Assembly (NCBI GenBank): GCA_038087875.1
Contig: CM075988.1
Span: forward strand, 20,648,001 to 20,712,000
Source of the DNA: Malacoraja senta
Taxonomy: Eukaryota
Reading direction: 5' to 3'
Length of the DNA stretch: 64,000 bases
Shown one piece after another: positions 1 to 64,000 of this stretch. The position numbers and the translations under genes were made by a program. The notes under the pieces were generated by a model. It was not told the origin of the DNA, ran no database searches, and saw only the letters and a program-made list of their open reading frames with translations. Position 1 is the first letter of the stretch, and every line of letters starts with the position of its first letter.

Positions 1-459
1 GTCGCCTAAAGAGTAGCCTAAGTGGTTCATGCTGATGGACTCAATGGTAGGCAGTCTGGTCTGGGTGATAGACAGCTTGGTTAGTTTGTAAGGTGCTACT
101 GCCTTCCACTGCTTCTGCAGGGCTTCTATATGCTCCTCATACATGGACCATGTAGTATCTAGTTTAGGTTTTGGTTTAGGTTGGTAAAGGTCATGTGTAC
201 CGCGATACAGTGAAAAGCTTTGTTTTGCATGCTCTCCAAACAGAACAGGTAATATTATCGATAAATACAATCAAGGCAATCTCAAGTACAATAGATAGAG
301 CAAAGGGGAAGATACAGAATGCAGAATATCGTTCTCAACATTGTAGCGCAACAGTTCCATGGATAAAATCAAATCTCTGCAATGGGGTAGAGATGAATCA
401 GAGGTCTCCAGCTTATTGAAGGACCATTCAGAAGCCCGAAAACAGAGAGGAAGACAAAA

Positions 460-651
460 CGTGTAAGAAGGAACTGCAGATGCTGGTTTACACTGAAGGT
501 AGACACAAAATGCTGTTGTAACTCAGCGGGCCAGGCAGCATCTCCAGAGAGAAGAATGAATAATGAAGGGTCTCGACCCGAAACGTCACCTATTCCTTCT
601 CTCCAGAGATACTGCCTGACCCGCTTAGTTACTCCAGCTTTAAGTGTCTAT
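460..651. mobile_element. PLE pLTR-only insertion with inverted 5' piece (fold-back). Similar copies at ~9433-9594, 29630-29771, 35595-35762, 41045-41270, 43793-43962, 50695-50912, 58097-58298
   Basis: GGAACTGCAGATGCTGG...AACTCAGCGGG.CAGGCAGCATCTC followed by its reverse complement GAGAT.CTGCCTG.CCCGCT.AGTTACTCCAGC. Same sequence as the termini of the 11173-12536 PLE. Confidence 0.85.
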
Positions 652-3600
652 CAACAGAAGCTGTTTCTGAGTTTGGTTGTATGCACTTTCAAGATTCTGG
701 ACCGTTTGGCTGAAGGGAGCAGGGTGAATAACAAAAGACCCAGGAGTTAATTTCTCCTCCCGACACAGAGCTCAAACTCTTTGACTTACTTGTCTACCTG
801 CTTCTTATTCTTTTAGATTGTAGTCCCAAGTCATTGCGATTCTTGGTTCTTCTTGGTCCTCCAAAATATTCCAAATGGAATTTAAACTGGAGGTGGTGGA
901 GGGAGGACTTAAGCCAGAGAGGGTTTTTGGGAAGAAAGAGCTACCTTAAATTTATGGAGAAATATTAGCAGAAATGTCTTTGGGGAAATGTAACAGAGCA
1001 TTTGCCACTTTCATGAGATACAAACAGATGAGAGGCCGGTCAACACCCAGACCATCAGAAGCAACAATCTTGCTCGTCAAAGCAGCCTCTCCCATTTCCA
1101 CACTTTACATTTGTACTGCTCTGTTTGATTCATGGGAATAATTGCAGTCAATGCTGAGGGAAGCAAATCTGCTCCAGGGCTTTTCTCCCTGCGTGAAACA
1201 TCTCCATATGAGAAACAGAACAATGCGGCTGGGTTCCAGAATTAATAGTTCACCAGTTCTCAGAAATCGTATGAGTGCACATTATCACACAATGTGCACA
1301 TATTGCCTACTAAAGAAAATAGACATACTGCCACATTTTTTTGGATAAAATTAGGAGAGGCATTGATAGGGTTGACAGTCAGAACCTTTTCCCATGATTT
1401 CCCCGGATAGTCATTAGCATGGGTGTCAGGGGTTATGGGGAGAAGGCAGGAGAATGGGGATAAGAGGGGAAGATCGATCAGCCATGATTGAATGGCGGAG
1501 TAGACTTGATGGGCCTGATGGCTTAATTCTGCTCCTATAACTTATGAACTTATGAACTAAATATCAAATACTACAAATTCTGCACAAACATTAAGGGCTG
1601 AAGGGACCGTTCCTGTGCTGTACTGTTCTCATAAATGAATAACAATTAAGCTGGGTTAAGTTCACACAGGCTGCACAGTGTTGGGTAGTCTAGGTGCAGG
1701 CAGATAAGAATCAGTCTTGGCATCATGTACAGCACAAACATTTTGGGCCGTAGGACCCGTTCCTGCACTGTACTGTTCTGTGTTCTACGTCTGAGTTCAC
1801 TCCCAAGGGGTTGATGAACATCCCCTCAGTGAGCACTGTACTGCAGAGAGCTGCAGGACATATCTGGCAGTCTGCTGCACCAGGACTCTGGGGGTGGTGC
1901 TTGCAACAACCACATTTGTCCAAGAACAGGTTTGGCCAGACCAGTATAAAATAGAGCCTTGGCATGGCCCAGCCAGGATCCACTGTCACCACACAAGGAG
2001 TTTCACTGCCAATATTAGCACAATGTGATAACAATTCTTCAGAAATTCTAGCATTGAACACACAATGCTGTGTCCACATCACCTTACAGCACTAGAGACC
2101 TGTGTTCGATCCTGACCTTGGGTGCTGTTTGTATGGAATTTGTACGTTCTCCTGGTGACTGTGTGGGTTTTCTCCGGATGCCCCAGTTTCCTAAATGCAA
2201 CATGTCAGGAGAATACTGCACTTCCATGAACTTCTGCAATTGAGTGTAGATATTTGGTTTGCACAGATGAGCCTTCAATGGAACAGTCCGGGGTGGGCAC
2301 TGTAGTGCAACAGTAGAAATTCTGCGCTACAGCGCCGGAGACACGGGTTCGATACTGACTACAGGTGCTGTCTGTACAGAGTTTGTACGTTCTTCCTGTG
2401 ATGGTGTGGGTTTTCTCTGGGTGCTCCAGTTTCCTCCAACACTCCAAAGACGTACATGTTTGTAGGTTAATTGGCTTTGGTAAATTATGAAATTGTCCTA
2501 ATGTGTGTACGTTAGTGTATGGGATCATCGATGATTGGCACGGACTCGGGGGGGGGGGGGGGGGGGGGGTCTAAAGTCTAAAGTCTAAAGAGCAGTTGTG
2601 GTGTGAAGTCAAGAGTTGTACTGGCAACAGAACAATGCAATTATTACTTGCTGCAGTGCTTGACAGGTCTGTAAACACAATAACACACAAATATGCATGC
2701 ACCTATCAATAATACAATAACATATAGTTAGTAACACTAGTTGACCATAATAGTGCAAAATAGAAGTCTGTAGTGCAACCAAAAACAAAGTGCATAGAAG
2801 AGTGAGTCCTCTCACGCTACTAAAATGAGCCATCCCTCCTTGGATCTGGACTTTGTCGAGTTTCTCCATGTGAAGCCCTTGGGTCTTGTGGTGCACGCCA
2901 GCATGTGGTGGTGGGATCTTGGAGCGAACATTTGTTAGTCCACTGTGAACCCTCCCATTAACCTGTCACGCACTTTCTCACCAGATGTGTCCAGTACAGC
3001 TGATGGCACTTTTTCAAGATCTGTTTCATAACAGAAATATTTCTTTTGGCAAACTTTTTTGTTTGTTAACAATAACCATGTGATCACCGTACTGTAATCT
3101 AATGTCTCCTAAACGTTGCCTTCCCTTCAGACCACATTTACCCATTGCCCTGTCTGTGCAATGGTCCACATTGGCTCCTGTGTTCTGCACTAATCGGAAC
3201 CAGATAACTGCGTGCTGGCTTCGGCTTGGACCTTCCCCCTTTGTATGGTCGTGTTCTCCACAGATCGCAAGGTTCATCAGCTGCACCAGCCTCCTTGTGC
3301 GCTTTTATGAGAGCGTGAGAGGCCTATTTTTGGGTCAATTTAACCAACGGAATGTTTATTTCATTACTTAGTGTCTTCAGCTCCAGAAAATGGAAATAGA
3401 ATGCTGCAATAAAGAGTGCGTGGAAGTATTGGAAAGTGGAACACTTCAAGTAATTGTGCATTCAATGGAACAGTCTAACAGGCCAATATAAATAATGAAC
3501 CTGTTACTCTAGTGTACAGACTGGGAAACATTTTTTTCTGTTGGTTTCATCACTTCTACCAGGTTATGATCATTTTAGAGATCCTTATTTTCTCTAAATA

Positions 3601-3849
3601 AGCTTATTGGATAACTTATTTTCTGCCAGGAATCTCTTGGATGGCTTGTAACACCACCAGAGTTAGATGTAGCATGTATCTAAGTTACAGCATTTCAGTC
3701 ATACATCAGTTGGGAAGAGTTTTTCATTTGCAAAGGCATGAAAATATCAAACAAATAACGAAAAAAAGGAACTACAGATGCTGGTTTACAAAACAAGACA
3801 CAAGGTGCTGGAGTGGCTCAGTGTGTTAGACAATATCTCTGGAGAACCG

Positions 3850-4150
3850 TGGGCGGCACAGTGGCGCAGAGGTAGAATTGCTGCCTTACAGAGACCCGGG
3901 TTCGAACCAGACTACAGCCACTATCTGTATGGAGTTTGTACGTTCTCCCTGTGACCGTGTGGCTTTTCTCCAGGTGCTCTGGTTTCCTCCCACACTCCAA
4001 AGACATGCAGGTTTGTAGGTCAATTGGCTTCTGTAAATTGTGAATTGTCCCTAGTGTGTAGGATAGCGCTGGTGCATGGGTTGATCGCTGGTCAGTGCAG
4101 ACTCGGTGGCTGAAAAGGGCCTGGTTCCACGCTGTATCTCTAAAGTCTAA
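3850..4150 (+). mobile_element. HE1-like tRNA-derived V-SINE (full length)
   Basis: A-box TGGCGCAGAGG and B-box GGTTCGAACC; V-domain GTTTGTACGTTCTCCCTGTGACC..GGTTTCCTCCCACACTCCAAAGAC; CR1/HER1-derived tail GGGCCTG.TTCC.CGCTGTATCTCTAAA. Confidence 0.88.
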
Positions 4151-6092
4151 CATGGATAAGCGATGTAGTTTAGTTGAGTTTAGTTTAGAGATACAGCGTG
4201 GAAACAGGCCCTGCAAGCGACCGAGTCCACGCCGAACAACAATCACCCCGTAAACTACAGTAGTTCTATCCTACACTCTTGGAACAATTTACAGAAACCA
4301 ATTAACATACAAACCAGAGCACCTGGAGAAAACCCAATGCGGTCACAGGGAAAACATACAAACTCCAATCAGACAGCACCCATAGTCAGGATCGAACCTG
4401 TAAGGCTGCAACTCTACCACTGAGCCAATGTGCTTGGGTCGGGACCCTTTTTCAGAGTGTTTGAGATGTGGGGAGAGAGCAAGCTGGAACGTGAGGAAGG
4501 ATGGTACAAAACATGGCGAATGATCGGGTATAAGTAAATGAATCTTCCTTTTAACTGCACCCTACTCACAGTTTTACTCCCGGGGTTGAGTTATAGCGTA
4601 GCAATTCAAAATTGATCACACGCATTGTTGGTTGGGTGTGACCTTGTACCCAATATCAGATGACATCTTCCTATTTCTTCGTCCATCTCTTCAAACTTAT
4701 CCATCCTGTGGCTGAAAATGGTTGAAAGACTCAGTGAGAAGAGGAGAGCTTTGCGAATGGAATGCTCTCCCGCTTTTCAACGAGACTTTCAGCCATTTTC
4801 TGACGTGCTAGAAGTTTGAAATGTGTGATTTTGATTAAAAACAATGTTGACCAAAATCTCTTTAAAATTACAGCGCCGTTATTTGACACTATGTGTGATT
4901 GTGTTGAAAGGATTTATGATTTGGTGGAGAGCTTGGCAAGGCTCGTTAATCAAAACCCACGAGAGAGTTAAAGGTTGCCCTGTGAAAGTTCAACATTTTC
5001 ATCATTATGTGTCGGGCCAGTTATATTTAACTTTTCCTAAACAAACAACACATTATTTCTTTGTGTCGATGAATTGGCAGATTGAAAATGAAAGGAGCCA
5101 CCAAATGGAATTCCCTTTTTCAGCAGGGATAGAATAAGATGAAAATACAGTGATGGAGGTGTGAGACGTAGAAGAGTACAGCACAGGAACAGGCCCTTCG
5201 GCCGACGATGTCTGTGCCGAACTTATTGCCAAGACCAACCCTTATCTGCCTGCTCATGAAACAGAACCCTCCATTCCCTGCATATCCTTGGGCATATCTA
5301 AAAGCCTCTTCCTGTAAATGCCTCTATCGTATCTGACTCCACCACCACCCCTTGCAGCATGCTCCATGCACCCACCACCCTCTGTGTAAAAAAACCAAGC
5401 CTTACACATCTCCTTTAAACTTTGTCCCGCTGACCTTCAGACCCAGTCCGAAGAACGGTCTTGACCCGAAACGTCACTCATTCCTTCTCTCCAGAGATGC
5501 TGCTTGTCCCGCTGAGTTACTCCAGCATTTTGTGTTTATCTTCAACCTTAACTCTATGCCCTCTAGTCTTTGACATTTCCACCCTGAGAAAAAGGTTCTG
5601 GACCTCTGCCCTATCTGTGCCTCGCATCATTTTATAAACTTATATCAGGCATCCCCTCAACCTCCAGCATTCTCGAGAAAACAATCCGAGTTTGTCCAAC
5701 CTCTCTTGGTAGCTAATACCCTCCAACATCAAGGCAACATAATCCTCCTCATTGCTTTCACTTTCAACAGCGTTGACCAGTTCTCTGCGACTGTGAATTA
5801 AACCAACCGAACTCAAATGCCTGAAGAAGGGGCCCGACCCAAAATATCACCTATTCATTTTCTCCAGAGATGCTGCCTGACCCACTGAGGTATTTCAGCA
5901 TTTTGTGTCTATCTTTGGTCTAAACTAGCATCTTCACTTCCTTTTTATTACTAATTCAAATCCCATTGCCTGGAATGTTTTTTGAGAACAAGGTAGGTTA
6001 GCAGAGTGACATACTTTCTTTGATTGTTGGGGGGGTTGGGTTGAGGCATGTGTCTAATGGGGGTGGGATGCCAATGATAGTAACATATCAGT

Positions 6093-6438
6093 CTGTAAAT
6101 CAGCATCTGCAGTTCCTTCCCACACATTTTGTCTGCTCCACTGCGAACTCTCCTCGAGATATGCCTACTTTGAGGAAGTTCTCCTCCTCTCTCCGACGAG
6201 AGCTCTGCGACACCCTCTCTCGCTGCTACCCCTGTGATTCCTCACTGTGATTCCTCCTGCTCTCTGGCTCTACAACCACGTCTTTAATTCAGACTCACTA
6301 CCACAGGTCTGAAGAAGTGTCTCGACCGGAAACGTCACCCATTCCTTCTGTCCAGAGATGCTGCCTATTCCGCTGAGTTACTCCAACATTCTGTGTCTAT
6401 CTTTTGTATAAACCAGCATCTGCAGTCCTTCCTACACA
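6093..6438 (+). mobile_element. Internally deleted PLE derivative: pLTR end, probable 5' leader/ORF start, 3' pLTR with hammerhead motif
   Basis: CAGCATCTGCAGTTCCTTCC..CACA at both ends. Internal ATGCCTACTTTGAGGAAG (MPTLRKFSSSLRRELC), assigned as ORF start by inference. Hammerhead-like 6309-6336. Confidence 0.6.
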
Positions 6439-9400
6439 TATCTTCGTTGATTGTTGGGAGGATTGGGTCAAGGCATGTATCTAATAGGGTGGGGTCCCAA
6501 TGAACCATTCTGGAGACTGGTCTACCTCAGCCATTTTGATGCCCTGCCAAGCAGGGTCCCCAGTGAAGCTCAGAAGCAAGAACATCAGAGATCGTGCAGA
6601 ACAGCCTACAGCGAGGAGACAATGGAACCTCACAGAAGTGCCGCAGACAGATGTTCTACATTCTCAAAACTATATTGACATCATATTTTGATCGTACCAT
6701 GGACCACCATTGGAGTTTACATGAAACGTGAGGAACTGCAGCTGCCTGGGGAACACTGACCAAGCTGTTGATGTCCCAGTTTTCAAATGATCCATGACTT
6801 CAAAATTAATTAACTGGAAAGGTTTCTCATTTTGTTTATTCTGTAACAAATCTCAAAGTTAGCATCTCTATATTTCCCGCATCATGTGTTTTACATGTGT
6901 ACATGATGCCCATGATTATTTAAGACCTTTTTTTATTTCTTGGGGCACCTGTTGTACATAAGATTTAAAGGGCGAGCGAGATTAACTGAGGAAGTTCTTG
7001 GTTACACTTGGAGTTTTATTTTTATAAGACCCTGCTTTTGATTCAGCTAAAGTCAAATGACCTTCAGCGTGGGAAACTGAAGTTTGCAGTAAGACACTGC
7101 AAACTTATATTTCCATGAATCCTCAGAGATGTAAAAGGACAATCAGTCGGGAAGGAACTTGTGTGCAGATATTTCCCTAATGTGTGATAACTAATGAATC
7201 TTGAATTAGATATAGTAAAGACCACTCCACGCGTTAAGTTGAGAGGGGCAAAGTTCAAAGGAGATGTGTGGGACAACTTTCTCACATATAAGGTGGTGGG
7301 TGCCTGGAAAGCCCTGCATCGTTCCAGTGTCATAAAAATGAGGGTGATATTAATTTTCCAATGCAGTGCATAAGAATTCTGAGATTTGATTGAGTTGAGT
7401 TTGAATTGACTAGTTCATATAGACATCTCAGTTGGCATGGATGAGTTTGGGCCTGTTTCCATGTTGCATAATTCCATGACTCGATGAGATCTCACAAACT
7501 AAAACCCAACAGAAGCAGGGAAATTTAAATTCAGTTCATCAAATAACGAATTAACAAATTCAGAACCTTTTCAGAGCCTTTTTTTCCCAGGGTGGAAATG
7601 TCAGAAACTGAAGGGCATAGCTTTAAGGTGAAAGGGGCAAAGTTTAGAGGAGAATTGCAGGGCAAGTTTGTACTCAGGGATGGTAGGTGCCTCTAACACA
7701 TTGCCAGAGGTGGTAATGGAGGCAGATACAATAGTGGTATTTAAGGGTTTTTTTTACGAGAGGCACATGGGTGTTAAGGGAATGGAAGGGTATGTATCAT
7801 GCAGGAAGATGAATTTAGTTGAGTTTGGTATCATGATCGGCATAGATATTGTGGGCTGAGCCTTTGCCTTTGCCGTTCTGTTCTATATTCTAATAAAACA
7901 GAAACAAGTGGATAAACATTAAAACCACCCCTTCATTAATGTACTTCAGGAAATGAAATCTATCAAGCCTGCAAGATTTAGCCCATACATGGCTAGAGGC
8001 GATGAGGGATTTGCAATTAATGCTGGCTTTGTAAAAACCTCTCCATGTTCGGATGAAAGATCATTGACCTGAAACGTTAACGCTGTTTCTCTTCTCCACA
8101 GGTGTTGCCTCACCTGCTGAGTACTTACAACTTTTTTTCCATTAAATTCCACATTACTAGCATCTGCAGCTGAATGTCAGTTGAATTAATTGTAATATTT
8201 GAGGTCAAAGCATTACTTTTTTTTACCAATAACACTTCTCCCTCGGTTCAAAGGATGTAAGTAAATGTGCAGGCTTATCTGATTAGTTTAGTTTAGTTTA
8301 GTTTGGAGATACAGCGCAGAAAATGAGTCTGCGCCGACCAGCGATCCCTGCTCATTGACACTATCCTAAAGCCCACGCAGGTCACAGGGAGAACGTACAA
8401 ACTCTGGACAGATAAGCACCCGTAGCCAGGATCGAACCCGGTTCTCTGGCGCTGTAAGGCAGCAACTCTACCGCTGCGCCACCATGCGACCCATGCCGAT
8501 GCTCAAGTAACTTTGCTGTGGCAACTTCTCACGTTTGAGATCAGCCTTTATTGCCAGAGAGATGGAGCTCATCAGTTGAGAAACCTGCTGGTAATGATTG
8601 TGGTTTATAATTGGCATGTAGTAATTGAGGAGGTAGTTGAAGCAGTAAAACATTTAGAATCATAGAGTCCCCATACAACATGGAAGCAGGCCATTCAGCC
8701 CAACTCGTTGATGCTGACCAAGTTGCCCCATCCATGCTAGTCCCATTTCTCCTTATATGGCCCATATCACTCTAAACCTTTCCTATGTTCCAACTGTCTT
8801 TTAAATCTTGATATTGTACCTACCATAGAGTCATAAGGCTCATAGAGTCATACATAGGCTCTTCGGCCCAACATATCCCATCTACACTAGTCCTACCTGC
8901 CTGCATTTGGCTCAAATCCCTCCAAACCAGTCCTATCCATGTACCTGCCTAATTGTTTCTTAAACATTGGATAGTCCCTGGCTCAACTACCTCCTCTGGC
9001 AGCTCGTTCCATACACCCACCACCCTTTGTGTGAAACCCTTGCCCGTGGACATTTGGACAGGTACATAGATAGGAAAAGTTTGGAGGGATATGGCCATTC
9101 ACAGACAAATGGAACAAGCTTAGATGGAGCATCTTGATCAGTATGGACGAGTTGGGCCGACTGGCCTGTTTCTGTGTGTATGACCTTATGCTACTGATTC
9201 TATGACAAGTACTGAGACACAGTGCTTTTTTTTGCGTGCTACCCAATTAAATCATAACATACATGAGCATAATCGAGCACACAAGTACAACAGGTAGTGC
9301 CGACAGAAAAATGTCAGGGTGCAGAATATAGTATTATAGCGTTACAGCGTTACAGTTACAGAAAGGTCCAAGGCAATGAGGTAGGTTGGAAGATCAGGAC

Positions 9401-9635
9401 TACACCCTAGCTTATGGGCGGGGCATTCAGTACGTAGAAACAAAGAATTGCAGATGCTGGTTATACCAAAGATAGACACAAAGTGCTGGAGTAACTCAGC
9501 GGTTCTGAAGAAGGGTCCTGACCTGAAACATCACCTATCCTTTTTCTCCAGAGATGCTGCCTGACCCACTGAGGTACTCCAGCATTTTGTGTCTGTTGAC
9601 CATTCAGTCATCCAACAACAGCGGAGAAGAGGTTA

Positions 9636-11062
9636 ATAGAAACATAGAAACATAGAAAGTAGGTGCGAGAGTAGACCACCAGGCCCATCGAGCCCGCACC
9701 GCCATTCGCTCATGGCTGAACACTAAACAGACACCCTTACCCACAAACAGTAGACACAAGACACAGAACACAAGACACTACCCTCCCCTTTATATCGCTA
9801 TCACCCCTCTCCACCCCAAGAACCGCGTGATCTCCTGGGGGAGGCAAAAAAACGGATAAAAACCCAGGTCCAATTCGGGAAAAAAATCCGGGAAATTCCT
9901 CTCCGACCCCAATCCAGGCGATCGACACTTGTCCAGGAGATCACTCAGGTCTTACTATACTAACCATACCTAGGTCCATATCCCTGCCCTCTCCCCGTAG
10001 CCCCTTATCCCCTTGGCAGCTAAAAAACCATCTATTTTAGACTTAAATATATTTAATGTTTCTGCTTCCACTGCTCCCTGGGGCAGTGAATTCCATAAAT
10101 TAACCACCCTCTGGGTGAAGAAGTTCTTCCTCATCTCAGTTTTAAAAGAGCCCCCTCTTATTCTACAACTATGTCCCCTAGTTCTAGTTTCCCCGATCAT
10201 TGGGAACATCCTCGGTGCATCCACCCGATCAAGGCCCCTCACGATCTTATATGTTTCAATGAGATCGCCTCTCATTCTTCTAAACTCCAAAGAGTAGAGT
10301 TCCAGCCTACTTAACCTTTCCTCATATGTCAATCCCCTCATTGCAGGAATTAATCTTGTAAACCTTCGCTGCACTGCCTCCAGGGCCAGTACATCCTTTC
10401 TTAAGTATGGACCCCAGAACTGTACACAGTATTCCAAATGTGGTCTCACTAATACCGTGTACAGCTGTAGCAAGACCTCCGTGTTTTTATACTCAATCCC
10501 CCTAGCAATAAAGGCCAAAACTCCATTGGCCTTCCTGATTGCTTGCTGCACCTGCATACTAACTTTTAGTGATTCATGTACTACTACCCCTAGATCCCTT
10601 TGCGTTGCATTACAACGCAGCTCCACCTCATTTAGAAAATAACTTGCCCTATCATTTTTTTTCCCAAAGTGAATGACTTCACATTTATTAGTATTAAATT
10701 TCATCTGCCAAGTTGTTGCCCACTCACCTAGCTTATCTATATCCTTTTGCAGACTCTTCCTATCCTCCTCATCCCCTACTTTTCCTCCCATTTTTGTATC
10801 GTCCGCAAATTTTGATATATTACACTTGGTTCCCTCCTCCAAATCATTTATATAAATTGTGAACAACTGGGGTCCCAGCACCGACCCTTGCGGAACCCCG
10901 CTAGTTACCGGTTGCCATCCCGAGTATGAACCATTTATCCCCACTCTCTGCTTCCTATTTGTTAGCCAATCCTCTACCCATGCTAATATATTACCCCCAA
11001 TCCCATAATTTTTTTTATTTTTTGCAATAGTCTCTTATGTGGCACCTTGTCAAAAGCCTTTT
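9636..11062 (-). mobile_element. Young 5'-truncated CR1-clade LINE, distinct subfamily with long structured 3' UTR
   Basis: Open RT ORF 9970-10944 (SGVPQGSVLGP..FADDTK..LVRPHLEYC..FFTQRVVNLWNSLP). Upstream KAFDKVPH joined across a probable A-run frameshift near 11010-11023. (TTTCTATG)n tail at 9636-9658. Inserted in an old Rex1-like fragment. Confidence 0.93.
9970..10944 (-). pseudogene. CR1 ORF2 reverse transcriptase C-terminal portion (5'-truncated)
   Basis: 324 aa open frame with RT motifs GVPQGSVLGP and FADD. Confidence 0.9.
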
Positions 11063-11172
11063 GTTCCTGAATCTGATGGTATGGTGTTTCAACTTTTTGG
11101 ATCTTTTACCCAGGGGGAGAGGGGAAAAGAGAGAATGATACAGTTGTTGGTTCAACGTCATCTTGAGTAATA

Positions 11173-12536
11173 TGTAAGAAGGAACTGCAGATGCTGGTAT
11201 CAACTGAAGACAGACACAAAAAGCTTGAGTAACTCAGTGGGACTGGACTTCATCATCTTCACCACCAATTTTCATCCTGCACTCAAATTTACTTGGACCA
11301 TCTCTTACACTTCCCCCCGCTTTCTTGATCTCACAGTCCCCATCACAGGAAAGAGACTAATGACTGATGTCTATTACAAACTCACTGACTCCCACAACTA
11401 TCTCGACTACACTTCTTCCCACCCTGCTTCCTGCAAAGACTCTATCCCTTACTCCCAATTCCTCTGCCTACGCCGCATCTGCGTCCAAGATAAGGTTCCA
11501 TACTAGGACATCCGAGATGTCCTCATTCTTTAGGGAATGGGAGTTCCCCTCTCCCATCATAGATGAGGCCCTCACTTGTGTCTCCTCGTTACCCTGCAGC
11601 TCCGCCCTTGCTCTCCCTCTCCCTAGTCGCAACAGAGACAGAGTCCCCCTAGTCCTTACCTTTCACCCCATCAGCCATCGCATACAACACACAATCCTCC
11701 AAAATGTCCGCCACCTCCAATTGGATCCCACCACTAGCCACATTTCCCCATCTCCACCCCTTTCCACCTTGCGCAGAGACTGCTCTCTCCGCAACTCCCT
11801 GGTTAACTCATCCCACCCAAACCACACTCTCCCCAGGTACCTTCCCCTGCAACCGCAGAAGATGCAACACCTGTCGCTATACCTCTTCCCTCGACTCTGT
11901 CCAGGGATCCCAACAGTCCTTTCAGGTGAGGCAGAGGTTCACTTGCACCTCCTCCAACCTCATCCACTGTATCCGCTGTTCAAGATGTGGAATCTTATAG
12001 ATCGGCGAGACCAAACGTAGACTGGGCGATCATTTCGCGGAACACCTTCGCTCAGCCCGCCTGAACCTACCTGATCTCCCGGTTACTGGACAGTTTACTT
12101 CTTCTTCCCATTCCTACACAGACCTTTCTGTCCTAGGTCTCCTCCATTGTCAGAGTGAGGCTAAACGCAAATTGGAGGAACAGCATCTCATATTTCGCTT
12201 GGGCAGCTTATAGCCCAGTGGTATGAATATTGATTTCTCTCACTTCAGATAGCCCCGACATTCCCTCTCTCTCTATCCCTCCCCCACCCAAGTTGCACTA
12301 GCTTCTCATTTTCACCCTACAAACAGCTAACAATGGCCTGTTTCCTTTATCATCGTTACTTTTTTGCATATCTTTCATTCATTGTTCTTTATCTCTCCAC
12401 ATCACCGTCTATATCTCTCAATTCCCTTATCCCTAACCAGTCTGAAGAAGGATCTCGACCCGAAATGTCACCCATTCCTTGTCTCCAGAGATGATGCCTG
12501 GACCGCTGAGTTACTCCAGCTTTTTGTGTCTATCTT
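11173..12536 (+). mobile_element. 5'-truncated Penelope-like element (Neptune-type): inverted 5' pLTR piece, RT C-terminus, Cys-rich linker, GIY-YIG endonuclease, 3' pLTR
   Basis: RT thumb FHPALKFTW..FLDL..TDVYYK.TDSH.YLDYTSSHP..CKDSIPYSQF. Linker PCNRRRCNTC. GIY-YIG NLIHCIRCSRCGIL*IGETKRRLGDHFAEH with stop at 11998-12000. Inverted pLTR 11173-~11244. Flanking direct repeat ATCTTGAGTA (11160-69, 12532-41). Frameshifted, so inactive. Confidence 0.92.
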
Positions 12537-13094
12537 GAGTATTGTGTTCCGTTTTGGTCTCTCTAATTGTGAGAGAATATATTTGCATTGAAGGCAGGTC
12601 AGATATGGTTCACAAGCTCAATTCCGGGGAAGATGGACTGAACATAAACATAGAACAGTACAGCACATAACAGCCCTTCGACCTACATTATCTGTGCCGA
12701 ACATGATGTCAAGTTAAACTACTCGACCGGAATGTGATCCATATCCTTCCATTCCCTGCAGATCCAAGTGTCTATCTAAAGTTTCTTAAATGCCACTATT
12801 GTATCTGCCTCCACCAACATCTTGGCAGTGCTTTCCAGGCACCCATCAATCTCTAGGTAAAAACTTGCCCCCCCCCCTCAGCCACATCTTCTTTAAACTT
12901 TCGCTCTCTGTCCTAAGAGTTATGCGCTCTGGACTTTGACATTTCCATCCTGGCAAAAGGGATTTTTGAACTACACTGGATTTGACAGAGGTCCAACAGA
13001 GACCCAAAGCAGATCAACGTGATCTTATTGAATGGTGGAGCAGGGTCAAGACTCCAGATTTTGAGATTTTCATGTTATGAACAGTACTTACGTT

Positions 13095-13812
13095 TCAATG
13101 GCAAAACTCTTAACTGCATTGATGTGCGGAGAGATCTCGGAGTGCAGGTTCATAGCTCACTAAATGTGCCAGCATATGTAGATAGAGTGATTATGCTTGC
13201 CTTCATTGCTAGAGGCACTGAACATTAGAGTCGGGAAGTCATGATGCATCTCTATAGGATTTTAGTTAGGCTACATTTGCAGTATTGCATGCAGTTCTAG
13301 TTGCCCTGTTACAGGAAAGATGTGGAGGCTTTGGAAAAGGTGCAGAGAAGATTTACCAGAGTGCTGCTTGGATTAAACTGCAGGTAGAGTTTAGATAGAC
13401 TTGGATTGTTTTCTCTGCAATGTAAGAGTTTGAGGGCAGGGCAATAGAAACATATACAATTATGAGAGGCATAGATAGCGTAGACAGTCAGAACCTTTCT
13501 CCCAGGGTGGAAATGTCCAACACTGGAGGGCATAGCTATAAGTTGAGAGGGGAAAAGTTTAATGGAGATGTGCGGGGCAGGTTTTCTTCACAGAGAGTGG
13601 TGGGGGCCTGGAAGGTTTCAGCAGGGGTGGTGGTGGTGGCAGATGCGATAGTGGTGTTGAAGAGGCTTCTGGATAGGGACACGGTAGTGCAGAGAACAGA
13701 GGGATATGGATCATGTACAGGCAAACAAAATTAGTTTAACTCGGCATTATGCTTGGCACAAACATTGTGGGCCGAAGGGCCCGTTCCTGTGGTGTACTAT
13801 TCTATGTTCTAT
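13095..13812 (+). mobile_element. Older CR1 3' fragment. Similar decayed pieces at ~1345-1630, 5170-5735, 7560-7890, 17140-17640, 22200-23010, 27720-28230, 46730-47395, 49100-49640, 52880-53235, 54598-54925, 63795-64000
   Basis: RDLGVQVHSSL..MRGIDSVDSQNLSPRVEMS..SQRVVGAW; tail GGGCCGAAGGGCC.GTTCCTGTG..GTAC..TTCTATGTTCTAT. Confidence 0.85.
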
Positions 13813-14380
13813 GAAACCCACTACTATTTTACTTACTTTAAGTCTGAAGAAGGGTCTCAACCCGAAGCGTCACCCATTCCTTATCTCCAGCGATGCTGCC
13901 TGTCTCGCTGAGTTGCTCCAGCATTTTATGCCTTATTACTTTAATGCGTGTTAGGGTGTCACACACCTCCTACAAGGTAGAGGGCAGCATTGACTGGGCG
14001 AGAGGTTTAATCAGCAGTGCCAGTGTAATGACCTGAGATTAGGAGCTCAATGTAAATCTGGTTCCTCGGTGGCCCCATGGGATTCCTCCTTCCTCCACCA
14101 GGATCCATCCTGTGGCCCAGCTTTGGACTGAATGAACAAACCCAACACGCACGAGGCAGAGAGTTTTCACAGGATAACCACGCCTTTAATGCACGGTTAA
14201 TGCAAGGATATTACACTCTCGACAAAAAAACCCCCCCACAAAGTACCGGAATAACTCAGTGTGTCAAGCAGCATCTCTGGAGAACATGGATAGGTGAGCC
14301 ACATGTGGACTAGGTATTCCAGTGTGATATATCTTGAAAATACTTTAATTTAGCTACCTCTAACATTGTCCTCAGGCTTG

Positions 14381-14434
14381 GGGGTGGGAGATTGCAACCT
14401 TCACGTGGTCCGCCCTGTTTCAACGAATGCAATC
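14381..14434 (+). ncRNA. Minimal HDV-like self-cleaving ribozyme (essentially no P4) at the 5' end of a mini-retroposon
   Basis: Nested double pseudoknot paired by hand. P1 GGGGTGG 14381-87 with CCGCCCT 14410-16 (G1.U wobble). P2 GATTGCA 14390-96 with TGCAATC 14428-34. P3 ACC 14397-99 with GGT 14407-09. L3 TTCACGT 14400-06. G14417 available for P1.1. J4/2 CGAA 14424-27, putative catalytic C14424. Activity not tested. Confidence 0.85.
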
Positions 14435-14517
14435 AACCTGGCGTGCACAATCAAACAAGATCAAATAGAACAAGTTGTTCTACAACTTTAGGCTGTGCAC
14501 GCCGTATGCAAGAAGAA
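14381..14517 (+). mobile_element. ~137 bp non-autonomous retroposon: ribozyme head, stem-loop body, (AAG)n tail; probably mobilised by an Ingi/Vingi- or RTE-type LINE
   Basis: Perfect 11 bp TSD GTCCTCAGGCT (14368-78, 14518-28). Tail ...GTATGCAAGAAGAA(G). Body stem GGCGTGCACA 14440-49 / TGTGCACGCC 14494-503 encloses hairpin TAGAACAA-G-TTGTTCTA 14466-82. No pol III A/B boxes. Partner LINE is inferred. Confidence 0.85.
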
Positions 14518-17500
14518 GTCCTCAGGCTCTGCTTTCGGGGGCTCAGGAAGGATGGTTGGACAGGTCAACATGGACAAGCTGGGCCGAAGAGCATGTTTCC
14601 ATGCTGAATGACTATATGACAATGATGCCACACAGAAGACCATTTGGCCCATAACTCTTGTGCTAGACTTTATGAAGGAGCTCACGATATAACCTCATGC
14701 GCTGTGCTTCACGACACATGTTTCTCTGCATACCCATGAACTTATTCCAGTCCAGAACATTATCTACTTCCACGTTGAAAGTGCGTGCCTGAACTTCATC
14801 CACCTTTTTAGTTAGCACGCTCCAAATCACAGAAACTCCCTGGATTATTGCAAATCATATTGTCATCTTCGTCAATGACAATACTTCATTTAAAATATTT
14901 AAGACAATAAAGCCTATCCAACCATTAATGAATAGTCTCTGATTCTCCAGTCTCACTTCCTTGTTATTCTGATGGGTTTTTTCACATTGTGTCCATTTAA
15001 AAACCAAATAGAGTAAGAAGTAAAAGATGAAATTCTTCCAAATCGTTTTATTTGGACATTGTTGTTTGGCCTCTGCAATAAATGAATGACATGCCAGTTG
15101 ACTACAGTGAATTAACCCTGGTGTAAATAAATGGCAAAAGAATTAAATGGAGGTTGACAGTACGAGAGAGAATAAGTTGATTGTAGACATAGAGCTATGC
15201 AGATGGTAACAGGCCCATCTCTCCCATTGCCCCACCACCCTATTCCCCTTCTCCCCATCCCATTCCACCTATAATCCCTTCACCTGGTTTCACATTTCAC
15301 TCTTTTAGTTTAGAAATACCGCGTGGAAACAGGCCCTTCAGCCCACTGAGTCTGCGCCGACCAGTGATCAACCATGCACTAGTTCTATCCAATTCTGTCC
15401 CTGCAGCCCATTCTGCCAGCCCATACTCATGATCAATACCTGATTGCAATCTTTATTAATTGGAGTTCCTCCGTATATTCAAAACTATTTTGTGCGTGAA
15501 GATAAAGCAGAGGTTGATGTTAATGTCAGGGCCAGCACAGGGTTTAAGGAATGGATCTAATAGCCAAGCCCTTGACCACTCAGCTCAGTCCGTGATCACC
15601 AAACCACATGGCTTTGGAATGTGTGATGTGTATTTGGGGTTGCACAGTGGTGCATGGTAGAGCTGCTGCCTCACAGCGCCAGAGACCCGGGTTCGATTCT
15701 GACCTGGGATGTCGTCTGTGTGGAGTTTGCACATTCCCCCTGTGGCCACATGCATTTCCTCCAGGTGCTCCAGTTTCCTCCCACAGCCCAAAGACGTGCA
15801 GGGTTTGTAGGTTAAGTGGCCCTCTGTAAATCGTCCCCTAGTGTGCAGGCAGTGGATGTGACGGTGAGACAGAATAGAGCTATTGTGAACGGGTATTCGA
15901 TGGCTGGCTAAAGGGCCTGTTTCCATGCTATATCGCTAAACTAAACTACCCAAAACTCTCGGAAACTGAGCTAAGTCGTAGCTAACTCAGAGTTAAGCGG
16001 CAGCTGAAGAAAAGGATTGTTATAATGAAGCAGCTGATGAGCAATGTTGCTTGGAACCCTCCAGAGAATAGGGCAAGCAGGAAGGCATGCATCCCAAATG
16101 TGGAATGTTCTGCATCTGCTGGATATCTATAAATACTTTCACAGATGATAAGTTATCTCCATGCGAGGCACCAGTTACTGAGGAGAGTCCTGTGTTCTAG
16201 CAGTGGATTATTATGAGGTTAAAGTCTTGCGTTCCAGGAATAACTACACATTTGCAGTCACATTACTGGTGAACCTTGGGGTTGTTGTGTAACTGGGACT
16301 TTAGAATGTTTGAAGCTGCCTTACATCAAGATACTGAATGTGCAAAAAAGCATTTGTTGTTTTTGTTGAGACAATGTGCTTATAGATACAGGAAACGTCC
16401 GGACTTATCAAACAGACAGACCACAGGGCAGCGCAGAAGGAATTAAAGAGTAGGATTTCACAACCCACCAGGGGTTGGGTAACGTGTGCCTGAGACACAA
16501 AATGGTGTCAGGAACATTAAATCTGCCATCATTCTCATGCTCAAACTCAGGACTTTTCGGCCTTCCAGGGTTTGAGGTGCAGAGAGCTAGCATAGAAGAA
16601 GAAAGGTTTTATTCCACAGGTTTCTGAACGGCCCTTCCAAAAGCTAGGTTACTGTCTGATTCACCTCTACACCATTGCAAACATTGGACTTTGTCTATGA
16701 AACTAATGCACTACAATGCTGAGAACTATATTCTGCACTCTGTTTCTCTCCATTTGCTCTATCTATTATACTTATATTACACTGGTTAGCACGTAACAAA
16801 AAACTTTTCACTGTACCTCAGTACACCTGACAATAAACTGAACCAAACTAAATTTGGGTTTGACTTGATTGGATGTGTTGATGTGCAGTATGATCTGACT
16901 TGATTGGAGAACATGCAAAACAAAGCTTCTCACTGTACCTTGGTACTGAAAATAATAAACCTTGACCTAAACCTGTTAAAATCAATCACTACAGTCTTTT
17001 GTGTCAAGTTACAAAGAAATCCTAATGTTAGGGGCTAGCCAATTGATAGTGAGAGCATATCAACAGAGGTGCTTCTTCTTACAGTACATACAGAACCCAC
17101 ATCGCCCTCATGGCAAGATCCTGATCCTACATCATGAGCTTATAAGTTTGTGTTCATAAGTCACAGGAGCAGAATTAGGCCATTAACCCATTGAGTCTAC
17201 TCCACCATTTGTTCATGGCTGATCTATCTTTCCCACTCAACCCAATTATCCTGTCTTCTCCCTGTAATGGACAATAGACAATAGGTGCAGGAGTAGGCCA
17301 TTCGGCCCTTCGAGCCAACACCGCCATTCAATGTGATCATGGCTGATCATCCCCAATCAGTACCCCGTTCCTGCCTTCTCCCCATATCCCCTGACTCCGC
17401 TAATTTTAAGAGCCCTATCTAGCTCTCTCTTGAAAGCATCCAGAGAACCTGCCTCCACCGCCCTCTGAGGTGGTCTTTGCTAATTAAGAACCTTACTAAT

Positions 17501-17623
17501 TAAGAACCTGTCAATCTCCACTTTAAAAACACCCAATGACTCGGCCTCTACCGACATCTGTCGCAATGAATTCCATAGATTCACCACCCTCTAAAGAAAT
17601 TCCTCCTCATCTCCTTTTTCAAG

Positions 17624-17742
17624 GTATGTCTTTTTATTCTGCGTATGAGTACATCCTTTTATTCTGAGTATGTCCGTTTATTCTGACTACGTCCTTTAAT
17701 TCTGAGTACGCCCTTTTATTCTGAGTATGTCCATTTATTCTG
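17624..17742 (+). repeat. Minisatellite, ~6 copies of a ~19 bp unit CCTTTTATTCTGAGTAYGT, at the break of a CR1 fragment
   Basis: Direct reading; the unit derives from the adjacent CR1 sequence GGTAYGTCYTTTTATTCTG. Confidence 0.85.
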
Positions 17743-18837
17743 AAGGATACAAAAGACAAAGCCAGGTCATTTCTGAACATCTGCTGGCAGGGGCTATTCC
17801 CCACAGGTAATGCCTATACTGCTCAACCAAGCTTGGAAACTTTAGCAGCTTATTTGTAGTTTAACAGAGTCATAGAGTCATAGAGCAAAGAAACTGGCCC
17901 TTTGGCCCAACCCGCCCATGCTGATCAAGATGCCCCTTCTAAGCTAGTCCCATTTACCTGTTTTGGCTCAAATTCCTTTCCTATCCATGTACCTGTGCAA
18001 ATGTCTTTTAACTATTAATATTCTTCAGATCACGTTCAGGGCCCTTTGATTATTTACATTGGCTGTCATGTTCTTTGGAACACGCAGTTTTCTCAATGCG
18101 TATGTACCATAATCCCATTAGTCAAGAGAGTCTTTGACGTTCCAGCTTCTCAAACAACATAATAATTTTGAAGAAATTCAACTTTGCACCAAGAACTTAG
18201 AGACTCAACAAATAAATTTCTTTAAGAGTGTTGTCTTGTAAATAAAGCTCTATCTCTTGAGTTATAAGTTTACTTGATCTCGATACATTCATGGAGACAT
18301 TACAATTCTGGTAAACTGGAATTTGTTGAAACTGTTCTGTGTCTAAATTCACACCATTCTATTCACCCATCACCAGTTGCTTTCTGATGATATTTGGTTG
18401 TTGGTTAAAGTCCTTGACTTTAATATAATAATTCGCAATTGTAGATTCTCTCCGTTGTTTAACGCCTCTCTGCTTTTGCAATTTCCTCCAGGCTTAAAAG
18501 CCTCCGACATCAATGTGCTTTTCCAAATCTGTCAATTTAAACAAAACTCAAAATGCTGGAGGAGCTCAGTGGGCCAGGCAGCATCTGTGGAGGGAATGGA
18601 CAGGAGGCACGTTGGATCAGAACCCTTCTTCAGAGTGAAGAATTGTCTCAAAGTGAAACGTCACCTGTCCATTCCCTCCACAGATGCTGCCTGAACCACT
18701 AAGTTCCTCCAACACTTTGTGCTTTGGTCAAACATCTGCAGTTCTTTGTGTCTGTCATCTTAAAGGTTCTCAAAGTCCTTCACTCCAGTACCATGGGCAT
18801 GTCTTCAGCTCCAAGTGGCCAAGCTCTGGAGTTGCCT

Positions 18838-19402
18838 CCATAACTGCGTACAGTTTTGGTCTCCAAATCTGAGGAAGGACATTATAGCCATAGAGGGAGT
18901 GCAAAGAAGGTTCACCAGACTGATTCCTGGGATGTCAGGACTTACATATGAAGAAAGACTGGATAGACTTGGCTTATACTCGCTAGAATTTAGGAGATTG
19001 AGAGGGGATCTTATAGAAACGTACAAAATTCTTATGGGGTTGGACAGGCTAGATGCAGGAAGATTGTTCCCGATGTTGGGGAAGTCCAGGACAAGGGGTC
19101 ACAGCTTAAGGATAAGGGGGAAATCCTTTAAGACCGAGATGAGGAAAAACTTTTTCACACAGAGAGTGGTGAATCTCTGGAACTCTCTGCCACAGAGGGT
19201 AGTTGAGGCCAGTTCATTGGCTATATTTAAGAGGGAGTTAGATGTGGCCCTTGTGGCTAAAGGGATCAGGGGGTATGGAGAGAAGGCAGGTACGGGATAC
19301 TGAGTTGGATGATCAGCCATGATCATATTGAATGGCGGTGCAGGCTCGAAGGGCCGAATGGCCTACTCCTGCACCTATTTTCTATGTATCTATGTATCTA
19401 TA
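18838..19402 (+). mobile_element. CR1/HER1-like LINE 3' fragment (young)
   Basis: CVQFWSPNLRKDIIAIEGVQRRFTRLIPG..FFTQRVVNLWNSLP to stop at 19303; 3' UTR with GGGCCGAATGGCCT stem and (TCTATGTA)n tail. Confidence 0.92.
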
Positions 19403-22400
19403 ATCATCTTCACCTGTTTTTCCTCTTGTAAGTTTGTTCTCCCTCTTCAACCAATATTAGTTGCTAGTGCTTCTGAGAACCATCTTTGAATGTTTTACAT
19501 AGTAAAGGCACTTTAAATGGAAATGGTTGTATTTATATAATTTATAATGGACAGTTGATGGACAGTAAGAACAGTTTTTCTTCCTCAATACCTTTTATGT
19601 ATTTGTTCAAGATTGTCAGGGAGGATGTTCATTCAAAATGACTACGTACAGAGAAAAAGAGTTCCTTTGTCTCACTGTCCAAAGCTGGCAATGTGCTGTT
19701 CTGATATTTTCTATGCCTGTCATATGGTTGAACCATTCAAGATCTCAGAGTGAGTTGGCTGGTGTTTTATCTGCTCTCTGAAAGCAATTAGGGTGGATTT
19801 TTTCTTATGACAAGGCCATTGTTTTGTTAAATGTTACTGCAGTCTAGTTTGGTTTAAGTAGAAGTTAGCTATGATGGTTGACTCAGTGGGAGTTCTGAAG
19901 ATTAACACAGTTTCTATCCATAAATGCATCTTATGGCATCTTATCACATCGACCCACAACTGCGGGTTTGAATTCAATTGATCATTTTTTATTTATTTTT
20001 TAAGTCATGATTTCGCTCTGCACTCATCCACATAAGGACACTACACTTGGCATGCTGACAAGTGATGTTTCCTCTAGAGCTCCTGCTGATTATTGGACTG
20101 CTCATGAAATATGATCCAAAACAATATTTTTCCACTTGAAAAGCGATCCAAAACCTATGTTCCAGCATTGAACCATTAATTTCTAATTAGCCCCCCTACA
20201 AATTTACAATTGCATATGTGCATCAATTTTTTGCAGCCTGAAAATAAAAATTCATCAATGAGACAGACGCTGAGATGGAGATGAGATGGGGCATTAAGAA
20301 TGGTGTATCTATGAGGCTCATGGATATGCAGGGATTTGAGGGATATGGATCAATTAAAGGCAGATAATTGGTTTATCTGGATATTATGTTCATCACAGAC
20401 AACGTGGCCTGACGGGCCTATTCCTATGCTCATGGAACATTGAGTTAGTTTGCAACTATTTATTTTTATTGCTTTGCAGGGTTTAATGTGCAAATAATGT
20501 ATATGAAATTCCAACATAATTTATGATAATCTAGGCATAATCTATGAATAACACTTAGAATTCATGTTTTTGTGTGTTCCCTGAGTCTACATGCCTGTGA
20601 TGCTACTGCAAGCAAGACTTTCATTGTACCTGTACCTCACCACAATAAACTTGATAAGCAGCGGAATACACAATATCTGCCAACTCACAAAGAAGGGTCT
20701 CGACCCGAAACGTCACCCATTCCTTCTCTCCAGAGATGCTGACTTTTCCTGCTGAGTTACCCCAGCTTTTTGTGTCCATCTTTGGTTTAAACCAGCATTT
20801 GCTGTTCCTTCCTACACAACTCACAATTTAATATGCTTGTTATGATCCTGTTGCATTTGGAGAGCGCAGAAAGTTTCCATTTAAGGACCAATTAGTTTGA
20901 ATTAAGAGATAAATAAAGCTAACAAATATCTCGGTGCTTAAATGCTGACAAGGAACCTCCTCTTGCGTGTAATTGGGATACAGGCGATGACAACACGTTA
21001 AATTCCCAATGGGGTGGCAGTCGAGGCCATGAGTGGCATAAGCATTCATGGTGATGCCAGCACTAATTTCCAGGAGACATTTATTTGTATTCATATAAGT
21101 AACTTGATAAATGTATATTTTGATGCGATGTCAACTTATATTGACTTGGACAAAACTCAAAGTGTTTCTATTAAGTTTATTTAATTAATGCGACACCACT
21201 TTTCTCTGCATGCACTTTGGAACTAGTCCTAATCCAGCTCAATGGAAAGCCATCAGCACTGCCATTCATTTGTTTTAACTATTTGGCCTCAAATTTGAGA
21301 TTAGACAGTGCCTTAAACATAAACAAGGACCATGGAAGGTCAGTGATTAATCATTGGCGTAAAGCTCCAGCTTTCACTTTGGAATTTAGGTTTAAGTCTA
21401 TTTTAGCTCATTCTGCTGATGACAGTCACTCAGTAGAACATTTGAAATAACATTCCCAATCTAGCCGACATCCCCTCTATTGAAACACACAAGTGGTGTG
21501 CAACGCACACAGCTAGTTGCACGCAACTGTACCCAATATGAGGGTAGCTGATGATCAGTACTTTTTCCATGGTTAAGCACCAACCTGGGCGGCACAGTGG
21601 CGCAGCGGGTAGAGCTGCTTCCTCTCAGCGCCAGAAAACCCGGTTCGATCCTGAACTCGGGTGCTGCTTGTGTGGAGTTTGGAATGTTCTCCCTGGGACT
21701 GCATGGGTTTCCTCCGGGTGCTCTGGTTTCCTCCCACATCTCAAAGACATGCAGGTTTGTGGGTTAACTGGCCTCTGTAAATTGAGACGTGGGATAACTA
21801 GTCTGAATGGGTGATCAACGGTCGGCGTGGACTAGAACAGTGGGGATATTCGCAGAGGTTGTGGAACCCAGCACAGTATTACATGAGCGTTAGACACTGG
21901 AATACCTCTCTCATTGGGCATGTCAGAGATAATTTGTCAACAGAATCAGTGCAGTGGGGCAACGGTACAGCGGCTGCCTCACAGCGGCAGAGACCCACAT
22001 TCGATCCTGACCTCAGGTGCTGATTTTGTACATTCTCCCTGGACCGTGTGCTCCAATTTCCTCCCGCATCCCAAAATACGTGCAGGTTTGTAAGTTAATT
22101 GGCCTCTGTAAATTGTTGCTAGTGTTTCGGATGAAAAAGTGGGATAACATAGAACAAGTGTATGGGTGATCGACGGTTGATATGGACTGTTTCATTAGTT
22201 CATGTCATAGTAGCAGAATTAGGCCATTCAGCTCATTGAGTCTCCTTCCCCTTTTAATCATGACTGATCTATCTTTCCTCTCAACCCCATTCTCCTTCCT
22301 TCTCCCCATAATCCCTGACACCCTTACTAATCAAGAATCTGTCATCCTCCACTTTAAAAGTAGACAATAGACAATAGACAATAGGTGCAGGAGTAGGCCA

Positions 22401-23957
22401 TTTGGCCCTTCGAGCCAGCACCAGCAATCAATGTGATCATGGCTGATCATCCACAATCAGTACCCCGTTCCTGCCTTCACCCCATATCCCCTGACTCTGC
22501 TATCTTTAAGAGCCCTATCTAGCTCTCTCTTGAAAGTATCCAGAGAACCGGCCTACACCGCCCTCTGAGGCAGAGAATTCCACAGACTCACAACTCCCTG
22601 TAAGAAAAAGTGTTTCCTCGACACCGTTCTAAATGGCTTACCCCTTATTCTTAAACTGCGGCCCCTGGTTCTGGACTCCCCCAACACCGGGAACATTTCC
22701 TGCCTCTAACGTGTCCAAACCCTTAATAATCTTATGTGTTTCAATAAGATATCCTCTCATCCTTCTAAACTTCAGAGTATCCAAAGACCTGCCTGTGGCA
22801 ATGAATTCCACAGAATCACGACACTCTAGCTAAAGAAATTCCTCCTCAACTCCCTTCTAAAGGCACGTCCTTTTACCCTGATACTCACTAGTGGAATAGT
22901 CCTATACACACCCACTAGTGGAAGCATCCTCTCCACATCCACTCTATCCGGCCTTTCATTATTCAGTAAGTTTCAATGAGATCTCCCCCTCAGCCTTCCC
23001 AAACTCCAGTGAGTGGGCTGAAGAGTCCATTTCCACACTGTCTCACTGAAAACTAAAAGCACAATAAAAAAACTGAAGGATCATTGTAAGATCATTTGCC
23101 AGTAACATAGATGAGAAGAGGGGACTAAATTCTGTAAACCTCTACAATATTAAGAAACCCAGGTAGCTAAATTTTGTTCCCATGGGATCCCAAGGAAAAA
23201 AAGAGTGATGTAATAATGTGACTGGAATAGCTCAGTGAGTTACGTGCAGCGGAATTATGGATTGAACAAAGCTAATTGTTCACAGTGTGTACAATGACGT
23301 AATTGGGGCAATGAATGGGGTGGACACATTGGGCTTAATGACCCCTTTCTGTTCAGTAAACCTTCTGTGTCTACAGTCTCTGTATATTTTTCTCTTTTTC
23401 AATACTTGTCATTTTCCTTGCCACTTACAGAGTTGCTCATTTCTAATGACTGCAAAGGTTAGTAGCCAACTATTTAACATGTTATATCTAATTTAGAGAC
23501 ACAATTCAGCACCACTGGAGGTTCCTGCGAATTCTTTCCCAAACTATCTTCACCAAAATTCAACTCCAAAATTAAACCCAAATCTAAAAGAGCACATTAT
23601 ACGCTGGATAAAATCTTTTATTTCTCACTAATGTTGCTTGAACAATGGAACGGTTTAGAATATTGTATAATCTTGAGAAACCCATTATAGTATCTAATAC
23701 AAAAAAGGGAACGTTACAAATATACAGCCTGACTGAAATAATTTTCCCAAAATATCAGTTACATAATTCCAGAAATATTCTCACGAACCGCACAGCACAT
23801 CTGAAAACATGGAGAAAAATTGCTTTCTTCCTGTCGATTCCTTGAAATTAACTCCTGGTGTGTGTTTCAAACCCACACAGAGGATCTGACGGTGTAACTA
23901 TGGTCCACACACTTCAGGGAGAGCTGTGACATGAAGCCAAGGCAAACACTAAAAAGC

Positions 23958-24398
23958 TTGTGCAGGAAGGAACTGCAGATGCTGGTTTACACCGAAGATA
24001 CACAGATTGGAGGAATAGCACCTCATATTTCGCTTGGGCAGCTTATAACCCAGCGGTAGGAATATTGACTTCTCTAACTTCGTAACCCTCGCTTTCCCTC
24101 TCTCTCCATTCCTTCCCCACCCTACTTCTCCGACCAGTCTGAATGTCCGCCTGATTACATTTTACATCGTATGCCTCATTGTCCCCTTCCCCTAGCTAAC
24201 ATTGACCTAATCTACATTTTCCTTGATCTTAGTCCCCTTTGGTCTCTCGTTTTTCACACATTACCCTTCCATAATCTTCCGTTTCCCTCTCCCCTGACTG
24301 TCAGTCCAAAGAAGAGCCTCGACCCGAAACATCACCTGTTCCTTTTCACTAGAGATGCTGTCTGATCCACTGTTACTCCAGCTTTTTGTGTCTATCTT
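23958..24398 (+). mobile_element. PLE 3' fragment (inverted 5' piece, GIY-YIG end, pLTR)
   Basis: TTGGAGGAA..GCACCTCATATTTCGCTTGGGCAGCTTA matches 12172-12210; ends in pLTR. Confidence 0.8.
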
Positions 24399-25217
24399 CT
24401 ATTGCCTCGGCCCCTTTAAGTCCCTCTCTCTCTCTCTAACAAGGCAATAATGTCCCTTCAATTTATGCAAGTCAATGTGTACCAGGAATTAATTGACCAA
24501 GCTTTGATCACATAAATTACAAGTGATTAGCGGAAATACTAAAGCTTCCACTCTGAAAATAATGAGCAGTTGAATAGAAACGTTGGATATCTGTGCATAG
24601 ACACCATTTGAAGATGAAAGTGGCAGAAGGATTTACCACAGTCTCTTGTGAAAAGTGAAACCGCTTTGTCCATTCAGCAGCATTGTGGGTTATGTGCCTT
24701 TGTGTCATTTTCATGGAATAGCTACATCAGTCTAATCTGCCCTGATAGACTCAACAATCCAGTTGGAAGCATTTGCTGGTCACAATATAATTATCTCATC
24801 AAAGTTTATGAACTGTTCGAGGTTCAGTCAGGAACACAGAGGGCAAGATGTTAGCATTAATCTATTTTATCAGCGCACTTTACAAACAGTTTCAACCTCC
24901 ACTATATGGCGTGGATGTTTTGATTCGAAAATTTCATGAATAAGGATTTGAAAGGCAGAAAGGATATTCCAGTTCGATCATTGCCCTGCAAAACTAGATG
25001 TCGAAATCAACATGCATTTGGGTCAGTAATAGAATGGAATTAATCTGGGCAATGCCCGTCAATTAGAACCTTGCTTTCTCAAGCCAAGGATCTTCAGAAA
25101 TAGAACATAGAATAATACCACACAGGAACTCTCTCCCCCTCAGTGTGTCTCTGCCCCAGGTAGTGTAGAGAATAATTATTGTGGGGAAAGAGCAGCATTA
25201 ACCATAGCCTGAACAAA

Positions 25218-25537
25218 TGGGGCGGCACGGTGGCGCAGCAGTAGAGTTACTGCCTTACAGTGCCATAGACCTGGGTTCTATCCTGACTACGGGTGCTGTC
25301 TGTACGGAGTTTGTACGTTCCCCCTGTGACCACATGGGTTTTCTCCCGGTGTTTTCCGGTTTCCTCCCACACTCCAAAGACGTGCAGGTCTGTAAGTTAA
25401 TTGGCTTCGGTAAGTTGTAAAATTGGCCCTAGTGCGTAGGATAGTGCTAGAGTACGGGGTGATGCTGGTGGTCTCGGACTCGGTGGGCCGAAGGGCCTAT
25501 TTCCGTGCTGTATGACTGAAGTCTAAAGTAAAGTCTA
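25218..25537 (+). mobile_element. HE1-like V-SINE. Further + strand copies at ~2083-2200, 2294-2590, 15641-15948, 21587-21832, 21955-22190, 31276-31725, 42450-43015, 51281-51588, 62843-63116
   Basis: GGGCGGCACGGTGGCGCAGC..GTAGAGTT head, V-domain and GGGCCGAAGGGCC tail. Confidence 0.88.
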
Positions 25538-28500
25538 AGTGTTCCATCTGGAGTTACACTTGGGAACAGAGTGATTTATCGTGATATAATTATGAGCAAA
25601 ACTGTAAATTAAAAATTCCAGCTCAATGAAATTAGGACCATCTGTGCAATTGAGACAGTTATCTAAACTATCTGAGCATTTGGGGCAGTTTAGTTCTGCA
25701 TCGTTGGTGTCATGATTGCAGTCATGAGCATAGACACTCGGTTCACGGCCAAGGTTCCTGACGTCCCTGGTGAACTGGGAGGCAAAGTTGCTGAGTCTGA
25801 AACACATGGGAAGATGTTATAGCAACCACTCTGATGCAGAGTGTATGGCAATGGATGAGGCCGACTCATGTGGGTTCAATTTTTTACGCACTTTGGATTA
25901 TTGCTCAATGTCTCCGGGACATAATATTCTGGGCAAGAATTGTTTCCCCACCAAGATTTTAATTGAGGCATTTAATACTTTAACTGCTCCATTTGTACCA
26001 CCTGAGTGAAAGACGGGGCCTGAGGGGATGTGTGCCGTTGGATGGATCTGTAAGAGTCTCACCTGCGATTAGATGCGAGTCATGAGAATTCCAGCTCACA
26101 CGGAGAAATGGATCGCACGGTTGACTCAGTGGGCTGAAGGGCCTGCCTCCGTGCTGTATCTCAGAACTAAACTGAACCAAAATAATTAACAGTGGAAACC
26201 CACAAGGTCACAGGGAGAACATGCAAACTTCACATGGAAAGCACCCGAGGTTCGGATTGAACCAGGGTCTCTGGCACTGTGAGGCACCAACTCTTTATCG
26301 TGCCGTCCTTATTTTGCAACATTTTTTTATTTCCCTATTTAAAAATTTATGAGATGTGTGTGGAAGTAATAAATATTTTACTGGATTAAAGTTATCCATT
26401 TGGATTTGGCCATCTTTGTTTATTGACTGATGCGCGGGTGAGTTTAGGTTAAATATGCTTCATTAGAATGGGATGTGTTGTGCATGTCATGTTTTTAATA
26501 AATGTCCCGTAGAAGGCTACAGTAACAAATATTACATTATCTCTTGGCACCATAATTTCAATTTTTGATTATTTAAAATCCCAAAATAGTTATAGTTTAC
26601 AAAATTGTTTACATCTATTTACAACTATTATAACTATTTTCTATTACTCAATTGTGAAATATAAGTGATATTCTTTATGAATCTGTTTAAGAAAGAACTG
26701 CAGATGCTGGAAAAATCGAAGGTAGACAAAAAAGCTTCTTTAACTATATGTATCAATCCTTCAAGTTATAAATCTTCATTAAATTACAATTAGAATGGGA
26801 AAAATGTCACCAGAGATTTAGCATTTACGTGTTTAAAGAGACGGAACAAGACGTGAAGGTGTGTAGGTTAATTGGTTTCTGTAAGCTGTCCCTAGTGTAT
26901 GGGATAGAAGTTATGTACGGGTAATTGCTGGTCGGTGTGGACCCGGTGGGCTAAAGGGCATGTTTCCATGGTGCATCTCTCAAAATAAGCTTTAAAAAAT
27001 ACATAATTCAAATACAATTTAATAAGTGCTTGTCAAATTTAAAGCAACATGTTTTGTTTAGTTGAGTTTAGTTGAGTTTAGTTTAGTTAAATTTAGTTTA
27101 GAGATTAGTTTAGATGATGCAGCCTTCGTGAATAGTAGCTCTCTGGTCAAGAAGGTCTTCAGTGTATTGCATGCCCCTCTCTGAGAGTATGTAGCTCAGT
27201 TATAGCACTGGAAGTGGAAGTGGCCAGCTACTCTGAACAACCCCATGAATTGTTGCTATCTGCACCTACGCTTGTCCCACTTGGCCGAGGATAATCCTCT
27301 CGAACCACAACTGTGAGCTTGGCTGTGGGGAAATGTTGTAACATGGAAACGGTTAGCGAATGCATTTTTGTTTTAAGTGATTGCTGACAGCGTTGGACAT
27401 TAAACCAATGACATGTAAGAACATGAGATTTATGTGGAGTTAGGACAATTTTGAACAACGGAATGTTCAGAAGTGTCCAATACCCCCATGGTTCAATGAG
27501 CCTTCTCAAAGTTTGAAATAATATGAATAAAATTATTGAGAATGTTCCAGTATAACTCACACTCCCGTGGACTGGTTGTTCCCCAACGCACTTTCCAACA
27601 CTATCTGACCCAATTGCTCTTGGACATCATCTGTTGGAATAATTCTATCCAAATTGTTTACCTCCCTCAGACCTGTGTGAAATGTCGAAGATGCTGCTAC
27701 ACTTTTTGACAGCCATCTTCATTATCTGCCGAACCAACACACTTTTGTATCATCTGCAAACTTGCTAATCATGCCATGTACATTCTCATCCAAATCATTG
27801 ATATAGATGACAAACAGCAATGGGTCTAGCACTGAACCCAGAGGCACACCACTAGTTACAGGCTTCCAGTGCAAAAAGCAATCTTCCACCATCAGCCTAC
27901 CCTTACACTTCACACCTTACCTTTCACACCTTACCTTTCACACCTTACCCTTCCATATCTCTAGATTCACTCTACTCTGACTCTCAGTCCGAAGAAGGGT
28001 CTCGAACCGAAACATCACCCATTCCTTCTCTCCAGAGATACTGCCTGTCCCACCGAGTTAATCCAGCATTTTGTGTCTATCTTCAGAATATGTAAACATA
28101 GCATCTGCAGCTCCTTCCTACAAATTCCACTATCACCCTCTGCTTCCTTCCATGAAGCCAATTTTCTATCCATTCAGTTATCCTTCCTTGGATCCCATGT
28201 GCTCAAACCTTCCAGAGCAGCCTGCCATGCGGTGTAGAATTGCTAGTCTTATTCTTTCTCATAATTCCATACTCCCTCCACACTGGCACCTGGCACCAAG
28301 TTTTAGCTGCAGTTTTCGGCTTGTGTCTTCAGAGTGAGATTTGAACCTAGTACCGGCTGATCCAGAGTGAGCCGTCCGACCCACAGACCCACAGCTGATG
28401 CACCATTGATTCATAGACCACAACATGGAGGCATATGAGCAGCTACTAATTGCTGGCCAGTTACTAGGGATATGTCTGTAATTTGTCAGCCGATGAGTGG

Positions 28501-30419
28501 AAGTATAGGTTGGGAGGTTGCCAAAGAGTTATAGACCACGGCAGGAGAAGTTGAATCATAAGGAAAAGGCGAAGAAATCAAATGAATAACTTTGATCTGG
28601 AAGTTACATGGCAAACCATTGAGAAATGGTGGACAACTTTAAGTGTAGAATGAATGAGGAAGTGAAAGAAATTAGTATCAGCAAAAGCTGTAGTGTTGAT
28701 GAAATCAATGAGACTAAAATTTGCTACATCTCCAGGACAAGATGATTTGAATTCCAAGGTTTCAAAGAGGTAACGGGAGAATAGGGAAATAATAACATTT
28801 AAAAGACATTTGAACAGGTACATGGATAGGAAAGGTTTTGTGGGATATGGGCCAGGCACAGGGAAATGGGACTCCTTAGAGATGCAGTGTGGAATGAGGC
28901 AAATTCAGCCCACCGAGTCCATGCTGACCATCAATCGCCTTTAGACTTTAGAGATACAGTGCAGACACGGTTGTTGAGGCAGGCACAATCACCACATTGA
29001 AAAGACATTTAGGCAGGTACATGTATAGGACAGGTGTGGAGGAAGATGGACCAGACAAATTCAAATATGAGTAGCTTAAATGGAGCATCTCGGTTGGGAT
29101 GCTTGAGTTTTGTTTTTAGTTTTTAGAGATACAGGGTGGAAGCAGGCCCTTCAGCCCATCGACTCCGTGCTGACCAACAATCACCCATACACTAGTTCTA
29201 TCCTACACAGTTGGGACAATTTACCGAAGCCAATTAGCCTACAATCTTTGGAATGTGGGAGGAAACCGGAGCGCCTGGGGTAAACGCGGTCACAGGAAAA
29301 ACATTAAAATTCCATACAGAACGCACCGGTAATCAGGTCTCTGGCACTATAAGGCAGCAACTCTACCGCCGTGCCACTATGCTGCCTGAGCTTGGCTGAA
29401 GGGACTGTTTCCATGCTGAATAACTCGGTAACTCCATGGCTCTGCCAAATTCCGAATTAAACCTCTTTTTGATCATCTGTACTATTTTGCGTGGTTAGTC
29501 AGTGGTGTGTTGCCCACAGTATATGTCTCTCCACAAAATAGATGGTTATGCAAATTGAGAGAAGTCACCGGGTGTGCGGTCTATTCGAGCTCAGTTGCAC
29601 AGTAAAGCATGTTAAACTCAGAAGAAGTGAGTAAGAAGGAACTGCAGACGCTGGTTTAAACTGAAGATAGACACAATAAAGAAGGGTCTCGAGCCGAAAC
29701 GCCACCCATTCCTTCTATCCAGTGATGCTGCCTGACCCGCTCAGTTACTCCAGCATTTTGTGTCAATCTTCAGAAGAGGTGATGCAGGCTTCGTTTGGGT
29801 GAATGACTGCCCTTCCAACTGACTGATGCCTGACATGTATATAAGACGCTTCACAAGTGCAGAGGTCCAATCGGCTGGCAGCAACACTCTCATTTGTGCA
29901 TGTTATGGCAACAGTGTGGGACACAGATGGGAATTTATATAAAAAACACATTTATCGGGAAAATAGGAAACCTTGACCTTCAAATCCCAGAGACTGCAGT
30001 GAAATTCAACCTTCAAATTCCTATTAGAGCAAAAGCAAATAATTATTCACATTGTTGGCTTTAGTTATCCAATACACTGCACACTTGGAGTCTGCATCCA
30101 GCAGTGACTTCGACATCCCCAGAGATGGCAACCAGCATTTTGTATGGTGTTGAATGGTCCACAGTGTTTAGGTTAGTTTAGATTATCCCAACGTGTCCGT
30201 ACTGACCAGAGATCCCCGCAGCCCGTTCCATATACCTACCACCCTTTGTGTAAAAAGGTTCCCCTCAAGTTCCTATTAAATCTCCCCATCCTCACCTTAA
30301 ACCTATGTCATCTAGTTCTCGATTCCCCGATTCTTGGTAAAAGACTGTGTATTTACCCTATCTATTCCTCTCATGATCTTGTACACCTCTAGAAGATCAC
30401 ACCTCATCGATTGCAGATC

Positions 30420-30925
30420 TGCGGGTGTATGGCAGAGAGCATCACAACCTGGTTTGATAAAAGCCCAGGAACGAAGGAGGCGACAGAGAGTAGTAGACAC
30501 TGCTCGGTCCTTCACACCTACTGACCTCCCCACCATCGAAGGGATCTATGTGAGGTGCTGGCTCAAAAAGGAAGCCAAGATCATTAATGGCCCACACCAC
30601 CCTGCTCTTATCTCACAGCTACCATCGGGAAGAAACTACAGGAGCCTGAGAACATGTCACCTCCATGTTCAAGAGTAACTTCTTCCCAGCACCATCAGAC
30701 TCTGGAACACTACATAACATTAACCTCAACAATAACAAGGTTATTGGATTTAGTTTTTTGTTGCATTGCAAATGTTGGTTTTACACTATTATAATTACCT
30801 AGTATTGCTGTTATTATTTTATTGTATTATTAATGACAGTATATTTATTTGTGTGTTATTGCATTAATGAGCATGGTGCCCTGCAGAAAATAAGAATCTC
30901 ATTGTTCCATTGCCAGTAGGTATGA
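30420..30925 (+). mobile_element. Old Rex1/Babar-like LINE 3' fragment. Related 3' ends at ~160-740(-), 9190-9635 plus 11063-11150(-), 16600-16975(+), 52360-52720(+), 62620-62840(+)
   Basis: QRVVDTARS....LPTIEGIY...LKK..KII..PHHP....LPSGR.YRSL; the 62.6 kb copy reads RRLRNSFFTSVIRPLN. Confidence 0.75.
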
Positions 30926-31534
30926 AAATTAAACTCTCTTGACTCTTATTGGGACAAAGATTCACACCTGGTTTCCATTTTCATTTCTTGTTAAACATTT
31001 ACCTGCTGGGATTTGCTTCCACAGTCACCACCGGCTAATCCTCGTTATTTATGACCCTCATTTTGTGGGTCTTTCCCAAGTGACCGTTTCATATGTGTCA
31101 GTACACGTTCTGTGGGTCAGAGGATTATTCGACGCTGGGGTCTGCCCCCATCCTTTTGCCTTTCACTGTTTGCTTTACTAATCAGTGTCAACAACTCCAG
31201 AAGAGTTTCTGAAAACTGAACAGGTTTACAGATGTAATTAATAAAGAATCCTGTGCCTCTTGCCCCAGGAGGAGTGGGCGGACGGCACAATGGCGCAGCG
31301 GCAGATTTGCTGCCTAACAGAGCCAGAGACCCACGTCCGATCCTGACTACGGCTGCTGTCCTACGTTTTACGTTCTCCCTGTGGTGGGTTTTCTCTGGGT
31401 GCTTCGGTTTCCTCCCGCAATCCAAAGACACGTGGGTTTGTAGGTTAATTGGCTTCTTTATAATGTCCATATAGTGTAGGATAGAGGATAAGGGTGATTG
31501 TTGGTTGGCGTGGACATGGTGCACCAAGGTTTGT

Positions 31535-31627
31535 GGGATGCAAGCAGAAGCCTCCACGTGGCGCATCCCGGGCAATGCTGGCGACAGAAACTGTACCACA
31601 GTGACTGACTGAAGTAGCCAATTCTGC
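31535..31627 (+). ncRNA. HDV-like self-cleaving ribozyme with long P4 at the 5' end of a second mini-retroposon
   Basis: P1 GGGATGC 31535-41 with GCATCCC 31563-69. P2 GCAGAA 31544-49 with TTCTGC 31622-27. P3 GCC 31550-52 with GGC 31560-62. L3 TCCACGT 31553-59. P1.1 GG 31570-71. P4 region 31573-31617, imperfect in this copy. J4/2 CCAA 31618-21. Confidence 0.85.
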
Positions 31628-31694
31628 AACCACCAACCGTCACTGACCGACCGGAAAGACGTGATATAGAAGATGGCCGGACACGAGGAAGAAG
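31535..31694 (+). mobile_element. ~160 bp non-autonomous retroposon (ribozyme head, AAG tail) inserted into the 3' tail of an HE1-like SINE
   Basis: Perfect 10 bp TSD ACCAAGGTTT (31523-32, 31695-704). Tail ...GGACACGAGGAAGAAG. Host SINE resumes with ATCTCT..CTAAACTAA. Confidence 0.85.
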
Positions 31695-31807
31695 ACCAAG
31701 GTTTATCTCTCAACTAGTCTAAACTAAGATCCTGCAAGATTTGTCCATTTCCAAGACATTCAGAAGTCCCTTTAGGAATCTTAATTCAGCCTGCAAACTC
31801 AGCCCGT

Positions 31808-31835
31808 CTGAAGAAGGGTGTCGACCCGAAACGTC
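31808..31835 (+). ncRNA. Minimal hammerhead core in solo PLE pLTR (31806-31938)
   Basis: CTGAAGA-A-GGGT(GTCG)ACCC-GAA-ACGT-C. Confidence 0.7.
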
Positions 31836-32097
31836 ACCCATTCCTTCTCTCCAGAGATGCTGCCTGTCCCACTGAGTTACTCCAGCTTTTTGTGTCTATC
31901 TTTGGTTTAAACCAGCATCTGCAGTTCCTTCCTAAACACTTGGCGATACTCTGGTGCGACAAGTCCATGCCATTTCAGGGACAAGGTGTGGACCTGGCAC
32001 ACTAAGCAGTGATCAATCCACTGGTATGAACGAGAATTGCATGAGCACTTAGATGCAATTGAAAATTGTGAAATGTGTCCAGTTAGCGCAGGGCAGT

Positions 32098-32420
32098 GTT
32101 AGTTTAGTTTAGTTTAGTTTAGAGATACAGTGCAGAAACAGGCCCTTCGGCCCTCTGAGTCAGCACCGAACAGCGTTCCCTGCAAACTAGCACTATCCTA
32201 CACACAGTAGGGACAATTTACACAAATACCAAGCCAATTGACCTGCAAACCGCACGTCTTTGGAGTGTGGGAGAAAACCGAAGATCTCGGAGAAAACCCA
32301 CGAGATCACGGGTAGAACATACAAACTCCATATAGACAGTACCCGTAGGCGGGATCGATCCCTGGTCTCCAGCACTGCAAGCGCTGTAAGGCAGCAACTC
32401 TACCGCTGTGCCACCAGGCC
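32098..32420 (-). mobile_element. HE1-like V-SINE. Further - strand copies at ~4167-4432, 8283-8487, 29105-29387, 39993-40322, 53870-54025, 57020-57311, 59430-60000, 61732-62025
   Basis: (TTTAG)n tail, AGAGATACAG..AAACAGGCCCTTCGGCCC and reverse complement of V-domain and tRNA head. Confidence 0.88.
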
Positions 32421-32827
32421 ATCCTGTTGTGAGCGTGTGGGGATCGCTGGTCGGCATAGATTAAGTGGGCCGAAGGGCCAGTTTCCGCGCTGTATCTATT
32501 TACTAAACTAAACTAAGCAACGTGCGTCTTCCAGTGAATGTTAGCGAGCTCCTCCCGGTGCAGGGCAAGATGTCAGATACAGCTCCCACCCTCACTGAAT
32601 GTTCAGCCAACAGGAAATTCGATTGAAGGCAAGGCAATTCTAATGACCGATAAATCCCCAGGGCCAGGACCGATAAATCCCCAAAGGCCGATAAATCCCC
32701 AGGGCCAGATAGGCTGCATCCCAGAGTACTTAAGGAAGAAGCCCCAGAAATAGTGGATGCATTAGTGATAATTTTTATCACTTTATACATGCTTTTTTTC
32801 CCTTTCTTCTCCCCACCCCCTATCAGT

Positions 32828-32855
32828 CTGAAGAAGGGTTTCGGCCCGAAACGTT
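32828..32855 (+). ncRNA. Minimal hammerhead core in PLE pLTR (second subfamily, UUCG-capped stem II)
   Basis: CTGAAGA-A-GGGT(TTCG)GCCC-GAA-ACGT-T. Confidence 0.7.
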
Positions 32856-33482
32856 ACCTATTTCCTTCGCTCCATAGATGCTGCTGCACCCGCTGAGTTT
32901 CTCCAGCATTTTTGTGTACCTGCAATTCTAATGACGTTGTTTTCTCCAACTCTCTCCGGAGGTCGGAACTCTCTTATTATCTACAATATTCCTTCTTGAT
33001 CTGAGGGAAATAAGGAACGTACAAATCTGAGTCGGATAATGCCTTTGGCACATCAAGCTTAGTCTATTCTTTCGAATGATCATCAGGCCTCAGGAAACAC
33101 GTACCTTCCTCTCGCTTCTCTGCCAAGTCTGTATTCCTCAATTCCCTGTTGAATGAGGAATTTGTCCAAATCTCTTGTTGAACAGTCTGACTGCGTTAAG
33201 GTTGACTCCTCGCTGTGGCAAAGTGTTTAATCAATGCAGGAATGTAAATTACAGAGAACTATATCACCAGCAGAGATGACTACAGGCCATCAACCATGTA
33301 CACCCAAGGTTAATTTGGCAAAGGCAAATGTGAACATCATTATTGACATTAACCTCAGCCAAAAATATCACGGCTTAAGTAAACACACAAGATACAAGGA
33401 GTTCAAGATGATATTTTTTTTAGATTTAAAAAATTTTCAATTGTCAAAATAATAATTAGTAATTACATGTCCTTTGTTATTC

Positions 33483-35167
33483 ATAGAAACATAGAAACAT
33501 TGAAAATAGGTGCAGGAGTAGGCCATTCGGCCTTTCGAGCCTGCATCGCCATTCAATATGATCATGGCTGATCATCCAACTCAGTATCCTGTACCTGCTT
33601 TCTCTCCATACCCCCTGATCCCTTTAGCCACAAGGGCCACATCTAACTCCCTCTTAAATATAGCCAATGAACTGGCCTCAACTACCTTCTGTGGGAGAGA
33701 ATTGCAGAGATTCACCACTCTCTGTGTGAAAAATGTTTTCCTCATCTCCGTCCTAAAAGATTTCCCCCTTATCCTTAAACTGTGACCCCTTGTTCTGGAC
33801 TTCCCCAACATCGGGAACAATCTTCCTGCATCTAGCCTGTCCAACCCCTTAAGAATTTTGTACGTTTCTATAAGATCCCCCCTCAATCTTCTAAATTCTA
33901 GCGAGTACAAACCGAGTCTATCCAGTCTTTCTTTATATGAAAGTCCTGACATCCCAGGAATCAGTCTGGTGAACCTTCTCTGTACTCCCTCTATGGCAAG
34001 AATGTATTTCCTCAGATTAGGAGACCAAAACTGTACGCAATACTCCAGGTGTGGTCTCACCAAGGCCCTGTACAACTACAGTAGAACCTCCCTGCTCCTA
34101 TACTCAAATCCTTTTGCTATCAATGCTAACATACCCTTCACCTTCTTCACTGCCTGCTGCACCTGCATGCCTACTTTTAATGACTGGTGTACCATGACAC
34201 CCAGGTCTCGTTGCATCTCCCCTTTTCCTAATCGGCCACCATTCAGATAATAGTCTACTTTCCTGTTTTTGCCACCAAAGTGGATAACCTCACATTTATC
34301 CACATTATACTGCATCTGCAAATGCCCACTCACCCAGCCTATCCAAGTCACCTTGCAGCTTTGTCCAATGATTGCACCACTTTCCAAATGTGCTGCTATC
34401 CCATCTTTAATAACTGATTCTAGCAGTTTCCCCACTACCGACGTTAGACTAACTGGTCTGTAATTCCCCGTTTTCTCTCTCCCTCCCTTTTTAAAAAGTG
34501 GGGTTACATTAGCTACCCTCCAATCCTCAGGAACTACTCCAGAATCTAAAGAGTTTTGAAAAATTATCACTAATGCATCTACTATTTCTGGGGCTACTTC
34601 CTTAAGTACTCTGGGATGCAGCCTATCTGGCCCTGGGGATTTATCGGCCTTTAATCCATTCAATTTACCTAACACCACTTCCCGGCTAACCTGGATTTCA
34701 CTCAGTTCCTACATCTCATTTGTCCCCCCGGTCCCCTGCTATTTCCGGCAGATTATTTATGTCTTCCTTAGTGAAGACAGAACCAAAGTAGTTATTCAAT
34801 TGGTCTGCCATGTCCTTGTTCCCCATGATCAATTTCTGATCTGTTTCTGACTGCAAGGGACCTACATTTGTTTTAACTAATCTTTTTCTCTTCACATATC
34901 TATAAAAGCTTTTGCAGTCAGTTTTTATGTTCCCTGCCAGTTTTCTTTCATAATCTATTTTCCCTTTCATAATTAAGCCCTTTGTCCTCCTCTGCTGGAC
35001 TCTGAATTTCTCCCAGTCCTCTGGTAGGCTGCTTTTTCTGGCTAATTTGTACGCTTCATCTTTTGCTTTGATACTATCCCTGATTTCCCTTGTTATCCAT
35101 GGATGCACTATCTTCCCTGATTTATTTTTTTGCCAAACTGGGATGAACAATTGTTGTAGTTCATCCA
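33483..35167 (-). mobile_element. CR1/HER1-like LINE, 5'-truncated, with internal deletion of the RT core
   Basis: ORF pieces 34716-35168, 34076-34678 (KSPGPD.LHPRVLKE..NYRPVSLTSVVGK) and 33581-34075. Jump near 34360 removes the QHGF..FADD region. TAGAAACA tail. Confidence 0.92.
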
Positions 35168-38100
35168 TAGGGTTATCCGGGAGATTCTGTACAAACTAAT
35201 GCAGATGGTGTCATTGTTATTATATTCTTGTAAGAGAAATAAGTATTTCTGTGGATCCCTCTCCAAACATCAGTGAATAGTTCTTGGATTATGTAAACAT
35301 TGTTACAGTTATTATTTGAACTAGAAACATGTTCTGTTGAAATAGCTCCCTGATAGAGGCAACACAAGTAGACCGAGTGGTACATATACGGTGTATGGTG
35401 TGCTTGCCTTCATCGGTCAGGGCATTGAGCATAAGGGTGACAGGGATTATGGGGAGAATGCAGGAGAATGGGGTTAAGAAGGAACGATAGATCAGCCATG
35501 ATGCAATGGTAGAGTAGGCTTGATGGGCCAAATGGCCTAATTCTGCTCCTATCACTTATGAACATGAACTTTTATAAGTCAGAAAGTCATGATGTAGAAA
35601 GAAAGAACTGCAGATGCTGGTTATACCAAAAATGCTGGAGTAACTCAATGGGTCAGGTAGCATCTCAGGAGAAAAAGGATAGACCCGAAACATTGTCTAT
35701 CCTTTTTCTGCAGAGATGCTGCCTGACCCGCTGAATTACTCCAGCACTTTGTGTCTATCTTCAGAAAGTCTTGTTGCAGTTTTATAGGACTTTGGTTTGG
35801 CTGTATTTGGAACATTGTGTATAGTTCTGGTTGGCCTGTGACAGGAATGATGTGAGGCTTTGGGGAGGGTGCAGAGGAGTTTTAGCAGAGGTTTACCAGA
35901 ATGCTGACTGGGTTACAGTGTAAAGGGACCAGTGATGAACGCAAAACCATTGGAGGATAGTTGGATGAACAGTCCATTTGGGTTTCGGCCCGAAATGTTA
36001 CCTATTTCCTTCGCTCCATAGATGCTGCTGCACCCGCTGAGTTTCTCCAGCATTTTTGTGTACCTTCCCCAATATATTTATCAGATTACACATCCACTTT
36101 GGATTTGTTTTCCTCTGTGCAAAGCATAAATCCTCAGTTGGAAATTGGGTGTGAGGGGATTGTGGGTCACTAACGCATGTGACAATAAACTAAACTAAAC
36201 CTCTGACTGGAGAATCTAGATATTTTAGATCATTGCCTGATCGATGAACATGAAACTTCTCCTTGGGATCAGTCCTGCATCTATGTTCAGTGCCAACTCA
36301 TGATTTCTGGTGGTTCAATTTTGTTTATGGTTCAACAAAACCATCTCAAAAAAGTTCCCATTCATTGTAAACTTTAACGTGAGAGGGGAAAGATTTAATA
36401 GGAACCTAAGGGGCAATGTTTTTACACAAAGGCTGGCGCGTACATGGAACGATCTGCCAGAGGAATTGCACCCATTACAACATAAATACATTGGGTTATA
36501 TCTTGCACTCCCACAGGGCTTTAAACCTTATGAAGGAAAAAAAATAATATTTACTAATTTCTTGTCAGGAGTGACCAACTTTGTTGAAACCTTCCTGAAA
36601 CAATTACATGATAGTAATCCCTAAAAACATGCAATGAAGGAAAAGTATCCTTACGATTTAAGATAAATTCTCTGGGGGCCGAGAGGATGGGTTTCACAAT
36701 AGAAAGCATCGAAATATAATTGTATTTTGAGTGGGAGAGAATGCTTGCTGATTGAAAGCCCCTGCTGAGAAGTGGGGATGTTGGTTTCAGTAGGGAATGG
36801 CCAGTGTAGGGATTGAGAGACAGCTACATTGCAGCAAGCCCTGTAATACTATGCCTTCTTGGCAAAGCATTGACAAGCTATGTGACTGCTCCGGAAATCA
36901 GTCATTATAAAGAAGGTTCTGTTCCATAACAACAAATTGCTTCATGTTATTTCATGCGTTGTATGCATCTTTATCTGCATCTAATTGCCTTAATGCCTTC
37001 AGCCAGAATATTTTCACTCAGTTCCTCCAACTGGACTCACACAAACTTTCTTTGGAAGACATCATGTCTGTGAGCTGCATATGATTGTCTGGGTCTCCGA
37101 CCTGATGTGTGTTGGCTTTCTCCAGGTCAGTGGGGATGGGACTATCTAACAAGCAGAATGTGCGGGCCGTCACGCCCGAGTGTTGAAAGTACAGCGACCA
37201 CCCACAACCTCACCATCTCTGCCAGAAGCACTGGCACTGTCTCTGGCAAACAGAGGCTCATCAGATGGCTGATCTGAAATGGGGTTCATACATCAAACAG
37301 GTACATCTATGGAACTTTATTTGTCACATGTGCCGAGGTACAGTGAAATTCATTTTTGTACACAGTTCAGTACAAGTATCACTATACATAAGCACTTAGA
37401 TATATCTTAGATAAGCTTCTCAGATACACTGGAAGTGTGTAGCAGTAGTTCGCTAACACAGTATACAGAGTCACCAGTTTGGCGCTGTTTTCCTGTCCCC
37501 GTTGTTTTGGTGGTGTTGAAGGGTCAGCCTGGCTAAGTGTAGCTGTGGTGTCCTCCGCCGCTGCTCCACCATCATAGGCCATGTGCAGTCGGGCAGATTC
37601 AGGGGTGATACGATGGACAAAGGAGGTGGCAATGGGTGATGACTCTACAGAGTTGGATTTGGACATGGGAATAGGCAGGGGTTCTCAAGCAAAGCAAAAA
37701 GATACCAGATGCAGATGTCCACCAGAGAAGGTCCCACCATCATTTTCAGTGGTGGATACCTCAGCAGTAGCTCAATAAGAACAACTCTCAAAAACCTCTT
37801 CAGCCTTCAGGCCTGTCAATTTTTTTCCATTTGAGACCCATCCACTTTATAGATGTGGAAGCATTGCAGCAATGACATAAAAGTAGGAATCTCACTCTGA
37901 ACATCTCCGTCCTGCACTCAGACCAATGGATGTTTGGAGGACTATCCTCTTGGATTTACGAGGATATTTCCAAGACTCAAGGGCCTGAGCTATAGGGAGA
38001 GGTTGAGCAGGCTGGGACTTAATTCCTTGGTGCGCAGGAGGATGAGGGATGATATTACAATGACAAAATCATGAGAGGTATAGATCGGGTAATTGAGAAA

Positions 38101-38339
38101 CAAAGGACATAGGTTTAAGGTGAGTAGAGAAAGATTGAATAGGTACCTGAGTGTAACTTTTTTACAAAAAGGGAGGTGGATATATTGAATGAGTTTTCAG
38201 AGGATGTGGTTGAGCCAGGTATAAAGACAACATTTAAAAGACAGGTGGGCAGTTACATGGATAAGAATTTGGGCCTAACAGGGGCAAATAGGACTAGTGC
38301 TGGGCAAACAGGACAACACATGCTCGGATCACCAAGGCC

Positions 38340-38965
38340 TACTGGATCTCCTGGTTGACAACCATTATAACTCCTCTTCCCATTCCCACACTGACCTTTT
38401 TGTCCTGGGCCTCCTCCATTGCTATTGCAAACTAGAGGAACAGCATCTTATATTCTGCTTGTGTAGCTTACAACCCATTTTTATGAACACTTTTCTTTTC
38501 AATTTTAGGTAACCACAAAACGCCCCCCCCCCCCTCTCTTTCCTATCCCACTCTCCTTTCTTTCTCTTCCCTATCTCCCCTGTGCCCCAATGGACTCACA
38601 CCTATATCTCACCTTCCCCCCTCCCTTCCAACTACACTCTTTCCTCTAGCTTCACAACTTGGAATTCTTCAATCCTTTTGTCTCACACTTTCTGTCTTTT
38701 CATCTCTGGTCTTAGTCCAACCACCTTCTTCTCAACCGCCCCCCCCTCAAATGTATCCACCTATTACCTGCCATGCTATGTCCCGCCCCTCCTCTTGTCC
38801 AGCTCCCCCCCCCCCCACTCCTCCACACAATCAATCTGAAGAAGGGTCCTAACCCAAAACATCACCTATCTATGTTCTCCAGAGATGCTGCCTGACCGCT
38901 TGAGTTACTCCAGCATTTTGTGCCCTTTTGATGTAAACCAGCGTCTGTAGTTCCATGTTTCTGCA
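38340..38965 (+). mobile_element. PLE 3' fragment (GIY-YIG end, 3' UTR, pLTR)
   Basis: SHSHTDLFVLGLLHC..KLEEQHLIFCL; pLTR ~38835-38965. Confidence 0.8.
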
Positions 38966-41900
38966 CATGGGACTAGCTGAGATTGGGCATCTTGGTTGGC
39001 ATGGATGTATTTGGCCGAAGGGAATGTTTCCCTGTCCTATGACTCTATGACACTTTATGACTGGTTTAGAATGCAGTAGTTAGGTTGCATCAAAAATATT
39101 CGGGCTGTATGTGGATTATTTAATCTCTTGATCACTGTGAAACATCAGTAGGGAGTGCTCTTAGGGTTATGACTGAGTATCAATGTCATGAAATCTTATG
39201 GTTTACCACAAGTTCATTGAGCAAGCTGGAGCTGTTAGCAGAGCTGCACTGTGACTAATGCAGCATTGAACTGATGTTAATTAACAAACGGAGAATAATA
39301 TAGTTGTAAATCGGTGTAGAAAGTCTCACAAGGATACGTTTTGATGTGACCATCTTAATCTGCATTCATAAAAGATTGAGATGTACTTACATTCAGGAAT
39401 TTGACAATTTTCACACATGGCGCCTTGTGAAAGGGTTTGAGAATATCAAATTATAGATCATGGTCTGGAATTTAGTTCCACTGCTATTGAAAACAAAAGC
39501 AAAATGGCTCTTTTCATGAGATATTTCTGATACTATTTACAGCACAACCTTAATTTTGTCACGCAAGAACATGTCCCGATCTTGCCCTTTTATATTTAAC
39601 TCCAATACTGCACCGAGGTTGGGCCGATAAGTATCTCGACCCAAAACAGCACCCATTCCTTCTCTCCAGAGATGCTGGCTGTCCCGCTGAGTTACTCCAG
39701 CATTTTGTGTCTATCTTAGGTGGAAACCATCATCTGCAGTTCCTTCCTACACATTAAGTTTGTCTTCACTTGAGTTCAGAGAAATGAGAGGGGATCCTTT
39801 AGAAACATAAAATTCTGAGAGGAATGGACTGGATTCTGGAAAGATTTTTTTCTTGGCTGAGGGATCTGGAAAGAAGCGTTGCAGCTTTGGAATATCAAAT
39901 TTAGAAGTGAGATGAAGATGATTTTTTTCACAGTGTTGAGAACTAGTGAACCCTTCGCGACAGAAGGAATGGAGGGAAGTCATTGAACATATTTAGTTTA
40001 GTTTAGTTTAAAGATACAGCACAAACACAAGCCCTTCGGCCAAACTGAGTCCACACTGACCATCGATCACCTGTTCACAAGTTCTATGTTATCCCACTTT
40101 CTCATTAACTCCCTACACACTTTGGGCAATTTACAAAGATCAATTAACCTACAAACCCCACACGTCTTTGGGATGTGGGAAAAATCCGGAGCACCCGGAG
40201 AAAACCCACATGGTCACAGGGAGAACGTGCAAACTCCACACAATGAGTACCTGAGGTCAGGATCGAACCCAGGTTTCTGGTGCCGTGAGGCAGCAGCTCC
40301 ACCAGCTGTGCCTCTCTGCCACCAATGCCATCATTTAAGTAGGAGAAGGTTTTAGACACTAAATATATCAAGATGTTATGGGGAAAGAGATGTAGTATTG
40401 AAATAATGAATTAACTATGATCAAGAATGGATGTTCCTGGATTCATATTTAGTGATCTGTTAAATTTCATGAGTTTTTGTTTATTTCAGCACAGACATAT
40501 TGGGCTGAACAACTTGTCCCTGTGCTGTAGGGTTTTGTGCTTTATGTTTTGCATTAGGAATGCAAGAGTGTAATATATTATTTAAAAAAAAAGTGAAATG
40601 AAGCAAACTTTGACCACATTGCAAGCCGGAACAGATTCAAATAGCCAACCCCAGCTCCTATTTTAAATGGTGTTTAATGTTTAAAATTCTGTTTATCAGT
40701 GAATTGATTTCTTCACCATACAAAGTTCTTAATCTGATTTTGACGATGAGAATGATGGCATGATATTAGCAAATTCCATCTTTACAAGAGGTGGAGTGGA
40801 CAAACATTTTGGATTATGCTGGACATTTGAAAGCAATGTTACTTCTTAAATCTTGTTAGTGGTATGGATACCTTGAATTAATTGTATTCTTCCACAAAAC
40901 CTACCTAAAACAGCTAGACCTGTTGGCAAGACTAAATTAAGAGGAAAGTTGAAAAGTTGACAGTTCCTTCAGAAGGATCTCACATTGGGTTTTAAACTTG
41001 CTAGATGGGGAAATATATTGAAAAAAGGGAAGGAATTCCATGAATATAGACACAAAATGCTGGCGTAACTCAGCGGGACAGGCAGCATCTCTGGATGGAA
41101 GGAATGAGTGGCGTTTCGCGTCGAGACCCGACCAGACATATAACCCAAATATTTAAGTCTAAAGAAGGGTCTCAACCTGAAACGTCACCCATTCCTTTTC
41201 TCCAGAGATGCTGCCTGTCCCGCTGAGTTACTCCAGCTTTTTGTGTCTATCTTCGGTTTAAACCAGCATCCTGTAGAAATTCCATGAGGTTGGTAACCAA
41301 AGTTAAACCATCCCTAACTCACAGCCAGAGAGTCATACAGCACGGAAACAGGCCCTTTGGTCCAACTTGTCCATGCTGTCCACATCTACAGCAGTCCCAG
41401 CTGCCCACATTTGGCCCACATCCTTCTAACCTTTCCCATCCATTTAGCTGTCCAAATAACTTTTAAAAGTTGTTATAGTACCTGCCTCAACTACCTCCTC
41501 TGGCATTTTCCCAATGTACCCATCACTGTCTGTGATTCAAGTTGCTATTAAATCTTTCCCCTCTCACCTTAAACCTAACCCCCCACTTCTGTTTTGATTT
41601 TGTGACCTAATAACATCTAACTTAATAAAATAATCACTAAAAAGTATAAAATCAATGCATGTTAAAAATTAAATATATTATGAAAAATAAGATTATTGGG
41701 ATGACAGCTCTGTCAATTTGGGGCTAAATAATAATTGGGCAAAATAATAATACATATTAAAAAAAACAATTTAGTGGTGTGGTCAGTCACAAAAAAATGT
41801 ACAGCATCTATCTTAGCCTTGTTGAAAATTTAGTAGGGGAGAATTGTCTTTGAATATACTAACGTGACGGCAGATCACCAGCAATGGGGTCTCGACCCAA

Positions 41901-42600
41901 AACGTCACATTCCTTCTCTCCAGAGATGCTGCCTGTGCCGCAGAGTTACTCCAGCGTTTTGTGACTAACAATATAGTGATACGTTAGCAAAATTCAAACC
42001 AAATATTGGGTTTATTTCCAGGGAAACACAGGGACATTATGGTAAACCAGTGTCACCTCTTGATTAGATCACATGGAACATTGTGCAGTATTCTTATCAT
42101 CTCACAAAATTAGTTTTCAAGAGAGAGTTAGATTTAGCTCTTAGGGCAATCAAGGGATATTGGGAGAAAGCAGGAACGGGGTACTGGTTTTGGATGATCA
42201 GCCATGATCATATTGAATGGCGGTGCTGGCTCGAAGAGCCGAATGGCCTACTCCTGCACCTATTTTCTATGTTTCTATGGTATACAGTCACAGCATGTTT
42301 ATTAGAATTATATTGGAATACAAAATGTTGCTGGAAACATGGCAAATCTTGTGCACTGTCTCAGTGTAATCTACTATTCCTACACAATTATGATTGTGCC
42401 TATGTTCACTAAGATTTTTGTTGAACTGTATGCAAGAAGATACAGTACAGTCGCACAGCTGGTAGAGTTACTGCCTCACAGCGACAGAGACCTGGGTTCG
42501 ATCCTGAACTGTAGTGCAGTATGTGAGGAGTTTGCATGTTCTCCCTGTGACCACGTGGGTTTTCTCTGGGTGCTCCGGCTTCCTCCCACATCCCAAAGAT

Positions 42601-42872
42601 TCACTGATTCTTTATTATCACGTATGCACAGTGCAGTGAAATTCTTTTGCACAACCCACAAATACACAGTTGCCGTATTTTGCCGTTGTTTACTAAGAAA
42701 AAGAAAAAGTCAGAAATCCATGGATGCTGGAGGTACTGGAGCGTACCTGATCCAGGTAAGCCCAGGTACGCCCCAGGGTGCTGCACGCCCGTAACCTGAC
42801 CTCCCTCTCCTCGCCCAACTGCCTGTGTCCTGTGGAGGGGGGGGGGGGGGGGGACATCCTGCAGCCGACCTT
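42601..42872 (-). mobile_element. GC-rich non-coding retroposon with Rex1-type tail inserted in HE1; related copy at ~54058-54285
   Basis: TSD AAAGAT (42595-600, 42873-78). Shares GCACAG..AGTGAAATTCTT.TGC.CAACC.ACAAAT.CACAG and CCTGCAGCCGACCTT with the 54 kb copy. Confidence 0.65.
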
Positions 42873-45383
42873 AAAGATGTGTGGGTTTGTAGGTTAATAG
42901 ATCTCTGTAAATTACCACTTGAGATAAGATAGGACTAGTGTGACCGGGTGATCAATGGTCAGTATGGACTCGGTGTACCGACATGCCTGCTTCCATGCTG
43001 TATCTCTAGAACTAAAAAAACTACTGTACCTAGGTACATGCGGCAATAAAGTGCCATTGAGCCATTCAATCATTGTGTATTAGATAGATTAGATTAGATT
43101 AGATTAGATAGCCCTCATTAGTTAGTATGAGGGAGAAACGGTTGGAAGGATTTCTTGTGGGGACATAGAGAAGGTGGAGGAGGCTTGTGTGTAGCATAAA
43201 CACTGGCAGGTTGCTGCTGGGCCGAATGGCCTCTTTCATTGTTGTGAATACCGTGTAAGACATGGAGGCCTTCCCATTATCCCGTAGCATGTTCCTGATG
43301 AACGGCTATGAGGTTAAGTCTGTTCCGATTTAAGGCAATCCCTTAAATCAACCTTCATTTGATCTGCACTTTCTTTGATAAGGCATTCTCACGGTGGTTA
43401 TGAACCCAGTCATGATGTTATGCACAAAGTCTCCAAAGGTGACCACAAGTCTAGACTCAAGGAGGTTCTACTTCAGATGAACAGTCGGCGAGACGGGTTT
43501 TAATTGTTTACTGCAGCTGTGTTGAATTATTATTGAAAGTTCTGAATAATCAGCAAACTCCTTTGGACATGCAGAGTAATTTGAAGAATGCAGAGTGTGG
43601 TTTCTAATGCTTTTGCTCAGTCATTCTCTGGTCCAAGCTTTATAAACAGAGCCCGGTATTATCAAACTGCAGGACAATACTCATTAGTTGCTGTGAACAG
43701 CAGAAAAGGCACAGATAGGAACTGATCGCTGCACAAATACTCTTCTCCTTTCTGATAAGACATTTGTTGAATACCGAGCTCTGTTCAGCTCTGTGTAGGA
43801 AGGAACTGCAGATGCTGGTTTAAACCGAAGAAGAACACAAAAAGCTGGAGTAACTCAACTCTCTTTATTGACCCATAAGGGTCTCTACCCGAAAGGTCAC
43901 CCATCCCTTCTCTCCAGTGATGCTGCCTGTCCCACTGAGTTCCAGCTTTTTGTGTCTATCTTCTGTTCCGCACACATGCCATAGTTTCTCCTCCAGCATT
44001 GTGTTCTCAATCAGCAGAAAGCTTCAGCTGACAACTCTGAATCCTTCAATTCGGTTAGTATTTCCGCATTCAAAAGTATTGCAAATGTCTTGATCCAAAT
44101 CAGATATTTCATCTGTTCAGCCAAACCCGGTTTGTGCCAATTTATGCAAGAAAGAGACTTGCAAGCTGTAACCAAATTTATGTTATTGTATACAATTAAA
44201 CAATAAATGTGTAACGAAAGGTCTGAAGAAGGGTTTTGACCCAAAATGTCACCTATTCCTTTTCTCCAGAGATGCTGTCTGACCCGCTGAGTTACTCCAG
44301 CATTTTGTGTCTTATCTTCGGTGTAAACCAGCATCTGCAGTTCTTTCCTACACGATAAACATTTAAAGATTTTTTCCTTCCATTAATTAATAATGGACAT
44401 GTTATCTGCAGAGTTGAATATGTTTTAAAATGAGCATTCTGTTCATATCTAATTTTGCATTCCTTTTGAAGAGACTGCTGACAATGTTGGTTTTGTTCCC
44501 AGACCATGACCTTGCTTTTGATTATCACATTATGCATGCCCCTCATGGTCTTGTACACCTCAACAACCCCCTCCCCTTCAACTTCCTATGCGTCAAAGAA
44601 AAAAGTCCCAGCCTATCCAACCGCTCCCTTTCTTTCTGTCTTTCTGCTTATTGGTTAGCACGCAACAAAAGCTTTTCACTGTACCTCGGTACACATGACA
44701 ATAAACTAAACAGACCTGAACTATAACCTGAGCTCACAAGCCGAGGCAACATTTACCTGCAACCTGTGGGTTAATTGGCTTCGATAAAATTATAAATGAT
44801 CTCTAGTGTGAAGGATAGTTTTAGTATATGGGGTGATCGCTGGTTGGCACGGACTCGGTGTGCTGAAGAACCTATTTCCACGCAGTGTCTCTAAAGTGAA
44901 GTCTAAAGCAACGTTCTGATCTCTTCTACACCCATTCCAACTTAATGACATCCTTCCCATAGCTGGGCAACCAGAACTGCAGGGAGTACTCCGAACATTC
45001 AAGCACCTTTGAAGTGAAGCAAATGAAGTGAAGCTTTCCGTTCTTCTACAATGTCGCCAACATTTACTGCACTTGAACGAAGTTGCTTCTGCAGGAACTT
45101 ATTCCTATCAAAGGCCCACTGCCTGTTCACCTTTCACCCATGTGCATGTTCTCGTTGTAATGGTATTTCAGGTGATCAGCAGAAACTTTGTGCTGTAGGG
45201 CCCAAAGCTCAGAAATAAACAGGAGCGTGGTAATGCTTAACTCTGTGGATGATCTCAGAACATTCCTTTACCATAACTTCAGCCATTGTTAAACTCTAAG
45301 TGTATCAGTCAGACAGCGAACCTGTGCTGCTGAAAGTGGGAAATCTAATCTGAGAGATGGAGGGTAATTAAAGTATCAGTTAA

Positions 45384-45398
45384 TGTTGCCTAGCAACA
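45384..45398. promoter_or_regulatory. Candidate RFX X-box in a repeat-free island
   Basis: TGTTGCCTAGCAACA matches the palindromic RFX consensus; TAATTA is ~20 bp upstream. Function not shown. Confidence 0.3.
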
Positions 45399-45652
45399 CC
45401 ATGAGGCATGCGAAGCAAAGGGCTTCTCTTCCAAACCATTATATTAAGTGCCTTATCCTGTGTAAAGAACTGTCCTTTCAGGAATCCAATAGTATCATAG
45501 AATTAAATATTTGCCATTCTTCAGTAAATAATCAGCATGAAAACATCTTAAAATATTCACTATTCCTGAGCAAGTAATCAGTATTTAAAACGTCGAACCA
45601 ATAAAATCGAGTGCAGGTCATCTCCAATAATACACACTACTTCACAGAGGTA

Positions 45653-46210
45653 AGGAGGCTGAGGTCATTTAACATCTGCCAACCCCTACTGTGCAGTGTC
45701 TACCATTCAGTGGTGGCCAGTGCTCTGTTTTTTGCGGTGGCCTGTTGGGGAGATGGCGCCCGCATAGCGGACAAAAACAGACTGGACAAGCTGATCAGGA
45801 AGGCCGGCTCAGTGGTCGGGGCTGAGCAACGAACGGTCCAGCAGGTGGCAGAGACCAGAACTCTGAACAAACTGGGTTCAATAATGACCAACCCCACTCA
45901 CCCACTCCATGCCCTGAAGGTTATCAAGAGCAGCATCTTCAGTCAGAGACTGATTGCACCAATGTGCAAAACTGAGAGACATAGGAAGTCCTGTTTACCA
46001 GCTGCTATAAGGTTATATAATGCGCATAAATAACTGCACTTTTTTTTTCATTAATTGTATTTTAACTTGTATTTTAACTTGTATTTTAACTTGTTAAGTA
46101 TGGAAGCTATTTGAGGAAATGTGTGGTGTTATGTCTGTCTTGAAGCTGTCGTGGCACTGTAATTTCCTGTAAAGGATTATTAAAGGTATTCAATCAATCA
46201 ATCAATCAAT
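45653..46210 (+). mobile_element. Young Rex1/Babar-clade LINE 3' fragment
   Basis: Open frame RRLRSFN..YHSVVASALFFAVACWG..RLDKLIRKAGSVVG..HPLH..CKTERHRKS.LPAAIRLYN to stop at 46033; (TCAA)n tail 46190-46210. Confidence 0.88.
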
Positions 46211-47564
46211 ATAGAAGGAGCTGCCAAAACGAGGTAGAGGCAGGTACTAAAACAATATTTCCAAGGCATTTGGGCAGGTGCATGGATAGGAAGGGTTTAG
46301 AGGGATGTGGGCCAAATGCAGGCAGGTGGGACTGGTGTAGATGGGACATCTTGGCTGGTATGGGCAAGTTGGGCTCATGGGCCTGTTTCTGTGCTGTATG
46401 ACTCTATGACTATGATTAACATGTGAACCAGCACATTGATCTACTAGTCCTGATGCCGGGTCTCAATCTGAATAAAATAAACGATTCCCCTCCCAGCACG
46501 GGTACTGCTTGACCTGTTGCGTTCCTCCAGCAGATTGTGATTGTATTCCAGATTCCAGCATCTGCAGTTTTTTGTATCTCTCTGCAGTGCGGAAATTTCA
46601 GTTTAATACAGGAGTTGTGTGGTTCAGGAAGAAGTAATGCCATGCCCATTCGAAGAAATTATTTTCTTTCAATAATTTGATATTGGCTCTTTTCCTTTAT
46701 GACTAAGGTAATGGTTTAGAGTCATGGAGTCATGGATTTAAGATAGAGTTAGATAGAGCTCTAGGGGCTAGTGGAGTCAAGGGATATGGGGAGAAGGCAG
46801 GAATGGGGTACTGATTGTGGATGATCAGCCATGATCACAATGAATGGCGGTGCTGGCTCGAAGGGCAGAATGGCCTCCTCCTGCACCTATTTTCTATGTT
46901 TCTATGTTTCTATGGAGTCATAGAGCATGGAAACATGTTCTTTGGCCCAATTCGTCCATGCTGATCAAGATGCCCCAGCTGCATTTACCTGTATTTGGCC
47001 TATATCCCGCTAAACCTTTGCTATCCATGTACCTGTCCAAGTGTCCATTAAACGCTGCTATAGTACCTGCCTCCTCTGGCAGCTCATTCCATATACCCGC
47101 CACCATCTGTGTGAAAATGTTGCCCCTTAGGTTTGTATTAGATCTTGCACCTCTCACCTTAAACATATGTCCTCTTATTTTTTATACCCCTACCCTGCGT
47201 AAAACTCTATGAATTCGCCCTCTCTATTCCCCATATGATATTATACACCTCTATAAGATCACCCCTCAGCCTCCTGCGTTCAAAAGAATAAAGTCCTAGC
47301 GTGCCCAACATCTCCATATAAGCTCAGCCCTTCAAGTCCTGCCAACATCCTTATAAATCTTCTTTTCACTCTTTCCAGATTAATGCCATCCTCATACGTG
47401 CTCAATGGTCTATAGTTCCCAAGCTTTTCCTTGCAACCCATCTCAATTAAAGCACAAATTTGCCCTTTTCTAGTCATCTGACACCTCACCCTTCTGTTTT
47501 CACCTTTCTCCTATTCTGTAATTTATTTGTGAGGTGTTAGGGACACTTTTTTTTGACACAGTGA

Positions 47565-48152
47565 GTGGCGAGACCAAATGTAGACTGGATGATCATTTCG
47601 TTGAACACCTTCGCTCTGTCCGCCTTGGCCAATGTGATCTCCAGGTTGCCAAACACTTTAACTCCCCTTCCCATTCCCATACTGACCTTTCTGTCCTGGG
47701 GTTCCTCCATTGTCAGAGTGAGACCCAATGCAAATTGGTACAATAGCACCTCATATTCCACTTGGGCAGCTTACACCCCAGTGGTCTGAGCATTGATTTC
47801 TCTAACTTCAAGTAACCCTTGCATTCCCTTTCTCTCCATCTCTCCCCAACCTAGTTGTTGTACTAGTTTCACTGTCGTCCCATTGAGTTTTATTGTATGT
47901 ATAACTCATTATCACTTAGCCCACAGGCAACATTGCACCGTGGGCTCCACCTTTCCTTGATCATTGTTACCTTTTTGCATATCTTTCATTCATTTGTTCT
48001 ATATCTCTCCATATCACTGCCTATGTCTCTTGTTTTCCTTTCCCCTATCTCTCAGTCTGAAGATGGGTATTGACCTGAAAAGTCACCTATTTCTTTTCTC
48101 AAGAGATGCTGCCAGACCTGCTGAGTTACTCCAGCTTTTTGTGTCTATCTTC
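47565..48152 (+). mobile_element. PLE 3' fragment (GIY-YIG end, pLTR)
   Basis: GETKCRLDDHFVEHLRS..HFNSPSHSHTDLSVLG; pLTR ~48053-48152. Confidence 0.85.
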
Positions 48153-51100
48153 AGAATATGTAAAGATAGTAGCCTGCAAATAATATATATATATATATAA
48201 ATATACTGAACTTGTTTTTTTTATATATTTTTATATTATATTGTTATATTATATTGTTACATATATACACACATATACATGCACACATAAAACAAACAAA
48301 CCAACAATAATAATGCAAAATCACAAAACCAATGCCCCCAAGTCTATATAGTTACCTGATCATTGCCTGAAAGAAGATTACAGAGAATATTGTTATATTA
48401 GCTAGAAATAATGATAGATTTATGTGGAAAAGAGTGGGGCGATTGAATTGCAGATCATTGTAGATCCCCCTCTGAGACCGGCCCACAAAGAGTGGACACG
48501 TTCTGGCACCATCTTGAGATTCCAATTGTGGGTTTGTATCATGCAGAGAAAAGATGAACAATGTCAGGCGTGTCCCTGTAGTTTAACCGGAGGGAATGTG
48601 CGTGCAATGCCTAAAGAGAGCTTCTCAGATCCAAAGAGCTCACACCCAGGGCTTTATCAGTGGGGTAAGATAATGACACTATAATCTTTTGTCTTCACCA
48701 ACAGATGGAAAGTGGATGATTTGGCAATATGGCAACCTGTTTATTTTCAAGTGATTCATTCCTACCATTGGTATTGACCAACTATTGTGAAATTGTTCCG
48801 ATAACATGAAATATGACTACTCAGTACTACTAATCATTGCCAGTACCTCTGATTGCACCATTTTGAGTCCTAATCTGTTCCTAATTCCTTTAAACAATGA
48901 ATAACAATAAGTTCCATAAAATGTACATCATAAAACTCATGCATAAAACATGATGTGTGACTCTAAAAGCATATTTCCTGCAATGATTTTGTAATTAATT
49001 TTATTATGAAGTTCACTGACACAAAATGAATTTGAATCATTTCAATATCGTCATTTTTACAAAGTAAATTGTTATCATACCTTTCTGATATGCATGTAAC
49101 ATAGAACAAACAGTGCAAAGGAACAGGCCTTTTGGCCATGGTGAGCATGATGACAAGGTAAACTAATCTCCTCTACCTACACATGACCTATATCCATGTG
49201 CCTTTCCAAAAGCCTAAATGTTACCATAGTATCTGCCTCCACCATCACCCCAGGCAGCATCCTCCAGGCAGCCACCATCCTCTGTTTTAAAAAGTTGCCT
49301 CCTACATATCCATAAAATGGTGCCCCTTTCACCTTAAAGCTATGCCTTCTATTCTTTGACATTTTCACCCCAGGGAGAAAGGTTCTGACTGTCTACCCTA
49401 TCTATGTCTCTCATAACTTTACATACTTCCATCAGGTAGCCACTGAGACACCAACACTCCAGGGACAACAACCCAAGTTTGTCCAATCTCGCCTTATAGC
49501 TACTATCCTCGAATCCAGGCAGTGTCGTGGTAAACCAGTTCTGCATCCTCTCTAAAGCTTCCACATCCTTCCTGTGACGGGTGATAGGTATACTGATGAT
49601 GGCAAGTGTGCCACTTGTCTTCTTTACCACTCTATCCACTGGCAGGGAGATATCTAGTCTAATGCTTACTCCCCATTACAAAAATCCCCATTCTCAAACT
49701 TGACTTTGAGGATCTTATTTTTGCATTTTCGCAGCACTTGAACTTGAGCGGAATATTATTACTTTGAAAATTATGTCATCTCATGGCACTTGGAACTCTG
49801 TTAATGGAAGAACAGAATCTCTCCCATAACTCTGCAAAGGCTGTTTCTTTTCAATGAAGTAACCTGAGTCCTCTATTAGTATCTCACCATCACACCATTA
49901 GTTGGCATGTGGATATGCAGGCAATGGAGGAATATGGATCATGTACAGGCAGAGGAGATTGGTATAACTTGGCGTCATGTTCGGCACAGACTTCGTGGGC
50001 CAGAGCTGTAATGGTGGCCATTCCTGTGCTGTAATGTTACCTAATTACTTAAACTAATGGAGCTAACCATAGGCTGGAGATAGAGAGGGTTGCTGGCATG
50101 GTGCAAAGCGCAAATATACCCTGCAGTGTTTTATTTTCACAAAACCAGAAGCAGAAACTGCTGGAGAGACATATCGGCCAGCAGATAAATGTTTGTGTTT
50201 AGTTTACTGTCACAGTGAAAAGCTCTTGTTGCGTGCTAACCAGTCAGCTGAAAGACAAGCACTGTACTGCAGATCTTGTCTGTTTCACTGCAGACACATG
50301 GAACTGCAGATGCTGGAATCTTGAGCAAAACAGGCAGCATCGGCGGAGGGAATATTTACACAATATTTAGGGTTGGGACTGTTCTTCAAACAGACGAAGG
50401 GCCCCAACCTGAATTATTATCTGTCAATTTCCTTCTATAGATGCTGCCTGACCTGCTGAGCCATAGTCACGCAACAGGGAAACAGACGCTTCTGTCCTTC
50501 TCATCCATGCTGACAAAGATGCCCCATCTAAGCTGTCCCATTCACTTTATCATGGATCTCTACACTGTGGATGGCTCACCTGTAATCATGTATAGATTTT
50601 CCGCTGACTGGTTAGCATGCAACAAAGGCTTTTAATGTACCTCTGTACACATGACAGTAGGCAAAACAAAACTAAGCATTTGCCCATGTTCCTCCATGCT
50701 GGTTTACACCGAAGATAGACACAAAATGCTGGAGTAACTCAGCGGGTTAAGCAGCATCTATGGAAAAAGGAAAGGTAACGTTTTGGATCGAGTCCCTTCT
50801 TCAGATTCTAAGAAGGGATGGAAGAAGTGTCTCGACTCGAATCATCACCTATTATTTTCTCCAGAGATGCTGCCGGACCCGCTGAGTTACTCCAGCGTTT
50901 TGTGCCTATCTTCCTCTAGCTCTTTGTATTTTAAGTCAGTTTCTATATCAATAGCAGCTCCTGAATCTTTCCGCCATTTCCTGTTCTGAAATCTGTGGAT
51001 TTTCGACTTGCATTATTTCCCTCTCCAAACCATTGTTCCTGTCTGTCCACACTCCTGAATCACCACTGCTCTTCCACCCACCACCTCCTGGAAACCTCTT

Positions 51101-51819
51101 CAATTTGCTTGCAGATATTTAATGCATTGATCATGCTTCTCAAATGATACATTTTACACATGATGCACTTTCTACATACAAACCCTGTTTTGACTGAAGT
51201 GTAGACCCCGTGTATTCTTTAGAATGAACACAGAGTACATTGATTACGTGCTGGGGGCTGTAACTGACAACTGACTAGTTGGCGGCACGGTGGTGCAGCA
51301 GTAGAGTTGCTGCCTTACAGCACCAGAGACCCGGGTTCGATCCTGACCACAGGTGCCGTCTGTATGGAGTTTGTACGTTCTTCCCGTGACCGCGCAGGTT
51401 TTCTCCAGGTGCTCCAGTTTCCTCCCACACTCCAAAGACGTACATGTTTGTAGGTTAATTATCTTTGGTAAAAATTGTAAACTGTCCCTAGTGTGTAGGA
51501 TCGTGTTAGTGTATGGGTATCGATGATCGGCACGGACCCAGAGGGCCGAAGGGCTTGTTTCCGTGCTGTATCTCTAAATTAAACTAACTGGACAAAAGCA
51601 GAAGTTTAATACTTCAATCAAATGGATCATGTGCAGAGATCTGATTTCCTAGTTTCTCCTTCACGACCAGAAGCTGATTCTTGTGGAAGATAGTCCTAAT
51701 GTACGGGGCGAACGCTGGGCGGTGTGGACTCGATGGGCTGAAGGGTCTGTTTCCGTGCTGGATCTCTAAAGTCTAAAGCCTGAAGTCTACAGAAGGCAGC
51801 TGATATCGTCAAAGAACCA

Positions 51820-52359
51820 CATCTGAGGAAGGACATTATAGCCATAGAGGGAGTGCAGAGAAGATTCACCAGACTGATTCCTGGGATGTCAGGACTTTCA
51901 TATGAAGAAAGACTGGATAGACTCGGCTTATACTCGCTAGAATTTAGGAGATTGAGAGGGGATCTTATAGAAACTTACAAGATTCTTATGGGGTTGGACA
52001 GGCTAGATGCAGGAAGATTGTTCCCGATGTTGGGGAAGTCCAGGACAAGGGGTCACAGCTTAAGGATAAGGGGGAAATCCTTTAAAACCGAGATGAGAAA
52101 AAACGTTTTCACACAGAGAGTGGTGAATCTCTGGAACTCTCTGCCACAGAGGGTAGTTGAGGCCAGTTCATTGGCTTATATTTAAGAGGGAGTTAGATGT
52201 GGCCCTTGTGGCTAAAGGGATCAGGGGGTATGGAGAGAAGGCAGGTACGGGATACTGAGTTGGATGATCAGCCATGATCATATTGAATGGCGGTGCAGGC
52301 TCGAAGGGCCGAATGGCCTACTCCTGCACCTATTTTCTATGTATCTATGTATCTATGTA
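51820..52359 (+). mobile_element. CR1/HER1-like LINE 3' fragment, same subfamily as 18838-19402
   Basis: Near-identical to the 18838 copy, including ATGGGGTTGG, CCAGGACAAGG and the (TCTATGTA)n tail. Confidence 0.92.
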
Positions 52360-53309
52360 TCATCCTGGCCACATTCTCCTCGCTTTTCCTATTGTGGAGA
52401 AGATACATGCTTTGCCATGCCTGGGGAACTGTGAGCTCCAGGTTCAAGAACAGTTTCTTTCCATCAACCATCGTACTCTTGAACCAATCTGAACTACCCT
52501 AATCACAACACGACCTCAGCTAGTCTCTGCATTACCAGGGACATTCTTCTTTTTTAATTTTTGCACTTCCTTGGCCAAGTTTACTTCGAATAACTGAGAA
52601 CTGGGAACTGCATATTTATTTGTTGTGTTGTTGTGCCTAATGTGCCATAAAGCCGCAGCAAGTAAGAATTTCATTGCTCTGCTTCATATCCAGTGCACAA
52701 GATAAATAAACATGCTCAAATTCCTTGAATGTTGAGGAATCCGGTCATACTTGAGCCCACAACATGTGAATGCAGAAACCGCTCAACGTAGCTGATACCG
52801 AAAGTCTTTGTGGAAGAAGGTGTGGCCAAACGTGTACAATTAAATTATTTAAGTTATTAAATTATTTAAATTTGTATGTAAAATTATGAGGTTATAGATA
52901 GGCTAGACTGTCAGAACCTTTTCTCCACAAATGAAAAATTAAAGATTGGAAGGCATAGTTTTAAGGTGAGAGAGGCAAAGTTTAAAGGAGATGTCCAAGG
53001 TAGGATGTTTTACACAGAGGGTGGTGAATGCCAGGAACGCACTGCCAGGGGTAGTTGTTCAAGCAGATATGTTAGTGGCATTGAAAAGACTTTTGGATAG
53101 GCATATGGATTTCAGATCGTGGATATGGGTTATGTGCAGAGATAAGTGATGGTTGGCATAATATTCGGCACAGACATTGTGGGCTGAAGGGCCTGTTCTT
53201 GTGCTGTGTTGTTCTCTGTTCTTCGTTCTATGTTCTAATCATCTGCAATTAACCAATGTGTGACGCTAATTTGGTCGCAACAAGGGGCATCTGATCACAT
53301 GCAGCTGCG

Positions 53310-54415
53310 CCTTGTGACAAGAGTCAAGGTTGTTTCATTGTCTTATGTACCAGCAATGGAACATTGACATTCATACTTGCTGTAGTATAACCTTGAAGAG
53401 ACTTTACAGTGAAGTTGCAAAATGGAGGCACAAGCGACTGCAGATGCTGGAATCCCTGCATTCCCAATGCAGGATTTGGGACGACAGATGGCACAATGGG
53501 CTAAGTGTTCGGCTGGCAACCGGAAGGTAGCCGGTTCGAATCCCGCTTGGAGTGCATACTGTCGTTGTGTCCTTGGGCAAGACACTTCACCCACCTTTGC
53601 CTGCGTGTGAATGTGTGTGAATGTGCGTGAATGTGTGTGAGTGATTGGTGGTGGTCGGAGGGGCCGTAGGCGCAGATTAGCAGCCACGCTTCCGTCAGTC
53701 TGCCCCAGGGCAGCTGTGGCTACAGAAGTAGCTCACCACCACCGAGTGTGACTGAGGAGTGAATGAATAATGCGATGTAAAGCGCCTTGGGTATTAGAAA
53801 GGCGCTATATAAATCCAATCCATTATTATTATTATCATTATTATTAGAAGTCTGCCGGGCAATATTTAGAGACCAATAAACCTACAACCTGCATGCCTTT
53901 GTGATGTGAGCAACCTGGAGTTAAACCCACACGGTCATAGGGAGAGTGTGCAAACTCCACAAAGACAGCACTGGAGGTTAGGATCGAACACGGGTCTCTG
54001 GCACGATGATGCAGCAACCCTACCAATAGGATTGTCGTTGTACCCGCACCTCAATGCTTTAATGGTTCTTTGCACAGCAGAGTGAAATTCTTCTGCTCAA
54101 CCTACAAATGCACAGCCACCATATTTTGCTGCCATTTACAAAGAAAAGTCCATGTCCGGTCCAAGTACAGGAGCGCCTCCCATCCAGGAAAGCCCCACGC
54201 TGCTGCAGGCCTGCCACCCAATATCCCCTTCCAGGTCCGACCAACTCTGTGTCCCAGGGGAAATACCTCCTGCAGCCGACCTTGAAGTCGCTTGTGCCTC
54301 CATTTTGCAACTTCACTGTAAAGTCTCTTCAAGGTTATACTACAGCAAGTATGAATGTCAATGTTCCATTGCTGGTACATAAGACAATGAAACAACCTTG
54401 ACTCTTGTCACAAGG
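53310..54415. repeat. Perfect 130 bp inverted duplication (53310-53439 / 54286-54415)
   Basis: Base-by-base reverse-complement identity from CCTTGTGACAAGAG to GGCACAAGCGACT. Confidence 0.95.
53478..53846 (+). mobile_element. Young tRNA-derived CORE-type SINE with L2-type tail
   Basis: A-box TGGCACAATGGG 53489-500; B-box GGTTCGAATCCC 53533-44; CORE-like GTGTCCTTGGGCAAGACACTTCACC; tail TGTAAAGCGCCTTGGG..AAAGGCGCTATATAAAT plus (ATT)n; many CpGs retained. Confidence 0.85.
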
Positions 54416-56460
54416 TGCCTCTCCTACTGGCCCACTCCTCGCTTTCGTCATCGCCAGCTCGCTCCCTATTGCTCAGCCCTCTGGTCTTTGGAGATTCCGA
54501 GCCTCCCCCTGTACGCAGCGGCCCACCAGACCCTTCTTCGCAGTGGCAAACCAGACTTGCTGCCACACATGGCCGCGGGGATCCTAACCTAACCGTACAT
54601 AGAAACATAGAAAACATAGAAAATAGGTGCAGGAGTATGCCATTCGGCCCTTCGAGCCTGCACAGCCACTCAATATGATCAAGGCTGATCATTCAAAATC
54701 AGTACCCCGTTCCTGCATTTTCCCCATATCCCTTGATTCCGTTAGCCCTAAGAGCTATATCTAACTCTTTCTTGAAAACGTCCAGTGAATTGGCCTCTAC
54801 TGCTTCCTGTGGCAGAGAATTTCACAGGTTCACAACTCCCTGGGTGAAAAAGTTTTTCCTCATCGCGGTCCTAAATTGCCGACCCCTTATTCTTAAACTA
54901 TGACCCCTGGTTCTGGACTCCCCCAAGTCCACAATAAAGTCAACTTGACACGACTTGCTTTGGCTAAACTTTTCAAATCTTAGTCCAATGAGTGAGAAAT
55001 AGAATGGTTGATGTCGGCGGGCGTGTTAGAATTGTCTTTGAACTCTTACCGATACGTTTGGAGCTTATGTGCGGTTGATTAAATATCTAATCCAACCTGA
55101 AATTATTGGTATTTTCTCCTTCCTACGCCACATCTTCATTCGCGGAGCAATGCTTTATTGTCCTGAAAATCGTCATCGAAACCCTTCATGTGGCCTCGCA
55201 TTGTGGGTGGAAACTCCATCAACCCTAGTGATAATCAATCACCTCCCACATCACACCTACTGCTCTTTCATGCAAGTCTAAATAGCAATCACTACCCACT
55301 CATTATCTCCCAGAGCAACTTCAGACGTAGGAGTAAGGGCAACTTAAAGCATTGTGAACCTGGCTAGAAATATTTAGACTTGCTGCAAAATAATAACGAA
55401 AAGCCAGATGGAGACACAAGAAACAGCAGATGCCAGAATCTTAAGCGAATAATAGGGATATGAGAGGTAACTTTTTCACACAAAGGGTGGTGGGTGTAAG
55501 GAACAAGCTGTCAGAGGAGGTAGTTGAGGCTGGGAGTGGGACTGTCCCAATGTTTAACAAACAGTTAGACAGGTACATGGATAGGAGAAGTTTGGAGGAA
55601 TATGGACCAAACGCAGGCAGGTGGACTATTGTAGCTGGGACATGTTGGCTGGTGTGGGCAAGTTGGGCCGAAGGACCTGCTTCCACGCTGTATCACTCTA
55701 TGACTCTCTATAACCCTATGAAACAGAAAGTGTTGGAGGAACTCATCAGGAAAAGCGGAATCTGTGGAGGGAATGGGCGGACAACGTTTCAGGTCGGGAC
55801 CCTTCAGGCCGATGGTATGGGGGGGAGAAAGCTGGAAATGAGATGTGGGGGCAGGACAAAGTCTGGCAAGTGATAGGCAGATACATGGGGAAAGGGGTTT
55901 AAATGGCAGAAGGGTGGAGTAAATGACAAAGGCTCGATGTGACAAGGAGGCAGAAGTGTGTCACATAAGGAGAGAAGAGCAGGAGTGAAATGTGAAGCTG
56001 GAGGGAGGGATATTGGTGGAAGGAGACAGGAGGAGGGCGAAAAAAGGGATAAAAGGTCAAATTGAACTCAAGGATGGGAGAGTTACATAGAGGGGAGAGA
56101 TATATAAAGGGGGGGAGGGTGAAACGTTGTCTATCAATGCCCTTCACAGATACGGCCTGACCCTGCTGAATTCCTCCAGCACTTTGTGCTTTGCTCAGGA
56201 TTCTAGATTCTGCAGTTTATTGTGTCCCCATTTAAAATAGATATAAGCTTGACTTGAAATATTTTGAATATTAAAATAAAAATGATGAAGAGTAAGATGT
56301 CTTGTCATCAGGAGTTAAGGCCAAAGTGGACTGGCGAGGTTACTGCACGAAAAATTGATCTGGAGAGTGAGGGATTGAATCCTGCTACAGTAATTAGGGA
56401 AGTAATCACCTGAAGTTGAAACGACCCAAAGAAACCAAAGAAACATGTGGTTTATCCAGT

Positions 56461-56488
56461 CTGAAGAAGGGTCTCGACCCGAAACGTT
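56461..56488 (+). ncRNA. Minimal type I hammerhead ribozyme core in a PLE terminal repeat (best-preserved copy)
   Basis: CTGAAGA-A-GGGTC(TC)GACCC-GAA-ACGT-T: CUGANGA box, stem II, GAAA, palindromic ACGU stem III, NUH site. Confidence 0.75.
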
Positions 56489-57724
56489 GCCTATTTCCTT
56501 CGCTCCATAGATGCTGCCTCACCCGCTGATTTTCTCCAGCATTTTTGTCTACCTGCGGTTTATCCAGTTCACTTATGCCCTTCTGGGAATATTGCCCTTT
56601 ATAAGACTCAGGACTTAACTCTGTTGTTGATTCCCAATAGCTCCTGACCTCAGTGGCAACTAGAGGTGGCCAATAACCACTGGAGCCTCCACATGGTGAC
56701 AACAACCACTATTGAATTATGAAAATTCTAGCTACTTGTCCGGTATAAAATAGGAGATATTTGGAACATAGATTGTTTCCTTTTATCCGCTCTTTGTTGG
56801 GTTGGGAAGAGCAGATTTGATTCTCTGGAGAGACAGGGGCGTTTGTTAGTCTTGTTCCAGTGCTTACCTTCCCTCTCACGTATAAGGGCTGAGTAGCCTC
56901 ATAGAGTCAAAGTGAGAGAACTTGCTGGGAAATGCGAGTAAAATTATGGGTGGCATGGATAGGGTAGACAGTCAGAACCTTTTTCCCAGGGTGGAAATGT
57001 CAAAGACTAGAGTGCCTGGTTTTAGTTTATATAGTTTTACAGATACAGTGTGGAAACAGACTCTTTGGCCCACCGAGTCCACATTGACCAGCAATCACCC
57101 GTACACTAGTTCTATCCTACACACTAGAGACAATTTACAGAAGCCCATTAACCTATAAACCTGCACTTCTTTGGAATGTGGGAGGAAACCGGAGCACCCG
57201 GAGAAAACCAACATGGTCACAAGGAGAAGGTACAAACTCCACACAGACAGCACCCGTAGTCTGGATCGGTCTCTGCCACTGTAAGTCAGCAACTCTACCG
57301 CTGCGCCACCACGTCACCATAGCTTTAAGGTGAGAGGAGCAAAGTTTGAAGGAGAAAGGGAATTGCAGATGATGGTTTATTAAAAAAAGACACAAAGTGC
57401 TGGAGTAACTCAGCATATCAGCATATGGAGAAAATCCACAGATGCTGCCTGACCTGCTCAGTTACCCCAGCGCTTTGTGGCCTTTTTTTCAAAGGTTAAA
57501 GGAGATGCGCAGGGCAGGTTTTTTTAGGTGCCTGGAATGTGCGGCCAGGGCTGGTGGTGGAGGCTGATACAACAATGGTGGTTTAGAATCTTTTGGATAG
57601 GCACACGGATGTGCAGGGAATGGAGGGATGTTGATCACAAGCAGGCAGATGAGATTAGTTTATCTTGGCATCATTTTCGGCACAAAACTGTGGGCCAAAG
57701 GGCCTGTTCCTGTGCTGTACTTCG

Positions 57725-58096
57725 TCCAAACCTATACTCCCACTCATGGGCTAACAAATTACAGACATCCCCAGTAACAGGCCAGCAATTAGCAGCTGCT
57801 CATATGCCTCCATGTTGTGGTCTATGAATCAATGGTGCATCAGCTGTGGGTTCGTGGGTACAACGGCTCACTCTGTATCAGCCGGTTCTAGGTTCGAATC
57901 GCACTCTGAAAACACAAGCCCAAAAATGCAGCTGATACTTGGTGCCAGTGTGGAGGGAGTGCAGAATTGCAAGAAAGAATAAAACTAGAAATTCTACACC
58001 GCATGGTAGGCTGCTCTGGAAGGTTAGTGCACATGGGATCCAAGGATAGATATCTGAATGGATAGAAAATTGGCTTTATGGAAGGAAGCAGTGGAA
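57725..58096 (-). repeat. Inverted copy of 28125-28515 (composite CR1 piece, SINE head, unique sequence)
   Basis: 57 bp exact block (28388-28444 / 57794-57850) and shared internal junctions. Confidence 0.93.
57840..57965 (+). mobile_element. Old SacSINE1/DeuSINE-like head (duplicate at ~28272-28399, - strand)
   Basis: TCAGCTGTGG..CTCACTCTG..TCAG..GGTTCGAATC.CACTC..GCTGA..CCAGTG..GAGGGAGTGC; family recognised from memory. Confidence 0.55.
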
Positions 58097-59639
58097 TGTG
58101 TAGGAAGGAACTGCAGATTTTGGTTTACACCGGAGATAGACCCAAAATGCTGGAGTAACTCAGAGGGTCAGGCAGCATCTCTGGAGAAAAGGATTAGGTG
58201 ACTTTCCGGGTCGAGACCCTTCTTCACCGAAATGTCACCTATTCCTTTTCTCCAGAGATGTTGCCTGACCTGCTGGGCTACTCCAGTATTTTGTGTCAAT
58301 TTCCCATGTTCTATATTGTGATCTGAAGTGTGGCTTTCCTCGGCGAAATTGCCACCAACTCGAGATTCTGGCTCAAATGGGGACATCTTGGACCTGCTGG
58401 TGGTTCTTCACTGGGGTTTTGTCAACAGCTCACTGGCACCAATGGAAGATGAACCTGCACAGGTTCTCAGCAGTTACAAGGTGGAATCTGCCTGCTGAAC
58501 CTGTGGAGTTTGAACCGGGTCTAGAGAGAGTGAATCCACCATTTCAATGAAGAGGTAAATACAAGATTCAAGATTCAAGAGAGTTTATTGTCATGTGTCC
58601 CAGATAGGACAATGAAAAGGGTAAACAAGGTTGCTGGAAATCTGAAGTAAAACCAGAAAATACTGGTTACACACGCCAAACACCAACATAAAACAAAAAC
58701 TTTCTTCCTAATAATTCAGCAGATTGGTTTAGACAACTGACTTGGACTGCTTAGTGGAATGGAATATGGGTCAAATTGTTAATATAGAATAAAATATATT
58801 TCATTAATAAAAATGTCATTATTCCAGTTGATGTTACTGTGGTTACTTAGGAGGCCAAATTGTTTTCAATATTCAAATCGATTGCCAAAATGTTTTTTTG
58901 TTTGGGATTCATCCTTAATCCAAACTGAGTTTTGTGTTCTTTCCATGGGAACCAGGGAGGTATTATTGAAAGGCTTGAGGTACATTTCCATGACTTGCTC
59001 CATATTTCTTTAGCAAAAGTAGGCACAGGATTGATTGGAAAATGAATTTATACAGATGTGAATGCAACGCTTTTGCCAAGGCTGGTTTACACTTGGGCTC
59101 GAACCAGTGGGTTGTGAGTCAATTTTTAAGTCCGTTTGAGATTGCACATAAGGAGAGGGTGTTATAATGTGAAACCAGTCAAAACATCATCAGATCTGTA
59201 ATGTGTTGTTGCACATTTTTTTGATTTGTGGAAGGAAACTGGAAGACCTTGTTAACCCCTTTTCACCCGAAACCAATGGAGAGGATTTGGAAGTTGAAAT
59301 TCACTAACACATTAGCTGTAAGAGTAGAGACAAAGAACTGCAGATGCTAGTTAATATGCAAGAGGGTACAAAGTGCTGGAATAACTCAACCGAGAGGGTT
59401 GTGAATAATTGAATATTTTGTGGTAAACTTTGTTCTGAAAAATACAGCATGAAAACAGGCCCATTGCCCCACCAAGTTCACGCCAACCATTGATCACCAG
59501 TTCACGCTGGTTCTGTGTTATCCCACTTTCGCATCCATTCCCTACACACTTAAGACAATTTACGGAGGCCAATTGACCTACAAACCTGCATGTCTTTGGG
59601 ACGTGGAAGAAAACAAGAGCACCCAGAGGAAACTCACGC

Positions 59640-59982
59640 CGGTAGGAGGTGGCCGACGCTGATGTCCAGGCCGCTGAGGTCCCCCAGCCCCGACGTCGGA
59701 CGTACATCACCCCGGCGAGCGGGCCTGAACATCGGGCCGCCCGTAGCGGCGACTGCGGTGGGCTCGGGGAGGCCCCGACCACGGGTGAACATTGGGGAAC
59801 ATTAGAGGAAGACGACTGACTTTGGTGCCTTCCCTCACAGTGGCTAACTTTGATTCTGCTGTGTGGGGATGTTTTATGTTGAACTCTATCGTTGTTGTGT
59901 TGTTTATTTTTATTGTATGGCTGTATGGTGACCACACAACTGGCACATGTGACAAATAAATGTATCTTGTATCTTGTATCTT
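59640..59982 (+). mobile_element. CpG-rich non-coding retroposon with Rex1-type 3' end and (TATCTTG)n tail, inserted in an HE1 SINE
   Basis: Host HE1 is split at ACTCACGCC|...|GTCACATGGAGA; end CACATGTGACAAATAAATG(TATCTTG)3. Confidence 0.7.
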
Positions 59983-62900
59983 GTCACATGGAGAAATGCG
60001 CAAAGATCTAGCTAACGACAACTGATTTCAGGAAGAAAACTTGGTCTTGGCTCTACCAGCTGCATTGAGTTATTTGGTATATCGAGGCTGGGATAAACCT
60101 TAAGGGGAAATGTGCAGGACATTGGAACTGAAGACCAGCCCAGAACCAGGCATCAATGGGCATGTGCTGATACTTGCTCCTTTTGCCTAAGTTCTTACAC
60201 GCAAGAGTGGGAATAAAGCAATAACCTCAACCCCAGGAAACCTCAACTGTTAATCCTCAAGGGAGGCTATAGAACGAGACGAGTTTTCTCAATTACCCAC
60301 TGAGGCAAGGAAAATATTCATCTTTTCCCCTTGTACTCTATCGTGCACAACTAAACGGACCAAGTTAGACCATCGCTGAAGGTAGAAACCAGGCCAGCGG
60401 TCACATCCCAAATTATGAGCGAGGAATAGAAGGATTTACTTGGAAAGGGGAAATTGAAATGAGAGTTATTTGTCAAATCGGACCATTGGCTTGGTGTTCA
60501 GTCTTAGGTAAGCAAACAGTTAGTGATACCAGGACTAGATGCGAGAGGGGAAATGGATTCAGGCATTGAATTTTTAACTGAGCTATTCCTGCTTCACCTG
60601 CAATGAATTACATGGTCCAATCATGGATTCTGGAGCGAAAAAGAGACAGCAATAAATGAGAAACATCTGCCTCTGAATGTGCATGACATCTGGATCTCCT
60701 GTGTTCAAATTGTGTAATTTTCAAAGGTGCTGGATGATTCGTTTGTACATTATGTTCCTTTAATATCTGCGGGGGTTATGCTTGCTGTATCTTCAATGGG
60801 TTTCAGACATTGGAAACAGAGATGTCCAAAGCAAAATTACTGCAGATGACACAATTCTGAAATAAAAACTGAAAATGCTGGAAATCCTCAACAGGCCAGG
60901 TAGCGTGTGTGAAGATTAAAGAGAAGATTAAAGAGGACCTTTTAGTAGATCATGCACCTGAAATGCTATCTCCATGGCTGCTGCCTGACCCACTGAAGAT
61001 CCCCTCTGTGTTTCTTCTTTTACCTCAGAAACTCAACAGAATTTCTGAAGAAGGGTTTCGACCTGAATCGTCACCTATTCCTTTTCTCCAGAGATGCTGT
61101 CTGACCCGCTGAGCTACTCCAGCTTTTTGTGTCTCTCTGCAGAATTTCACTGTTTGACTATTCACGTTTGATCATTTGTTGAGATAGGCATCAACACGAT
61201 GTGTTGTAAATGTTATATGACTATGGACCTCTGGCACAGTCACACCAGGCTAATTAATTCCACTGTGAAGTGGCAGGTCATCTTGTGACAGTAATTAACA
61301 TTCCTAATGGGTGAACATATCATCATCATGTGGGCTGAAGGTCCCATTCCTGTGTTTTATGTTCTATGTTCTAACTCAGTGGGTCAGGCAGCATCTGTGG
61401 AGGGAATGGACAAATAACATTTTGACCCTTCTGCGGACTAATTGTAGTAAGAAAGCCCATGCAGTCACGAGAGAACGTGTAAACTCCGTACAGAATCCTG
61501 ATATGTTGCAATATTTAATATTTCAGACCTCCTTATTTTTGTCGTCACTTGAGGTTAATTAAATAATCATTGCAGACCTCTGAGGTGTGAATGGATCATC
61601 CTGGATCAAATAGATTCTGTTTATTATCTATCAACATTCAAAAGCTATTGTCAATATTCAGGCCATGTGTATTGCTGGTGCATATTGTTGATTGAATTTC
61701 TTAATCGCAATGGAATAAATAAATCTTTTCATTTAGTTTAGTTTGGTTTAGAGATACAGCATGGAAGCAGGCCCTTCAGTCCACCACGTCGGCACTGATA
61801 ACCCCATTCATTCATTCCATCCTACACACAAGGGACAATTTAGAGAAGCCAATTAACCTACACACCTGCACGTCTTTGGAGTGTGGGAGAAAACCGGGGG
61901 AGGAAACCCGCATGGTCACAGGGAGAACGTGCAAACTCCGTACAGACAGCACCCACAGCCAGGAACAAACCCGGGTCTCTGGCGCTGTAAGGCAGAAACT
62001 CTACCGCTGTGTCACCGTCCCGCCCAGGTCTGTTTGCATGGGAAGTGCCCTTGGATGGGTGAACATCCCACCCTTGTCAATTGTCATCAGTCCTCCCACA
62101 ATGTGAATGTTCAACGCCAAGTGTGAGTTCTAACCTTAGTCCCAGTTGCATCTGTGACCAGTGACTGGATTAGATCCTGTTCGTTTCCTGTTGCATGCAA
62201 CTACTGATGTCGTGATGATATTTACCAGTCTGATTAATGGACCAATGCCATTTCCATGTTAACAATCCCACTCAGTGTGCTGTGGGGAAACAACACAAAA
62301 CCAGCATGATTGCTGGCCTTTCACAATCCAGTGACCTTTAAGGCCTGTCCCTCAAAGCAAGACTTGAGCTCTTTGCCACCGCAAGGACACTTACTGCCTG
62401 GGGACAATTGTCCACATTTGTTACATTCAAAAATGACCTTTCTGACTGCATCGCAGAATTCATCTGCCTTTCGATTGCCAGAGTACTAATTGTATTGCAC
62501 AGAAATTGGATGATTTTGACAGGCGGCCTGAAGGGGATGCAAGTACATCGTACACGAAGGGCTTCAGTCTTCTCATTAAATCCATTCCATATCCATTGTC
62601 GCAACCAGCCTCGCACTGTAGGAAACAGCAGAAGACTCAGGAACAGCTTCTTCACCTCTGTTATCAGACCTCTGAATGGTCCTTCCATAAACTAGGGTAC
62701 TGCCTGATTTAACGCTACCCAATTGTGGACATTGGACCTTGTCTGGAACTAATGCATTACAATGCTGAGAACTATATTCTGCCCCCCCTGTATCTCTTCC
62801 TTTATCTATTGTACTTGAGTTTGGTTTGATTGCTTCAATGGAACAGCAGTAGAGTTGCTACCTTACAGGGCTATAGTCCCGGGTTCGTTCGTGACTATGG

Positions 62901-63716
62901 GTTCTGTCTGTACGGAGTTTGTACATTCTCTCCATGGGTTATCTTTGGGAGCTCCTGTTTCCTCCCAAACTCCAAAGACGTTGTAGGCTAATTGCCTTGG
63001 TAAAATTGTAAATTATCCCTTATGTGTAGGATCGTGTTAGTATGCAGGGATCGCTGGTCGGCACGGACTCGGTGGGCAGAAGGGGCTGTTTCCGCACTGT
63101 ATAATTAAACTAAACTCTATTATTATCTGATGTATTTGGATAGAATGCAAAACAATTTTTTTCACTGTGCTGCACGTGACAATAATGAACATAAACCTAA
63201 ATCTTCTGGAGCCTGTGACTTTAAATCTGCTTGGATCATGGAGCTTTGTGATAATAACTAAGGCCAGCAGTTGGTGCAAGTTTGGTTATGGTGCAACTTG
63301 GACATCCTATCTGTTATTGTTCAGCCAGAGATGGTGCTGCCAAGAGGTTGGAATGTACAGTCATGCATGAATTCAAAGACAAACTAATCAGTTCAGACAC
63401 AGCCCACTTAGCTCATCAACTGGGTTGGGGACCAGAACCGTTACATTTTCGAGCAAGAATGTCCTGAACTGTTTCCAGCAACCCTCCCAAATGAATGTTC
63501 AGCAACTTTGCTGACATCCTGATTTGCAACGAACAGTTGACACCTCCCGATGGGATGGGCAGGATTCCATGAGGTGCCACGGTCCGCGGCTGTTCCAGGC
63601 ACCTAACACTGTAAAAAATCAGTGTGGAATCTGAGGACGATGTTCAGAGCCTGCAAAATGTTCTCCTTTTTTGGCAGAGAATGAATAAATAACGATGAGT
63701 GGGTGAGAGGGAGTCC

Positions 63717-63744
<28 letters not shown>
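63717..63744 (+). repeat. (GA)n microsatellite
   Basis: Direct reading. Confidence 0.9.
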
Positions 63745-63752
<8 letters not shown>

Positions 63753-64000
63753 CTGCAGATGGTGGAATCTTGAGCAAAACACAAAGTGCCGGAGTATTGT
63801 GTGCAGTTCTGGTCGTCCCAATATAGGAAAGATGCGGAGGTGATGGAGAGGGTGCGCGGGAGGTTTAGCATAATGCTGCCTGGATTAGCTACAGGGAGAG
63901 GCTGGATTGAACTGGATTGGTTTCTTTGGAATGTCGGAGGTTGAGGGGAGACTTGATAGGTACATAAAGTTATGAGAGGAATAGATAAGGCAGACAGTCA

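What the first reader, a model, noticed from the sequence alone, without database searches (positions are those of the whole stretch)
14368..14528. Mini-retroposon headed by a 54-nt minimal HDV-like ribozyme
Seen: a 137 bp insert with an 11 bp TSD and AAG tail. Its first 54 nt form all HDV pairings (7 bp P1 with G1.U, 7 bp P2, 3 bp P3, L3 TTCACGT, CGAA J4/2), but P4 is reduced to ~5 nt. The element starts 2 nt (TG) after the TSD, exactly at the predicted cleavage site. Established: HDV-like ribozymes make the 5' ends of R2, some RTE and trypanosomatid L1Tc/ingi elements and their short derivatives (NARTc/RIME/SIDER); P4-less forms are mostly known from microbial/phage sequence. Inference: a promoter-less vertebrate ribozyme-SINE that cuts itself out of host read-through transcripts and is copied in trans by an Ingi/Vingi- or RTE-type LINE.
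Basis: partly seen in the sequence, partly recalled or inferred. Interest (0 to 1): 0.88.

Follow-up and report, generated by a model that had tools for sequence, protein, structure and literature searches.

The report
Ribozyme-headed mini-retroposon and its LINE
A 137-base mobile element, present in thousands of copies in what looks like a cartilaginous-fish genome, is a cut-down copy of a roughly 3.1 kb LINE, and both begin exactly at the predicted cut site of a very small HDV-like self-cleaving RNA of a form so far reported almost only from gut phages.

Summary
Window 14381-14517 is one copy of a young, high-copy retroposon: at least 3426 candidate copies, the 40 scored being 96-100% identical. 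It has an 11-bp target-site duplication and an (AAG)n tail.

Its first 54 nt satisfy every pairing of a P4-less HDV-like ribozyme. The domain layout equals that of published phage "theta"/minimal HDV-like ribozymes, and the core motifs are almost identical.

Most copies start at G1, the predicted cleavage site. TSDs abut G1 in 40 of 63 copies that have an exact TSD.

I found the autonomous partner. It is a LINE of about 3.1 kb with a single ORF (endonuclease plus reverse transcriptase), RTE-like in size and architecture. In 4 of 7 copies examined, its 5' end carries the same ribozyme, 106 nt upstream of the ATG. Its last ~50 nt match the retroposon's tail.

The element is therefore a short internally deleted LINE, analogous to Drosophila R2 "SIDEs", and not a pol III SINE.

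Self-cleavage itself is untested. There is no compensatory covariation, Rfam gives only a non-significant hit, and P1.1 has one Watson-Crick pair.

Verdict: a new variant of a known kind, namely a ribozyme-processed non-LTR element with a minimal ribozyme core in a vertebrate. Interest is moderate to high.

The parts
14368..14378 (+). left target-site duplication GTCCTCAGGCT
   Evidence: 11 nt, 100% identical to 14518-14528
14379..14380 (+). two extra bases (TG) between the TSD and element base 1, a 5'-junction addition specific to this copy
   Evidence: offset +2 in this copy; 6 of 63 copies with a TSD have offset +2, 22 have offset 0
14381..14387 (+). P1 5' strand; predicted cleavage is immediately 5' of G14381
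14388..14389 (+). J1/2 (GA)
   Evidence: 1-3 nt in the published theta ribozymes seen
14390..14396 (+). P2 5' strand GATTGCA
   Evidence: complementary to 14428-14434
14397..14409 (+). P3 (ACC/GGT) enclosing L3 TTCACGT; C14402 is the predicted P1.1 partner of G14417
   Evidence: the same 13-nt motif is in phage theta ribozymes
14410..14416 (+). P1 3' strand CCGCCCT; position 14412 is G or A in the family and pairs with U5 either way
14417..14423 (+). G14417 (P1.1), U14418, and a 5-nt linker (L4) in place of P4
   Evidence: L4 is 5-8 nt in the published minimal forms seen
14424..14427 (+). J4/2 CGAA; C14424 is the predicted catalytic cytosine
   Evidence: the second base varies G/T/A in the family while C is kept
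14428..14434 (+). P2 3' strand TGCAATC; end of the 54-nt ribozyme
14435..14479 (+). body derived from the LINE 5' UTR, diverged in this subfamily. It holds the 5' arm (14440-14449) of a 10-bp stem with 14494-14503, and an inner hairpin 14466-73/14475-82
14480..14509 (+). module shared with the 3' end of the partner LINE: its last codons, the TAG stop and a short 3' UTR
14510..14517 (+). (AAG)n tail
14518..14528 (+). right target-site duplication

Best explanation
Window 14381-14517 is one copy of a non-autonomous retroposon made by internal deletion of a LINE of about 3.1 kb, RTE-like in size and architecture.

It keeps two parts of the LINE:
- the 5' end: a 54-nt P4-less HDV-like ribozyme plus part of the 5' UTR, up to and including the ATG in the oldest subfamily;
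- the last ~50 nt: the final codons, the TAG stop, a ~30-nt 3' UTR and the (AAG)n tail.

Proposed cycle:
1. (inferred) Copies lying in transcribed DNA are read through by host polymerases.
2. (inferred from fold, conservation and copy ends) The ribozyme folds co-transcriptionally and cuts 5' of G1. The RNA is freed from upstream host sequence and has a fixed first base.
3. (shown: shared 3' module, variable TSDs of 7-16 bp, microsatellite tail) The LINE's endonuclease/reverse transcriptase recognises the shared 3' module and copies the RNA by target-primed reverse transcription.
4. (shown) Full-length cDNA reaches G1, so each new copy carries an intact ribozyme.

In the LINE the ribozyme sits 52 nt upstream of the start codon. 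As reported for other ribozyme-headed LINEs, it may also help translation of the uncapped RNA (inference from the literature).
For: Family and ends
- 3426 candidates; 40 of 40 scored are 96-100% identical; 27 of 40 alignments start at G14381.
- Of 78 copies, 63 have an exact TSD of at least 7 nt. The TSD end abuts G1 in 22 and overlaps it by 1-3 nt of microhomology in 18.
- In four other runs, coded as four organisms, similarity to the window stops at 14381. X21 has 439 loose ends at 14381 against 57 at 14379. X23 has 528 at 14381 against 96 at 14380. On the 3' side similarity stops mostly at 14518.

Fold
- All HDV-like elements are present. The descriptor is rare in shuffles: 1 full hit in 860.
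- The only Rfam match at E<=10 that resembles a ribozyme is an HDV model. It aligns end to end on exactly 14381-14434.

Likeness to validated minimal forms
- The layout P1 7 | J1/2 2 | P2 7 | ACC | T | NN | ACGT | GGT | P1' 7 | 2 | L4 5 | C-N-A-A | P2' 7 equals the delimited theta-ribozyme layout.
- The LINE/older-subfamily core (ACC-T-TC-ACGT-GGT ... TTCGA-CTAA) matches some of those ribozymes almost base for base (PMC10879173 supplementary file 5, parts 1 and 355).

Conservation
- Between subfamily majority sequences the ribozyme differs at 1-3 of 54 positions and the body at 6-25 of 51-54. The 3' module differs at 0 of 18.
- The three variable ribozyme positions are 32 (G/A, pairs with U5 either way), 42 (in L4) and 45 (the N of C-N-A-A).

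Partner LINE
- The ribozyme continues into the 5' UTR, an ATG at +107 and the endonuclease ORF in L093, L097, L098 and L099, that is 4 of 7 LINE copies examined.
- LINE 3' ends L089, L091 and L092 share the tail module.
- Exo_endo_phos_2 and RVT_1 domains are present.
- Relatives are ~1000-aa proteins on 3.2-3.3 kb contigs.

No pol III head
- No tRNA. No tRNA, 5S or 7SL Rfam match, even at E<=10.
Against: - No cleavage data, and no run on record as RNA was available.
- No compensatory (two-sided) covariation. The ribozyme is nearly invariant, so its pairings are not tested by evolution.
- The Rfam score is 14.4 bits against a gathering score of 44, E = 2. There was no hit at gathering level and none at E<=10 for the LINE copies L098 and L099.
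- The 54-mer is no more stable than shuffles: z = +0.61, and 139 of 200 shuffles fold at least as well.
- P1.1 has one Watson-Crick pair (C22-G37) plus a U.U, where the theta ribozymes I saw have two pairs. U38 is invariant in 78 of 78 copies.
- My descriptor was written after seeing the sequence.
- A related LINE family (48% identity) shows no such motif in 630 nt upstream of its endonuclease.
- No intact ORF of the partner family was seen among the copies scored. The longest open frames were 438 and 457 aa of about 1000.
Confidence: 0.7

Rival explanations
1. The 5' module is a structured LINE 5' UTR that does not cleave, for example an internal promoter or a protein-binding or translation element. 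The sharp 5' end at G1 then reflects a transcription start.
For: No covariation. The Rfam score is not significant. P1.1 is weak. The trypanosomatid L1Tc head is described as both promoter and ribozyme (PMC3383444, abstract seen in the listing), so a promoter function at such a head is not exotic. Some copies carry an extra 5' G (9 of 40 start one base upstream), as capped RNAs can give.
Against: The chance of meeting all HDV-like constraints is about 0.001 per window, and the predicted cut site coincides with base 1. The core is nearly identical to minimal ribozymes reported as self-cleaving in vitro. No pol III-type head was found. A review states that ribozyme-bearing RTEs lack their own promoters (PMC6765202, passages read).
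Confidence: 0.18
2. The HDV-like drawing is a coincidence. The head is simply conserved LINE 5' sequence, and copies are full length because the element is short.
For: My descriptor would give a few tens of chance hits in a genome of this size (extrapolated). The thermodynamic z-score is unremarkable.
Against: A chance hit would also have to fall on base 1 of the family and reproduce the P3-L3 and L4-J4/2 motifs of published minimal ribozymes. The head is far more conserved than the adjoining 5'-UTR-derived body: 3 of 54 against 21 of 54 differences.
Confidence: 0.08
3. A conventional pol III SINE (tRNA-, 5S- or 7SL-derived), or a DNA-transposon MITE.
For: Short, high copy number, flanked by TSDs.
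Against: No tRNA was found. There is no tRNA, 5S or 7SL match even at E<=10. There are no terminal inverted repeats; the only inverted repeats are internal. TSD length varies from 7 to 16 bp and the 3' end is a microsatellite tail. Both ends are those of a LINE.
Confidence: 0.02

Closest known systems
R2 SIDEs (Short Internally Deleted Elements) of Drosophila (Eickbush & Eickbush 2012, PMC3414825; abstract and outline read)
   Same: A non-autonomous element made by joining a LINE's 5' HDV-like ribozyme to its 3' end. The parent's TPRT machinery copies it, and the ribozyme defines the 5' end.
   Different: R2 SIDEs are site-specific in rDNA and are described as rare examples of non-autonomous elements in Drosophila. 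This element is dispersed with variable TSDs, has thousands of copies, has an RTE-like parent, and its ribozyme lacks P4.
HDV-like ribozymes at the 5' ends of RTE and baggins LINEs (Ruminski et al. 2011; known to me only through reviews PMC6765202 and PMC7761336, passages read; the paper itself is not held)
   Same: A ribozyme heads a promoter-less RTE-type LINE just upstream of the ORF, with proposed roles in 5' processing and translation initiation.
   Different: I could not see which hosts and ribozyme forms that paper covers. Here the host looks like a cartilaginous fish and the ribozyme is the minimal P4-less form. PMC7761336 also reports truncated twister ribozymes, a different fold, at RTE 5' ends.
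Minimal HDV-like ribozymes (drz-Mtgn) and theta ribozymes of gut phages (Kienbeck et al. 2024, PMC10879173; sections 7 and 13, passages, and supplementary file 5 parts 1 and 355 read)
   Same: The domain-by-domain layout and length (54 against 51-58 nt) are the same. The P3-L3 motif is identical and the L4/J4/2 motif nearly so. The catalytic C is the first base of J4/2.
   Different: Theta ribozymes sit at tRNA 3' ends in Caudoviricetes phages. That paper states that nearly 99% of theta and minimal sequences were confined to phages. Here the ribozyme heads a vertebrate retrotransposon, P1.1 has one Watson-Crick pair instead of two, and P1 starts with G.U.
L1Tc / NARTc / SIDER Pr77 hallmark of trypanosomatids (PMC3185411, PMC4035085; listing abstracts only)
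   Same: An HDV-like ribozyme lies in the first ~77 nt of a LINE and of its truncated non-autonomous derivatives.
   Different: Those are ingi-clade elements in kinetoplastids, and the same 77 nt also act as a promoter. No promoter evidence was obtained here.
Twister-variant ribozymes in Schistosoma non-LTR elements (PMC8501958; listing abstract only)
   Same: A self-cleaving ribozyme linked to non-LTR retrotransposition.
   Different: A different ribozyme fold and host.

Membership tests
HDV-like (delta-like) self-cleaving ribozymes | Nested double pseudoknot: P1, P2, P3 and P1.1, with the cleavage site at the first nucleotide of P1 (PMC4908430, passage read) | tested here: met
   P1 7 bp, P2 7 bp and P3 3 bp are read. 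P1+P3 is the MFE. The descriptor hits only at 14381 in the window. [quoted passage not shown]
HDV-like (delta-like) self-cleaving ribozymes | Catalytic cytosine as the first base of J4/2, directly before the P2 3' strand | tested here: met
   C14424 in CGAA. C is kept while the next base varies G/T/A among subfamilies. C is present in 75 of 78 copies, but 30 of those loci were selected with a pattern that fixed this base.
HDV-like (delta-like) self-cleaving ribozymes | Site-specific, metal-dependent self-cleavage | not testable with these tools
   Indirect only: copy 5' ends fall at G1.
HDV-like (delta-like) self-cleaving ribozymes | Match to a curated Rfam model at its gathering score | tested here: not met
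   0 matches at gathering level. The best is RF02682 at 14.4 bits against 44, E = 2. None at E<=10 for L098 and L099. The matched model contains a P4 that is absent here.
HDV-like (delta-like) self-cleaving ribozymes | Pairings supported by compensatory covariation | tested here: inconclusive
   Only three variable positions were found; one (32) is a one-sided G.U to A-U change. No diverged relatives could be fetched.
Minimal (P4-less) drz / theta ribozyme motif | Layout P1 6-7 | J1/2 1-3 | P2 7 | RCC | T | NN | NCGY | GGY | P1' | 2 | L4 5-8 | C-N-R-A(N) | P2' 7, as delimited in PMC10879173 supplementary file 5. I derived it from the rows seen; the descriptor figure itself is a picture and could not be read. 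| tested here: met
   The window reads 7 | 2 | 7 | ACC | T | TC | ACGT | GGT | 7 | GT | 5 | CGAA | 7.
Minimal (P4-less) drz / theta ribozyme motif | Two-base-pair P1.1 | tested here: not met
   TC against GT gives C-G plus U.U. All theta rows I saw pair both bases. U38 is fixed in 78 of 78 copies.
Minimal (P4-less) drz / theta ribozyme motif | Theta in the strict sense: cleavage site within 5 nt of a tRNA 3' end in a phage | tested here: not met
   No tRNA at 14200-14700. The context is a eukaryotic retrotransposon.
RTE-clade LINE (partner element) | Compact element of about 3.2 kb with one ORF of about 1000 aa (N-terminal AP-type endonuclease plus reverse transcriptase), a very short 3' UTR and a simple-repeat tail. 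This description is recalled. | tested here: met
   By my arithmetic on the coordinates, G1 to tail spans about 3.1 kb on C1:194.04 Mb. Exo_endo_phos_2 and RVT_1 are present. The TAG stop lies ~30 nt before the (AAG)n tail. Relatives are ~1000 aa on 3.2-3.3 kb contigs. This is pieced together from decayed copies, not from one intact copy.
RTE-clade LINE (partner element) | Phylogenetic placement of the RT within the RTE clade | not tested
   No clade-labelled reference set was available. The source names of relatives are generic.
SINE in the strict sense | Internal pol III promoter derived from tRNA, 5S or 7SL | tested here: not met
   The element is better called a SIDE-type internally deleted LINE.

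The most novel reading that the evidence does not exclude
Minimal P4-less HDV-like ribozymes are not a phage speciality. They are native 5'-processing modules of RTE-type retrotransposons in vertebrates. The near base-for-base identity of the catalytic core (P3-L3 and L4-J4/2) between this fish LINE and gut-phage theta ribozymes would then reflect common descent or horizontal exchange, not convergence. That would give an origin for the 'orphan' minimal ribozymes first found in metagenomes.

A corollary: 54 nt of ribozyme plus ~50 nt of LINE tail is enough for a promoter-less element to reach thousands of copies.
Probability: 0.2. Interest if true: 0.8.

Novelty: new variant of a known kind. 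Interest (0 to 1): 0.6.

Why it matters
Ribozyme-headed LINEs and their internally deleted derivatives are known (R2 and its SIDEs, RTE, baggins, L1Tc/NARTc). The mechanism is therefore not new.

Three things are new, as far as my searches show (searches found no description):

1. The ribozyme is the minimal P4-less form. The 2024 theta-ribozyme paper says the origin and function of minimal forms remain to be determined, and that nearly 99% of theta and minimal sequences were confined to phages.
2. The host appears to be a cartilaginous fish, and the family is young and abundant in this genome. The element is also high-copy in four other runs, coded as four organisms.
3. The derivative is only 137 nt long and still has thousands of copies, which sets a lower bound on what a ribozyme-processed retroposon needs.

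If the ribozyme is active, it would be a compact ribozyme native to a vertebrate, and it would give a clear biological role for a minimal HDV-like ribozyme.

Dfam and Repbase could not be consulted, so the repeat family itself may already be catalogued under another name.

Tried and rejected
RNA evidence
- The look-up of sequencing runs listed no RNA holder.
- All four runs laid were contigs, which cannot show RNA starts. No place 'where many molecules begin or end' was reported.

Searches for the LINE using patterns with 'not-this-base' positions
- One search found 1 match only.
- One search was mis-specified by me: only G61 had to differ, so it returned 49 SINE variants.
- (134 matches, 100 listed) gave SINE copies with small indels and no recurrent alternative continuation.
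- The LINE was found instead from its 3' end and by protein search.

LINE stretches that did not help
- L092 turned out to be a 5'-inverted, truncated LINE copy and gave no 5' end.
- L096 was cut too short, because an insertion displaced the 5' end; L099 completed it.
- L100, L101 and L102 held no ribozyme. Either those copies are 5'-truncated or my coordinate estimates were off.

Sister LINE family (48% identity, intact ORFs of 863-886 aa)
- No HDV-like motif in 630 nt upstream of the endonuclease.
- A different 3' end. It is neither a source of covariation nor the partner.

Other
- Earlier findings of this scan: none, by place, sequence or words.
- Ruminski et al. 2011 could not be read.
- The theta-ribozyme descriptor figure is an image. 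I inferred the layout from delimited sequences in supplementary file 5.
- I did not build a covariance model from the published phage sequences, because sequence from outside the window and loci is not to be typed into tools.
- A tRNA/pol III SINE and a MITE were considered and rejected.
Full report
WHAT IS AT THE COORDINATES

The 11-nt direct repeat GTCCTCAGGCT lies at 14368-14378 and 14518-14528. Between the repeats are two extra bases (TG) and a 137-nt element, 14381-14517, that ends in AAGAAGAA(G).

Counting G14381 as base 1, the first 54 nt read as follows:
- P1: 1-7 with 30-36, 7 bp, with G1.U36 and U5.G32.
- J1/2: 8-9.
- P2: 10-16 with 48-54, 7 Watson-Crick pairs.
- P3: 17-19 with 27-29.
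- L3: UUCACGU, 20-26.
- G37 can pair with C22 (P1.1).
- A 5-nt linker, 39-43, stands where P4 would be.
- J4/2: C44-G-A-A.

ViennaRNA's minimum-energy structure of the 54-mer is exactly P1 plus P3. The same holds in the full 137-mer, where the rest forms a separate long hairpin with arms 14440-49 and 14494-503. P2 is a pseudoknot and cannot be predicted by that program. The energy is no better than that of shuffles: z = +0.61, and 139 of 200 shuffles fold at least as well.

IS IT MORE THAN CHANCE?

I wrote a descriptor after seeing the sequence, so it is post hoc. It requires G1.U, a 7-bp P1, a 3-bp P3, a 7-nt L3 with U1, C3 and G6, a G after P1, C-N-R-A, and at least 6 bp of P2 abutting P3.
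- In the window it hits once on both strands, at 14381.
- In 860 dinucleotide-preserving shuffles of the window it gave 60 'core' hits and 1 full hit.
- That is about 0.001 expected per window, or some tens of chance hits in a 1.9-Gb genome.

The motif alone would therefore not be convincing. What counts is where it sits.

Rfam gives limited support. It finds nothing at gathering level in the whole window. In permissive mode the best of three weak matches is an HDV ribozyme model, RF02682. It aligns end to end on exactly 14381-14434, but at 14.4 bits against a gathering score of 44, E = 2. That model contains a P4.

A REAL, YOUNG, ABUNDANT FAMILY WITH A FIXED FIRST BASE

The window lies in a 1.94-Gb assembly. 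A DNA search with 14379-14517 found 3426 first-look candidates. All 40 scored were 96-100% identical. Their alignments start as follows:

| Start relative to G14381 | Alignments (of 40) |
|---|---|
| At G14381 | 27 |
| One base upstream (an extra G) | 9 |
| Two bases upstream (one is the window itself) | 3 |
| One base inside | 1 |

The window holds only this one copy.

I examined 78 distinct copies in the fetched loci. Of these, 63 have an exact TSD of 7-16 nt. The offset from the TSD end to G1 is:

| Offset | Copies (of 63) |
|---|---|
| 0 (TSD ends directly before G1) | 22 |
| -1 to -3 (overlaps G1, microhomology) | 18 |
| +1 or +2 (the window copy is +2) | 11 |
| +3 to +6 (several are TSDs with a mismatch near the junction) | 12 |

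The remaining 15 copies had no exact TSD of at least 7 nt.

These loci were not a random sample:
- L002-L030 were the best matches to the query.
- L032-L061 were selected with a pattern that fixed ribozyme bases 33-54.
- L062-L091 were anchored only on the 3' module, so they are unbiased for the head. Of these 30, 26 are copies of the element carrying the head (some with internal deletions, one 5'-truncated) and 4 are something else.

Contigs of four further public runs, coded as four organisms, also hold the element at very high multiplicity. Their similarity to the window stops at 14381. Loose ends are X21 439 at 14381 against 57 at 14379, X23 528 at 14381 against 96 at 14380, X1 46 and X3 9. 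On the 3' side it stops mostly at 14518. Contigs break at repeat borders anyway, so this shows the family's borders in other genomes. It does not show RNA ends.

THE PARTNER LINE

Four of the 30 loci anchored on the 3' module were not the short element. L089 and L091 carry an ORF end with a Cys/His motif that runs into the shared module. That C-terminal peptide has 3735 first-look candidates in the genome, and 150 of 150 scored were at E <= 8e-38.

L092 supplied reverse-transcriptase and endonuclease pieces: RVT_1 at E = 8e-9 and Exo_endo_phos_2 at E = 3e-8. L071 gave RVT_1 at E = 2e-13.

The endonuclease piece finds about a dozen places at 60% identity or more. One of them, on C1 near 194.04 Mb, also has the C-terminal match 2.4 kb downstream.

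I fetched short stretches upstream of seven such copies. Four hold the ribozyme, followed without a break by a ~52-nt leader, an ATG 106 nt after G1, and the endonuclease ORF:
- L093: interrupted after base 8 by a ~50-nt foreign insertion and preceded by a run of extra G.
- L097: an inverted copy lacking the first 11 nt.
- L098: starts at G2.
- L099: starts at A9.

The other three stretches (L100-L102) held nothing recognisable.

In the frame that makes TAG a codon inside the shared 3' module, L089 and L092 read through the last 17 or more codons to that stop. About 30 nt of 3' UTR remain before the (AAG)n tail.

By my arithmetic on the coordinates, the LINE is about 3.1 kb long with one ORF of roughly 1000 aa. 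Its relatives in the protein collection are ~1000-aa endonuclease-RT proteins on 3.2-3.3 kb contigs. The named ones come from insects, an ascidian and a crab.

That is the RTE pattern as I recall it. I did not place the RT in a phylogeny, so 'RTE-like' is by size and architecture only. Nothing pointed to Ingi/Vingi.

No intact ORF of this family was seen among the copies scored (longest 438 and 457 aa). Only 150 of 3735 and 132 of 896 candidates were scored.

HOW THE SHORT ELEMENT RELATES TO THE LINE

Three subfamilies are visible.

The oldest-looking one, B (10 copies in hand), is the LINE's first ~87 nt, minus a 14-nt stretch. This covers the ribozyme and the leader up to and including ATGCCAC. 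It is joined to the LINE's last ~50 nt.

The window's subfamily, A (50 copies in hand), has a remodelled body. In it the leader-derived segment forms a perfect 10-bp stem with the tail module.

Differences between subfamily majority sequences:

| Region | Differences |
|---|---|
| Ribozyme | 1-3 of 54 positions |
| Body | 6-25 of 51-54 positions |
| 3' module | 0 of 18 positions |

The only ribozyme positions that vary, in this genome and at 10% or more in the other four runs, are:
- 32 (G/A), which pairs with U5 either way;
- 42 (A/G), in the linker;
- 45 (G/T/A), the free N of C-N-A-A.

This is the pattern expected if head and tail are the functional modules. It contains no two-sided compensatory change.

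Of the 78 copies, 43 still satisfy every element of the descriptor when read without gaps.

COMPARISON WITH KNOWN MINIMAL RIBOZYMES

Supplementary file 5 of Kienbeck et al. 2024 (PMC10879173; parts 1 and 355 read) lists theta ribozymes cut into their descriptor regions:

P1 6-7 | J1/2 1-3 | P2 7 | RCC | T | NN | NCGY | GGY | P1' | 2 | L4 5-8 | C-N-R-A(N) | P2' 7.

The window element reads:

7 | 2 | 7 | ACC | T | TC | ACGT | GGT | 7 | GT | 5 | CGAA | 7.

The LINE and subfamily B read TTCGA | CTAA in the last two core regions. Several phage entries carry the very same ACC-T-TC-ACGT-GGT, and TTTCG(A)-CTAA.

The one departure is P1.1. The phage entries pair TC with GA. Here TC faces GT, giving C-G plus U.U, and U38 is invariant in 78 of 78 copies. 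[quoted passage not shown] It remains the weakest point of the fold.

Kienbeck et al. state three things (passages and section 7 read):
- minimal forms lack P4;
- their origin and function 'remain to be determined';
- nearly 99% of theta and minimal sequences were confined to phages.

Their eukaryotic set was small.

WHAT IS KNOWN ABOUT THE KIND

A review (PMC6765202, passages read) says that HDV-like ribozymes head R2, L1Tc, baggins and RTE elements. It says the latter have no promoter of their own and are transcribed from introns or from upstream elements, and that some non-autonomous SINEs use such ribozymes.

Another review (PMC7761336) adds truncated twister ribozymes at RTE 5' ends.

Eickbush & Eickbush 2012 (PMC3414825, abstract) describe R2 'SIDEs', in which a 5' ribozyme is joined to an R2 3' end. 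That is the closest analogue.

The primary RTE paper, Ruminski et al. 2011, is not held. I cannot say which hosts and forms it covers.

My searches found no description of a P4-less HDV-like ribozyme on a eukaryotic retrotransposon, nor of this family. Dfam and Repbase could not be consulted.

HOST

A CR1-like ORF in the window (9970-11034, minus strand) has its best named relatives in cartilaginous fishes, at 62-70% identity: Chiloscyllium, Hypanus, Leucoraja, Pristis, Mobula, Callorhinchus. That supports 'vertebrate'.

VERDICT

- The element is a SIDE-type derivative of an RTE-like LINE (confidence about 0.95).
- Its head is an active minimal HDV-like ribozyme that sets the 5' end (confidence about 0.7).

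The mechanism is a known one. The minimal ribozyme form, the vertebrate host and the extreme compactness with high copy number make it a new variant of a known kind.

Noticed in passing
L093:1015-1085 (G000:C1, about 194036815-194036885): In this LINE copy the ribozyme is split after base 8 by a ~50-nt insertion that looks like a fragment of a tRNA-derived SINE. G1 is preceded by a run of about 9 extra G.
   Followed up: no
LINE 5' leader (L098:229-238) against LINE 3' UTR (for example L092, tail module); window 14440-14449 / 14494-14503: The leader just after the ribozyme (GACGTGCACA) is complementary to the 3' UTR (TGTGCACGCC), 8 contiguous pairs plus one. The 3.1-kb LINE RNA could therefore pair its two ends. 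In the window's subfamily the stem is a perfect 10 bp. The core is a palindrome (GTGCAC), so part of this is automatic.
   Followed up: partly
L092:4056-5387: This LINE copy has its endonuclease part on the minus strand, abutting its RT part on the plus strand near 5060. This looks like a 5'-inverted (twin-priming-like) insertion. L097 shows a second inverted 5' end.
   Followed up: no
L071 and L074 (G000:C1:59831210-59834242 and C1:111007208-111010240): Unrelated upstream sequence is joined to the same 3' tail module. In L071 it includes an RVT_1 fragment and other repeat-like ORF pieces. These may be further non-autonomous or chimeric users of the same tail.
   Followed up: no
G000:C6:42559301-42562900 and C1:165941231-165944600 (L094, L095, L103, L104): A sister endonuclease-RT LINE family (48% identity) has open frames of 863-886 aa and a different 3' end (attgattg-like). 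No HDV-like motif lies within 630 nt upstream of its endonuclease. More distant families (34-35% identity) have ORFs of up to 1014 aa.
   Followed up: partly
window 9970-11034 (-), 18764-19303 (+), 33581-35195 (-), 51784-52185 (+): Several fragments of CR1-like LINEs share a conserved C-terminal region. The window is repeat-rich, and no Rfam family reaches gathering score anywhere in it.
   Followed up: partly
L062/L063 and L067/L068: These are pairs of element copies with identical flanks, so they are segmental duplications and not independent insertions. L062 and L063 lie about 1.9 kb apart; L067 and L068 lie about 150 kb apart on C1. Copy counts slightly overstate the number of insertions.
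   Followed up: no

What the first reader, a model, noticed from the sequence alone, without database searches (positions are those of the whole stretch)
14381..31694. Shared design across the two ribozyme elements suggests a class of ribozyme-SINEs with one partner LINE lineage
Seen: P1, P2 and P3 differ in sequence between the two elements but keep their pairing, which is natural covariation. Both have L3 TYCACGT, AACC immediately after P2, a short 3' body, an AAG-repeat tail, 10-11 bp TSDs and 2 extra nt at the 5' junction. Inference: two hits in 64 kb imply many genomic copies, hence many potential self-cleavage sites in introns and selection on their orientation within genes.
Basis: inference. 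Interest (0 to 1): 0.78.

Follow-up and report, generated by a model that had tools for sequence, protein, structure and literature searches.

The report
Two ribozyme-headed mini-Vingi retroelements, different parents
These two short repeats are cut-down copies of two different Vingi-type jumping genes, each starting with a predicted self-cutting RNA; the front and back ends of such genes are predicted to pair, which would explain why the cut-down copies keep both ends, and sister genes carry near-copies of the mammalian CPEB3 ribozyme, its likely source.

Summary
Both elements are real. Each starts exactly at the predicted cut site of an HDV-like ribozyme fold and has a target-site duplication. 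Exact 21-base cores occur 6,127 times (e1) and 251 times (e2) in the genome. The two extra 5' bases are not a family trait.

They are not SINEs with one partner. Each is the fused 5' and 3' end of its own Vingi-type LINE, both found full-length here; the parents share 31-36% protein identity and sit in different subclades. This is a known kind (bipartite non-autonomous LINE, SIDE).

Three additions:
(1) In 15 of 15 families tested, the bases after the ribozyme pair with that family's own 3' end.
(2) 7 of 11 inverted insertions flip just the head.
(3) Sister heads pass Rfam's CPEB3 cut-off (up to 64 bits against 35); one family shares even the P4 stem.

This scan had already noted mini-Vingi elements and the CPEB3 link in other genomes; my look-ups found no note of the end-pairing helix. 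Cleavage, intronic location and orientation bias are untested.

The parts
14368..14378 (+). e1 left target-site duplication, 11 bp, followed by 2 extra bases (14379-14380)
   Evidence: sequence
14381..14434 (+). e1 minimal HDV-like ribozyme, 54 nt: P1 14381-87/14410-16 with a G-U first pair, P2 14390-96/14428-34, P3 14397-99/14407-09, L3 14400-06, one-pair P1.1, stub P4, catalytic-position C at 14424; predicted cut 5' of 14381
   Evidence: identical in layout to the 5' end of full-length LINE-A (L276, L266); activity not tested
14435..14455 (+). e1 remainder of the LINE-A 5' head: AACC linker, then the left arm of the end-pairing helix (14440-14449)
14475..14517 (+). e1 part taken from the LINE-A 3' end: last codons and stop, right arm of the helix (14494-14503), terminal motif, AAG tail
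   Evidence: 44-nt match to LINE-A 3' ends at 84-93%
14518..14528 (+). e1 right target-site duplication
31523..31532 (+). e2 left target-site duplication, 10 bp, followed by 2 extra bases (31533-31534)
31535..31627 (+). e2 HDV-like ribozyme, 93 nt: P1 31535-41/31563-69, P2 31544-49/31622-27, P3 31550-52/31560-62, L3 31553-59, two-pair P1.1, long P4, catalytic-position C at 31618
   Evidence: Rfam HDV 28, F. prausnitzii 26.3, CPEB3 24.3 bits, all below cut-off; same head on full-length LINE-B (L133, L194)
31628..31642 (+). e2 remainder of the LINE-B 5' head: AACC linker and left helix arm (31633-31641; this copy has a 7-nt deletion and pairs 7 of 9)
   Evidence: arm read by eye
31650..31694 (+). 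e2 part taken from the LINE-B 3' end: last five codons and stop, right helix arm (31672-31680), terminal motif, AAG tail
   Evidence: 45-47-nt match at 93-98% to 10 of 10 LINE-B 3' ends
31695..31704 (+). e2 right target-site duplication

Best explanation
e1 and e2 are the joined 5' and 3' ends of two different Vingi-type LINEs, likely copied in trans by the parent's protein after the predicted ribozyme frees the RNA from a host transcript. Shown: parentage of both ends, the 5' boundary at G1, TSDs, copy numbers. Inferred steps: (1) read-through or internal transcription; (2) self-cleavage 5' of G1 sets the 5' end; (3) the 8-12 bases just behind the ribozyme pair with the bases just before the terminal motif, so the RNA's two ends are held together and the signal read by the reverse transcriptase needs both ends; (4) target-primed reverse transcription starts in the AAG tail and gives a 10-12 bp TSD. 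Step 3 would explain why deletion derivatives keep both ends, and why the second target strand so often primes just behind the ribozyme and inserts an inverted head. The shared design reflects constraints common to the clade, not a shared partner.
For: Parents: LINE-B 3' ends found by a pattern that excludes e2 itself; full-length L133 and L194 carry the e2 head and tail. LINE-A found the same way; full-length L276 (11-bp TSD) and L266 carry the e1 head. An older e1 subfamily still has LINE-A's longer head (L213, L215). Precise 5' end: 24 of 30 unbiased e1 copies align from base 1; 28 of 30 e2 copies are full length; in four runs from four organisms, 229-523 contigs have a loose end exactly before 14381. 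End pairing: cognate head/tail duplex mean -18.4 against -9.5 kcal/mol non-cognate over 15 families; 0 of 100,000 permutations as good, 2 of 100,000 for the 8 own-genome families; each family p <= 0.046 against shuffled heads; in 11 of 15 the best helix starts 3-5 nt after P2 and ends 0-2 nt before the terminal motif, with different sequences. At least 17 of 30 e1 copies carry a change that removes the parent's helix mismatch. Inverted heads: 7 of 11 inversions in copies picked by RT or 3' end stop at RNA nt 79-138, where the e1/e2 5' parts also end. A single TSD bounds several of them: L271 and L126, where it runs 2-3 nt into the head match, and L296, L306 and L309.
Against: No cleavage, transcript or retrotransposition data. 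The helix is weaker or off-register by the ungapped score for A, B, D and F7; the cognate tail ranks only 2nd-5th for 6 of 15 heads. In 3 of 5 full-length RNAs, 2-5 of about 300 internal windows bind the head as well as the tail does. Five of the 15 families are close kin. Inverted heads were seen in 0 of 8 LINE-C, 0 of 30 LINE-D rows and 0 of 5 LINE-E copies. The automated TSD search found no TSD for 5 of 7 A/B inverted heads, partly through mis-placed tails. Sampled LINE-A and LINE-B copies are about 84-96% identical to one another and none seen was intact, so the driver of the youngest e1/e2 copies was not seen.
Confidence: 0.8

Rival explanations
1. One reading: one class of ribozyme-SINEs that all ride one LINE lineage.
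For: Shared L3, AACC linker, AAG tail and 10-12 bp TSDs; both parents fall in one single-ORF clade apart from the two-ORF outgroup. Cross-mobilisation by a still-active sister (LINE-C or D, about 97% alike between copies) cannot be excluded.
Against: Each element matches a different LINE at both ends. The parents are 31-36% identical and in different subclades. The helix sequences are family-specific.
Confidence: 0.1
2. The head/tail complementarity is a by-product (for example of template jumps that copy one end from the other) and has no function; the 5' part is kept only for the ribozyme or an internal promoter, as argued for R2 SIDEs and Pr77.
For: R2 SIDEs need only a ribozyme and a 3' end (PMC3414825, passages). 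L1Tc's first 77 nt are both promoter and ribozyme (PMC8256844 passages; PMC3383444 listing only). Some internal windows pair as well.
Against: Fixed register at both ends across distant families; two-sided changes between close kin (L315, L318, L320); mismatch repair in later e1 subfamilies.
Confidence: 0.2
3. The likeness of Vingi heads to the mammalian CPEB3 ribozyme is convergence on a good HDV-fold sequence, not descent.
For: R2 and HDV share 21 of 27 core bases (PMC8256844 passage). No mammalian flank could be examined. e2 scores only 24.3 bits and e1 gave no CPEB3 match.
Against: Stems vary freely among these heads, yet L330 matches the Rfam consensus at 35 of 37 positions from G1 through P1' and 11 of 12 at the 3' end, and family F6 also matches the dispensable P4 stem (counts by eye). 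Over-cut-off heads map to one subclade.
Confidence: 0.2
4. The ribozyme fold is an inactive relic and the elements spread without cleavage.
For: No activity test; e1 has only a one-pair P1.1 and a stub P4.
Against: The 5' end sits on G1 in most copies; 16 of 30 unbiased e1 copies keep an intact core by ungapped check (these were picked by a core pattern); covariation across families.
Confidence: 0.07

Closest known systems
Bipartite ORF-less non-autonomous LINEs: Vingi-1_EE derivatives, RIME, NARTc, Bov-A, RTESINE (Kojima 2018, PMC5786205, passages and section 23 read)
   Same: Only the 5' and 3' ends of the parent LINE, made by internal deletion; reported only for RTE, Ingi, Vingi and R2.
   Different: [quoted passage not shown] The passages read mention no end-pairing helix or inverted heads.
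R2 SIDEs (Eickbush and Eickbush 2012, PMC3414825, passages read)
   Same: 5' HDV-like ribozyme plus the parent's 3' end; not polymerase III elements, so called SIDEs rather than SINEs.
   Different: R2 SIDEs are site-specific, rare and 500 bp or so; these are dispersed, 140-190 bp, in hundreds to thousands of copies, from APE-type parents.
L1Tc/ingi Pr77 ribozyme with NARTc, RIME, SIDER (PMC4035085, passages read)
   Same: Sister clade; ribozyme at the exact 5' end; short derivatives keep it; cleavage shown there in vitro.
   Different: Trypanosomes; Ingi has RNase H; promoter activity of the head was not tested here.
Mammalian CPEB3 ribozyme, Rfam RF00622 (Bendixsen 2021, PMC8233481, passages read: not found outside mammals)
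   Same: Sister-family heads in this genome pass the cut-off (39 of 51 matches at or over 35 bits, best 64.2); same segment lengths; F6 shares the P4 stem.
   Different: e1 and e2 themselves do not pass. CPEB3 is single-copy, intronic and conserved; these are mobile-element heads.
Twin-primed 5' inversions of L1 (recalled, not read)
   Same: Inverted 5' segment within one TSD, with short matches at the joints; L259, L274 and L189 look classical.
   Different: 7 of 11 inversions here take only the first 79-138 nt and skip 1-2.9 kb, which points to a fixed second priming site.

Membership tests
Bipartite non-autonomous LINE / SIDE | 5' part matches the parent's 5' end and 3' part the same parent's 3' end; no ORF | tested here: met
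Bipartite non-autonomous LINE / SIDE | Multiplied as a unit, with TSDs and the parent's tail | tested here: met
   27 of 30 e1 and 28 of 30 e2 unbiased copies full length, 24 of each with a TSD
SINE in the strict sense | Head derived from tRNA, 7SL, 5S or snRNA with a polymerase III promoter | tested here: not met
   The head is the LINE's own 5' end; no tRNA at either element; Rfam gives only ribozyme models
Vingi clade (parents) | Compact single ORF with AP endonuclease and RT (PMC13708176 passage) | tested here: met
   About 3.1-kb elements; 986-1,014 aa ORFs in LINE-C and D with PF14529/PF03372 and PF00078; A and B show the same layout in degraded form
Vingi clade (parents) | No RNase H domain | tested here: met
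   No RNase H hit in 6 proteins scanned, among them the complete LINE-C ORF and the C-terminal 440 aa of LINE-B; LINE-A not scanned, but it aligns to LINE-C up to residue 961 of 1,014
Vingi clade (parents) | Groups with named Vingi elements, sister to Ingi | not testable with these tools
   No named Vingi or Ingi reference was available; the tree has only an unnamed two-ORF outgroup that I label Nimb from recall; no Vingi structure among PDB matches. The name Vingi rests on the two rows above plus recalled C-terminal motifs.
HDV-like ribozyme | Nested double pseudoknot with conserved L3 and a C in J4/2 | tested here: met
HDV-like ribozyme | Self-cleavage 5' of G1 | not testable with these tools
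   Only indirect: 5' ends at G1
Rfam CPEB3 ribozyme RF00622 | Score of 35 bits or more, for e1 and e2 | tested here: not met
   e2 24.3 bits; e1 no match
Rfam CPEB3 ribozyme RF00622 | Score of 35 bits or more, for sister heads (LINE-C, F6-F9, L330, L320) | tested here: met
Rfam CPEB3 ribozyme RF00622 | Orthologous place in a CPEB3 intron | not tested
   The heads examined are dispersed and attached to LINE sequence; no orthology is claimed

The most novel reading that the evidence does not exclude
Vingi RNAs are closed into a loop: a self-cleaving head is followed by a strand that pairs with the element's own 3' end to form the signal its protein reads. That one feature explains the bipartite miniatures and the fixed-site inverted heads. 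The mammalian CPEB3 'memory' ribozyme is a stranded head of this kind, from a lineage close to family F6, kept in an intron after its body decayed.
Probability: 0.55. Interest if true: 0.87.

Novelty: new variant of a known kind. Interest (0 to 1): 0.72.

Why it matters
1. It offers a testable answer to a question Kojima 2018 leaves open: why only a few LINE clades throw off two-ended miniatures.

2. It gives an outgroup and a likely origin for the CPEB3 ribozyme, which Bendixsen 2021 could not root because none was known outside mammals. The human genome does hold Vingi relics (X12_LINE, PMC5753468 passage; one pre-amniote Vingi protein fossil, PMC9004415 table).

3. Vingi-1_Acar is used in two-RNA gene-insertion platforms with donor RNAs flanked by its 5' and 3' UTRs (PMC13708176 passages), so a cleaved 5' end and an end-pairing helix bear on template design and on inverted or truncated products.

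4. Thousands of intact-looking ribozyme cores make intron orientation bias measurable once the genome is annotated.

Tried and rejected
- A DNA search of the genome with the e1 3' 80 bases found no candidates; the tool skips very common words, so this is no evidence.
- The Pfam endonuclease search returned two-ORF LINEs without a ribozyme, not the partner.
- A 5'-side exclusion pattern for e2 gave 12 matches, read as indel variants, plus one inverted head.
- Gene context: 50 of 186 unmasked frames were scanned and none passed a Pfam cut-off, so intronic location is unknown.
- No RNA holder listed for the e1 locus. Contigs cannot show RNA ends. No empty-site joint was among the 15 of 95 joints shown.
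- The strict descriptor found heads upstream of only 4 of 27 near-full-length metagenome elements; more were read by eye or by Rfam, and several show none.
- Automatic parsing mis-registered five heads, so its 210 of 224 tally is not relied on.
- L306 was dropped from the tree for low coverage (46 of 47 rows kept).
- Kojima 2011, Ruminski 2011 and Webb 2009 are not held; they, Repbase entries, patents or unseen supplements may already record Vingi ribozymes.
- Literature searches: CPEB3 + ribozyme + Vingi 0 papers; Vingi + ribozyme 6 papers, of which the 2 read in passages do not place a ribozyme in Vingi; searches listed nothing on end pairing or a Vingi origin of CPEB3 (listings, plus passages).
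- Rejected: fold-back of the first cDNA strand as the source of these inverted heads, because 1-2.9 kb between the two pieces is missing and the head abuts the TSD.
Full report
OBSERVATION. e1 (14381-14517) begins with a 54-nt HDV-like fold and e2 (31535-31694) with a 93-nt one; a structure descriptor found these two and nothing else in the window, and nothing in 1.02 Mb of shuffled window at the same setting. All 16 compared P1-P3 pairs hold in both; 7 differ on both sides. The Y in L3 goes with the second base of J1/4: C with G in e2 (two-pair P1.1), U with U in e1 (one pair). Across 15 heads, 87% of cells pair and 12 of 17 pairs show two-sided change, against 0 of 500 shuffles and 35-51% pairing when partners are slid. 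TSDs are 11 and 10 bp. The 2 extra 5' bases are present in both window copies but are not typical: the TSD abuts G1 in 16 of 24 e1 and 22 of 24 e2 unbiased copies with a TSD.

COPY NUMBER AND AGE. An exact 21-base core occurs 6,127 times for e1 and 251 times for e2 in the 1.94-Gb genome; reversed-pattern controls gave 0. Five e1 copies lay in 1.05 Mb of unselected DNA, 4 with the core intact, which suggests 6,000-10,000 copies. Unbiased full-length copies average 94% (e1) and 96% (e2) identity to a majority-type copy. e1 is abundant in four public runs from four organisms, with hundreds of contigs ending exactly before 14381. One contig in X23 spans this copy's 5' junction and one in X21 its 3' junction, so this insertion appears to be shared with relatives.

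PARENTS. A pattern holding the e2 3' end but excluding e2's own upstream letters gave 62 matches, 21 of them with one coding upstream sequence. These extend into a LINE (LINE-B); L133 and L194 are full length and start with the e2 ribozyme. e2 is nt 1-108 of that head, a short duplicated joint and the last 45 nt. The same trick for e1 gave 1,011 matches, 100 listed, of which 3 read as coding; a protein search with one of them gave LINE-A. L276 (11-bp TSD) and L266 carry the e1 head in sense orientation, and the last 44 nt match e1. So both are bipartite deletion derivatives. The genome holds further families: C, D and E (copies 95-98% alike; ORFs up to 1,014 aa with endonuclease and RT, no RNase H) and older F6, F7, F8. 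Each has an HDV-like head (C, F6-F8 by Rfam; D and E by eye). F9 is a third short family of about 190 bp with TSDs. In a FastTree tree of the RT region (46 of 47 rows), A and B fall in different deep subclades (supports 0.76 and 0.90-0.98) and are 31-36% identical, an underestimate because the copies are degraded. 'One partner lineage' therefore fails below clade level. The label Vingi rests on architecture (PMC13708176, passages) and recalled motifs; no named reference was in the tree.

END PAIRING. e1's strong body hairpin has its left arm from LINE-A's head and its right arm from LINE-A's 3' end, so in the parent these bases lie about 3 kb apart. I tested this on 15 families: 8 from this genome and 7 from metagenome contigs. 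Cognate head/tail duplexes average -18.4 kcal/mol against -9.5 for non-cognate; 0 of 100,000 permutations did as well (2 for the own-genome 8). In 11 of 15 the best helix, 8-12 bp, starts 3-5 nt after P2 and ends 0-2 nt before the terminal motif, with different sequences. At least 17 of 30 e1 copies have a change that removes the parent's one mismatch. Against: cognate rank is 2-5 for 6 of 15 heads, A, B, D and F7 are off-register by the ungapped score, five families are close kin, and in 3 of 5 full-length RNAs a few internal windows bind as well.

INVERTED HEADS. Among copies picked by RT or 3' end, 8 of 27 LINE-A, 2 of 24 LINE-B rows and 1 of 30 LINE-D rows have an inversion; none of 8 C or 5 E copies does. 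Seven of these 11 invert only the head, ending at nt 79-138 and skipping 1-2.9 kb; uniform priming would put about 3% in such a window (my estimate). Of 12 F6-F8 heads, 9 lie head-to-head with a Vingi 3' body, 1 is a sense bipartite copy and 2 have no adjacent body. A single TSD bounds L271, L126, L296, L306 and L309, in the first two running 2-3 nt into the head match; the script missed TSDs in 5 of 7 A/B cases. I read this as second-strand priming just behind the helix, the same place where the miniatures' 5' parts end. That R2 protein binds both ends of its RNA (PMC6765202, passage) is a loose parallel.

CPEB3 LINK. LINE-C heads score up to 63.8 bits on Rfam's mammalian CPEB3 model (cut-off 35). 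A genome search gave 51 matches among 59 scored, 39 at or over the cut-off and none in 14 control genomes. L330, a full-length-type Vingi on a metagenome contig, matches the printed consensus at 35 of 37 positions from G1 through P1'. F6 matches the P4 stem as well (counts by eye), though P4 varies from 6 to 48 nt among these heads. Over-cut-off heads that could be placed map to one subclade. F6 is old and rare: 2-5 contigs per run. [quoted passage not shown] Descent is inferred; no mammalian flank was examined. e1 and e2 themselves do not pass the cut-off.

WHAT IS KNOWN. Bipartite non-autonomous LINEs from Vingi, Ingi, RTE and R2 are described (PMC5786205, passages and section 23), as are ribozyme-headed SIDEs of R2 (PMC3414825, passages) and L1Tc/ingi (PMC4035085, passages). 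My searches found no paper joining CPEB3, ribozyme and Vingi, and none on end pairing, but three key papers could not be read. This scan's notes already hold 94 findings with the words CPEB3, ribozyme, Vingi, LINE and HDV in at least 7 genomes; I had reached that reading before opening them, and they are not independent support. Look-ups for end pairing and for two different parents gave nothing; one note describes a flipped head in another element and prefers fold-back.

VERDICT. Real, multi-copy and of a known kind. The added value lies in the end-pairing helix, the fixed-site inverted heads and the CPEB3 kinship. Interest 0.72.

Noticed in passing
L183 987-1116 and L184 985-1064 (read on the minus strand of the loci): LINE-C copies with 3-5 tandem repeats of the first 26-30 nt of the ribozyme at the 5' end, as if copying restarted at P3/P1.
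   Followed up: no
L024:441-526 (-): A further HDV-like head (F3) with two-pair P1.1, standing alone without a visible body; parent not found.
   Followed up: partly
L305, L307, L311-L314, L143, L006: Third short bipartite family F9 (about 190 bp, minimal P4, 12-bp end helix, TSDs); 1 copy in 260 kb of random DNA, so probably thousands; parent not found.
   Followed up: partly
L298:1568 down to about 1320 (-): Bipartite copy of the CPEB3-like family F6: head plus about 130 nt of LINE 3' end.
   Followed up: partly
G000 small contigs C2217, C2348, C1886, C517, C2327, C2790, C5921 (L164, L165, L176-L179, L201): LINE-D fragments truncated at the same base (1121) recur at about 10-kb spacing: a LINE piece caught in a large tandem array or segmental duplication.
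   Followed up: no
L320, L318, L319 heads: Second P1.1 pair reads G-C where other heads have C-G or U-U: covariation inside the pseudoknot core.
   Followed up: partly
L315, L316 heads: Heads with a J1/2 of about 20-25 nt that folds as its own hairpin.
   Followed up: no
L061-L090: Young two-ORF LINE family with many open 1,277-aa frames; no HDV-like head by descriptor within the loci fetched.
   Followed up: partly
window 521-628, 31780-31920, 35632-35747, 41064-41231, 58159-58278: Palindromic repeats that give weak plant-miRNA matches in Rfam; probably the genome's abundant inverted-repeat elements, not miRNAs.
   Followed up: no
window 53481-53555 (+): tRNA-Ala call by ARAGORN; probably the head of a tRNA-derived SINE.
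   Followed up: no
window 37385-37684 (-), 50951-51118 (-), 62341-62691 (-), 25538-25816 (-): Unmasked protein-like frames on the minus strand without a Pfam hit over cut-off; if they are exons, both elements lie antisense to the gene.
   Followed up: partly
L133 (element nt about 170): Full-length LINE-B interrupted by a 210-bp repeat and a 1,050-bp repeat nested just after the start codon.
   Followed up: no
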